Shown: in pieces, positions 1 to 64,000 of the stretch
Layout: every line of letters begins with the position of its first letter
Position numbering within the stretch: position 1 is the stretch's first letter
Assembly (NCBI RefSeq): GCF_037042905.1
Contig: NC_087251.1
Span: 39,558,001 to 39,622,000 of the forward strand
DNA length: 64,000 nucleotides
Origin: Lytechinus pictus
Taxonomy: Eukaryota
Reading direction: 5' to 3'
Position numbers and translations under genes: made by a program
The notes under the pieces: generated by a model
Database searches by the model: none
What the model saw: only the letters and a program-made list of their open reading frames with translations
Told to the model about the DNA's origin: nothing

Positions 1-83
1 TGGTATATTAATAAAGCAACATATTTGACTTGTTTTGGTTGTATTTACTTGGTTTATATTTTGTCGAATGAAAATGAAATGAA

Positions 84-800
84 ATGTAGATGAAAAAAAT
101 GTTTATTTGAGAATAATATGAAAAGTGTGTGCTTAACAAGTTGATTGAAAATGTTATTTTTCAAGGTATTATGTTATCATTTATATTGTTAAGATGACAA
201 CATTTGTTCAGGTTACTCTTGCCCACTCCTTACAAATTTGATAAAAGAATGAATGCCTCGGAAAGGGGAAGGGCTATTTACTTTAAAACACAAAAAAGTA
301 CTGAGATTTCTTAAACGAGAGGAATTTTTTCAAAAGAATTTCTCTTAATAACAAATATACAGATATGAAGTGATAATCTCAGTGCATTAAACAATGTAGA
401 TGAAAAAGAGCTAATCGGAAAATAGTACAAGAAAAAAATCTCAACAAGTAAAAGTTAAAATGCCAATTTTTTTCAAGGTATAATATTATTCATACTTTGA
501 AGTTGATGACATTTGTTCAGATTTAATCGAACCCACCACTTCACTCGTGCCTTCTTATAAATTTGACACCAGGAAAGAATGAAAACACTAAAGAGGGGGA
601 AGAGCTATGTAAATTTAGTACAACATATATTATTGTAAAACGGGGAAAAGTAATGAGAAATTTGAAATTGGAGGGTATTTTTATCAAAAGTATGTCTTAA
701 TTCCCTATTAATAGAAATATCCAGATATGAAATAATGATCTCAGTGTGTGAGGCAGTGCAGATAAAAAATGCGTATTAGAAATTAGTACAAGGATATATG
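84..800. repeat. Degenerate ~310-360 bp tandem duplication (2+ copies)
   Basis: Recurring tgtagatgaaaaa...tttttcaaggtat...gatgac-acatttgttcag...agatatgaa-tgataatctcagtg blocks. Confidence 0.6.
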
Positions 801-1395
801 TGAAAGGAATAACATCAATCATTTTACTTTGAAATTTAGAGAATTCACAAATACTTTCATCTAAAGTGCCAATCCTTTATCAAAACCTGTATGAAATTAG
901 ATGGCAAAAGTACGCATGTATAAGAATATATTGATTTTTAACAATCAAGCAAAAATATTTTCATACCTTAGTGAGTGATCATGCCTCCAACTCTGTATTA
1001 TTATTTGGCATGTGATGAAACCCTATGTTATTTAAATGCCTGACAAAGGAAAATACATGCACATCTGAAGGAGGAGCTATAAACAATATCGTGTGGTTCT
1101 GTGAAACGTTTATCTCCTTGCCTTGGGATGATAAAAACCCCGAAGAAGAATCGTTTGAATGTCATATGCATACCGGGATCATTGGAGCATTAGCATGGTG
1201 GATGTGGTGTGCATCAGTACTTGTTTGTGTGGAATTGATGCGGGAGAATTACATGCAATGACCTTGACTCTCGGTGGTTGGATATCTTGAGAGGGACCGG
1301 GCGGGGTACATCAAGATGTTGACTTGATTTGCTGTGTTTGCAGCGTGCAGTGTTTGCTGTACATCTTTACTGGTTTGATATGGAAAATATAATGG

Positions 1396-1825
1396 TGATT
1401 GATGATTATTAGGAGGGGGAGGGGGAGGGAGATTATGAGGATGATGGTGGTGGTGTTGGTGGTGATGATGATGATAGTGATGGAGATGATGAGAATGAGG
1501 AGGAGGAAGATGATGATGATGATGAGTATGGTGATGAGGAGGAGGATGACGATGAAAGCATTGATACTAGTGATGATGATGAAGATGATGATGATGATGA
1601 TAATGGTGATGATGATGATGATGATGATGATGATAATGGTGATGATGATGATGATGATGATGATGAGAATGATGATGATGGTGATGACGAAGATAATAAT
1701 GATGATGATAGTGATGATGAATATGATGATGATGGTGGTGGTGATGATGACAGTGATGATGATGATGATAATTATGATGATGATGACGGTGATGATGGTA
1801 ATCATTAGTATGAAGCTTGCATGAT
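1396..1825. repeat. (ATG)n imperfect microsatellite
   Basis: Directly visible. Confidence 0.95.
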
Positions 1826-2250
1826 GGACAGTATAATGTAAACTTTCATTCAAATATGAATAAAATTATTTAGATCAACAAAGTTAATAATACTTTCACT
1901 GTAGTCCTATCACCTTTATACCTTTTGTTATTTGTTACGATCTGTCTGCAATTCTACCTCATTCATGCATCATTGACACACCATCACAATTGATAAAAAA
2001 AATTCACACTGCAACGTTGTTCACTCCTAAGTAATTTTTTTGCCTCCAGATTTATAAAAATAAAAGTCATTTCAATGCACAATATTGAATTTATAATCTA
2101 ATCTCCCAAGGTACTTGCTATCAATCAACCACTGACAGATATGCTTTAGAGTCGTACAACTGACCTTAAGGTATCTCAGGTATAGCAATGGATGTTCATG
2201 CTTGGGAGTACTTGCTGCCGAGTTAAGATTTTTTTGTGGTATGGATACCT

Positions 2251-2500
2251 TGCACAGTGGCTCAGTGGTAGAGTGCCCGCCTCATGAATGGGGGAGGGGG
2301 CATGGGTCCAATGCTTGGCAAAGTCATGCCAAAGACTTGAATAATGGGACCTTCTGCCTATTTGTCAGGTGCTCAACTATGAGCATAGGGAAAAATTTTA
2401 GTCTGTGTCTGCAGACTATCGTGAGACCACAAGGAAAAGGAGCTAGAACAATTAAAGAAATATGCGTTGGAAAGCCACCACAATTGAATATTTTCAGTCT
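2251..2500 (+). mobile_element. Degenerate tRNA-derived SINE
   Basis: A-box-like gtggctcagtggtagag, degraded B box, then a SINE-like body (agtcatgccaaagacttgaataatgggacc). Confidence 0.55.
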
Positions 2501-2645
2501 TTTCACGCTTCTTATAGAAATATTTATAGTGTTTTCATGCTTCTTATAGAAATTTGCTGTCTCCTTTAAGCTTGAAGATATAAATATAGTTTTATCATGC
2601 TCCATTGTTTCAATCATTGTATCATCTTATCCAGGGGTAGGCATC

Positions 2646-2793
2646 ATGACGCAAGAAGCGAGCAGCCCGCGGCGGAAGAAACCGCTCTCGCCAACCTTTG
2701 ACACGATGGAAGAAGACAAGAGCGCCATCGCTGGTCTCAATCTTCGGAGTGCTCCTATTGACAAACTAGCCAGTACATGTATGGATTGCTTTG
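2646..2793 (+). CDS. RASGRP: RasGRP coding exon 1 ([10 protein letters not shown]...[14 protein letters not shown]), start of REM domain
   Basis: ATG at 2646 just after CAG (2632-34) and TAG (2638-40) acceptors; phase-1 donor G|GTGAGT. The N-terminus could extend from an upstream exon. Confidence 0.85.
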
Positions 2794-5700
2794 GTGAGTG
2801 TTAATCTTAGAGAGAAAGAGAGAGGGAGAGAGACAGACAAAAAGATAGATAGAGAGAGAGAGCTCGAGACAGAGGGATAGAGAGTGAGCAAGAGAAAATA
2901 GAGGGAGATCGAAGGGGGGAGGGGGGCAAACACATACATACAGAGAGATTATTAGGGGAGTATGTGGTTTCATGATTGAAACAGTCACATAGCAAAATAA
3001 AATAAAAAACATTCAAAGGGGTTTGTTTACTATTCCACAATATACTAAATAATGCTAGTAATAATTACAATCATACTTACACTTAATATTTATTTTGGAA
3101 GACTCTGAGCACTCTAAGTGCATCATAATTACCCAGTGCTGTTGTTTACTGCCTTGATTTTCAATGAATGAATTTGTACCGGCTCCCCATTCACCTCACC
3201 TGGGTTGAGTGCAGCACAATGTGGATGAATTTCTTGCTGAAGGATATTGATGCCTTTGTAGAATGCATTTCATTCAACCTAGTACTATCCAGTACTGAAA
3301 CATACTACATTCGAATTAAAAAAGACAAAAACAAAGGAGAAGTTTTAAACCACAACCAAAATAGATTGTAGGGCTTCTTCATAAAAGTCAAACGCCATTC
3401 AAGTAATCCTGGAAAATATATACTTGATAAACATGTCCATCAAATTAATCAATCTTGTTTCATTTGGCATTTCAACACCACTCTAAATTTGCTTTTGAAT
3501 CTGTAAATTTGAGATGAAGCAGTAGTACCCCGTTGAACTGCATTTTCGATCCGAGAGTTAAGAAAAAAAACCCTCATTCTGCCACAGAAAATGGATTATG
3601 AATTCACTTTTATACAAGATGCTATGGCCCGTATTCTGAAGTCAGGTTTAACTTAGACCATGGTCTAAATCTGTGCTTAAATTATGGGAAGCCAAAAGTG
3701 TCAAAATTTTTATTGAGTTGTATGTTTATTATGTTTACTGTGCTCTTTCCTGATTCATCGATGGTGAAGACAATCATTTATTTATACTTCCTACACAATT
3801 ATGAATGATTTAAGAGCCAAATGAGCTAAAATATTATATCTCTACTGTTAGTGACTTATGTAACAATTGGCTATCCATACTTAAACCACAACTTTAAACC
3901 TAAGTTTAAGTTAAACCCGACTTCAGAATACGGGCCTATATGTTTACCTCATGAAAATCAAATTATATATTAAATTCTTGCATATTTATCTCTCCTTCAT
4001 TTCAAATGCAAAATGAAAAATGGTTAATTGAGAGAAAAAAAAGACTTAATAAAACGTCTGCACAATGCTATTAGATATTAACAGAAAAACAAAACGATAC
4101 TATCAATTTACAAACAATGTAAATACCTTCTCTCCATCCTGCTCTTTCTATCCCCACCCCCCCCTCCTCATATCTCCCTCTTACTCAATTCAACCATTGA
4201 TTAACTGCCTGGTGACAGATTCATGTCTCTCCAAATGTGTTTTATGATGAATCCATATCAGCGCCTTGATCAAAGAGTCGTTACAATTTATTACAAGATC
4301 ACAGCGCTCACAGACGTGACTTTGTCAGCATCCGAGTGATGATGGATGTGTATTATTGACTACCCAGTGCGGTTAAGCACAGATTTAAGGCTCCGTGTCT
4401 CTCGCTCATGAGGACATAGCGATTAAATGAAACTGTCAGACTGGCATATCATTGATGTGTATTATGCAATGAGCTCCGTTGAGCTGATGAGTAAATTGTC
4501 TTAATCACTGCTTAGTTGATTATTGATTAGGCTATGATATTTGAGTATAATGAGTGGATGTAGGTCTAATATACATGTATTTGATTTCAACAATGATTCT
4601 GTTTTCAGTTACAAAAAACAGCAGCAATTAAACACACAAAAAAAAACGTACCTAAGTCCTAAATGCTTCTTTTGATTGATTAAAAATGAAGTTGCGTGTG
4701 ATTTTAAGAGCTGCATATGATTGCAACGGGCCCCAGAACAAAAAAAAATCTCTCTGTTGTAATTATTTGCCTATGATGGAAAAGAATCTTCACACATTAA
4801 TCATTACATCAGTGCTGGCAAGTCATACTGATTTTCAGTAATTCCTTTGAAAACTGAGAGGAATACTGATGGTTTCATGCAAAATACTGATTTCTAAAGT
4901 TGCAGTTTTATGCGTTGTCATGTGGTATTTCTTTGAAAATACTAATTTCCTCACCGAAGTACTAATTTTCCCGTTTGAAATACTGAAATGTTCAGGTTGG
5001 CAGCTCTGATTTTAACTATTATTTGTTGTGATTTTTTTCATTATGAAGTTACATCCCTGTATAATTTTTTTCCAGATGAGCATGGCTCGTTAGTGGAGCA
5101 GACAGCATTTCCAAGGGTCCTCTTTCTGATGCACAAATGGTTCATGACGTCAGAGGAGCTGGGGAAGCAATTCAAGCTTTTATATCCTTTTTTTCTCAAA
5201 ATTATCAACTTAACCCATTGCATACTGGAATCACGCAGTCCCTGTGCAAAATCCTATGGCCTGTATAAGACATGTAACTCAGTGCCGACATTATGGGAAG
5301 CCAAACCTGTCAATTTTTTTTAAAACATTATATGCTAATTCTCATGTTTACTGTGTTCGTTCCTAATTCTTTAATGATGAAGAAAACTATTTATCCTTTC
5401 CAGCCAGTTAAGAATGATTTGAGAGTCAAATGAGCTGATACATTAAACTTCTACTTTTAGAAATTTATGTAACAACTGGCTCTCCATTGTTAAACCACAA
5501 CTTCACACCAGAGTTTAAATTAAACCTGACTTCAGTATACGGGCCTCTAGGTATTACAGGTAGTCAACAGGTTCACATCGTTTGTTTCAGAGGGGTACTC
5601 CAGGCTGAAAAAAATAAAACACTGAAAATTTGATCAAAATCGGACAAGGAATAACATTTTAAAGATTTGCATTATTCTGGTAAAACAGTTTTAGGCATGT

Positions 5701-8700
5701 CTTCATGAATATTCAATGAGCAAATTAATGATGTCATATCCCCACTTACTCTTTTTATTTCATTATATGAAATTAGGTTTATAATAATAATAATAATACA
5801 TGAGATTTGTATAGCGCACTTTCCATCTTGATTAGATGCTCAAGGCGCTTCAGAACAGAACAACAAAAACTATTTACATATAATACATGTCTGAACAATA
5901 AGTCAATGTCTATCAAAAAACACTCTTATACAGGTATGTTTTCAGGTTGCCCTTGAAGGTGGTCACTGAAGTCTGGGTTTTCAAACTCAAATCTTTTCCT
6001 TCAAGAACCAAAAATATTGGAATAATAACTGATTAAGAGCATTATATATTCATTGCTGCAACCTATTTCATTACAAGGGAGATATATCATTCATATGATT
6101 TCATGTAATAACATAAGAAAAAGGAAAGTGGGGATGTGATGTCATCAGTCCATCTAATGAATATTCATGACGTGCATATAACTGTTTTCGCTATATATTG
6201 CTAAACTATAAAATTCATTAACTTCGCTATTTGTTATCAGATTTTGATGAAATTTTCAGCATTTTGCTCTGTAAATTTTACTCTATTTATTTAGATATAA
6301 ATATTTTCAGCCCAGAGCATTCCTTTAAGTGTCACAAGGGCTTTGCCACAATCATACATAATTCATGTTTAGGGAATGTTTTTATAGGGAATAGATTGGT
6401 ATTTGATTGTTGTATTCTCCTAATTGTCAACAATGTTTTTTTCTACTGTGGGCTTGGATGTTAACATGTTTATTCATCGACTATTTGTGTTCTTCTGTTT
6501 CTGTGTGTGCAAAAAAATAACACACACACACATGATAGCACCCTTTAAGCTTTAAAGATAAATTACAGTTTTGGTAACGATCTCAAAATGACTTTTTACA
6601 GAATCTAATATAATGACCACCCAAGTGTCTGTTTGTATGAATAAAAAATATGTGCCAAAGGATTCTGGAAGAAATTGTGTAATTGCGGAGAAATAAGCAA
6701 AATAAGCGTGGATTCTGTCACTTCCGTCGGGTCTTTATTCCAGCAATAATAATACACTGTCCCACGTGCGCTTATCTGTGTTGGTGATCTTCAGTGTGAA
6801 CATTTTTCAGCGTAGATTTCAAGATTTCACAGAGTTCAGTTTATGTAACTGTACCAGATCTAGATCCTCGATGATATACTGACAATTAAGCCTGGTTTTA
6901 CAGACTTTCTAATGAAATCAGTGTTTACTGCAAATACTGGCATTTCTCTTTAAGCTAGTGACTGACTGGGGGCTCACGTGAAAAGTGATTAATAATCCAG
7001 TAAAAACTAGCAGACAGTGCATGCTCATCAAAAGATTACTTGAAAATATATCTGCATGCCTATTAAAAGCTTATTAATCTATATCTACTAGCTAGTGACT
7101 ATCTTGCCACTAGCTAGTTACTACTAGCTATCATCAAACATAAGTGATTTATAAGCAATTACAAGCTATTATAGGAGGCAGTACATGCTCATTAAAAGAT
7201 TGCTTGAAAACATCTATGTGTGCCTCTTTCCGGCTTATTGAGATATTTACTAGCTGGTGAATAGTTAGTCAGATGCTACTTGCTAGCTATCAGCAAGCAA
7301 AAGTAATTGATAAGCAATTACAAGCTAGAAGACAACAGTGTATGCTCATTAAAAGATTGCTTGCAAATACATCTGCATGTCTATTACAAGCTTATTGAGC
7401 TATCCACTAGTGACTCCCAAGTCACAAGCTAGTTACTAGCTATCAGCAAGCTTCACACTTTTGTGAGGGGATGAGTGCAGGAGAGCATCCATCAACATTG
7501 GTTGTCTGACATTTTGTCAGATCTGACAACTTTGCTTGATTTTGATTGGTTGAGGTGCCTAAGCGTTAGCCTGTTAAGATAACTGTCGGATAAAACAGAC
7601 TTTTTCAGATAAAACATCTGACAAGTCCTTTCATACAACAACTGGCGTTGTGGCGTGCGCCTGTAATCCAAGCTGTGGGGAAGTTACAAATTGATGCAGA
7701 GGTTCGAGCCCTGGTCACGTCTTTCGGATGGTGATGTTAAAGGTTGGTCCCAGACGTAAATAATCATATCTGATTGATACACGTCTGACAAAACTCAATA
7801 CACACACACACATACAACACTCCAAAGTGCACTGTTTGACAAAACAACTGCACAGTTCTGTATTAATAGAACTAACAAAATCTCTCAAGATTCTACTTTT
7901 ATTGATTTATTCATGAAAGCTGGATTGCACTGTGGCAAACTTTAGGGAAATAAATTGTAATCAGATTGCAATCATACCAAGTTATTTTTAAATACTGCGT
8001 GAATACATCTCAAGATCGTGAGGGGTGATGTTGTCTTTGATGATCTTCCAGTGACCTTTGGCCTTCCACAAGGTGTGTGGTTTGGCCCTTTTTATTTCCT
8101 CCAACACTGCTCATCTCTTTTCCCAATAAAAAAGAGACATACATAGAAATACCTTGTCTAAAATAATTATTATATTCATTGATAGATATATAGTAATGAG
8201 TAGTCATGATTTTCTGATCAGTTTTGAATTTTGTGACAGCAAAGACATTAAAATAGATCAATCTACCCTGCGTTCATGTCTTAGAGTAATTGTTTGAAAT
8301 TCATATAACATTTCAAATAAAAATTTCATCCCTTTACTTCACATGAAATTGCTTTAGAAGGACATTGAGTACAATATTCTTTGAAGCAAAGATGTTTATG
8401 AATTGTGGATGCTCCTAGGAATTCTCAGACTGCAATTTTGATATTGAATAGGTACAAAAATAGAGCACAGATCATTCATTAAGGTGGAGTCATAGCCTAC
8501 TTAATATAGCAAACTGGATATGAATAGAAATGTTTCCCTCGTTTTCACCTTTTGTTGGGTTTATTTTCTGTGTATTTTGAAAATCGTCAATCATTTCATT
8601 CTTTCATGTATCTCTAGGTTACCATGACGATATTCTTGAATTTGTTGCAGGAACAAATTGGTTTCATTTTTGCTCTTTAGATGGAAATGTCATCTTTTAT

Positions 8701-11700
8701 TACCGGCAATATCAAGAAAATGTGTCTTGATTTAAAGTTTTTAATATGTGGTATCTAAGTTAGCTTTTATCATGAAAATATTTCTTCATTGAAAGTTTTT
8801 AAAAGTGCATGTGACATTTAATGCAGGTTTTATTTTCCTTTCTACCTCTTCAGTGAAATGTACTTGTATAGAATATTTATAGAAAACCTAGTACATTCCT
8901 CATTCACTTTGCTATGATTCTGCAAAAAACAGACATGACCTTTGCATTAATATTAATGATACCAACACCCTTATCAGTACAATGAATTTCAAATTTTAAC
9001 ATTTTAAAATCAAAATCAAGATTTCCATGGAAGTCACACTATCAAGGCACAGTTATCATGAAAAGAAACTTTCATGCAGTGACGCATTGATCTCGTGTAA
9101 GCAAACGTGAGAATCGCTATTCATTAAATGCAATTCAAGTGGGATTTAGTTACTTCATTTAAAGTTGATTGTATAATTGGTCCACATATGCCATGTCCTG
9201 TTTCTTATGTTACTTAAAGTTTCTTTTCCCTTGGTTAAAAAAAATCGAATAAGACAGCCTTGTCTTTTGATATGCTATTTAAGCTCAGGTTGCTAGTTTC
9301 TCGACTTTTTTTGTTCCACTCGAACACATGTGCATCTTTAATTGGTTGTATTGTGTGTCTTTATCAGAAAAGCCCTTCAGATAGGTTTATTCAGGCAATC
9401 AACTTTTTTCATGGAAAAAAATAAAATTTCGTTTTGGTTCCTGGTACACCTGGGGCCTATTATATATATATTTTTAAAAATCTGGCCAATTTTTAATGGC
9501 AGTGGCAGATCCGGGGAGGGGGGGGTGCACATCCAGCCCTTGCCCCCCCCCCTTTTGAGAGCCGTAATCAAAAGTTTTAATGTAAATATGCTGTTTTTGT
9601 CTATCCTGTTTTAAGGAAAATGTATGATATTTATGATGGTAAATTTTATTGAGAAGATATTGAACACTCCTGAGTTATATATATATATTTTAGTTTTAGC
9701 CCAACAGCAGATGAGCTCATGTGATACAACACATTGCTTATACCAAATTGTGTTCACATGGTAAAGAATCCATAACTTTTCTACTAAATCCTTCTTTTCA
9801 AACTTAATTGTACGTGTAATTCATTTTCAGAAGATTCAAATTTTGTGAGAGCTTAAAAATTATTTTTGACAGACATGTTCGTCCATACATGCACACATAC
9901 GTTGTGTTTTTCCTCAGTGGAGCATTTTGTTGTAGCGGTAATGACATCTGTATTGTTGAGCATGCAGATTAATAAGACGTATTGCATGGTGGTCATTTTT
10001 TTTGCAGATGTGACCATGTTTTGGGATTACTGATACGTTTATACTGCCCTGCTCTCTTTGAGAATATTTTGGCGAAGTAAATTACTTCTTTGATAATAAC
10101 AGACATCAGAAACCCTTCTGGACAGGGGGGCTGAAAACAACTTGCCCGTCATTCGTTTGAGATTTCAAGTGGTTTCAGGCTGAAAATTTGTTGATGATCT
10201 TAGAATAGAAACCCGACTCGCAGAAATAAAAAGAAACATCCATAAATAGTAATGCCCGACGACGTCTCTCGGGTTCTGGCTCAGGTGTATAGGATACGTC
10301 AAAACAAACTTACTGCTTACTCAAACATGCTTGCAAAAATTGTTCTTAAAGACATTGTTTAACTATACAAAGGTCTTATTTTGAAAATCCAAAACTCTGA
10401 TACATTTCTTATTTTATATTTTTATGTCCTTAAAAATCACTCAGGAGCAGAAAAAAAATGAAATTCATGCAGATGCTTTCAAGATATATGGAACTGAAAA
10501 TGATTATTTCAATATCTCTAATGGTAAACACATGTAGTATATTATATATTTAATTTTGTTTATTCCACATTAAAATTTATTGAATAAATTTTGTTGGTGT
10601 TTTCAGTCATTTGTACATTTTCAATTTTCTAGGCACTCTGTAATGATTATCAGGCGCCAAATTTGCAAGGCTTCATTTTTACAACATATTACAAACACTC
10701 TAGGTAATGAGTGGGACCTTAGAGCTCAGTCTATGTAAACCGATATATTTAATCATGAATATTCAAAAAGATATTGATGTGATTTGAAAGCTTTATTACA
10801 AATCATGTTTTTCTGCTATTTTGGAATCTGTGGAGGATGATCAAGTGTCAGTTTAGAGTTAAAAGTAGGTATTGATTCTTTGTTTGAATGGACACGGAAT
10901 TGAGTGACAGATTATGAATTCTTGCAATTTTTTTTAGTCACCCTGTACAAACCTACAACACAAGGAATCATATTGTTAGAAAATATTTCTTCTCATTCTT
11001 TTTAAAGGAATGTTTCTTTTCATTCCTTGTAAAGAAAATGTAATTCAAGAGTGACATTCAATCTGTAACAAAAGAATGCATCTGCGACTTACCATTTTAG
11101 AGAATAATTTCAAGAAAAAAAAACCAATAGGGCCTACCATTTTCAGTTTTATTTTGAAAGATGTTTTGGAGAGAAAGCTTTTTATAGAAATTCTGGAGCA
11201 AAGAAATATGAATGATATGATTTTTAAGAAGCATATTTCAGCTCCATTTAGAATGTTGTTTATGAAAGTATATTTTTTTTCTTCAAAACGTTAATGTTTG
11301 ATATATGTCATTCAAATATTGTGATAATTGAGAGATTTAAAAACCCTCACCAAAGGTACAACAACTTACATTAATGGAAATCTGTGAAGTACAAATCACT
11401 CAATTTTTTTCTTCATTTTTTTTAGCGTTGGGAAAAATGAAAGGAGATTAAACTGCACTGAGGTGCTCCCTCCCAATTTATTGTCTGAGTCTCAAAAGAG
11501 CTGCTAATTGTGGCTCAGTCATATTCACAAGCTTTGCAACTTATTTTGGTTCAGCTTATCAGTTGTCTCTGCAATCGTATTGCAGTGAAAGTCAAAACTG
11601 CTAATTTAAGAAAAAAATGATAAAATAAGAGGCAGTGTAATCTACAGATACAGGTCAACCCAAACAGGTCCACCATCCTCTCTACGTAACTCTATAATTC

Positions 11701-14700
11701 ATAAATAATTCAATGTTAAGTTGCAACTATAAATGATAATCTGAATTTAACCAGATTAGCAACCCTTGATATTGAACAATAGCATAACAAGTGAGAAAAA
11801 TGCTAATCTAATGGGGTGTTGCAAGAAACTTGCGATCAATTTCAAGTCTGTATTTGGTCCCTAAATCAATCATATGTCTTGCAGTTAATTGCAAATTTGT
11901 GATTGATTGCTAATCTGCTCCTTGAAACGAAAAGTTTAATCTGATTTGCTATAACTAACGTTGATCTATCAGTTGTAAAACTGCAACAGAATATTTGCAA
12001 TTGATCGCAAATATTTTCTTGCAACACCCCATAAGTGACCATTTCTTGCTGGTGAATGTTGCTGGAAATCACCATTTTTTAAAAGAGACATTGACACTCT
12101 GGTTCCCGAATCAGGAAACCCTTTCCTGGATGCGGATGTGTGTATAGAAGGTCATTGTTTTCAGAATGTTTCCATGGGAGAAATCCTTGTCATGAATACT
12201 ACTGATGCATTTTAGTTGGAACATCTCCAAGATCATGAGTCTGATCAATGTATGTTTTTTTTCTCATGTGACCTTCATGATTTAATAGGGGGAATCCTGC
12301 AATAACTTATCAGAGAAATACACTTCCTAATCCAACCGGGATCTTCCTGGAATAGAATACACATTTTTTTTTTATCTCTATAGAATTTAGATATTCAAAA
12401 AGAGGCATCCTTTTTATTGAGGTTATAATTTGAGTATTGGAGCTGGCAACTAGGAATGGACAACCGCTAAAATCCACGGCAAGCCGACGGGTATTGTGAA
12501 AATTATATTGGACGTCGTGTATTTGAGAACTAGGCATGGGAAGGTGTATTCAGACTATTCCCAGAATACTTGTTTAATTATTAGGCTAGAAATATAGCTG
12601 ATAATTATTTTTTGCATTCACACAGACCTGAAGCACTCCCTTTCGGGTAAAAAAGTTCATAAAGTTATTAGCATGCGCAGTAAGGTCTGATTAGCAGGCA
12701 AGGTGTGCGGTTCAAAATCGCTATTGCTAGTAATAATAATAATCATTTTATATACTGCAAATTTGCAAATCGCCTCTAAGCGGTTAAGAGAAAGGACTTG
12801 CTATTTAGCTGGTATTTTCTTTTGGGAATATTGCAATCATTGTGCTTTCACATTGGAAAAAATATTTTCTGATCAGAGTAGATCAGGACAAATTTCCCGT
12901 TCAGAGAATACCTGGTATTTTTTTAAAGGGCTTAGTCATTGATCTAAAAATAACCATAGAACGATTTGGAATACCTACTCGGTGTACGACACGTGAATAC
13001 ACACCGCCTTGAAGTTAAAGGGATGGTCCAGGCTGAAAATATTTATATCTAAATAAATAGAGTAAAATTCCAGAGCAAAATACTGAGAATTTGATTAAAA
13101 TCGGATAACAAATAACAAAGTTATTGAATTTTAAAGATTTGCATTATTCCAGTGAAACAGTTATAGGCATGTCTTCATGAATATTCATTAGATGGGCTGA
13201 TGTTATTATATCCCCACTTGTACTTTTGTATTATATTATATGAAATTAAGTTTATTAAAAAAATTTCTACCAAGAACTAAAACAACTAGATTGACAACTG
13301 ATTAAGTGCATTAGTTATTTATTGCCGCAACCTATTTCATCATAATGGAGACACATCATTTACACATGTATGAAAAAATAAAACAATTATGATTTTATGT
13401 AATAACGTAAGAAAAAGGAAAGTGCGGATGTAACATCATCAGCCTACTTAATGAATATTCATGACGATGTGCATATAACTGTTTTCATAAAATATTGATA
13501 AACTTTAAAATTCAATAACTTTGTTATTTGTTTTCCGATTGTGATGAAATTTTCAGCATTTTGCTCTGTGACTAAGCCCTGCTCTCTAGGGGGGGGGGGT
13601 TAATCGCAGATTCCCGTGGGTTATCTCAATCATGTTGATTTATTGATTTTCTTTCAGCCCCTCCCCTTCTCTTTCTCATCTCTCCTCTTTTTAAACTCCT
13701 TCCTTCTCTCCCTCCCATCACCCTCTCCCCCTCTTCTCCTTTCTCTCTACTTTGCCCCTTTCCCTCACAACCTATTACTTACTCCATTTTTAAACTTACA
13801 CATAATTATTTCCATTCATAAATCATAAATGTTAAAGGTCGGACTGTTTATCTCGGTTCTTATTCACGATTTAGACTAATCACTTGTTTACCACTGGAGG
13901 AAATATGGGACAACGATTAAACTGTGGTGCCCTGGATTTTATACTTTGGTCGTTACACATGCAAAAACCTGGCTTACCAGTGATTGATTGGTGAATGGAA
14001 GGTTGTAATTTCCAGTGAGGAGAAGTATTAAATGTGAAAAGCAGTACCATAAATGGGGATTTTAAACACCATCTCGTGTGAGAAGAAAATAAAGATACCA
14101 AACAACATTAGAAAAACACTCTTGCTTTTGGAAATCCCAGTTTTGACCAGATAGAGCTAAATCAGGTGATTTTTTTTTGGTAATAATATGTGATCATTTG
14201 ATTTGTACATATTATGTTACTTTTCTGACATTCTTTTTTTTTAAATCATTTTCAAGCCATTATTTGTTTTGTCATCATTGCATTCATCTTTGTTACTGTG
14301 CACTTGTTACATATCATTTGCCTTTATCAATAGACAAAAGATCCTTAGTTTGTTCTTTTTAAGTATGATTTTAAAATTTGGATTAATCTAAAACTCTGGG
14401 AAAATTTTGATATAAGATATATTCAAAATTAATGAACAAAAATTAATATGTTATATTCTAGATTATCTATAAAGAAAAAAACTGAAGCTAATTCTATTTG
14501 TCACAGCAATGCGTTTGAGAGAAAGTCATTAAAATCAAGAATATTATTCTCATTTCTTTATGACATAGATCTAGTAAATTCTTTAAAAAATCCTGTGAAA
14601 TAAAATTTATATTGAAAGCCAAGTTTGGCCAAAAATGATAACATAGATGAGCTCAAGTGGGGAAATGTATTATCGTTTAATGCCATGCTTATATTTCTTG

Positions 14701-17281
14701 TAAACCAAGCAATTTACCTATTTTCCACCAGAATCATTTGGCATGTAATATTCATTCATACAGTAAGCAGACACTTGGTCCTTCATCTTGTTTCATCTGT
14801 TGGAATTAATTCTTTCATCTTGTCATCTAAATTAATTTGTTTAATGCAATGTAATGTTAATTTCTGTTCATTTACATTCCCCTTTGATCAATTGTTGAAC
14901 TTTTTTTAATACTTAGGTCTATAGGGACATCAACAACATTTATAAACACAGTGATGCTATACACGATGAATCCATAGACAGATAACGAGAGCAAAAGGGC
15001 AGTGGAGATGGAAGGTTGACTGACCCAATTTCAATAAAAATTTGTAAGATTGAAAATAGAATCCCTAATATAGAGCCTTGAATAATGCATTTGGAGGATG
15101 ATTATTTGGAGAACATATTTGTAAGAGGTCAGATTAGGGTTTGTGCTACTTCAATTACTCTCTCTCTCTTCCATGATCCCTCTCTGTCTCTTTTTATCTC
15201 TCCTGCCCTGACTCTATCTGTCTCCCTCTCCCTAACACTTTCTTTCTATCTCTCCCTTCACTATTTTTTCTTGCTCTTTCCTTTCATCCACTTTCCTTCT
15301 TACAGTCATTCTCCTTCTTCTTGTCATCCCCTCATGTCATCTTGTTTTTATTATTTCATTCTCCCCTTCTTTCCATAAATCATTTTAAAATAACATGTCT
15401 TGATAATAATGAAGATAATAATTAATAGTAATAACATTCATGAATGATATCTTTCATAATTTGACATTTCTCTTTACATCCAGAGCCAAATAATGAAGGA
15501 GTTTTTGACTCGACATGATTCAGGTTATCTGTGTCTTTATTTCCCCATCCATTTGTCTCTCCATGTTTCCCTCTCTTTCATTCATGCTTTCTTTGCCACT
15601 ACATCTCTCTCTCTCTCACTTGCTCTCCTTGGCTTGTCAGTGAATCTGATGATGATGATGGGCTTGTGCATCGACTGTGGAGGCGTATTTATGCAATTCC
15701 TTTTAATCTCCCCATCCCTTCTCCCAGGCCTGCAAGGCTGAGTGCCCTCCCCATTTTCTGGCGCGGTGATGCGCGATGATCCGCCGGCTTAGCAGCGCAA
15801 ACTTTCTCCCGATTTGGGACCGTGACCTTCTCAACCCTCAATGATGATATTTAATCATTTCTTCTTACTTTAAAGCTACATTATAATTTTTCAGCAAAAA
15901 TGAAGAGATTTTGCTCTCAGAAGATCATCATACCTAGATCATGTTATATTTATTTTGTCTGTATAAATGAAAATTTTCGCTATATATATCATTCTCTTTT
16001 CAGAGCATGCTCCAGGAGTGATATTTGAAGGATGATCATGTTCACATTTTTTTTTCTGTTTTGAAAAGACAATATTTTTTTCTGATATTTTCTTGATCAA
16101 TTGGCATGGCAATAAATATGAACATAATTAACAGATAAAGATGTAACTAAAATTAGTTCAGTTAAGAATGCCACCACTTTTAGTATATTCTGGAAGGAGA
16201 AGAAAAAGAGCAAAAACACCAGTTAATCAGATGATCTTATTCTTTTCATCTGTGAGGCATATTGGGAATACATTTGTAAGATGACAAATTTAAATGATAT
16301 GAAAATTGATTTGTGACTTTCCTTTGAAATCTCACATTCTATGAAATACCACTCAAATATCCAGTTATAAATACTTCATTATCCCAGCACAGGTATTGTG
16401 GTTGAGCCATCTTGGGTAATGTCAAGGTCTTGTTCTACCTCCACTTCTATTCAAACACATGTATTTATAGATCTTTTGATCCTCAGAGATTGCAAGAAAA
16501 CTATTAAGATTCACATCTTGAGTAAGACTGCTGTTAAGGGAATATTAGTGGTATTGAAGTCAAAGGTATTGAATGGCTATAAGTTTGATCAGTTTTACTA
16601 TGAAGATATGACTTTTGATGGTGATTTTTTTTAATTCCCTAATTCATTATTTGTATGTATATATGCAAAATCATTTAGAGTAAGCTTTAATATATTTTAT
16701 CCCTTTTCATTTAAAATGAAAAATATGACTGGTTAAAAAGTCCACAGTATAAAACTTCACGATCAGGAGAGTATGTATTAAATGCATAGTCATTGAATTG
16801 ATAATCATCAGGAAAGATGAATGCTGCCCAAATATAAGATTTTTTGTAGCAACAAATGTAATTTGAAAGCTCCACATTTTCCCGAATTCTTCCCAGGGAA
16901 GGAATAACGTAGCCAGTTTTTTTAAATATATGGAGATTGGGTTTAACTTTAGTCTATTTTCAACCACTTTATTTAATATTTTCTTTTTTTTTGTGGCTGT
17001 GGTATTTTGGTTTGTTGCCTCCTTCCTTTACTACAAAAGAAATATTTCTTTCAGTTATCTTTTGGGTTCATTGAAATCCAGTAGAAAGGAATTTACCAAA
17101 TGTTCTGGAAGTTCATGGGCAAGGCAGCGGGAGAAAAGTTACATGTTTGTGTATGTGTGAAAGAGAGAGAGATACATACAGAGGCAGGCAGACAGACAGA
17201 CAGACAGATAGATAGATAGATAAATAGATAGTGAGTGAGTGAGATACAGACAGAAACAGACAGACAGACAGACAGATAGAC

Positions 17282-17348
<67 letters not shown>

Positions 17349-17462
17349 CAGATAGACAGATAGATAGATAAATAGATAGTGAGTGCGTGAGATACAGACA
17401 GAAACAGACAGACAGACAGACAGACAGACAGATAGATAGATAGATAGATAGATGGATAGATG

Positions 17463-17519
<57 letters not shown>

Positions 17520-20500
17520 TGAGTGAGTGAGAAAGAGAAACAGATAGATAGACCGAGACAGACAGAGACACATGCAAACAGAGAGAAAGACAGAGAGAGA
17601 TACAGAGATGGGAGTTAACACCTTCTGGAACTCTGTGAACAAGATGAGGAGTACGATAATTGGATAGATGTGCCAGATTTACTCCAATTTGTTTAGCATC
17701 TCATCTCACCAAGCTAAACTCAGTCTTGATCTTTAAGTTGATCATGGCGGCTATTAAGCCGACTTGCATCTTTTCTTTTTCATCATTTCCTTCTGGGTCA
17801 ACCATATCTACGGGGAGGGATGGAACCGAGGGGCCGCCTCCTATTCCGAAGAACGCGCGAAGCGAGTCGTTGAACTTCTTTCTTTCTGATGCAATTAAAG
17901 CAAGCGGCCTTTAATCAGATAAGCGGCCATCTTGATTGGATTTGCTTGGTTTTAGAATGCATGTCTCTCTCTTTCTCTCCCTTTTGTTCTTTGTGAGTTG
18001 GATTGGTGTATGGGGGAGCAGCTGAGAACTGGATTGGATGAGTTCGTTGAGAACTGGACAAGTTCAGAAGGTCAAACTAAATGGGGATAAGGCTAATTTG
18101 AGGAGGCAGAGTCGAGATAGGGATGAGGGGGAGGGGGGGGGATTGGGAGGCTGTGGGGTAGAAGAGGTGAGGTGAATGGTATTAGGAATAAGATTGGGGA
18201 ACGATGTGCTAGGATATGTTAGTTTCCTCGTGGCCTACTGCAAGTTTGTCTATGAACAATCAAATTGTGTAATTGCCTCTTTATATACCCCTTTTTTAGA
18301 GTGTGGGAAGCCTTTACTCAGATTTGATTCTGGTAGGTGTTTGTTTAACAAATTCTCCTGGGTAGGGGAAAAGGTAACGATTATGAGCAATTCTTATCAA
18401 CAAAAATTAACTTGGTATACTTTTGCCATGAAAAGGGCAAAGATATTTACAGTAAACTTTAGGCATTCAAAATCTTTTGCATGTTTGGGGATTTTTTTTT
18501 CCCCGACTCAGTTCCATTGATTGATTGATTGATTTTATTTGGCAAGTCACCATAACATATACTAGTATACAGTAGCATTAAAACAACAGGCTTGCACAGG
18601 ATGACCCACGAAAGCTCAAAAGCTTATTTCCAGTGGGGTCCTCGACATACAGAATTAAGATAATAAAGTGGTAAAATTATACTATTTACATATTAAAAAA
18701 TGGAGAAAAAAAAATCAGAATTTATTATTACCAATAAAAAGATATATAGATAATATATACAAGAATATAAAGAAGAAGAAAAGAAGGAGAAGAAGGAGGA
18801 GGAATAGAAGAAGAAAGGGGAGGAGGAGGAGAAGGAGACGGAAGAAAAGGATGAGGAAGAAAAATAATAAGGAGAAGAACAACAGCAAAAACGACGACAA
18901 CAATAACAACACGAAGAGGAGAATAGAAGGAAGAGATAAAAGAAATAGAAAGAATAGAAGAAAGGACATATCGAAGCTTCAATCAAACTATGCAAAATAA
19001 ATAATAATACCTGATAGAGAAGAGAAAAGAACGTGGTCAGTGACGTTTGCTCCATCGTCAATTGCTCCGCCATAAATTTCACACACTACTCAATTGCCTG
19101 ACTTCAATTGATTGTCTGACAACCCTCAATTTAACACTATATCCTTCCCCAAACCTAACCCTGAACCTAACATAAAACCCTATTGCAACCCCAACACTAC
19201 ATCTTAGAGGAAATAAAGCCCAGAGCAATTGTGGAAGAAGCAAATGTTGTGTCATCCCAAAACCATACACCCTTGCCTTGCAATAGTTTATTTTAACTAC
19301 TTATTCAATTATCAGTTTGTCTGATTAAATATCTGAAACATTACTAGACCAAATAAGTATACAAAAAAAAAATATCCTAGCCTCATCAGAAATTGAGCTA
19401 AAGTTACAAGGATTAAGTGGCTATATAAGAATGAATAATAAGGTTTGATTGACAGATACTATATAAAATGGGATCTGACCATGTGGTAATTTCTTCAGAA
19501 TGATTGTTTGAAAGAAAGTAGGTTAGATCATTCTTAATTCTGTGTCAAATACAAAAATGATGGCATTTATTGTCACTGTGTACCCCCTCCCAAAGACAAA
19601 TGTTGGAAAAGGTCATAAAAAACCACGGTATATTACAGAAGAATGACTAAGGAGTTTTGATAAATGCTATTGCAATTTTTAGGGGGGTTATTGTGAGCAT
19701 CTTGTTGCAAACTGCCAATAATGTAAGCTACGCGTCAATTCATTGCCTTTTCAAGTGCCGCCTACACAGCGCCATGTACCATTTCATCATGATGAGACAG
19801 AGAAGTGAGAATATTGCGGTTTCTAATATTTCTAGTTTGACTCTGTTATTGCGGAGGAGGGATAGATATTGAAGAAAAATCTTTTCCCTGTAAAGACGAT
19901 GAGAAAACTAGATCAGTGGACAATTCCCGATGGAGATGTTCTTTGTGAAGAGAAACACGGAGTTCTCTTGGTTGGGGGGAGCTGCAATCGTGTTGGCGGG
20001 AGAGAAAGTCGAGTTTTTCTTGTAGGATTGTTTAAACAGAGTCAGACATGACACAATGTTTTCAGTGGGAGAATGTGAATTTCAAAGAAACTAGAGGGAG
20101 TACCACAAAAAAAAAAGAGGGAGAGCGCGGAGAGGTATGAAATGTTGAAGGATTAGGATAAGGGATAAAGGAGGGTGATAGAAGTGAGAGGAAGAGGAAA
20201 AAAGATGGGACAGAGAAAGAGAGAGAGAGAGAGGAAGAAAGAGCAATAGATCAGGAAAGGGGGCCGGTTTGGGCAAGTGATATGGGTTATATTGGTTGTT
20301 TGAGAGAATAAGGTATTTCGGAGGGGTAAGAAATTGGTTGGATTAGAACGATCATATGGGGGAAAGTGGGAAAAAAGAGGGAGATAAGGATATAGAGATA
20401 CGGACACAATAAGACAGGTGAAGGTATCACAGAAAAAAAAAGTATCATTGTAAAAAAGAACAAGTTTATTGAAGATAAAAAAAAAACCAACGAAATGAAA

Positions 20501-23500
20501 AAGAAGAGGAGATTGGCAAATAGTAAAGAGAATTTTAAAAAATAACCCAAACATGATGAATATGGTTCAATTTCCTCATGCACACACAACTTGTGAAAAT
20601 GTTTGTTTGGATGTGTGCACACGTACGTCAGCTCGCATCACTTGGTCTCCTGTCGTGGCGGCCATCCAGGGGTGTGTTTGACTCCGGTGCACTTCTTTAC
20701 CGCATCACGCTGAATAGAAATGCAAGTGGGTGTAGTCCCATGAATAATGTGCGGCGGCGGCAGCATTTAAATGTGTGGAGCGTGAGCAACCCTTGAAACC
20801 ATGCCCGCACACCCTTGCACATAAAAGAGGACTTTGTTTATTCATACATGTTCTCTTGAAAGCCAGTAAAGAGGCCATCATCGTTTCCTTCCCTTTGATG
20901 GGGGTTAACCGGTCGAACTATGCAAACAAGACATCATGCCTTTGATGTTTAGATGAGATTTGCCTGACTTTTAAAGGTGCTATGTGATATAAAGGTGCCA
21001 TGTGATATACATGTAACACCTTGCATTAAATGCTTTAGTAGTGTTCGCAGTTGATCAAATGTCATAAAAAAGAGTTAATTAATTAAACACTGAGCTTTAT
21101 ATTTTGACTTCATAATATGTAAAAATATTACATTTGCAAAGCCTAAAATTGTAAATACTTGATGATGAATTAATTTATTTTTTGCCTGAATTTTTAAGGT
21201 GCTATGTGTTATAACACCTTGCCACAAATGCCTTTAAAGTGTAAGCAATTGATCAAGTGTCATGAAAAGAGTGTTAACTAAAGAGAAATATTCAGTTATA
21301 TTTTTTCTTTATGCGATATAACAACTTGCCTAAAAAGTATTTGGAGTATTGATTTAAAAAGTGTTGTAAAACGCATGTTAACTTCATCATGAAATATGAG
21401 AATATTATATCTGTAAAAGAATAAATACTTGTATGAATTAAATTGTATGTTTGAAATTTATTTGCTTTCTGCGTCAAGAAGAGGCTGCTAATGTTAAAAC
21501 CCACGACATCCACAGATGGATTGTATGCAGAATATGTATCCATTTGATTTCTTCACAGCACACCATAAACTTATAATTTTGTGCTTCATGAATACATTCT
21601 GCAGTTGCCATAGAAACTGAAGTTTGGCCCATTTTTTCAAGATCAAGAGCTTTCCTTGGCAAAGAAATTTATATCCAAGTCAGTCACCAAGTATCAATGG
21701 AAGTATAGATGAGTTTGTGGATTGAATTCCAAAATTTTTCGTAAATTTCATTTTTCCAGGTCAGTCACCAAGTATCAATGGAAGAAGATGAGTTTGTGGA
21801 TTGAATTCCAGATTTTTTCATACTTTAACTTTTTGTTTTTTAATTGAACACATATGAATAATTCATGACAAAATTAAATCATCTACTATTATTCAAAAGG
21901 AGACTTGAAAAGAGTGCATTGACCAACATATGATAAGGACAGTCTCAACCCATTACACCTTACTTCTTTTGTATTACGTTACCTTTTGCTTGAGCTAAGA
22001 CAGTCCTTTATAGTAACTGCCATTGTACAGTGCTATCTACAGTAGATTGGAACACATTATTTTTCTATCTATTCTTTAGTTAGCTGATAAGTCTTAGTTG
22101 GCTTAGTTTTATGGTTAGAACACACAATCCACTACCACAAACGACCCTTTTTACACATTTATTTTAATGATTGTTTTCATTTGAACATGTTTAAAATTTC
22201 CTGATGAATTGAAAAATCGTTGGTCATCTGTTTGAATTCACATCTCTTATTTAGTTTGCAGTAATTGCTTGTTTATTGTTTGTGTGTCATTGTCGCACAT
22301 AGTCCCGCATTGCGCTTTTGCCAAAGTGGACTGATCTCGAAAGAACCCTTAACAAAGCAACACGATGAGACAAACGTACAAGAATGCCCGATCTATTTCC
22401 TCGTCTTCGTTTCTAATTGCACGCCATATCAAACCATTGCTCACTGTTCGTTTGTCTTATTGGGTTATATCAACCCTTCGCTCAAAGAGTCGAACCGAAA
22501 AATCGATATCCTTCGCTTACCATTCGTTGATAAAATTTGACAATAGTTACTAATCGCATGATTTGACGGAAATTCCATTTGAATTTGTTTTATTTGCATG
22601 CATTCGTGCATTTTTCCCATTCGTCACCCTTCGTCCGCCTACATTCGGTCAGGTGCGAGGAGGCTTTAAACAAGGTTGAATATAACATTTGGAATAGGTT
22701 CTCACTCCTCCAACCTTTCAATTGCAGACTTAACGTTTAAATTGCTAGTGTGTACAGGGAAAGGGCATGATTGCCCTGCCCCCTCCTTCATAAATATACA
22801 CAAATAAAAATATGAATGTTTTCACCTAAAGTGGTACCTGTTAAAGAGAAACTAATACTCAAGCCTCATGATTAACCCCTTGTTAATGAACAAGGAAGAG
22901 ATACTTGTAAGTTGTAAAAAGATGTAGAATCTTTTGGCCTGTTTCACCCTGCTCAAGTGTGTGCTATATAAAAAGTGTACAGTTTATACGAGAGTTAACG
23001 TCCTTCTGCCTGACCAACAAAAATGAGAATGGACGTATGTGTAATTCCTAATGCCCTTCTGCCACTCAGGCTACAAATTAATTCAATAGTTGATTGATGA
23101 GCTGATTGATTTACTGACTGTCTGACTCGCCCACCGACTTTCTAAATAGTCCATCTGATTGATTAGAAGGTTTTGTCGGTCAGCCAGTGCGTTACCCGGT
23201 CACTAGGTCAATTGTTATTGATAGTATGGTGGTGTGTAATGAAACAGGGTTAATTAAAACGTTCCTTTTCTTTTTCCGCATTCTCAATTGCAGTAAGAGT
23301 GTGACCCTGAATTTTATTCTAGATCTGAAATGTAAAACTGTTGTTTTTATTCTTGGTGTATAATGGACCTGGTGGCATATTAGACCTGTTCTAAGCAAAT
23401 TTCTCAAAGAAAGTTGACTTCTCCTACTTACCATGCCTAATGTGTTGATGATGACGATGACTTCTATAAAAATCTGTGACTATATTGTATTGCTGCTGCT

Positions 23501-26500
23501 TTTACAAGCGACCCACTTCAATATTGGCTCCAACATGAAATGATTCATTTTATCACTATGGAGGATGTGAATACCAATTATCACTCTTTTTTTTGGGGGG
23601 GGGGGGGAGGACCAAGTAATTGATATTAAAACCGTTTGACTCATTCCATACATTTTATTATTGTAACCAATTACCCACAAGTGCGCAATTGGTTACCATG
23701 GTAGGCCTTGTGGATTTGGACCACATGACCCAAATCTCGATCTAAATCTTAATCTGAATTTAGTAGTCCATATAAATCAAGGTTGCCTTCCTTAACTCAG
23801 ACACACATACCAGAGCTGTTCCAAGGCGTCGTGCAGTCGGCCATCTTGCTCCCATTCAGCTGAGGACAACGAATGCCATGTCAACGCCAAAAAGAGAAGG
23901 ATATGCCATGCATTAAAGTAAGTCATCTTCTCTCTCTTTTCTCTCGTAACATTGTGCTCTAAAAAATGAAAGGGTAGAAAGGGTATAAATTGCTCTTCAA
24001 AATGGCCAAGGAGTGAGAGGGTTTTTAATAATTGTGGAACACGAAGCCATTCCTCCTTTCTTTTACACCTGTTTTTGCCTTTTATTTTTATAGAGTGTAG
24101 TAAAAGTGGTATAGTAGTAGTAATAGTAGTAGTAGTAGTAGTTTAGTAGTAGTAGTAATATGAATATGTGGTATGAAACATCTTAATTGTAAGAGAACAG
24201 GACAATACAAAAAATAGAACATACCTCGTCCATATCTATTGTCGTAACTTAATACAACTAAAATATTATTGGATATTAAAGATGATCAAAAAATAGAACA
24301 TACCTCGTCCATATCTATTGTCGTAACTTAATACAACTAAAATATTATTGGATATTAAAGATGATCAATGACGGTGATGACTGACCTTATGCCTCTCCTG
24401 GGCCCCGTCTTACAAAGAGTTACAATTGATCCGATCAATCATAACTCTATGGAAATCCATCAGTGTCATTATTTTTTCTATGAAAAACTTGCACAATGTG
24501 CTCCCTATGCACAGAGAAACGCAGTGAATTTTAAAGAAAACAATGAATGCATGAATATACATCATAGCTAGAACATATTTTGAACAAACACGTATAATAG
24601 ATGTTGACGTTGCTGGTCGTCCATAGTTATGATTGATCGGATCAATCGTAACTCTTTGTAAGACAGGGCCTGTATTACATTTTCTTTTTGAAATTATAAT
24701 TACTTGAGCAAAGGAATATCATTTAAAAGTTGACAGTTTGTTTCCTAAGTCTATTATCGAGGAATTAATTGTCCATACTTACTTTGTACTTATAGAAGAG
24801 TCGCATGTGAAGACATTTAAAAAAAAAAAAAATTAAATTTGATCTATTTAATTAAATTTTTACTTCATTTTATATCTTTATTGGTTTATCTAAGGATATA
24901 TTGATCAGCAGCACAGGCTGAAAGTGTCCAGATATGCAATCTGATCAGAAAGTAAAATTACATGTAAATAGAGTGTAATTATAGAAAAATAGGGTACAAT
25001 GATTGAATTGCATCAAGGATGGGAAGTATCTTATTATGAATGAATATGACACATGAGAAGGAAATTAACTTGCTTTAGTGATTTACGATTATTGGTTTGT
25101 CGTATTGCTTTCTACAACTAAATGGGTATACTGTTTGTTGATTCGATGAGAGTCATTCATTGTGCGATGACACGAGGCCAATCAAAGCCCCTAATTGTGA
25201 TTAATTATAAGAGAGGTTTGTTCGCTTGAAAGTAATGGTGGTTCAAGAAGTTGAGCGGCTGTCTGGAGACCGAGAAATTGAGGTCTTCGAGTCCAAGGTT
25301 ACACAAGTGTTTTTAATTCCTTGGGGCACTTCAGTATGAAAAGTTCACAGTTAATTGCTTTTTGGGAGAGATTTGTCAAGAGAACGATTGTATAAACTTG
25401 AAATAATGAAATTGAAGTGAGGTAAAGTGTAAAGGAGTTTGAAATGATGTGTAAGATATGTGGATTATTCAAAAGAAATCACTCAGTAGAGAGAACATTA
25501 ATAGATATTAAGAAAAGGTTCAAAAGTACCTGGTTATTGCTTTTTGGAGTGATTTGTCAGGTGAATGTTTTAATGTAAAATTTGAAGGAAAAAAAAGGAA
25601 AAAATTGATAAAAAGTATAATGAAAAGGAATTTGAAACGAGGATATGAGGTTTACTAAAAAGAAATCACTTCATAGAAAGAAAATTTGTAGATATTAAGA
25701 AACATAAAGAGAGGGGTGGAGTGGAAAAGTAAGAATAAGGATTCATTTGATTCACTCATAGGGGGGGGGGGTCACCTCATCACCTAAAATGAGAACATGG
25801 ACCATTATTTTTTTATAGGAAGGTATACTTAAGGCATGTCCAAAGTTTCCATGGAGATTCATTGATATGACTAATATTTTACTTATTTAGTGCTCTTTCC
25901 CAATGATTTTATTCTTTCTTAATAAAAATCATTTAATCAAACCATAATTTTCAAAATAGACAATTTGGTCACTCTTTAATCCAACATGTGTGAAGCAAAT
26001 CATAGATTACTTTTACTAATTCTTATACAATCGAAGAATAGAAAAGGCTTTTCACCTCATCCCTTCTCTTCGGTTATAAGAAAAGAAAGAATTCTATCAT
26101 TGAAATGGAATTAGAAAGCGAATCAGAGAGAGAAAGAGGCACTATGATAGACACCAAAAAGATAGAGATATAAAAGCTCTAATGGAAAGATAAATACCCG
26201 ACACACGAAGTGTGTTTAAAGGATCTCTACTCCCAGGCATTGCTAATTAAAACTAAATGCCATTGGCATCAGCATGTTAGCAGTGCAAATATATCAAGTC
26301 AATCTTTTACAGCATAAACAGAACTGATGCAGCAATTAAGTAAAATGTGTCTGACACTGAGGGGGTTTTGCGTCATTTCACCGCACTCCACACGTGACTA
26401 CAAACATCATTTCGCTGGGGAGCTAGTGCCTGTGGTTGTGGAATAAAGTTGTTTTTTTCTCTTTCATCCCATGATGATCTGTAACATGTTTTTAGTAAAT

Positions 26501-29500
26501 GCTCGTAGAACAATTGAAGTGTTTGATTAATTCCTTCAGTTTCTGTTTGATTCTTTCTTTATATAAATGCAGACTGTTTATTATTAGATATTTTTTTGAA
26601 ATAAATTATACCTTGTACACTTCTTGAATTGTTACGAAATTTGTCTACTTGGTGCTTTCTTTGACTCTCTGATTACCAGATGAATCTATATCCTACCGTA
26701 TATACACACAAATTTTTATACAATGCTGTTTATTATATATGAAAATTACGATAGTTGTTTAGCAGTTAAAACAAATGTTTTAAAATTGTAAACAACAGTA
26801 TTTACTTTTTAATATTTAAAATTAGATAAATTAAGCAAGGTTGTTCAAACTATTAAACAACTACTTAAAGTTCATGTAATAAACATTGTATAAGTTTCCA
26901 AACATGGAGACTATTTATTATTAGATGCCTTCAATCATGATTCGGGTAAGCTTTTGTTCTAAAGAGTGTCATTAGAATTCTTCTCCTAATCCTAATGTTT
27001 ACACCAAGTTCTTTAATTTTCCCAATTATGATTTAAAAAAAAAGAGAAAATATGAACATTGAAAACAGACATTTTGCCTGTGTGATAGATAAGATTAAAT
27101 GATATTGATGAAGAATGCTGTTATAGTCGTGACAAATTCAGAATGAAGTAGTTATTAAATCTTAATTCTTGATTAAGTAAATCTCAACTGTGACATCTCA
27201 ACTGTGTTTGTGATAGCCAAGCTTTTACAGACATCTCACTATCTTGCTTTAAAATCAAATTTCATTAATTACAACTTATGACTTTTTTTTAAAGCGACAA
27301 ACCAAGATGACATAATTTCTTTTTTGGGATTGCCATCCCTGTGGATGCATGTATAGTTAAACTAAAGGGTAAATGTGTTGAGTCGTCCACCCACCCCCAC
27401 TCTTTCTCTCGCTCTCTATCTCTAACTCTTTCTCTCCGTCTCTCAGATGGGACATTTGTTAGTTTCTTATATTTGAAAACAAGGAGGCAAAAAAAAACTT
27501 TTCAGCAACTGGAGCAAAATTTCCCAAGTGACGCACAAATTAAATGTTTGATTGGCTGTCGAGGAAGATATAGTCTTGTGGCATGTCTCTTCTCGCGCCG
27601 CCAAGAAGCCAGACATTTTGTGTGCTTGGATGTTGTTTAATGGTTGTGGAATATTGCGTAAAGTAGAACGGGGTCATCTTTATATGTAAAGAATATGAGG
27701 TTGAATTGTTGGCCTAATTCCACAATGCTGTGTTCTATTTCTTGGTATCTATCATTGCACTGTTTGCATCCCCCTTGCATGCTTTTCTATCTCTCATTCT
27801 CATTATTTTTCTTTCTTTCTCTCTCTCTGTCACTCTCTCTCTCTCTCTCTCTCACACACACTCACATACACTTGGTTTGATTATTTTACTATTTATGAAG
27901 TTTCATACCATAATGTAACATTTTCTCTGTCTCTCACTTAATCATACTGTTTATGAATCTGTTTTCTTCTCTGACCCCCCACTCTGCCTTTCTTTTATCT
28001 TCATTTCCCTCATTTTTCCCCGTCTTGTTCCTAATTTTTTTCTTCCCTTTTTTCCTTTCTTTGTGTGTACTAAAAATGCAACCCATTATTAGGAAAAGAA
28101 TGTTGAATTTATACTAATATCTAGGGAAGATATGAACTCATTAAGAATTTTTTTTTAATGTTTATTCTCTTCAAGGAGAAAAAAACGATGGTATCTTTCT
28201 TCATGTAATAACCACTTGTAAATCATTCTACCCCTACTACAAAATGAGCTTATAATGTATGTGCGTGGAGCGTTGTGGCCCAGTGGATTAGTCTTCGGAC
28301 TTTAAAACAGAGGGTCGTGGGTTCGAATCCCAGCCATGGCGTAATTTCCTTCGGCAAGAAATTTATCCACATTGTGCTGCACTTGACCCAGGTGAGGTGA
28401 ATGGGTACCCGGTAGGATTTATTCCTTGAATGCTTTAGCGCCTATATGGCCGCTCAGCTACAGCCGGGGTAATAATAATATACCAAGTGTATTTCAGCGC
28501 CTTGAGCACATAATCAATGTGGATTTGGCACTTTATAAATACTCTATATTATTATTATTATTATGTTTGTGTAATCCAAGTTATAGCCTTTACTTTTTAC
28601 TGAAGCAAGTTAGAAGAAGCAGAACAAAAATAGCATTGATAACCTTGAGTTCACTCATTATGCTTTATTGAAAGTCCTTGACATCATCATCTTAAGATCA
28701 TTCTAAGATCTTTGTTTCTTGCTTGAATGAAAAAAACCTAGGGTTAGATGGATCCTTTTCATTTGTAATAGCTTTCGGAGCGAACGAAAATCACAGAAAG
28801 CATCTTCCTTATCAGATCCTTGAGTACGTCAAGAGCAGGGTCGTCTTTCCTCGTCTGTGTATGGTGGTGTCAAGGAGAAAATAGAGAGGGAAAGGCAGAG
28901 GGATCCCTTTCATCTGTAATCTATCACTAGCTCAGCCAGCCTCCTTATCTCTATCAGCCCCAAGTCATTTTATCATCCTCGTCACAGCTCCTCCAACCCC
29001 CCTTAAAATTATCCAGGTGCCATCGAGGGTTGGTTGAATCGATGGTAGTCTGCGCCATCCGTACCCTTTCTTTCTGTTTGTTTGGATATAAGGGCCCATA
29101 TTCGCAAAGGCAGTTTTGAATCTGTGGTTTGTAACTACGGTAAATGCAGATTTCATGCATTAATTACGCGTACTCAGCACGTATACTGTATATTGGTTAA
29201 GTGTGATTCATGCATGAAGTCTGCATAAACCTTGGTTTTCAAACCACAGATTCAAAACACATTGTGAATTCGGGCCAAAATGCTTATCCCAAAATTTGAT
29301 GATGAAATGCCTTCCAATGAATCGTAATAAGAGCAGGAGGTTCATTCACACAATCAAAACTTGCAGAAAAAATATTGTAGTTAACTGAGTTTCGTACATA
29401 CTCTCATTTCTGGAAGCTACTATATTGTCAACAAATTACATGGCATTCATCAGAAATTATTATTATCAACCCCTTTTTCGATAAAAGCAGTTGGAGTACT

Positions 29501-32500
29501 AGTATACTACGAATTCATTCGCATACATATAGCCGCACACGACAAACGATGCCGCAAAGGTTTAGACATTTGATGCCTAAATTTGGCAATAATATCAATA
29601 GTATTCCTCTTTGTAAGGATCTAAGGGAGCATTCCTCGAAAATATAAGCAATCAGTTGTAAATTTCTGTTGCAATATGACAATGATAGATCAATTTTTAG
29701 CTGTAGCAAATATTTTTTACTCTCCTTGCTGCATTGACTAGATCAGGGCCCCCTTGCATAAAAGTTACTATCATGGTAACTTTGCCATCCAATGGTAACT
29801 ATCATGGTAACAATGCTCATCAGCCAATCAAAATCAAGGATTCCATGGTAGTTACCATTGGATGGCAAAGTTATCATAATGGTAACTTTTATGCAGTTGG
29901 ACCCAGGAGTTAATTGCTATCAATTTGCGATTGATCATTAGCTTACTTCAATGCCCCACAAGATACAGAAATTACATATCTTTGAGCCTCTGCCTCCTCA
30001 TGTAATCCTGAATGAAACAGGGTTTCATGCATGTAAACTAACCGATGGGTCCGGTGTGGATAGAGGTGTGCTTATTGCCCCGGGCGATGTGTGAATTCCT
30101 CCGAAATGGGGTGCACTTGATCTTCAAGCGCCTGTCTAGGGTAGAAGGAACGTTACTCCCAGGGTAGCTGGGGCCATAGTTAACTCTTAACTTGCCACAG
30201 CTCTATGGCTTGTGACATCACATTTGCTCCTGCGACAATTGCTCCGGTCTTAATATCTCAGAAGGCATAAGATTAGAGTTAGGACTGAAATAGAGTTTTT
30301 AGTTCAGAATAATGTAAAGATTAGGAGTAGGGTTTATTTAGTTTTGAAGATTAGGTTTTATGTTTTGCCTAATGTGCAGACTTTCCATCGGAGCAATTGT
30401 CATAGAACCTAATGGCTTGTATTCTCAACTCTGGTTTAGTTTAACCTATGGTCTAAGGGGGTTATTGCAAGAATTTTTGTAGATGCAAATTTACAAGTAG
30501 TAGGTCAATTTTATCTAAAGCACATTAATTCATAGTTGTTGATGCAATTATTATAATGACTAGCGACCCTCATCTACCATTATGACTGGCAAACCCCTTC
30601 TACTATTTTGACTAGCGACCCTCATCTACTATTATGAATGGCGACCCTCTTCTACTACTGTGACTGGCGAACCCCTGCTACTATTATGACTAGCGACCCT
30701 CTTCTACTATTATGACTAGAGAACCCCTTCTACTATTATGACTGGCGACCCTCTTCTACTATTATGACTGGCGAACCCCTTCTACTATTATGACTGGCGA
30801 CCCTCTTCTAATATTATGACTAGTGACCCTCATCTTCTATTATGAATGGTGACCCTCTTTTACTACTATGACTGGCAAACCCCTGCTACTATTATGACTA
30901 GCGACCCTCTTCTACTATTATGACTAGCCAACCCCTTCTACTATTATGACTGGCGACCCTCTTCTACTATTATGACTGGCAAACCCCTTCTCCTATTATG
31001 TCTGGTGAACCCCTTCTTCAATTATGACTAGTGACCCTCATTGACTACTATGACTGGCGAACCCCTGCTACTATTATGACTAGCGACCCTCTTGTACTAT
31101 TATGACTAGCGAACCCCTTCTACTATTATGACTGGCGACCCTCTTCTAATATTATGACTAGTGACCCTCATCCTCTATTATGAATGGTGACCCTCTTTTA
31201 CTACTATGACTGGCGAACCCCTGCTACTATTATGACTAGTGACCCTCTTGTACTATTATGACTAGCGAACCCCTTCTACTATTATGACTAGCGACGCTCA
31301 TCTATTATTATGACTGGCAAACCCATTCTACTATTATGACTGGCGACCCTCTTCTAATATTATGACTAGTGACCCTCATCTTCTATTATGAATGGCGACC
31401 CTCTTCTACTACTATGACTGGCAAACCCCTTCTACTATTATGACTAGCCACCCTCATCTAGTATTATGAATACCGACCCTCATTGTTGATTATGATCAAT
31501 GACCCTTATGGTCCATTATGAATAACGACCCTCATCTTGCATTATGAATATCGGACCTTATGACTCATGGTCCTTATGACTAGTGACCCCTTTTCCCTAT
31601 TTTGACTAGCGAACTTTCGGGTATAGGATTTTACACATTTTGACTAGCGGTCCTTATGACTAGTTAGTATTATGACTTGTGGTCCTTATGACTAGCGGGC
31701 TTACCCCACACTCCCACCCCCCATATACTGTACAAACACACACATTCTACGTACGTTACTTAGCCACATCTCTGGCACCATTCCTCTGCATTCTGTCCCC
31801 CCAATTCATATGCATTCCATCTTTACTTTCTATCTCTCCTCTTTCATGTATCCTCTTCCCCTGCTCTTCTTCATCTCTCTCTTTCCATCTTATTCTTCTA
31901 AGGTCTTGATTGACACTAAATTTTCACTTTCTGTTTTTCTCCTCTCCTACACCCCCCTCTCTCTCCCCACCCCCCCCCCCCCTCTCTCTCTCCCTCTCAT
32001 TCTTCCTCTCTCATGCACCATCTTATCCTCCTAAGGTCTTGATCAACACAAGATTGTTACTTTCTGTCTTTCTATCCTACACCGCTCTCTCCCTTTCTTC
32101 CTCTCTCTTATTCTCATGCACCATCCCATCCTTCCAGGGTCTTACTTGACACCAAATTTTTACTTTCTGTGTTTCTATCCTCCTACGCCTTTCTCTTACG
32201 CTCCATCCCATCTTTCCAAGGTCTTACTTGACACAAAATTTTGATTTTCTGTCTGTCTCTCCCCTCTTACAACTACCTCTCACACTCTTCTGCTCTCTCT
32301 CTCTCTTTCATGCTCCATCCCATCCTTCCAGGGTCCTACTTGATACGATATTTTTAAATATCTGTCTTTCTCTCCTCCTATGTCTCTCCGCCCACTCTTC
32401 CTCTCTCTCTCTTTCTCTCGCTCTATCCCACCCATCCAAGGTCTCACTTGACACCAAATCACAGACCAGATTCGCGTGTGACTCAGCTGTTATCGCAAGC

Positions 32501-35500
32501 CATATTACATGAAAGTGTTATTCTTTAATGCAGAAACAAATTGACCTTTTGTGGTCTTGCATAGTATTTTTTATTGATTTGTCTCTGGCGGGTGCACTTT
32601 TAGCATTCAATCACGGTATATGAGTCTATGCTCAGAGCTCAGGGAGAACTTCATAAGAGGAACAATAAAGTTCTTTCTTCATCAGCTTGCAGCATAAGAT
32701 GTCACTTATCCATAATGTGCGTGCCCACAAATCAGATATATTTTTATGGAATAGCTGAAGAATAACCACCTCACATAATCATAATAAAAATAGGCATTTG
32801 TATAGCACCATCTATCTAGAAATAATCTATTCCGAGGCGCATTGTTTTTGTTATTATTACACCGGCTTATGCTCAAGCTGCCTTTTAGTGCTCAATGCAT
32901 TCAAGGAATTAATCTTGCCGGGTACCCATTCACCTCACCTAGGTTGAGTGCAGCACAATGTTGGTAAATTTCTTTCTTGCCATGGCTGGGATTCGAACCC
33001 ATGTTCCTCTGATTGAAAGATGAGACTCGTAACCACTAGACCACGACACCCCCAATCATATATCAACTTAAGTCACTTGACAAATTCCCATAAAGTTACT
33101 TCCAGTATCCTCCTCTTCACTTCTGTGTATGTCTTCATAGCTGTACACAGAAATTGTTTTTCGGGGGGGGGTTAAGGAAGACAATAAGACATGTAACTTG
33201 TTTTAAAGAAACTCAAATGGGGGGAGAGCGAAGCGACTGAGCTTGTCCTTGGTGTATTTTTGCATTTTCTAAAGTTAAATTAAAGGATTTTGTGCATACT
33301 TTGGGTGAATTTTGTGAATTTTTCTTCATAATTTTGGGGCCTTCCCTGTTCCCTAGCCCATGCTGTGTATGCCCATGCATGTAGTCTTCATATTATGCCT
33401 CTTTGTACTTGTCATTTTATAAGGGACGTACCAATGTTGTCTCAGCACTAAGTTATATCAAATATATATCTTTATCAGATATGAACTCCTTAATATGGTA
33501 TAAAGATCTACTTTTAAATTAAAAAAAATGAATTTGAATCTTTTCATTCCTGCGACAGTTTACCTTTTACAAAACTTTCACCCATTTCTTGGTGAAGGGA
33601 AGATGTTCCGGAAAATTAGGCTTCTCAGTTTCCCCTTTTAACATACCGCATTCACATATTACCAAATGCCCAGGAACTAAACGCTTTTTAGCTCGCAAAT
33701 TAATGGACTGTGGTTTCTCCTGCCCCCTGGCTTTTGCACATCCATTTCTTTCCTACTTCTTGCGAGCGTTTGAGCGAACGTGCTGAGAAGAAATAGGCCA
33801 TGACATGAAATGCCTTTTCTCTTCGTCTAAAAGCTCTGGGCTACATGCTTCACAAATTAATTTGATGTTCCTATCTTATCAATCCCACAACTAGCCCCTG
33901 GGACTTTTTTTCTGCCGCGTTTTTGATGGATAATGTTGTTGGGAGAGTTTTAGTGTGTGATTATCAGACTAATAATGTTTAGTGATTGCAATCGTATTGG
34001 TTTCACCAGTAAGATGGAGAGACAAGAATTCTACGAGTTTCTTGATGCGATCATCCATATTTGATTCTTTAGGTTACTGATTTTGTAAATTCGCTTGTTT
34101 CGTAAAGTGCACATGCTTGTTTAGGTAGAAGATTGATGGATCCAGGTCCTTTCCAAAGGACCTGGTAATGAGGATTAATGCCTAGATGCTGAAAACACTA
34201 TTTTTTGGTGTGATGCCTTTAAGACTTGGGCTGAATCTTGATTGATCCTCCTAAGAGGTGACTCTCTACCCCCCCCCCCCCCCCCCGCCACCAAAGGAAT
34301 TCTGCCAGTGATCGTTGAATTTCAATTAAACTTGGTATGCACATAACCTATTGTTCAATCACCCATACTTTCTACAAAAACCCTTAACCCACAATACTAT
34401 AATGTATTATTCCATAAAAATACATTAAAAAGTTCAAAACATGTACAAAAATATGTGCTGGATGTGAAAGAAAAGACTTGTGAATTCTTGACCTTTTGAT
34501 CTTTTGTTGAAGATTTTATAAAATATTAAGGTGGCAGCTTCCCAGCAGTCAGAAGAAGACGTAGATATGATTAACAGGAACTAAAATTTTCATGTAGGAT
34601 CGGTCAATAAAAATGCATATAATAGTTTCTACAATTTCAAAAGACTTTTGAATATCAGTCCAATGTGATTAATACATTTAAACCTTTAAGCTTTCAACAA
34701 GCTTTCATGGCATGTGATTGGTACAAGTAAATATTTTTCACATACATAATTTTTTATGACTTTTCAAGCTCCACAATTTGTATTCAGCATGAAATTATTG
34801 TATATATAATTAGATTTATTGAAGAAAAATTGTGATTTCTTTTTCACCTATTTTTTTTTTCGTAAAATCTTCGCCAAAAAAAATACTGAGATTTTAGTAT
34901 ACCACTGAAGAGAAGGGCACTGTGGACTGGATTTCAGGGAGTGTTTATGCTCCCTGATTTTTCTTGCGAGCCTAGAGAATGAAATCGTGCGGAAGTAAAT
35001 GCCGTTGCAATAAAATGCGCATAAGCAGCAGCTGGTAATGAATTATTCCAAACAATATATACACAGTCGCCTGAATGAATTCTCTGATTTAATCATTATG
35101 CTTCATGCTTTTCCAAGTAAAGGGAAAATACCTTTTCTTTCCCAGTGAAAATATATTACAAGGTAATGTGAATTACACAGAGCTCAAATCTTTATGATCT
35201 CAATAGAAAATATGGATGTCATTTCCTTATTCATCTTTTGGTATCACTTACCTGATAATAATAATATGGAGCTTTTATGTAGCGCTTTACAATTTAAATA
35301 GAATGTAATTCAAACAAGTACAATGTAATCAATTTAAATAGAACAAAGTATGAATATAAGTGTACAATTTTAATGTCAATCATATAAACAACAAGACAAT
35401 AAATGAAATAGCAAGAAAATAACAGATAAAACAGATAACTGGTAATCATTGAATGTAAAACATGAAGAGGTAATGAAATATCAATCATATAACAACAAAT

Positions 35501-38500
35501 CAATAGACAGATAACTGGTCAATGCAACAGCTTGCTTGTTTTGTTGATTAAAAAGATGGGTTTTGAGTCGATTTTTAAATACATCGACAGTAGGAGAATT
35601 CTGAATGTGGGCAGGGAGATTATTCCAGAAAGCAGGGGCATGCACCGAGAAAGCACGATCACCGTAACGCGAGCGCGAGGGCCAGGTGCAAGTCGCAGTT
35701 TTGATGATGAACGGAGAGGCATGGAGGTAGAATATCTTTGTGAGGGACACTGTGGGATGATTTTGCAGGAGTTTAGATATTTGAGATTTAAAATAACAAA
35801 ATGTATTCCATTGTTTTTCTCTCTGGTCTCTTTTCATGCACCTTTTTGAAATATCCATTTTAAATCAACTCCCATTAATGCAAGATATATTTTGTATTTT
35901 GTATACCACTTATCCATAAACAAAAGAACATTATCTAAAAAAAAATGGCTTATGATGATTTGATATCAGGGACTGTCAGCGGTTAATCGCTAATTTGTAA
36001 GAACAATTCTGATTGGTTCCTAGTTAGTCTACTGAGGAAATTTCACATACAAAGCTGATCTTGATAGGCCATTTCATTTAGTGATTAATCACTCATCTTT
36101 GTGTCACAGGGCCCATAATGCATTGTCTTACAATTTATTGTAAAATAATAATTCATTGTGAAGTGTCCTAATCATTAGTGTGCGCTTTGTCACATGCACG
36201 GCGCTGAATTAATACTTGTACAGATTTGAAGATAATAAAAGAGTTTTGGTTAAACATATGATTGGTTGATGAAGGCGAGTTTCCTGTAAACATTTAGTAC
36301 TTGAAATTAAAATAGAATTAGAAATAATTGTCTTTAATATTCTCTTTTTAGAGGTGTTGTGGCTCGGTGGATAAGTCTCTGGAATTTGAACCACAAGATC
36401 TGGGGTTCAAATCCCACTGCAGCACTCGCGTCCTCTTGCAGGGCATTTATCTACTTTTGCCACTCTCTATCCAGGTGTAGTAAATGGGTACCTGCATGGT
36501 GCAAAGGAATTCCTTGAGTGTTTGAGCGCCTGATAAGTGTAGCTGTGCTAAGGCCAGGGTAATAGTGTGCAGTGCTTAGAAACATTGTATTGTGCATTGT
36601 ATTGCAGGGGCCGCGGAACGGTTTTCAAAGTGGGGGGGCTGACCATGCTAAAAATCACAATCATATGGTCATTTTTACGTTTTTGTACACGGTTTTGTAA
36701 AAAAGTGAGTGGGGGCTGAAGCGCCCCCCCCCCCCCCCCCCGGTTCAGCGGCCCCTGTATTGCACATTATTGTTTGGACAAGCATGGTGGTTCACTATGG
36801 TGTTCTCCTTGGTGCTTGGCGCATTTAATTAATTTCTCATGGTAATTATTATATGATATATCCTGTTGTTGAGACAAAGTCCTGCATACCCCACGACAAG
36901 ATGGTGGTGGAAGGAGGAACAAAAGATGAAAACTGAAAGAGGCAAATAAACACTGTCGCCCTGACAATCAAACAAAGAAGAGGAAGTCAGCACTCAGTTT
37001 TCTTAGCCTTGTGTTATCTTTCACCCTAGACTGTAATATTAATGTGATTTTCACACTGACACTCACGTTTGTTTTGACCAACTCCAAAGCTGGATAAAAT
37101 TTGAACTGACCAACTGTTGGTTACAAAATCCTCATTAATATTGCATGCAAGTTTGTTTCAAACCACAATTCCTCGGTTCACATTTGAACCAACCTATTAG
37201 TTGGTTAAACATTTGTGTAAGATAGTAGTGTAGTGAAGTATTTTTAGTCCTTAAGATTTATTCAGCCATAGATAAATCCTATACTGATTACTGAACAGTT
37301 TGTTGCATATGAGGCCCTAGTGGGCATCTTAAATCCATTTTTTTTTCTCAGACTGAAATTTGCCTTATGATGTTTGAAGGTTTGTATGGTGGTATAAACG
37401 ATCGTGGAAGTGGTTTGCAACACTAATTTTAGGGTGTCCCAACTTCGATCAAAGTCAGTGTAATAGGAGGTTGGGTTGACAGGAAAAAAAAAAACGATGA
37501 TGTGAAATCATGTGATGGGTCTTTTGAACTGTTGAAAGACTCTATCTCTTATTTGTTTAAAAAATCTAAATCAATAAAACTTTTGAAATTTTAATCATCA
37601 AACTTTCCAAGTGCATCTCTCTGAATTGCAGAATTCACTTCAATGCAAGGTTTAGTATTGTATTGTAGAATGTACGAGATTGCTGATATTAATATTCACT
37701 TTGTCGGAGGCATGTAACTTGGAGGGAAATATAGAATGATGTAATTGGAGATTAATTGTCATCGAATGAACCATCAAAAATGTCAAGATGCCTGGAGCAG
37801 CGGTCATCAAGTACCTATGATTAAATTTCAGTCTTTGCCATGCCTACGAGGCAGAGGGATTGTTTGAAGAGGTAAAAGCTGCTAAACTTGTCTGTTCGGA
37901 TTGAAATGGTGTTGAGAGTTACACCCTTCTGCATCTGAAATGTATGAAGGATCATTCAGTTGATTGTTAATTGTATAGTAACTCAACTTTTAAATTATGA
38001 AGTGTTTAAAGGTAAATGCTAGTTTTGGTAACGATATCAAAATGAGTTCGTACAGAATCCAATGAAATGACCACCAACGTGTCTGTTTGTATAAATAAAA
38101 CGCATGTGCCAAAGGATTCTGGAATAAATTGTGTAATTGCTGAGAAATCAGCAAATAAGCACAGGATTCGGGTAGAGCGTCGGGCCCGACGCTCAAAGCA
38201 ATAATTCTACACTGTCCCACGTGTGCTTATCTGTGTTGGGGAAGTTCAGTCTGAACATTTTTCAGCGTAGATTTCAAGATTTCACAAAGTTCAGTCTATG
38301 TAACTGTACCAGGTCTAGATCCTCGATGATATACTGACAATTAAACCTGGTTTTACAGACTTTCTCATGAAATCAGTGTTTACTGCAACTACTGGAATTT
38401 CCCTTTAATGGGAAGGGACCAATGTGAATAGAAAGATGATATGGAGTTCATGTAATATACTTTTAAGAATCATTAGTACCATTAGTAGTAAATAATATAA

Positions 38501-41500
38501 AGGTTAGAAGGTGCCAATTTGTTCAGTCCTTACCTCGGCTAAGGAAACTTTATATTACATCATGACAAATAAATACTAGTCTACGTGAGATCAAGTAACT
38601 TAAAGCCAAAATATAAAAAAAACTATATAAATAGAAACACCTTAAACAGAAAGAAAACTAATAAAAGAATTGGTGACATTTTTAACAATAGAATTACGTT
38701 GCAAAAGCTGTCAGTCTCCACTTCCACTTCATGGTTGCTTTTCCAAGAGAGAGAGAGAAAAATAAAATATAGAATCAAGAACATATCAAGTATCATTTTC
38801 AAAGTCCAATAATCATTAAAATCACTAAATGTCACAGCAAAAATTGTCAATTAAGGACGTTCCACAGTTATATTTGTGCGCATTATGATCTGCGCATAGT
38901 TTACACTCTGCGCGCTGACGTCACAATGGATGAACAGGTGACTAATTAGCTGCGGGTATGAGCTGATTTTTCTCATCTTCTGCACTTAAACTGCAGATCC
39001 GATGCGTTATTTCATGAAGCTAAAAAATTGAATTATTCCATGGACCATTCAAAAAAATATTCTCTACAATTTCAAAATACTTTACTCTGCAGTGCTGCCA
39101 AGAATCACGAATATTACCCCGAGTTTGAATAAATGGTAGAGTGGTTTTGATTTTTTCTTCACATAGATACTAAGCATTCGGCCCATTTTTGGTGTTTTTA
39201 AAAGCACATTTGCTCTAATAAAAATGCTGATAGTTTAAAAACAAGCACATGAACCCCTATTTTTTAATGTTTGTACCTCTTAGGTATACCTTCCTCTACA
39301 ACTCTGCAAATTTTGGTGAAAATGACATGGATTTTGAATAAAGTGCAGCATTTATTGTACGTTTGTAGTTTGTTACTGAAATTTCACATTTTTTAGATTG
39401 GGATTTTGTTATCTTTTACGCCATTTTTAAGAACTGACAGTGCTGTTAAACTTAAAATTGCAAACAAATAGCACTATTAATAGATTCTCCATTCTAACGA
39501 TACAATTATTAACTCTCTTGCGAAATTTGATGACTTTTTCATGTATTTTGACTGAGTAATGGAGGTTTAAACTCATTGTAGTAATCTTGGGCGGTCTAAA
39601 AATGCCAAATTCTTTTGAATGCGCAATTCTTAAGAACATCAATTTGGGTGAACTTTGAAGCTCTATAGCAAAAAATCAAGCACATGGACCTATGTTAATT
39701 TTTGCACATTTCGAATATTAAGGTTCTAAAGTATCTATGTGCAAAGTTTGGTGAAAATGACATGGATTTCACTTTAACTGTGGAACGTCCTTAATAGGAA
39801 TGTGTCATAAAAGAGAAAATTAATATTCACCTGTTTCCTTCTGTTAAACAAACGACGTACTAGTTTTGTTGCGGCCAGAACAGAATGTTTCGAGCAGTCT
39901 TTCCTTCCAAAGTAAATATCAAAAGTGGTCAATATGTGCAATTTCAATAATAATCATTTGTTTTTTGTACAGAGTTACACACTTCTGCTTCCAAATGTAT
40001 AAATGATCAATTGAGTTAGTTGCTAATTGAATTTTAAACTATGAAGGGCTTACTTTAATGGAGGGATGGGGTCGATGCGAATAGAAAGATTTTAAATGGA
40101 AGTCATGTAGTATACTTTGAAGAATCTATATAGTGTCAATAGTGAGAGTGCGTGGGAGGGGTTGGTTGGAATAGATATATGATAGATTCTTTTAAACTTT
40201 ATGAAATACTCCTTTTACAATCAATATTGCTATTAGTGAGAGAAATTCATAGAGTTGATGTAAGGGCCAATTCGTTCAAGCTATTATGGTGTTTGGGAGT
40301 TACGCCCTTCTGCTTCCAAGTGTATGAATGATCATTCCGAATTTTGATTAAGGAACAGTTTGATGGGGAAGGGGAGCATTTACGATCATAAAAGTTGTCT
40401 AACAATCAATATTGCTATTAGTGAGAGAAATATTTAGTTGAAGTAAGTGCTAACTTGTTCAGGCTAGAATGGTTTTTGGAATTGGACCCTTTTGCATCCA
40501 GTTGTACATATGATCAATTAATTAATAGCTATTTGTATAGAAACTGAATTTTGAACTATAAAGGGTTTGATTGGGAAGGGGAAGTGAATAGATACATCAT
40601 AGATTCTTGTAAACTTTAAGAAATACTTTTTACAATCAATAATGCAATTAGTGAGAGAAATTTGAAGAGTTGAAGTAAGTGCTCCTGTATCCAAATATAT
40701 AAGTGAACAATCTGAACAATCAGTTGATAATTGTATAGTAACTGAAATCTGGAGCTTGAACTATGAAGGGTTTAAATTGGGGGAGGGGGATAATGTAAAT
40801 ACATAGATTATATATTTTTTAAACTAAAAAATCCTTCTTTTGCCTAGGAAGAGTTCTAGACTATACACAAATTAGGAGACTATTTTCAGACAATATGAGG
40901 TTTCTATCATTGCCATATTTTCAAAATACTAATTTTTCTGAACTGCCCTATAAATTTATACATCTTGAAGATGCAAGATTTTAACACCCCGGCAACAATG
41001 TACATATATCTATTATGATTCTAGAATATACTCAGAGATAATGCATGTATTTTCTGAGTTCCAATTGTTCGGACAAAAGCTTCGTGCAATTTTGTGGTAT
41101 AAACACTTTCCAGGATTAAGCACTAAAGCATCACAACCCTCACATCCACCTATAATTATCATTAAGCTTTTATGCTGGATGCAAGGCTAGATATGCGGAC
41201 CCTGGGATTCCAGGGTATCATTGAATGTTTTCATTGAAGAGTATGTACTTTCCAACAAGGAAGTACATGGATGTAGCGGGTGGCGAGGTGAGAGGGAGAG
41301 AAAGGCCTGTTTCATAAAGGACTTGCAACTGTTGTAACTTTGCCATTATGGCAACTACCATGGTAACAGGGCTCAGCAGCCAATCATAATCAAGGTTTCC
41401 ATGGTAGTTGCCATGATGGCAAAGTTACGACAGTTGCAAGTCCTTTATGAAACGGGCCCCAGGAGAGCAAGAGATTGGTGGAGGAGAGGTGGAGGAAGGG

Positions 41501-44500
41501 GAGCGAGAGAGAAAGTAAGAAAGAAACAGAGGGGGGGGGGGGAATGAAGGGAAGGGGCTTAGAGAGGAGAAAGATGTAGAGTTCAAGAGAGGATAAGGAG
41601 AAGGGGAAGACTGCGAGGGGAAAGATCTATAGATAAAGAAGGTGAGATAAGAAAGACAGAATTGTGTCTGTATCATAGACAAAAGATAGAAATTGCAGAA
41701 AAGACAGAAAAAGGGATATTTGAACAGACATTGAGAGAATAAGATTAAGTGATTGAGGTTTTTTTTCTCTTTTATGTAGATTGATGGATGGCATGCTTGG
41801 GGACATGAATGAATGAAAAAAAGATACCTTTAGAAGAAGCCATTTTATGTGTATGCACCAAATCAATCTCGACAATGGACGTGTATCAATTTACAATTGT
41901 AATCCATGCATCGGCTTCAAATTTGATCTGTTAGTTTATTTAGATACTTATTGTGTGGAGCAGTGTGGACTGATGGTTCTAACTCTCATGTTGAAACCGA
42001 CAGTCGTGGGTTCAAATCCCAGCCATGGCGAATTTTCCTTCTGCAAGAAATTGGTCCACAGAGTGCTGCACTTAACCCAGGTGAGGGACATGAGTACCGG
42101 CAGGAAGTAATTCTTCAAAAACCTGTGAGCACCGGAATCGGTAGCCAAGATTAGTGGGGGTATTGTAGGAACGGATTGAGCGACCCCCCCTAACAATGAG
42201 GATATCTACACAGATTAATTATCCTAGATATCATCATTATATTATTTTTTTCTTAAACTTTTCCAGGTACTGGATAATGAATTTCCCAATGCACTTTGAC
42301 CTCGACAAGGGGCTGGCGGGGGTCATGAGCCAGCTCCAGAAGATCATCCAATCAGAAGGGAACACACAACTCAAACACGTGGTTGATATCTCCAATGTGT
42401 GAGTAGCATTCTCTTTTAGGTACCCATCTGAATTTTTGAAGCACCACAATGACCGATGAAGATGTTTCGGGCTTTCTGAAATTTGTCTAGATGGAAGAGT
42501 AAATAATCATTGTACATCAAGAAATGCTACGGCTATGGCTTCAGATTTAGATTTCTTTTAACAAATGTTTTAATCTGGATTGCCTTCCGTAGCAATGATT
42601 GAGTTATCATAAGACTTAATAGCGTGAATCTGTAAATTGCCAATTTGTCCACTGCCAACTCATCCACTCACCTCATGGTCTACCTTCGTTTAGTCTAATG
42701 CCATTCAGTCCATCCACATTTCGTCTAATGACCATTTGGTCCAATCATCAATTCGTCTAACCACCAGTTCGTCTATAACCATTTCATCTCGTAACCAGTT
42801 GGCCTAATGTTTGTTTTATTTTCATTCATTTTGCCCAATTAACACTTAGTTTAATTAGACCAAATGGTATATGGACTAAATAGCTATTGGACTAACTGGT
42901 TATTAGACAAAGTGGTGAGTGGACGAAATGGCAATTAGACCATGGTGATATTGGACGAACTGATGGTAGACCAAATGATAGTAGACGAGATGGCAATTGG
43001 ACGAATTGGCATTGGACCAAATGAAAATAAACCGCATAAATCCATGTCATACTATTTAGGGGGGGGTGAAAAAATACTTCATCCCCTCCTCCCCCTGAAG
43101 CAGTAGCGTACCGTGAGCCGGAGGAGACAAAGCATTGGGGGGGCACTGCATTGTTCACAGACAATGCAGTGCCCCCCCAATGCTTTGTCTCCTCCGGCTC
43201 ACGGTACGCTACTGCCCTGAAGTATAGGTTCACTGCTTGGATTTATGCCAGTGAAAAGATTTTAGTCAAGAATGATCGTCAGCAAAATGGAGTGTTGCGT
43301 AAGTCCGATAGCTAGCCTGTCAAACATCTTTGTCTAATAAATTAAGGAAATTTAAGCATCAGTTTAAAGAAAGAGAACTGTGTCATTCCTTGACATTTAC
43401 CTTTGATTCAGTTTCATATGAAAGATTAGGGGTCCATTTCATAAAACTAAAATAGTGAACTTGTCATTGAAATTGTGCATTTGTTATTATAACAAGTCTT
43501 TATGAAAATTTTCCCCAGATACAGAACTTTTGAGACCTGTGATTTTCTTTTTTTTAATTCAGATATTGTCTGCCAAATGAAATGTCAGCTTCCTTTCATG
43601 TGTGGAGTATGTGTCATTATGATTTACCAGATGAAAGAAGAGAGTCTAAACTTTAAAATGATATGTCATTTTTCAATCATGCTTGTGATGGAAATGATTA
43701 TAAAGCATTGGAAATTCTTGATTTCGTTTTTTGGGATTGACTGCATAGCCCTAATTTAGAAGTACCGGTACAACTTCAGCTCAGTATGATGTCAGATTAG
43801 ATACACTATGTTGACCTTACCATGATTATTTGTATTTCAGGCCATCCTATGATTGGATGAGGGTAGTATCGGTCAGGAATCCATCAGTACGAACCAATAG
43901 GAAGGTCTCGCTGGTCTTCAATCATTTAGAACCTAAGGAACTAGCGGATCATCTCACATTCCTGGAATACAAGATCTTCAGAAGATTAAATGTATGTATC
44001 ATTTAAAAAAGATTTTTTTTTTCAAGCAAAGAATGATTAGACCCACATGGTCTAATCCTAGTTCGTCTCTAACCAGTTTGTCCACTAACCATCAGGGGCC
44101 CGTCTTACAAAGACTTGCGATTGATTCAATCAATCGCAGCTATAGAAAGCCAGCAAGGTCAACATATAAAATGCATTTTGCTCAAAATTTTTTCTAGATA
44201 TGAAATGAATGTATATCCATAAATTAATTGATTTCTTGACAGCTCGGTGTGTTCTCCTTTGTTTACAAAGGACATTTTGCATATTTCCTGTAGAAAAAAT
44301 TATGACACTGATGGATTTCCATAGAGTTACGATTGATTGGGTCAATCGTAACTCTTTGTAAGACGGGGCCCTGGTCTAAGTGCCAATTACCCTATTTAGC
44401 ATCCACTTGGTCTAACACCATTTAATCCTATTTCATTTGGTCTTACACCATTCAGGGGGTGTTGATGTTGCAATTTTACAATTGATTGATCACCTTTAGG

Positions 44501-47500
44501 GCCCCATCTTACAAGGAGTTGCTATTGATCCGATCAATTGCAACTATGGACGGCCAGCAATGTCAACATCCAAAATGCATGTTTGTTCAAAATATTTTTA
44601 AGCTATGATGTATATTCATGCATTAATTGTTTTCTTAAAAATTCACTGTGCTTCTCTTTGTTTACAACTACATTGTGCAAATTTCCGGTATAAAAATTTA
44701 TGACACTGATGGTTTTCCATAGAGTTATGATTAATTGAATCAATCGTAACTCTTTTTGAGACGGGCCCCAGATTACACTCCTTGTTGCAGGATTAGATCA
44801 GCTCCCAACCACAAATTTTTAATTAACATCAAGACATATGATTGATTTAGTGAATGAAAGTAGACTTGCAATTGATCGCAAGTTTCTTGCAATGGCCAAT
44901 AAGTCTATATGGTTTGATGAACTGTTTAATTGACAAATTGCAAAATGATTAGAAGATAAGGGGGAAATTAGATCATTTCTACAAACGATTTAATGAGAAT
45001 TAGGTTATGTGGGTATTTGATCAAGTGGATTACCAAACGGCAATTAGACCAATTGGTTTTAGTCCTTGTGGTATTAAACAATCTGAAAAGTAGACAAACT
45101 GCTGTAATCTTTACACTTAATATAAGTATAATACTTAATTTATTATTTAGTTGTAATTGTTCTGGATATCTCATACATGTATTTCCTTTTCTTAATTTAA
45201 TTTTTGTATGCAACATATCAGTATTACTATCTTTAACTGTTAAGTGGAGTGTTCTCTATCAATAAATCAATAAACTGAAATTGTCTTTTCTCTCCTCTCT
45301 TTTCTCTTGGCCAGTTTGCTGATCTGAAGAGTTATGCCCTCTCTGGTCAGTTAAAAGACAACTTAAAGCTTGAGCGATCCATCGGTCTCTTCAACGGCCT
45401 CTCGCTGTGGATAGAATGCATGGTTTTAAGTAGACATACGCCTAAACAGAGAGCAGAGGTCATTACAAAGTTTGTACATGTGGCAAAGGTAGGTTGAAAT
45501 GGTCATGCAAACAATGCAATTCACAAATTTATTATTGTATTATTATATTTGAGTTATTTTAAATTTCAAATTTAAATTCACTCCCATAAAAACTGTTAAA
45601 GTTGCATTGACATGGTATGTTTCTTATATTTATGCATTTAAATCTCTCAAAAATATTAGGTATTATTTTATTGTGGTTTACAAGAGATGATTTTGTTGAT
45701 CTGTTTCTTAGAACTGTCCCTGATTGTCTGATTAACAAGGGGTCACGAAAGGTCATTACTTCTGCTTAATAATTATTTTTAATCAAGAATATAGGGCATT
45801 TAATAGTACATATATATTGCAACACCCTGATTATTCTCTGTTTGATTTTGGCAATGGTTCTTGTTTGTTTTTGAATGAAACAGAGGTTACGGCAGCTGAA
45901 TAATTTCAATACTTTGATGGCTGTGGTCGGTGGTTTGAGCCATAGTTCCCTGGCGAGGTTACGGCAAACATCTGCTCATGTCTCATCAGAAACGCAGAAG
46001 GTAATGTTTTAGCTTTCCATATTCCATATGGCACTTAATACATAAGTCATCAGCGAAGTTTGATATAATTTGATAAATTCGTCACGATCCTCCACTTCCA
46101 TTTCTCTCATTCCCCCCCAAAAAAAATTAAAAAATCCAAACCCTTGGGTAAAGATCATTTGTTCACTCATCCTCTTAGTTATGGAACAGCCTTCCTGAAG
46201 ACATTAGAATTTACCTCCTGAAACTAAAAAAAAAACACCTAACAATATTTCTGTTTAATTTTTCATAATTTCCTTTAACATCTCCTGAAAAGCTCCTTGA
46301 GCACTCTACAGAGTGAATTTGGCTTGATATTAGTCCAATATTTTATTATTATTGTTATTATTATTATGGTGATGATGATGGTGAAGCTGAATGTATGAGC
46401 AACTTTGCAGATGACTTAAAAATAGAAAGTAAAAAATAGCTTTTAAATATTTTCCCCCTCAGTCGGTATATTATGTAGTTGGGGTTATTGGAGGAACAAG
46501 AAAACATTTGTGTGAAAATATAATGGAGACACATACCTCCCTGCATCCCTCTATGCATAGGACCATGACTGTATGTCTCATTGTATTTATGTTAGATTAA
46601 ATCGGATTTAAAATCTGGAATTCAAATTTCATTCTAAACCTGGATGACTGACTGAATATCGAAAGTGATTGATTTATGGTTTGTGATTTTTATTTTAGTA
46701 GGTTATCATGATCATGATCCGATGATATGTGGTTATTTTTCATGTTTAGATCAGTTCAGAATTATCAGAGATGTTGTCATCGGCAAGTAACTTCAGCAAT
46801 TACCGAAAGGCTCTAGCGGAGGCAAGAGGATTCAAGATTCCTATCTTGTAAGTACTAATAAAGAATGATATTCCACTTTGTATAGGCGCTTAGGGATTTA
46901 CATATACAGTATCACAGTTATTGGATCTTTGCTTGTTCACTGTACATTGTATGCACTTTCTCCACTAACTGCAATAGAAAACCCTAACATGCTTTATCCT
47001 TTTCAGTCTCATCAGCAATATATAACATAACATTCAATTTGAAATCTCTGAGAGTATCTGTATTTGAGTAGATTGGATATTGATGATATGGGTTCTAATA
47101 TATTTTGTAGGATTATAATGATACCACATCAAAATCCACTCTAATATAATCTTTTTATAACTAATAAACAGGTTTAAGCTATCTGTCTTTGTTTTTCTTC
47201 GTTTTTATTAATATATATTTTGCTATACATGTATATTATATGAATAAAGGTTAGCTATTATATTAAGAAATGTTCTATCGTATTTTTATACATTTTCAAA
47301 TATTCTAGATATATTTTCTTAAAATGTTCATATATTTTCTCAAATAAGCGTATAGGTGGAAATTGTTAGCAATTTATCAATGTGGATGGATACATGTAAG
47401 TGTGTATCCTCATATCAACTGTATTCAATTTGACTCAGGGGCCTGTTTCATAAAGACTTCTGATCAAGGTAACTTTGCCATTGTGCATACCATGGTAACA

Positions 47501-49877
47501 TGGCTCAACAGCCAATCTTAATCAAGATTTCCATGGTAGTTTCCATAATGGCAGAGCTCCAATACTTGTAATTCTTTATGAAACTATCCCAAGATCATCG
47601 CGCAAATTGGCGTCCATTCCCTCTTTCGCCTGCCACCGGGTTAAGACATCAGATAAGTGCACTCTCAAAAATTGCGATATAACGTATATTTTGGGACTCA
47701 TATTTTGCCATTCGTTCTCCCTTTTCCAATCTAACCTTTTTTGCGTTTAGATTGTTCTTCTTTATATCCCCAGCGAGGAGCTTTCGTGTTGATTTTTCAT
47801 GATTTATTCCCTATTTTCTTGTGAGTGTCTGAACCTTTTGATTCGTTCCTCGCAGACGGGTTGCCTCGCTCCCCCCCTCCCCGCAGCCTCCGTGCTCTCC
47901 TGCGTGTCTCGGGTGTCTGTTCGACGCTTGAATTTAATTTGTTCCTTCTCCGAAAAAGAAGAAATCTTCGCCTGGGCGAATCCTTGTCTGATTCTTGTGC
48001 CGATGGCCAGGCATCGCAACTTTTTAAGTTGCTCCAGAGCGCCTTTGAGCACTACGGGTTTTTACCCCCTCGCTCCTCGTCAGCTTCAGCCAACGGTGTC
48101 ACCCAATACCGAGCGGACCAAGCAGACACCAGCCATCCTGCACCTCGGGGAGCATCCAGCGACTCATACGAGTCGCCGGCTCTAGTGCCTACACGGGAAT
48201 CTCCTGTGAACATACAGGCGCTGCCGACTACTGGGGTTCGTCCCAGACGGCTTCTTCTGGTTCTGTTGAGTTTTTTCTAGCTCCCCCTTCGGATCTTTCC
48301 TCGGTTACAGAGGACAAGTTTGGTGCCCAGTCCGGGCCTTGAAGAGGTATCAAGGAAATTCGCAACTCTAATCAGTTGTTTTTACTTCGCATGAGCCGTT
48401 CGCAGCAGCATCTCATGATACCATTTCACGCTGGATTGTGGAAGCATTAAAGTCAGCTGGTGATGACGCTCTCTTTTCTGACACTCGGCTGAGGGCCCAC
48501 GATACCAGGAGTATCGCTACGTCTTGGGCTCTGTTCAATGGAGTCGCTTTAGACGACATTCTGAGGACCGCTTTCTGGCGCTCTGCCAATTCCTTTACGT
48601 CTTTTTATCTAAAGGATATTCCGTCGGGCGAGGCATTATTTGCCTCTTCTGCCTTGAAGGCAGTGGACCCCATGTCTCCATCTCCCTAATTTTTGCGCAC
48701 TTTCTCATATTTAGACATGCTTCCCTTCTCATTGAGTCTGTGTTGGTCTAGCAAGTCAAATGAATATATCCCAGTTATAAATAGTAAATTACGAAAATAG
48801 TTACCATGATTTTCTTTTTTACGAGATAACTGGATATATTCATTTGAACCTTCCCACCGTCCCCTCGTCTTGCGTGGCAACATACATGTATCTCTTGGTT
48901 CAGGCTCATAAGAGGAAATGACGCCAATTTGCGCAATGATCTAGGAATAGTGCGTACGTAGGGAGATGCAGCATGCGCACAGGAAAAATTGTGTGCACAC
49001 TATTCGGTGTGCAAGTTAATCGCAATGAACTAGCAAAGCAAATGAATATATCCAGTTATCTCGTAAATAAGAAAATCATGGTAAGTATTTTTATAATTCA
49101 AGACAGTATGTAGGCTTTCGAAGACTTTGCCTGTTCACACTCAATTCCCTTCATACAATATTACATTAAAAAAAAACCACACTAACAAGAAATTAATGTT
49201 TATTCGGGATGTGGTTTTGGTTTTTCTGTAGCAATACAAATACACTTGTTCCTTCCAATTTCATATATATATATATATATGTATATATACCTATGCAAAA
49301 TTTTGGTTCTATGGCTTGAATTAATCCTCCTTATCTTCTCTTTCCTTTAATTCCATGTGGCTTCTCCTCTTCTATGTCTTCTTTATATAATCAGAGGTAA
49401 GTCTGTTAACATCTTTTTACCTTATGATGAAATTTGAAGAAAAAAATGCTGGTATTTGTATGTACAAATGTATATATTTGATCTAGACTGATTTAGATTT
49501 CTAGAAGTCAAAGAGATGAAATCCTGTTAAAATGAGCTATAATGATTCTCAGTGACCCACCAGGGATTCTGTAGGTTTTATTTAACAAGTCATTGTGCAT
49601 TTAGCTCATTTCCATTTATAGCTGTTTGAAGCTAAAAAGAGGACATATTGTAATTGGAGAATTGTCATCAACTGTATGGTCTAGATTTGTTATTTCTTCC
49701 TAACTGAATGTAACTATTGAATAACTTTGCTAATTACTTATATGCAAGTAGCAATTATTAATGTTGTCATTATCATCATCATCTTTTTCATCATCACCAT
49801 TGTTATTGTCATCATTATCTTCACCATCGTCATCATCATCATCCATCATCATCATTATCATCATCATTGCTGTCATC

Positions 49878-49909
<32 letters not shown>

Positions 49910-52900
49910 CATCATTGCTGTCATCATCACCATCATCATCATCATCACCTTCCACCTCATCATCATCGCCATTATCATCATTGTTCCTTTTTGCTTACAT
50001 ATTCTAAAGTCATTAACCATTCTGTTTTACTTATTTTTATCTCCTCTCTCATAAAAAATGTTATGGCCAAGGTCGGATTCCTCTTTCAAATGAGGGTAAC
50101 CATTGATGCTGATGTATTTTTTCTTAATGATCATTATTTCCTGTCCAGGGGTCCACCTGAAGGACCTGATCCTCCTGCACACAGCCCTCCAGGACAAGAC
50201 AGAGGATGGTCACATCAACATGAGGAAGATGGCCCAGCTCTCTGTCACCTTCGCTGAACTCATGCAGCTCCAGAACTGCAAGCAACCTCTTGCCGCCAAC
50301 ATGGACCTAGTTAACATGCTCAGGGTGAGGGAAAATTGCCACCATGGCCCGTAAGACAAAGCTTAGCAATGATCATAAAACATTTTTGAACGATTGATTG
50401 AATTGGCTACAATCAATTGTGAAAATCATGCGTACGATTGATTGCTAAGTTTTGTGTTACAAGACCCAATGGCTATCAGAATACCGTACAATGGCCCATA
50501 TTCTGAAGTCAGGTTAACTTGGACCACGGTCTAAGTCTGTGCTAAAATTATGGGGGATTGAAAAATTCTGTTTCTATTGTATATTTCTTATGTTTACTAT
50601 TTTGCTTTCATAATGAAGAAAAATACTTCAAAATTCTTCATTTATCCCTTCTAGACAATTACGAATAATTTTGTGTGTCATTTGAGTTAATAAATTGGAT
50701 GTGTACTGTTAAGGATTTGTGCCCAATCGGCTCTCCATACTTAAACCACAACTTTAAACCAGGGTTTAATTTAAACCCGAGTTCAGAATGCGGGCCTATG
50801 GGTTTATCCCATGTAGTATTAGACTGTCTGAGAGGTAGACCAATTGCTTGTAGACAAAGTCAATATACACCAAGATAAGATCAGGGCCCCGTCTTACAAA
50901 GATTTGCGATTGATCCAATCAATCGCAACTATGGAAAGCTTGCAAATTCAACATATAAAATGCATGTTTATTTTTTTTTTAATTCTAGATATGAATGTAT
51001 ATCCATGAATTGATTGATTTCTTGACAATTTGGTGTGATCTCCTTTGTTTACAAACGCCATTTTGCAAATTTCCTGTAGAAGAAATTATGACACTGATGG
51101 ATTTCCATAGAGGTACGGTTGATTGGATCAATCATAACTGTTTGTAAGACGGGGCCCCGAGGAGCATTTCATCATGAAAGAGTTAATCTGTGATTTTCAC
51201 TGACTAGTTTGCTCTTGGCCAATCAGATACAAGGATTTCAGAAGCTTGTAACATTTGTCGATGAAAATCACCGACAAAGCTTCATGAAACACACCAAGGG
51301 CCTTTTGTTGCTTTTAAAAGTCATTATTAACCGTATCAGACTTCTGAGCAATGTCACTGTTACATTTTGTTAACCTGCTTTGGAAAACCATAGAAAGAGC
51401 AAAAAGGACCAAGTTCTGTATTTGTATGACTTCAGATAATTGAAAAACAAAACATACATAATAGAAAACAAATACACAATGTCTTTCTTGGATCCAGCAA
51501 ATTTGGGGTATTCAGAGACCTAAAATAGTAACCTTTCCCTTGAGGCAACTTTCCATCAAACTTATGGTATCCTCGGCAAGCCTCAGGGATAGTGAATTGA
51601 TTGATGGCCCCTGGGAAAAGTTCTTTGTTACCCAATCCTTGAAGACATAAGCTTTGCCGTCCCATTGTAAAATCCATTGAATCCTTGATTTTGATTGGCT
51701 GGTGAGCCGTTGTTACCACAGTACTTACCATACGGTAGTTTCTCAAGAAGTGGTATTATCTTTAATGCTCTTTATATATTAAAAAAAACTCTTTTAGGCT
51801 TCATTGGATCTACAGTACACTGAGGATGAGATCTATGAATTGTCCCTGGCCAGAGAACCAAGAAATTCAACCAGTACTGTAAGTTTATGATTGATATGAA
51901 AAGTTCAATTCATGCAATTTTGTTGCCAGTTGGCAGCCATTGGAACAGTATTCATTCATTACTTATGCTAAAATCTGATGTCAACTCACATCAAATGAAC
52001 TTAAGTACTTGTGAAATCGTTTTGTTTAGTAGGATTCAATCACTATATTCAACATTTACACAGGAGATCTGTCAGAAGTATACAAGAAATTGATCCACAT
52101 AGTGCTGCATTCAACCCAGGTAAGGTGAATGCATACCATGCAGGATAAATTCCATGAACTTACTGAGTGCTGGAATTGGCAGCTTGAACTTAAGCCAGGG
52201 TGATGATATTAGAGCGCTTCTGAGACGATTGTTTCTAGATAGATCATGTTGATACATTCTATTATTGTTACTACATGTATTATTTTCCTTTGTATCATCA
52301 TCATAATCATCTTCGTCATCATCATAATCATCTTCATCATCATCATTATTATCATCATCATCATCGCAGCCATCATCATTATCATCATCATCATCTTCTT
52401 CTTCATCACCATCATCATCATTATCATAATCTTCATCATTATCATCATCATCATCACAGTCATCATCATCACAGTCATCATTATCAAAATCATCATCATC
52501 ATCATCACCGTCATTATCACCATCATAATCATTATCATCTTCATCATCATCATCACAATCATCATCTTCACAGTCATCATCATCATCATCATATTCATGT
52601 TCATCATCATCTTCATCATCATCATCATCATCATCATCACAATCATCATCATCACAGTCATCATCATCATCATCATCATCATATTCATGTTCATCATCAT
52701 CATCATCATCATCGTCATCACAATCATCATCAGCCATCATTATCATCATCATCATCACAATCATCATCACAGTCATCATCATCATCATCATTATTATCAT
52801 CATCATCACAATCATCAGCCATCATCATCTTCATCATCATCATCATCATCATCTTTATCATCATCATCACAGTCATCATCATCATCATCAGAACAGTCAT

Positions 52901-53541
52901 CATTATCATCATACGTGTTAATTATCATCATTATCATCATTATCATTCTACATAACAAGATTACTAATTGCCAATTTGTGGTTTGAATGATAGCCCCCAA
53001 CCCCCACCAAGCCTGCAGTGTTCGCAGAGTGGGCAGCCGGTGTGTCGCGGCATGCTGACCAAGAATCGATCGCCAAACATGTGACTGCTATGGTAGAGGT
53101 GAGTACAGATGAAATGAAAATGGTTAAACATTAACTTTCAGTGGAAAAAATAATATGCTACCAGAAAAAAAAATGTACAACTTCATGATAATGTTTTAAC
53201 AAATTGATATTTAAAAGGGAAAAGGTTTTTAGAATATTTTTGGAAAACTCAACAGAGATACAATTCCTGATGTCCTCAAGAAAGCTGTTCCACAATGCTG
53301 GGTATGCATGAGCAAGGGATTATTTCTACCAACTTTGTGGAATTATATGGGAACCAAATGTTGATGAGCGTATAGATCCAATTGGTCTGTAGTAATTGAT
53401 AAAAAAAGTTATTTATAAGCTGTTAACTCTAATTACATATTACCTCACTTCATATCCTCAGTGTAACCATTCTGGCGTGATGTAAAAATAACTGCAGGCA
53501 TATCAAGCCTTTTTTATAATAAGGCCATTGAATGTATGTTC

Positions 53542-53581
<40 letters not shown>

Positions 53582-56500
53582 ATATATATGATGCAATGGA
53601 ATCCCAATCCAGCTCCAATTTCATTAACGTTTATATATGATTCCCTACAAGTGAGACCTTCTCCACTTTCAATTTCTTAAGAAAAGTCATAATGCGTTTA
53701 GATTATCATGGCTTGAACAACTATTGAAGAGAGGCAAGAATGGAGATAAAAGTGGATCAGGCACACCAAAAAGTTGTTTATTATGGAATCACATAATACT
53801 ACTACTACTAATAATAATAATGTGACTTATAAAGCGCCAAATCCACTCTGTAGAGTGCTCAAGGCGCATAAAGAGTTAAATAAAAATGTTTTTAGAAGAT
53901 TTTTGAAAGTCTTGACAGAGGTACATTTTTTTATGTCTTCAGGAAGGCTATTCCACAAAGTGGGGCGTAAAAAATCAACTGATCTTTCCCCCCAAGTTTC
54001 GAAACTTTTGGAATAACAACGAAGCCAGAAGTGGATGAGCGCAAAGACCTGCTCGGTCTGTAGTAAATGATAAATGAAAGACTGTATTGTGGTGCTGATC
54101 CAAGTTAACTATGAAAAGCAAGCAACAAAATCTTTAAAAAATAGATGTTATTATTGATCATTATAGAGTCATTGTACACCCCTCAGAATATAGTACCCTG
54201 ATTTCTATTGTGGTTCATTGCCTTTATGCAAACATGTCTTAAGTGCAAAGGGAGTATGCAGTAATCACCTACTTCTGGGAAGAAAACAATTTTTATGTCT
54301 TCAACTTCCGAACAAAATCAAGCAGTAAAACCACACTTATTACATATTTTCAGACGTGAGTTAAATAACAACGTCTGCTTTGCTTGATCTTGTCTCGTCG
54401 AAAGGAGTCTCTGGAGCGCTATTCATCACCAGTAGAGGGAGATCTTCGCCATGTGCTTGTAAAAATAGTCGACCTGTGCCCTAATTACGTGCAGAATGCA
54501 CTTTGGGAATTGGTAGCCGGAATTGGGTTGCATCCATATAAGGTCACTTACAGTTATATGAAGAATCCTTATATCTGAATTCTCATCCCTATGTCAAAAT
54601 GCTTTGAAATGGATTATGAAATAACAAACTATAATCAAGGAGTTGTGAAATTTTAGAATGCTTTAATAATTTAAATCAAAAAGTTTTGATTTTTTAATTA
54701 TGGGTTGTTACATAATTTTTGTCTCACCTGCAAAGCAGAGTGGGACTATAGGTGCCACTTTTCTGACGGCGGCGTCAACATCAAATCTTAACCGAATGTT
54801 AAGTTTATGAAATGACAGCATAACTTAAAAATATATGGACCTAGTTCATGAAACCTTGACATAAGGTTAATCAAGTATTACTGAACATTCTGCCTGAGTT
54901 TCAGGTCACATGACCAAGGTCAAAGGTTATTAAGGGTCAATGAACTTAGACCATGTTGGGGGAAATCAACATCAAAATCTTAACCTAAGGTTAAGTTTTT
55001 GAAATTTCATCATAACTTTGAAAGTATGTAGACCTAGTTCATGAAACTTGGCCATAAGGGTAATCAAGTATTACTGAACATCTTGTATGAGTTTCAAGTC
55101 ACATGACCAAGGTCAAAGGTCATTTAGGGTCAATGAACTTTGACCATGTTGGGGATATTTGTTGAATTACCATCATAACTCTGACAGTGTATGGATCTAG
55201 TTCATAAAACTTGGACATAAGAGTAATCAAGTATCACTGAACATCTGGTGCTAGTCAAAGGTCATTTAAGGTCAATGAACTTTGGCCGTGTTAGAGGTAA
55301 TTATCAAATTGCTGTCATAACTTTCAAAGTTTATGGATGTAGTTTATGAAATGTGGACATAGGGGTAATCAAGTATCACTGACAAGTCTTAGATCACATG
55401 ATCAAGGTCAAATATCATTTAGGGTCAATGAACGCAGTATTGTTTCATTATATGAATCGTGTTTTTTGTGAATAATTATTTTATAGTAATTTTCAAAGTC
55501 AGCACTGCTGCTATATTGAATCGTGTAATGCAGGTGAGACTGCCAGAGGCGCTCCACTTCTTTTTTCTAATTGCCATGGTTTTATCTAATAACTGATCAT
55601 GGCAGCCTGTAGACTGAAGTACATTCTGTTTACAAGGTACAAACATCAAGAGAACACATTTACAATGAAATAATACTTTGAGGTTTTCTTTTCTATTTCT
55701 CCTGTTTGATTTCTCATTTATAGGCCGTGTTCAAGAATTATGACTTGGATAAGGATGGCTTAATTACATACTCCGAGTTCCAGAGTATAGCGACCAGCAA
55801 TTTCCCTTTTATGGACTCCTTCTGTGTGCTTGATGCGGATCGGTAAGTACCTTTTAGGAATTCTTGTTGGTTATTTATTAGCCATCAGTGCAACTTCACT
55901 TCTTAGTACATGTGCAATTCTCATTTTTTGGTGTAAATTTTCAAAGCTGATAATTTTTTATCATGACAGCAAGGATATAATTGATTGCTTGAATGGTGCG
56001 ATAAGAGATTTTTTTTAACACAGAAGGCCTTTCTCATCTTTGTTTCCTAATATAAAACCCTTGAAACCAGTTGAATTCTTATAAAAGAGGAAAATCAAAG
56101 AAACAGATTAATGAAAGTTTGAGAAAGATTGAATGAATAATAAGAACGTTATCAGTGTGTCACAATCACTGGTATATTTGCCTGTTTTGATCTTTCACTT
56201 GAGATGCTACAAGCTTTCTCAGACTTTTCTCATGATCATTGATATGGTGAATATCTTCAATAATGAGTTATTATCAAAGACTATGTTCATAATGCTAGAT
56301 TCCTTATTCACTTAGTCTACAAGCAGTGGGTCTACTTCTCAGATAGTCTAGTACCACATGGGCTAAACCCTTTTGGTCCAACTTCAATGTGGTCTACACA
56401 ACACTTGGTCTGTTACCAACTAAGTCTTATTGTCATTAATGGTAAATAGGCTACATGGCAATGACACCAAATGGTTAGTAGATGAACTGATTGAAGCCAA

Positions 56501-58781
56501 CCTGGGAATAGACCAAACGAAATGTAGCCAAACTAGAATTAGACGATGTGGAATGAGTCCTTACAGAAAGTAGAACAAAGTTGGTGTAGACCAAGTTGCA
56601 ATGTACCACTGCTTCTAAACAATGTCTTCACTGGCTCTTCTGTTGTCACTCCCGTCCCATCCAGGGATGGCCTGATCAGCAAGCAGGAGATGCAGTCCTA
56701 CTTCGTGCGCGCCCACAGCCTGGCCCTCAGCACGAGCTTCAAGCACACCTTCAGCGTCCACACCTACTTCAGCCCGACCTTCTGCGTCCACTGCACCGGC
56801 CTCCTCTGGGGGCTCATCAAGCAGGGGTACAAGTGCAAGATCTGCGGAGTCAACGCCCACAAGCACTGCAAGGAGAGGGTCGTCATGGAGTGCCGCAGCA
56901 AGAAGTCCCTCGGCCTCAACGGCAGCATGGTCATGTCGTCCTCGGGCACGCAGTCGCCCACAGGGGGCGCCCTGCAGCGGAGGCACACGATGGACGGTGG
57001 GGGTCCCATCATGAATGGAATGAATGGGCTAAATGGGCACAAGGAAACAAATGGCAGTAAGTGAAATAAGCATAGTATACCGGTATTGGTGCAAAGATAC
57101 AATTATGTAGGCCTAATGTACTTTTCATTTATTGCTATTCACATGAACGCAAATCTATGTAGATTTTATTTTTCATAATCACGCTTTGTTGAACATGTTC
57201 ACCTTGCCAGAATATTGTTTTAGAAGGTAGTAGTACATAGATGAAAGATGATATGATATAAGATGCATACGATTGAAAGATTAAGATTACTATTATAGAA
57301 TCTCGACAGTAATACTTACATATTGGTATTTAAAAAAATATTTGATTTTTTTGGTGGAATGTGTATCAATGATAATTACCAATGTCAGGATCATTCTATA
57401 TGAATCAGATTCAGGAAAACACCCTTCATTTTTATGATCAATTTAATGGAATAAATTTGAATGAGTGTTATGAATGTGAATTGCATCATTGCAGTGTTGT
57501 GCAATTTAAAAAAAAATTGAATGTTAATTTTTCCCATTTCCACCATCCCTTAGCAACTAAAACTAAGAACATGTCCTGGGAAGACAAGAGACGGATCTCA
57601 CTCCGTCAGAAGACACGTCTGATCGAGACCGCCACACAGACGGAAGACCTTATACCCAACACCCCTCCAGAATCAGACAAAGAATCAGAAGAACATGAGA
57701 TGGAGGTCGACCAGGGGCACGACCATGGTGGAATCATCTGTGATGGACGACGGTTAAGTGAACTCAGTGAGGATGAGAGTACGAGTAGTTTTGGCGACCA
57801 CGGAAGCACGGCAGGAAGTGATTCAAGCGTCTTCTTGAGGTCGCCGAAGCCCGATTTGAAAGAGAAATTGATGATGGCTGAAAGGGTGAGACTAATAAGA
57901 CCTTGGTTTGCTTGAAGTCTTGGTAGAAATTACTCTAAAATAATTTAACATCAGGAATATATTTTGAGTGATGTAGTTAAGAAAAAAAAATGTAACAAAT
58001 TTTGTTGGACTTAATTGTGCTTTTAGGTATGTACACTATATCCTTTGATTCCATGGAATATGTACAGCCTACCTCCTATTTGCGGAACCTTTCTAAAATG
58101 ATTTTAATCTGTTTTCTAGTTCGTATGAAAAATTGTAATGCCCTCATATTAAGTGAAGTAAGAATGGAGAAAAATAGGGGTTGACGTACAAAAAAATTGA
58201 TTATTTTATATTGCTCATTTATTTTCCTGGTAACATTAATTTTAAAGTCTGTCATATCCATGGTGATTTATTTTTCAAAACCTGAATGATGGCTGTACTG
58301 ATATGTAATGAAATGTGTTATAAAGGTACAGTATTGACCTTACATTTTCAAAGGTAAATGCATTTCATTTCCAAAAAAAACAGTAGACTCCCCTTTCTAA
58401 AAGTTGAATAGAAATATATAGGGATGTCATTTTCATTCAGACATTTTCGAACAATTTTTTTTTTTTGGCCATACGTATAAAGCATCTTTTTCATGCAGGA
58501 AAGGGGTCATTGTAGATTATTTTCACACTTTTTAATCTATTCTATGTGGCATCCCATTACATAGTACCTTCCCCCTGACACCTCTCAATTGCTTATTCTA
58601 TTATCGGCAGGATCGGGACTCGCTGCGGGCCGAAAACAACAGACTGAAAGAAGAGATGAAGGGAATCAATATGAAGAACCAGCAGTTAGAACACCAGTTA
58701 GAAATGGTCAAGAGACATACGGTGTCATTTATTATTGACCAAATGGACTCGATTCATGTGCAGAAAGACACGACAGTCTAG
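2646..58781 (+). CDS. RASGRP: RasGRP-family guanine nucleotide exchange factor (RasGRP1/3-like), 16 coding exons, ~804 aa
   Basis: Manual join of 2646-2793, 5076-5181, 23807-23917, 42267-42398, 43841-43991, 45315-45488, 45884-46000, 46750-46847, 49395-49396, 50149-50324, 51798-51878, 52994-53098, 55724-55842, 56665-57056, 57554-57885, 58611-58781 = 2415 nt, open frame. Recognisable RasGRP motifs: [84 protein letters not shown]1 domain. Confidence 0.95.
3626..3936. mobile_element. PIF/Harbinger-like MITE, family A
   Basis: TIR GGCCCGTATTCTGAAGTC / GACTTCAGAATACGGGCC with TAT target duplication. Related copies at ~5290-5545 (partial) and 50493-50796. Confidence 0.85.
5076..5181 (+). CDS. RASGRP: RasGRP exon 2 ([35 protein letters not shown]), REM domain
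   Basis: ttttccag acceptor matches phase 1; exon ends at the U12 donor |ATATCCTTT. Confidence 0.9.
5591..6325. mobile_element. Non-autonomous TIR element (Kolobok-like) carrying a LINE 3'-end insertion (~5781-5985, minus strand)
   Basis: Long inverted arms, right end ...cattcct|TTAA. Second copy at ~13019-13570 begins TTAA|AGGGATGGTCCAGGCTGAAAA and lacks the insertion. Confidence 0.65.
6556..6949. mobile_element. Kolobok-like non-autonomous DNA transposon
   Basis: TTAA on both sides, AG...CT termini; close copy at 38010-38404. Confidence 0.8.
6955..7455. repeat. ~160-bp degenerate tandem repeat, ~3 copies
   Basis: atgctcat-aaaagatt-cttg-aaa and ctagctatca-caa-ca recur. Confidence 0.65.
7641..7810 (+). 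mobile_element. SINE with 7SL(Alu-domain)-like head, B box and (CA)n tail, inserted in a MITE end
   Basis: ggcgttgtggcgtgcgcctgtaatccaagct resembles the 7SL 5' end; ggttcgagccc B box; 9-bp TSD CATACAACA at 7632-7640 and 7811-7819. Confidence 0.7.
11813..12030. mobile_element. MITE (Harbinger-like)
   Basis: TIR GGGGTGTTGCAAGAAA / TTTCTTGCAACACCCC. Confidence 0.75.
13019..13570. mobile_element. Kolobok-like palindromic element, right end truncated (same family as 5591-6325)
   Basis: TTAA|AGG start; extensive identity to 5591-6325. Confidence 0.65.
17160..17608. repeat. (AGAT)n/(AGAC)n compound microsatellite
   Basis: Directly visible. Confidence 0.95.
18768..18965. repeat. Purine-rich (AAG/AGG/AAC) low-complexity tract
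   Basis: Directly visible. Confidence 0.85.
19040..19256. mobile_element. Small TIR element with TAACCC-like internal motifs; related copy at ~30212-30408 in opposite orientation
   Basis: tttgctcc...caattgctcc at the left end, gagcaattgt...agcaaatgt at the right end. Confidence 0.55.
23807..23917 (+). CDS. RASGRP: RasGRP exon 3 ([37 protein letters not shown])
   Basis: Follows the U12 branch site and AC; 111 nt, phase 2 to phase 2; donor AA|GTAAGT; links in frame to YWIMNF of exon 4. Confidence 0.9.
24208..24365. repeat. Exact 79-bp tandem duplication
   Basis: 24208-24286 repeated at 24287-24365. Confidence 0.9.
24401..24670. mobile_element. Harbinger-like MITE, family B (~270 bp)
   Basis: TIR GGCCCCGTCTTACAAAGAG, CTG-type flanks. 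Copies in opposite orientation at ~44095-44371, ~44499-44769 and ~50884-51158. Confidence 0.85.
28267..28564 (+). mobile_element. tRNA-derived SINE, near full length
   Basis: A box tggcccagtgg, B box ggttcgaatcc, body ...ccaggtgaggtgaatgggtacc..., (ATT)n tail. Relatives at 32781-33052 (-), 36351 (+), 41957 (+); fragments at ~3176-3245 (-) and ~52090-52270 (+). Confidence 0.85.
29093..29276. mobile_element. MITE (Harbinger-like)
   Basis: Inverted arms ggccc-attc-caa...tttgaatctgtggtttg / caaaccacagattcaaaa...gaattcgggcc. Confidence 0.7.
29746..29904. mobile_element. Harbinger-like MITE, family C (~155 bp palindrome with central agccaatca)
   Basis: CAG-flanked palindrome; relatives at 41304-41460, 47438-47590, 58850-59001, ~7480-7640, ~51160-51295. 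Confidence 0.75.
30551..31697. repeat. 26-bp minisatellite (CTATTATGACTRGCGACCCTCTTCTA-like), ~40 units, degenerate at the right end
   Basis: Directly visible 26-nt period. Confidence 0.92.
31880..32460. repeat. ~80-130 bp pyrimidine-rich degenerate tandem repeat
   Basis: Recurring ccatc...cca-ggtcttacttgacacca-a-tttt core. Confidence 0.7.
32781..33052 (-). mobile_element. tRNA-derived SINE (same family as 28267)
   Basis: Reverse-complement match including B box (gggattcgaaccc). Confidence 0.8.
35255..35790 (-). mobile_element. 5'-truncated L2/CR1-clade LINE 3' end
   Basis: Minus-strand peptide [39 protein letters not shown], typical of an L2-type ORF2 C-terminus, with frameshift; (ATT)n tail. 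Confidence 0.8.
36351..36604 (+). mobile_element. tRNA-derived SINE interrupted near its tail by a MITE
   Basis: gtggctcggtgg A box, ggttcaaatcc B box, ccaggtgtagtaaatgggtacc body. Confidence 0.7.
36605..36757. mobile_element. MITE with CAGGGGCCGC termini
   Basis: TIR CAGGGGCCGC / GCGGCCCCTG; 5-bp duplication TATTG. Confidence 0.75.
38010..38404. mobile_element. Kolobok-like element (copy of 6556-6949)
   Basis: TTAA duplication; AGG...CCT termini. Confidence 0.8.
38855..39790. mobile_element. Kolobok-like non-autonomous DNA transposon, 936 bp
   Basis: Perfect 16-bp TIR GGACGTTCCACAGTTA / TAACTGTGGAACGTCC flanked by TTAA. Confidence 0.88.
39970..40810. repeat. ~190-320 bp degenerate tandem repeat; another unit at ~37905-38475 is split by the 38010 element
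   Basis: Recurring gagttac-cccttctgc-tcca...tgatca...aactatgaaggg and caatcaatattgctattagtgagagaaa. Confidence 0.65.
41304..41460. mobile_element. Harbinger-like MITE, family C
   Basis: gtttcataaaggacttgcaactgt / acagttgcaagtcctttatgaaac inverted arms. Confidence 0.8.
41957..42248 (+). mobile_element. tRNA-derived SINE ending just upstream of exon 4
   Basis: Homologous to the 28267 copy. Confidence 0.75.
42267..42398 (+). CDS. RASGRP: RasGRP exon 4 ([16 protein letters not shown]...VVDISNV)
   Basis: ttttccag acceptor, GTGAGT donor, phases match. Confidence 0.93.
42631..43033. mobile_element. Foldback-like element built of TAGACCA/TGGTCTA short repeats; fragments at ~44040-45100 and ~56315-56610
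   Basis: Left half rich in cgtcta/ggtcta, right half rich in tagacc/ggacga. Confidence 0.6.
43101..43214. mobile_element. hAT-like MITE, perfect hairpin
   Basis: Two perfect 54-bp arms, 6-nt loop, 8-bp TSD CCCTGAAG, CAG termini. Confidence 0.92.
43841..43991 (+). CDS. RASGRP: RasGRP exon 5 ([12 protein letters not shown]...[10 protein letters not shown]), REM-CDC25 linker and start of CDC25
   Basis: tttcag acceptor, GTATGT donor; strong family motifs. Confidence 0.95.
44095..44769. mobile_element. Two family-B MITEs (~44095-44371 and ~44499-44769) nested in older repeats
   Basis: GGGCCC-GTCTTACAA termini. Confidence 0.8.
45315..45488 (+). CDS. RASGRP: RasGRP exon 6 ([11 protein letters not shown]...[10 protein letters not shown]), CDC25
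   Basis: Pyrimidine tract plus CAG acceptor, GTAGGT donor, 174 nt, phase 0. Confidence 0.95.
45884..46000 (+). CDS. RASGRP: RasGRP exon 7 ([29 protein letters not shown]...), CDC25
   Basis: Canonical CDC25 NNFNTL motif; CAG and GTAATG sites. Confidence 0.95.
46750..46847 (+). CDS. RASGRP: RasGRP exon 8 ([22 protein letters not shown]...FKIPI), CDC25
   Basis: tttag acceptor; phase-2 donor TT|GTAAGT. Confidence 0.93.
47583..49098 (+). mobile_element. Internally deleted DIRS1-like tyrosine-recombinase retroelement
   Basis: Inverted repeats ~47583-47624 / 48911-48952; internal segment 48787-48846 complementary to the terminal 49040-49098; YR C-terminal peptide. Confidence 0.8.
48322..48689 (+). 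pseudogene. Disrupted tyrosine recombinase C-terminus (DIRS type)
   Basis: CPVRALKRY, then after a frame disruption [10 protein letters not shown]...[12 protein letters not shown]...[10 protein letters not shown] (H-x-x-R, W and catalytic Y positions). Confidence 0.8.
49395..49396 (+). CDS. RASGRP: Putative 2-nt micro-exon (AG), RasGRP exon 9
   Basis: ~60-nt pyrimidine-rich tract, then tcag|AG|gtaagt. It converts the phase-2 donor of exon 8 to the phase-1 acceptor of exon 10, giving TT|AG|GG GTC CAC = L-G-V-H. Confidence 0.75.
49750..49985. repeat. (CAT)n microsatellite
   Basis: Directly visible. Confidence 0.95.
50149..50324 (+). CDS. RASGRP: RasGRP exon 10 ([13 protein letters not shown]...MDLVNMLR), CDC25
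   Basis: tttcctgtccag acceptor (phase 1), GTGAGG donor. Confidence 0.93.
50493..51296. mobile_element. Cluster of Harbinger-like MITEs (family A 50493-50796, family B ~50884-51158, family C-like ~51160-51295)
   Basis: TIRs match copies elsewhere in the window. Confidence 0.8.
51798..51878 (+). CDS. RASGRP: RasGRP exon 11 ([27 protein letters not shown])
   Basis: End-of-CDC25 motif; ttttag and GTAAGT sites. Confidence 0.95.
52290..52946. repeat. (CAT)n microsatellite, ~650 bp
   Basis: Directly visible. Confidence 0.95.
52994..53098 (+). CDS. RASGRP: RasGRP exon 12 ([18 protein letters not shown]...KHVTAMVE), CDC25-EF linker
   Basis: Matches the RasGRP P-x-x-P...W-A-x-G-V linker; TAG and GTGAGT sites. 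Confidence 0.93.
53800..54140 (-). mobile_element. 5'-truncated L2-like LINE 3' end
   Basis: Minus strand encodes a ...[11 protein letters not shown]...[14 protein letters not shown] peptide; gagcactctacagagtgga tail motif shared with a + strand fragment at ~46150-46365. Confidence 0.7.
54719..55562 (+). mobile_element. Helentron/HINE (DINE-1)-like non-autonomous element with ~170-bp internal tandem repeats
   Basis: Sub-terminal inverted repeat GTCTCACCTGCA (54721) / TGCAGGTGAGAC (55529), short 3' extension, T-run flanks, ~4 internal units (ggtcacatgaccaaggtcaaaggtca). Confidence 0.6.
55724..55842 (+). CDS. RASGRP: RasGRP exon 13 ([19 protein letters not shown]...CVLDADR), EF-hand 1 and start of EF-hand 2
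   Basis: EF loop [12 protein letters not shown]; phase-2 donor CG|GTAAGT. Confidence 0.95.
56665..57056 (+). CDS. RASGRP: RasGRP exon 14: EF-hand 2 (DGLISKQE) plus complete C1 domain
   Basis: H-x12-C-x2-C-x13-C-x2-C-x4-H-x2-C-x7-C; phase-1 donor A|GTAAGT. Confidence 0.96.
57554..57885 (+). CDS. RASGRP: RasGRP exon 15, acidic low-complexity tail with ETATQTE motif
   Basis: cccttag acceptor (phase 1), AGG|GTGAGA donor; open frame. Confidence 0.88.
58611..58781 (+). CDS. RASGRP: RasGRP last coding exon: coiled-coil-like segment ending QKDTTV*
   Basis: ggcag acceptor (phase 0); heptad-like [32 protein letters not shown] at 58779-58781. Confidence 0.88.
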   Translation, partial: DRDSLRAENNRLKEEMKGINMKNQQLEHQLEMVKRHTVSFIIDQMDSIHVQKDTTV

Positions 58782-58849
58782 AGGTTCAGTGTAACCAGGA
58801 CACACTTTTTTTATGCAGAAAGACACTACTATCTAAAGGTTGTTTCCAG

Positions 58850-59001
58850 GGGAGCATTTCATGAAAGGACTTGATGGACATGTTATGCGACAAGCCCTGT
58901 TTTATCCGACAGTTGCCATAGAAACAGTGCTTCTCGGTCAATCAGAGGAAATTTTTCAGATCCGACAACTTGTCGGACAACAATGTTGACGAAATGCTCC
59001 C
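58850..59001. mobile_element. Harbinger-like MITE in the 3' UTR
   Basis: TIR GGGAGCATTTC / GAAATGCTCCC with CAG duplication. Confidence 0.85.
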
Positions 59002-61912
59002 CAGGACCCACCTCATCTGCAGAAAGATACTACTGTATAAAGGTTGTGACGACCATGACGAACAACCATTACCATTGACAGGAAGATAGCATCATCTAGA
59101 AGTGGTGACCTGAGCAAACAACCCAACAACATAATACTGTCAACAGAAGAATATTACTGTTTTGAGGTGGTATCAGCGTCAGTACATAACCAGTAATGAT
59201 AATCAATTAATAAGCTTATTAATTATCATTTATGATAGTGATGATTATTCCAATTATCAATTGTAATACGGACATGGTGATATTGAAACCCTTTATTTGA
59301 AAGAATCATCTCAATAGTGATAAAATGCCAGCAGCACCAGATTTATGATTTTGTTAAACTTGCCCCCAATAATGCAAGAAAATTAGGAAAAAATCAGAAG
59401 AGCGCCCTTGATGTTTTAAAGAAGGGAGGTAGACTCACAAGGTCTTGGTGAAAGGAAGATGCTCTGTAGATTGATGAAAATATTCTCCAACTTCAATGAA
59501 TGAATACATCAAAATAGTTTTAAAAACTTGTGAATAACATTGGAAACAAACTTTGTTACTCGGACCGGAACTTTTGGAATCCACTTATTGCATCGAGAAG
59601 GTCTTCCTACATTGTAGAGTGGAAGTGAGTTTGGTATCCAGATCGACTCTGAAACTGGAGACGTTCATAGAACAACCCCACTGATGACACCCTTCAAATT
59701 ATGCACATCTTGTCAATGCTGCTACTGAATATTTTGATGGATATTATTGTATGAAACCAACCAGTTTATTTTCTTAAAAACTGTGGGAAAACACAATCTT
59801 GTAAGTTTCCGTCAGCTTGCACAAAACTTTGCTACTATTCTAGTGAGGCTTATAGCGGTTTCAATGTAGACATCAGAGACTGAAACAGAAATTTCCAGGA
59901 GGCAATTTCTTTTAAGACAGGTCGATAAGCTGAAGTCTGTCGCTTATGGTTCTATAGGTTTCGGAACACCCTTGTTGACCTTTTTTGAAAGACCCGTACC
60001 AGTGTCGACCACCATCACTCCTACCATGTGACCTACTGTTCAACACTACAAAAGCAAATAAGATTGACCACATTTTGATGTTCTACTAGAACATAACTTA
60101 TGCATATTCTTCGATGCCTTGTACATAAGATGCAAAAGCATTCAGTGTCCTAAAGAATGTCTTGACTTGTGGCATATCTAAACCAAGTGCTTTGAAAAAC
60201 TAGAAGAAAAACCGCGGATGTTGATACAGTCACAGGCCGGAGAGACACTTTTACTTCATTTTGCTCTCATATTACCAACAAAGACATGAGCTATTGTCCA
60301 AATGTCAATTGCCCATACATCGACGAGTAGTAGGGAATGTATATGTTTGGATGTTTACAACAGTAACTGGATCTACGTAGCCTGCGAAACAGATGTATTT
60401 TCCACTGATAACCAAAAGGATATGGGGTAGTACACAAGCTAGAAAAACACCACAATGGCTCTTAACAATAAGAGATGTCTCAAAATATGCATGAATAAAA
60501 CATTCTTCCCACGACAATAGCAATTGGTTGCACAATGAGGCTGTCAAATGTTCCATATTTATTTGATTCTCTTTGAAATTAAATAATTCCTGACAAGACT
60601 ATTTTTTTGTAAGATTCATTTTTATCATTCTAGATGCTGCAGTATGAAATGGTGGCATTTTATGCTTAATTAAAGAATTGAATTCATGTAAATATATCTT
60701 ACCTCGTAAGCAAGGAATAAGTACTGCTAAACACAGAGAAAACAGAAAATCTCAAAGTATGTTTTTTATATTAACTTATTAGATGATCACTTTATTCTAT
60801 ATCTGTTTTTGAAGGAATATGTTCTTTCTTTGCTTGAGACAAACAGGGAACAAATTATTTTGTGTAGGAGCATGCTTCACATTCACACACACACACACAC
60901 ACACACTTGTATTTGTAATGGCGGCTAAATGGGGGCAGTTATAACAAAAACTCCTGTATAACCACATGGAGGTGGGGACACACACTCCTGTGTTCTTCAT
61001 GCATGTGAGGACCTTTGTGTATGTGAATACAATGTGAATACATTTTGCGTCATTTCTAACATTCTGTAGCACCATCTGACATTCAGTTAGCAGCCATTAG
61101 AGTAGCCCCAAAAACAGGGATTGTCCCCATTTTCGGAAACATCCTCAGTTTGATAGTGGAGAGTCAAACTGCGTCTCTTGGTTATAACACACTACAGATG
61201 CACACAACACTCGTTGTACACAGCTGAATCGGGTGATCATGAATAAGAATTCTCACAATGTCACTACTTGCCACTGCATTATTTGGTTAACGTGCTGCAC
61301 GCATCCAACATACAGAGTCTTTTGGAAGTGTAAGAATTGTTCCTTTACAATTATGTACATACGCAGCTTTATTCAAGTCTGAACATATGGTCCACATCCA
61401 CTGTCATGCAATGCAGTCTCTTCATTACTGGTACTTTATAAACTATACATTTACTATCTGCCAAGTTCTAACGCGCAAACATATATGTGTGAGTAATTTT
61501 TTTTTAAAGAAAGTGCTGCATCAGTGAAATTCAAGGTATTTTTCAATATTATTCAAAGATAAATCATTGATGTCCTTATGAATATATCATTTAATTGGAC
61601 CAAGGAATATAATCTCTTCTACATCTACAATAAAATAGATGGTAGAAAAGGGCTTTCTCCATATTTCTTTATATATTCATTTCAAGTTCATGAAATGATT
61701 GTATTTAAACATTCCATCTTGCATGTGCTTCATCATATAATTTCTTTTGCACTTCGATGGTTACGTTATTACTTTGTTATTATTCTATATGATTTAATTA
61801 TTCTATTTTTAATGAAGGGTCATCCTATTCAAAGACTTGTTTCGCTGAAAGATTGTGTAGTTAGATTTGTGGGAAAATGTAGGATTTTAATTGATGACCA
61901 AATCAAAGAATG

Positions 61913-61918
61913 AATAAA
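61913..61918 (+). terminator. Candidate polyadenylation signal AATAAA (alternatives at 60494 and 61629)
   Basis: Lies at the end of a ~3-kb repeat-poor stretch after the stop codon, before transposon and satellite DNA resumes. Confidence 0.3.
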
Positions 61919-62083
61919 TTTTCATCTATTTTAATACATTTGAGGAAGAACTTTGGTTGCTTTGCAAAACGAATGGGCCTGAAGTAGCATTTTGAATGAA
62001 ATAATGACAAGTGGACAGATATTATTACAGACAGTAAGAATCTGACGTATATGTTGACAAGGAGTGTCAGATTTTGAAATATA

Positions 62084-62733
62084 CAGTTGAGGCCAGAAGT
62101 TTACATACACCCAGGAAAAAAAAAAAAGTTGACACTTACCAAACATCATATAGTTTACTGTATCTTATAAAATATTTGTACCATCATGACGAATTTGATA
62201 TCAAACAAATGAGTATGTCATGCTCCTTCATCACATTGCTTTGTCATCAGGAGCTGAAAAATATTTAAGTGTCATTTTTTTCCTCAAAATCTTTATATTT
62301 TAGACAAATTAAAAATAAAAACTTGACAAAAACATTTCATATTTGTGCTAGTTACTTCTTAACACAAACATTTCAGATTACACTTTTTTGTTCAGTGGTG
62401 ACATATCATGATAGAAAATGTAATAAAAATCATATCATAGATTTGACATTTATATATTTCTATGAAACAATGTTTGAAAATATAACAAACAATAGAATAC
62501 ATTTGGCACAAATATTCCTTTTTTTTTCTTCAAAGAAAATTCCACCAGAAATATACTTTAATCCCAACAGCATCCCAATCATGTGAAATAACTGATTACG
62601 CTCTTTCGTTTGATTCCAAATTCGTCATGGTAGTATTTATAGTTCTCAAGATATAGTCAATTTTACGATGTTTGGCAAGCAAACAAATTTCACTGAATTA
62701 CTTTAGATGTATGTAAACTTTTGGCCTCAACTG
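62084..62733. mobile_element. Tc1-like non-autonomous transposon, 650 bp
   Basis: TA|CAGTTGAGGCCAGAAGTTTACATACA ... TGTATGTAAACTTTTGGCCTCAACTG inverted termini. Confidence 0.85.
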
Positions 62734-62779
62734 TGTATCAGTAGAGATAGCTAACCCTAAACCTATTTACTGACCAGGA

Positions 62780-63975
62780 CAATTTAACAGACATATTGAC
62801 AGACAAAGGGAGAATTGGACAGACATCATGAGAGATAAAATTACACATCAAGAGATACAGACATGTTGATTACACAATTAGAACTGGACAGATATATTAA
62901 GAGAAGGTTGCATACTAACAGAGACTGGCATATTGACAGAGACAGTGACAAAGGCAGTGAACTTGATAAACCTATCAACAGACAATGTCAGTTGAAGAGA
63001 CATATTGACAGAAGCAATGAGAATTGGACAGACACTTTGAGAAATGGACAGATGTATTTACATAAGCAACGAGAATTGGGCATACATATTGACAGACAGT
63101 GAGAAATGGATAGGCATATTGACAGACACACTTAAGAAATGGACATTGACAGACAGTGAAAATTGGACAGACATATTGAGAAGAAACAGTGAGAAATGGA
63201 CAGACATAAAAAAACACAGTGAGAATTGAACAGACACAATGACAGACACAGTTAACAATTGACGTATACACTGACAGAGACTGAGAATTGGACGAACATA
63301 TTATCAGACACAGTGAGAATTGGACAGACACATTGACTCTTCAGGAGATACAGACATATTGTTAGACGCATTGAGAACTAGAAAGTTATATTGAGAGAAA
63401 ATTACATACCAAGAGACTGACATATTAATAGAGACAGACATATGGAGAGAGTAACTCATGTATATTGATATACATGTAGACTGGCATGTTGTCATGCTGA
63501 CAGACAGTGACAAACAGACAAATTGACAGAGACAGTCAACTTGATAAACCTATCAACAGACAATGTCAATTGAGGAGATAAATTGACAGAGGGATTGAAA
63601 ATTGGACAGACAAAGTGAGAATGGGACAGGCATATTGACAGACACAGTGAGAATTGGACAGACATATTAACATTTGCAGTGAGATTTGGACAGACATATT
63701 GTCAGAGATAGTGAGAAATGGACAGACATATTGACAGACACAGTAAGAAATTGACAGGCACAGTGTGAAACGAACAAATATATCGTTGTCAAACACGGTA
63801 AGAAATGGAAAGACATATTGACATAGTGAGAAATGGACAGAAATATTGACAGACACAGTCAGAAATTGGTAGACATATTGATAGACGCAGTGAGATATTG
63901 ACAGACAGTGATAATTCGAAAGGCATATTGACAGACAAAGTGAAAATTGACATACACAGTGAGAAATAGATAGTG
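62780..63975. repeat. ~32-bp degenerate minisatellite (GACAGACATATTGACAGACACAGTGAGAATTG-like)
   Basis: Directly visible. Confidence 0.88.
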
Positions 63976-64000
63976 TGTGCATTTGAGTTTTGTCAGACGT

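Follow-up and report, generated by a model that had tools for sequence, protein, structure and literature searches.

The RasGRP3-like gene of the sea urchin Lytechinus pictus raises the question of how a reading frame is kept across a junction at which the two flanking exons together fall two nucleotides short. Here, we report a computational analysis of the window, the whole 64-kb stretch of DNA under study, which holds the full gene with 16 coding exons on the plus strand. We find that the mature mRNA carries exactly AG between 46847 and 50149, and that the interval 46848–50148 most likely consists of two canonical GT–AG introns (46848–49394 and 49397–50148) split by a 2-nt exon, AG, at 49395–49396. 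A fuller reading, which in our judgement could go either way, is that this exon is obligatory, is the shortest proposed for an animal nuclear gene, and goes back to the common ancestor of several echinoderm classes, whose RasGRP genes have kept it; its processing would take place at a ratchet point offset by 2 nt.

A RasGRP3-type gene with a frame gap

By its domain content, which combines RasGEF, EF-hand and C1 domains, the gene encodes a Ras/Rap exchange factor of the RasGRP3 type (Table 1). The RasGEF family (Pfam PF00617) matches exon 6 at 35.6 bits and exon 7 at 42.8 bits (cut-off 23.1), with exon 8 (17.2 bits) under the cut-off; the EF-hand family (PF00036) matches exon 13 at 29.4 bits and the diacylglycerol-binding C1 family (PF00130) matches exon 14 at 60 bits. 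The closest solved relatives of the RasGEF part are RasGRP1, RasGRP4 and RasGRP2. A region query with the S. purpuratus RasGRP3 protein P0001 yielded 2 of 16 candidates. A splice-pair scan scored 13 other junctions of the gene; the junction of exons 6 and 7 gave no result and was placed by eye. The donor of intron 2 has a U12 motif, unlike the exon 8 donor GTAAGT.

Table 1. Coordinates in the window of the RasGRP3-like gene and of the proposed 2-nt exon with its signals. A slash marks a splice boundary.
Feature	Position	Strand	Remarks
Whole RasGRP3-like coding region	2646–58781	+	16 coding exons
Exon 1	2646–2793	+	
Exon 2	5076–5181	+	
Exon 3	23807–23917	+	
Exon 4	42267–42398	+	
Exon 5	43841–43991	+	
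Exon 6	45315–45488	+	PF00617 match
Exon 7	45884–46000	+	PF00617 match
Exon 8 (RasGEF domain)	46750–46847	+	phase-2 end ATC TT/GTAAGT; covered by contigs X11 record 10 and X1 record 2
Proposed intron 8a, 2547 nt	46848–49394	+	GTAAGT...TCAG, canonical GT–AG
Polypyrimidine tract of proposed micro-exon acceptor	49325–49392	+	from pyrimidine share
Candidate branch point TTAAT	49347–49351	+	A at 49350, 44 nt before intron end; motif match only
Proposed micro-exon acceptor AG	49393–49394	+	TCAG context; from sequence
Proposed exon 9 (AG, 2 nt)	49395–49396	+	completes TT-A (Leu346), begins G-GG (Gly347)
Proposed micro-exon donor GTAAGT	49397–49402	+	GAG/GTAAGT, 8/9 positions of CAG/GTAAGT
Proposed intron 8b, 752 nt	49397–50148	+	GTAAGT...CCAG, canonical GT–AG
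Candidate branch points of intron 8b	A at 50127 (TTAAT); A at 50112 (CTGAT)	+	motif match
Exon 10 acceptor AG	50147–50148	+	X11 record 10 and X1 record 3 pieces begin at 50147
Exon 10	50149–50324	+	phase-1 start GG GTC CAC (G-V-H-L-K-D-L...)
Exon 11	51798–51878	+	
Exon 12	52994–53098	+	
Exon 13	55724–55842	+	PF00036 match
Exon 14	56665–57056	+	PF00130 match
Exon 15	57554–57885	+	
Exon 16	58611–58781	+	

The ends of the two exons are as the original prediction had placed them, and all its other statements on the sequence proved correct on checking. Exon 8 runs out in phase 2 (...TTC AAG ATT CCT ATC TT/GTAAGT, final exon base 46847) and exon 10 opens in phase 1 (tcctgtccAG/GG GTC CAC, at 50149). 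Aligned to the solved RasGRP1, RasGRP2 and RasGRP4, exon 8 ends with its last full residue at I306, I306 and V308, and exon 10 opens with its first full residue at V309, V309 and V311, respectively. Two residues (6 nt) thus lie between, of which the exons alone give TT and GG, and 2 nt are therefore missing. Joining exon 8 straight to exon 10 yields a coding sequence of 2413 nt that is frame-shifted and meets its first stop, TGA, at 50255, whereas adding AG yields one of 2415 nt and 804 aa with no internal stops; ATC TT and GG GTC then read ATC TTA GGG GTC (I-L-G-V), restoring the invariant RasGEF segment FKIPILGVHLKDL at the spacing of RasGRP1, RasGRP2 and RasGRP4. Both the frameshift and its repair to the family consensus had been foreseen. 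This reconstruction is identical to P0001 at 753 of 812 aligned columns, and its residues 126–804, a stretch that spans the exon 8/10 junction, are identical to the whole of the public Lytechinus pictus model P0077 (679 aa). With the correct residues already in them, public protein models annotate the junction by implication, either as an exon of 2 nt or as a non-consensus junction.

The two bases cannot be gained by moving either exon boundary. Extension of exon 10 upstream is blocked by an in-frame TAA at 50097, and the sole AG between 50097 and 50148 is the exon 10 acceptor itself, which bears out the earlier claim that no phase-2 AG lies near the exon. A search over all GT or GC donors and AG acceptors near both exon ends found one alternative canonical in-frame pair, the GC donor at 46821 with the acceptor at 50163; it was rejected, as it loses conserved residues and scores 117 versus 152–237 for the 13 other junctions. 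Apart from the intronic AG described below, the genome offers no canonical route to AG at the junction.

Transcripts carry AG at the junction

Contigs of two RNA-type runs, X11 and X1, read through this region. Record 10 of X11 (468 nt, depth 5.58) reads ...ATCTT-AG-GGGTCC, with window positions 46748–46847 at record positions 289–388 and 50147–50323 at 112–288, the two pieces being contiguous with 0 letters between them. Record 3 of X1 (250 nt, depth 11.9, 0 differences) has a piece that starts at 50147, with 43 further record letters beyond it, and exon 8 is also covered by X1 record 2. X1 comes from the window's own species, because its record 7 agrees with the window at every one of 742 nt of intron and exon sequence. 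Compared with the window, the RNA contigs of both runs have four differing positions in exon 8 and 0–1 in exons 6 and 10; the transcript contigs therefore come from another haplotype. A retrocopy or a second haplotig was considered as the source of the contigs and rejected, with exon 10, exon 8 and the micro-exon region each present as a single copy in the 811.7-Mb assembly. The raw-read RNA run X22 has a depth below 0.5 on exons 8 and 10 and yielded no reads of the junction or of a splicing intermediate.

The inserted AG has the same letters as the exon 10 acceptor AG, and its source is ambiguous because an identical cDNA is expected from one non-canonical GT..CC intron (46848–50146); it is as such an intron (46847, then 50147) that the aligner placed the junction. 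The original prediction had offered the cDNA junction CCTATCTTAGGGGTCCAC as a test. The AG is indeed found in the contigs, but the same letters would come from the GT..CC intron, so the junction is no proof of a micro-exon.

An intronic site with the letters AG

Behind a pyrimidine-rich tract in the interval lies the predicted site, TCAG/AG/GTAAGT (49391–49402), in which the AG at 49395–49396 directly abuts GTAAGT at 49397–49402, the arrangement of a ratchet point. Its donor, matching the consensus at 8/9 positions, is the best in the gene, the 13 U2-type donors scoring 5–7/9. Pyrimidines make up 0.75 of the 40 nt and 0.78 of the 60 nt before its acceptor, which ranks the site in the top 1.0% (40 nt) and top 0.3% (60 nt) of the 3674 plus-strand AGs; among the gene's 13 real U2-type acceptors, the highest shares are 0.78 (40 nt) and 0.68 (60 nt). 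Between the candidate branch point (49350) and 49393 there are 0 AGs. The motif AGRGGTRAGT has two matches in the 64-kb window on both strands (128 kb), the other being the true exon 12 donor; shuffled sequences contain 0.30 on average, or about 0.008 expected in the 3.3-kb intron on this strand. Jointly, the features of the site have a chance expectation of about 2e-5, a rough figure that assumes that they are independent.

On these grounds of sequence, the intronic site is by far the best source of the AG. The 2-nt exon is favoured over the GT..CC intron because the AGRGGTRAGT match is the only non-exonic one in the window, the donor is the best, the 60-nt tract is the richest and the chance expectation is so low. 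The core of the claim that a 2-nt micro-exon is needed is thus supported: the AG is in the transcript contigs and the site is its best source, and that the letters come from 49395–49396 we infer.

The junction in other echinoderms

We compared the junction across species on protein translations. Unspliced genomic contigs gave 28 translations that run into GVHLKD. In 25 of these the G follows R or S, which implies AG/N, a normal phase-2 acceptor; none of the 25 exceeds 68% identity to the window, and they were taken as non-echinoderm. The other three are echinoderm-like and have L, P or T before the G, with P in the window, contexts that fit a YAG/G acceptor two bases further on. In the sea cucumber Apostichopus japonicus, the annotation splits the gene into two models precisely at the exon 8/10 junction (P0073 ends ...GFKIPIL and P0005 starts METGGVHLKDL), and the sea-cucumber-like transcript proteins P0006 and P0008 read FKIPILGVHLKDL. 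The sea-cucumber context, with G before GV, would imply an unusual GAG acceptor.

From the starfish-like acceptor contexts and the split sea-cucumber model, the frame gap looks shared among echinoderms, and the same acceptor contexts and gene model suggest that the 2-nt exon is probably common to several classes of the phylum. Echinoderm classes diverged about 450–500 million years ago. Inspection by eye of the 99 in-frame residues upstream in the starfish-like contig P0003 found no RGK, EVS, RGE or GVS (AGAGGTAAGT-like readings), from which it follows only that this intron 8b exceeds about 300 nt or has a different donor.

Probable ordered removal of two introns

In the proposed arrangement, the U1 site GAG/GTAAGT, from −3 to +6, and the acceptor AG overlap, so that the two introns could not be recognised simultaneously and would be removed one by one. 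From this overlap of acceptor and donor signals, it is reasonable to suppose a two-step, ratchet-like removal. In the likeliest order, intron 8a would go first, exon 8 being ligated at the AG that comes first behind the pyrimidine tract, in the favoured TCAG context; this ligation would rebuild a strong donor, TAG/GTAAGT, which would next be spliced to exon 10. The site would then act as a ratchet point displaced by 2 nt, which would keep two letters in the mRNA. Alternatively, intron 8b may go first, leaving TCAG/AGGGGTC as an ordinary acceptor. The 2-nt exon is probably constitutive.

The original prediction had gone further and proposed an on/off switch, in which a frame-shifted mRNA, prone to nonsense-mediated decay, would result when the second AG is used (a zero-length exon) or the site is skipped, and RasGRP output would be tuned in this way. 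The AG/GTAAGT at 49395–49402 does have the form of a zero-nucleotide ratchet point, and skipping would lead to the stop at 50255. Regulation of this kind is nevertheless unlikely: among the contigs listed, only the in-frame, AG-containing form is seen; the second AG comes after the first and, with G at −3, stands in the acceptor context used least, as against the favoured TCAG of the first; and the gap seems old, its apparent sharing across echinoderm classes suiting a constitutive exon. We found no evidence for a switch in these contigs.

Other sources of the two bases

A single non-canonical GT...CC intron (46848–50146) would have exon 10 start A GGG GTC, keeping the ancestral phase-2 position, and would leave the AGAGGTAAGT site unrelated. 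It matches the alignment of the transcript contigs exactly, its exon start would fall at the phase-2 position of the 25 R/S translations, and minor non-canonical junction classes make up about 0.08% of events (PMC13149111, citing Parada 2014). We nonetheless consider it quite improbable. The donor GTAAGT is U2-type with no U12 motif, and such an intron needs cleavage before rather than after AG, for which we know of no activity of the U2 spliceosome. Just upstream of the AG, the window has a C and the echinoderm-like contexts have C, C or T, a pattern that reflects the preference of true acceptors for YAG, and the terminal dinucleotide of the intron would differ among species (CC, AC, TT or CT). 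An intronic site with just the letters needed, the best donor and the rich tract would be left unexplained, with the rough chance expectation given above. As aligned, the junction reads GT..CC, yet a fully canonical two-intron path is available, which speaks against placing it in the class of non-canonical introns with a non-AG 3′ end.

Very improbable, in our assessment, is that the haplotype or assembly of the window simply lacks two bases, through a null allele or an assembly error, and that the expressed allele reads ATC TTA G/GTAAGT or carries the AG at the start of exon 10. Frame problems are most often due to assembly or allelic indels, the RNA contigs come from another haplotype with its differences in exon 8 more than in exons 6 and 10, and on the donor side the DNA-type run X2, from a related organism, has depth 0 in 46818–47041. 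On the acceptor side, where a check for assembly indels had been advised, X2 record 22 (50016–50331) has no indel, all five of its gap letters falling at 50060 and 50094. Model P0077 agrees with the reconstruction over its 679 aa under a name that has no low-quality flag, the label by which RefSeq marks repaired frames. Further, the upstream sea-cucumber model ends ...FKIPIL, as expected from read-through of TT/GTRA to a stop, and the gene is split there too; the echinoderm-like acceptors have the same shifted phase; and the intronic site would be a coincidence of the order estimated above.

The interval 46848–50148 has only two AG/AG/GT sites (49393 and 48343), and the least probable source of all is the second, the sole other AGAGGT, which would yield the same mRNA from 48345–48346 (ttgaAG/AG/GTATCA) but has a pyrimidine share of 0.50 (40 nt), an AAG acceptor and a donor, GTATCA, weak beside GTAAGT, lies inside or beside a repeat-like open frame (48049–48339), and falls where X2 has depth 0 (48162–48385).

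Relation to known ultra-short exons and ratchet points

The proposed 2-nt exon at 49395–49396 resembles several published cases, as far as the available parts of those reports describe them. Arabidopsis APC11 has a constitutive internal exon of 1 nt (Guo and Liu 2015, PMC4674806), proven with GFP reporters and by point mutation of its single base, for which the authors propose sequential removal of the introns by intron definition and recursive splicing. Both exons are too short for exon definition, lie between two canonical introns and are needed for the frame, and the APC11 exon, too, was missed by annotation. In contrast to the 1-nt plant exon, the urchin exon has 2 nt whose letters equal the AG of the downstream acceptor, which makes its cDNA ambiguous, and it is known here from sequence. 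The Fusarium CYP621A P450 genes carry a 1-nt exon (AG/G/GT) with public RNA reads and conservation among relatives (PMC12940212), and there, as here, the ultra-short exon was deduced from a conserved motif and fixed spacing. The fungal exon, however, is 1 nt long, lies between short introns and is conserved at the DNA level in 24 genes, whereas conservation of the urchin exon is judged from protein translations.

Zero-nucleotide ratchet points are found in long introns of Drosophila (bioRxiv 10.1101/006163; PMC8605326; PMC13149111), where 97% of introns are shorter than the smallest recursive intron (PMC13149111). The urchin site shares with them the pyrimidine tract, a YAG abutting GTAAGT and, in the proposed mechanism, a donor rebuilt after the first ligation and removal that is stepwise by necessity. 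The fly ratchet points, as described there, leave 0 nt, lie in very long introns and depend on cryptic RS-exons; the urchin site would leave two frame-essential nucleotides in an interval of 3301 nt, which is not very long. Among animals, human MPC1 has a constitutive micro-exon of 4 bp (PMC9929638), and micro-exons of 3–6 nt are reported (PMC13149111). The MPC1 exon is, like the urchin exon, nuclear, not a multiple of three and constitutively included, but MPC1 and the animal micro-exons have 3–4 nt or more, and the 2 nt of the urchin exon lie below the shortest class named in the available text of PMC13149111. Full-text searches on 2-nt exons, recursively spliced micro-exons and sea-urchin micro-exons turned up no description of a 2-nt exon.

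If the reading of 49395–49396 as an exon is true, the proposed lower size of an animal nuclear exon falls from 3–4 nt to 2 nt, and an animal case joins the two published 1-nt exons, one from a plant and one from a fungus. The overlapping 3′ and 5′ splice sites would be a natural substrate that forces ordered, ratchet-like splicing in a short 3.3-kb intron, making the rules of recursive splicing testable beyond the giant introns of flies and vertebrates. Two-nucleotide exons that end in the usual AG are aligned to the next acceptor and would hide among GT..NN junctions; further ones may exist, concealed in annotation pipelines and in catalogues of non-canonical splice sites. A practical effect is seen in the sea-cucumber gene model, cut in two at the RasGRP exon 8/10 junction.

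Minor observations concern the surroundings of the site. As candidate competing donors of a cryptic RS-exon, only weak ones were found downstream of the micro-exon, at 49451 (CTG/GTATTT, 6/9), 49588 (6/9) and 49709 (6/9). Two X2 contigs of the related organism (records 19 and 20) both begin at 49381 and span the site, as far as 49520, with differences at the contig ends unlisted. In X1, depth is raised at the 3′ end of intron 8b and close to nil at 49282–49505, and X11 has the opposite pattern, with a depth of 3.28 in the bin 49282–49505.

Frame gap in the RasGRP3-like gene

The window carries a complete RasGRP3-like gene on the + strand, with coding exons spanning 2646-58781, mapped with the Strongylocentrotus purpuratus RasGRP3 protein (P0001) before its splice sites were refined. 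The gene is single copy in the 811.7-Mb assembly of the window. Pfam places RasGEF on exons 6 and 7, with the exon 8 match below the cut-off, and the nearest solved structures are RasGRP1, RasGRP4 and RasGRP2.

Features of the RasGRP3-like gene with window positions
Feature	Position	Strand	Basis
Exon 8 end, ATC TT then GTAAGT	last exon base 46847	+	sequence
Proposed micro-exon site TCAG-AG-GTAAGT, behind pyrimidine tract	49391-49402	+	sequence
Exon 10 start, GG GTC CAC after CCAG	50149	+	sequence
EF-hand	exon 13	+	Pfam
C1	exon 14	+	Pfam
Intron 2 5′ end, ATATCCTT	5182-5189	+	motif
Intron 2 branch site, TCCTTAAC	23789-23796	+	motif
Intron 2 3′ end, AC	23805-23806	+	10 nt past branch motif

In the three solved RasGRPs, exactly two residues separate the last full exon 8 residue from the first full exon 10 residue; 6 nt are thus required, and the exon ends supply 4. 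Direct joining of exon 8 to exon 10 shifts the frame into a TGA stop at 50255, an upstream acceptor for exon 10 is blocked by an in-frame TAA at 50097 and by the lack of any other AG, and scanning the vicinity for GT/GC donors paired with AG acceptors found no acceptable canonical alternative. The original prediction had read the sequence features correctly (exon ends, frame shift, both stop codons and the TCAG-AG-GTAAGT site), and the frame gap is confirmed. With AG included, the coding sequence comes to 2415 nt and 804 amino acids, 753 of 812 aligned columns match the S. purpuratus protein, and the public 679-residue Lytechinus pictus model (P0077) is an exact substring of the reconstruction.

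Transcripts carry two extra letters

Alignment of four sequencing runs to the window gave contigs spanning exon joins. In a contig from one RNA-type run (X11 record 10), window segments 46748-46847 and 50147-50323 are contiguous, with zero letters in between. A contig from a second run (X1 record 3) also starts at 50147, carries 43 more letters past that and has 0 differences from the window. This second run is from the window's species, with 742 nt of intron and exon in another contig (record 7) at 0 differences. Because the assembly contains no retrocopy, the exon-joining contigs represent spliced RNA. The message therefore reads ATCTT-AG-GGGTCC: the mRNA carries two extra letters, AG. RNA contigs of the two runs show 4 differences from the window in exon 8 (46748-46847) and 0-1 in exons 6 and 10, a pattern that may reflect haplotype divergence near exon 8.

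The inserted AG is identical to the acceptor AG at 50147-48, which is why alignment places the two letters there. This introduces a complication that the original prediction overlooked: an identical cDNA would be expected from a single intron with the ends GT..CC. The inclusion junction that it proposed to look for in cDNA therefore proves an in-frame mRNA and leaves the origin of the two letters unproven. In general, a 2-nt exon ending in AG is absorbed by the next acceptor in alignments and resembles a non-canonical junction.

Source of the AG

Several properties of the intronic site point to 49395-49396 as the source. The motif AGRGGTRAGT has two matches on both strands of the window, the other being the real exon 12 donor; its mean in shuffled sequence is 0.30, which scales to an expectation of about 0.008 for the plus strand of this interval. 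Among 3674 plus-strand AGs, just 0.3% follow an equally pyrimidine-rich 60-nt stretch, and the 13 real U2-type acceptors of the gene do not surpass the site in upstream pyrimidine share. At its donor, 8 of 9 positions agree with the consensus; the 13 real donors reach 5-7. If these features are independent, their joint chance is about 2e-5. Each of the two proposed introns, 8a and 8b, has ordinary GT-AG ends and plausible branch points. The acceptor of exon 10 has the look of one in use, with C at -3 in the window, where three echinoderm-like contexts have C, C and T. The interval's one other AG-AG-GT, at 48343, has poor splice signals. The contigs establish the presence of AG in the mRNA; as to its source, we infer 49395-96 with good confidence.

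The single GT..CC intron would supply the same cDNA and agrees with the aligner's placement of AG at 50147-48, but it requires cleavage in front of an AG, for which we know of no spliceosome activity. An assembly error or a deletion allele behind the missing bases is highly improbable: although independent DNA coverage is absent at the donor, and the 4 exon 8 differences indicate that the RNA contigs come from another haplotype, a DNA-type contig from a related organism (X2 record 22) spans 50016-50331 with all five gap letters elsewhere, so the acceptor side is sound; moreover, P0077 is identical to the reconstruction under a name free of the low-quality flag, taken in its usual meaning in model names, a sea-cucumber annotation breaks at the same point, and the intronic site would be left as an unexplained coincidence.

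Apparent conservation of the gap among echinoderms

We collected 28 short translations, made by gene callers on unspliced genomic contigs, that continue across the acceptor into GVHLKD, leaving out proteins of at least 200 amino acids (spliced models, including the Apostichopus japonicus model P0005) and five short open reading frames starting within the exon (P0054, P0055, P0057, P0059 and P0069). The residue before G is R in 23 and S in 2 of the 28, as expected from AG-N GGN GTN, an ordinary phase-2 acceptor fitting a TT donor. None of these 25 exceeds 68% identity to the window exon, and the same ceiling applies to named non-echinoderm proteins; named echinoderm proteins reach 71-95%. Three echinoderm-like translations, P0003 (identical to Asterias in the compared segment), P0056 (96% to Acanthaster) and P0053 (76-80% to echinoids and asteroids), have L, P and T before G (P in the window), contexts that fit YAG-GN GTN, with the acceptor two bases further on. 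RasGRP3 of A. japonicus is annotated as two proteins, each on a contig of length 462121 and split exactly at the micro-exon junction (P0073 ends GFKIPIL; P0005 starts METGGVHLKDL), and sea-cucumber-like transcript proteins run uninterrupted across it. Judged from these proteins, the acceptor contexts and the split model together suggest that the two-base gap is an old feature common to echinoderms.

Proposed two-step splicing

The U1 site of the micro-exon donor (-3 to +6) would span the micro-exon plus the G of the preceding acceptor AG, so simultaneous binding would be precluded and the introns would be removed sequentially. The same argument has been made for a 1-nt exon in Arabidopsis APC11 (PMC4674806). 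In the favoured order, intron 8a would be removed first, at the first AG past the tract (TCAG); exon 8 plus AG would then recreate a donor, TAG-GTAAGT, to be spliced to exon 10. This order would follow the logic of the fly ratchet point (PMC8605326), offset by two bases. The reverse order, intron 8b first, is possible, and the contig depth pattern gives no clear hint on intron order; the geometry suggests the two steps. Mean X11 depth is 3.28 in the bin holding the micro-exon (49282-49505) and 0 in both adjoining bins; the signal may come from a splicing intermediate or from an unrelated fragment.

Splicing to the second AG would shift the frame. Its context, GAG, is the least favoured for an acceptor, and no such product occurs among the contigs listed; the on/off switch built on it in the original prediction is unsupported, pure conjecture.

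Relation to known exons

A 1-nt exon is also described in Fusarium CYP621A (PMC12940212), the shortest animal micro-exons are 3-6 nt according to a 2026 review (PMC13149111), and human MPC1 has a constitutive 4-bp exon (PMC9929638). Our full-text literature search found no description of a 2-nt exon. The window site is alike in form to a zero-nucleotide recursive site, but two defining features are missing, as the mRNA keeps its letters and the intron, at 3.3 kb, is short. It would function like a ratchet point yet lies outside that class, and is placed with ultra-short micro-exons.

Other features of the locus

P0077 begins with the exon 4 Met whose codon lies at 42277 and lacks 125 N-terminal residues that window exons 1-3 encode (2646-42276); these residues match the proteins of S. 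purpuratus and L. variegatus. The annotation pipeline may have lost them because of the two 18-kb introns, of which one is U12-type. By its motifs, set against the U12 consensus, intron 2 (5182-23806, 18,625 nt) belongs to the U12-type AT-AC introns.

Very high-copy repeats lie at 46146-46369, 47490-47713, 48610-49281 and 50400-51300, the last in the intron after exon 10. At 50850-51073, summed contig depth reaches about 757,000 (DNA-type run) and about 59,000 (RNA-type runs), with numerous inverted and skipping joints in these repeats, which are presumably abundant, transcribed mobile elements. Long simple-sequence tracts (1399-1865, 49762-50004 and 52243-52983) read on both strands as open frames rich in His/Ser or Ile/Met; the tract at 49762-50004 falls within the proposed intron 8b, and read alignment passed over it as repetitive.
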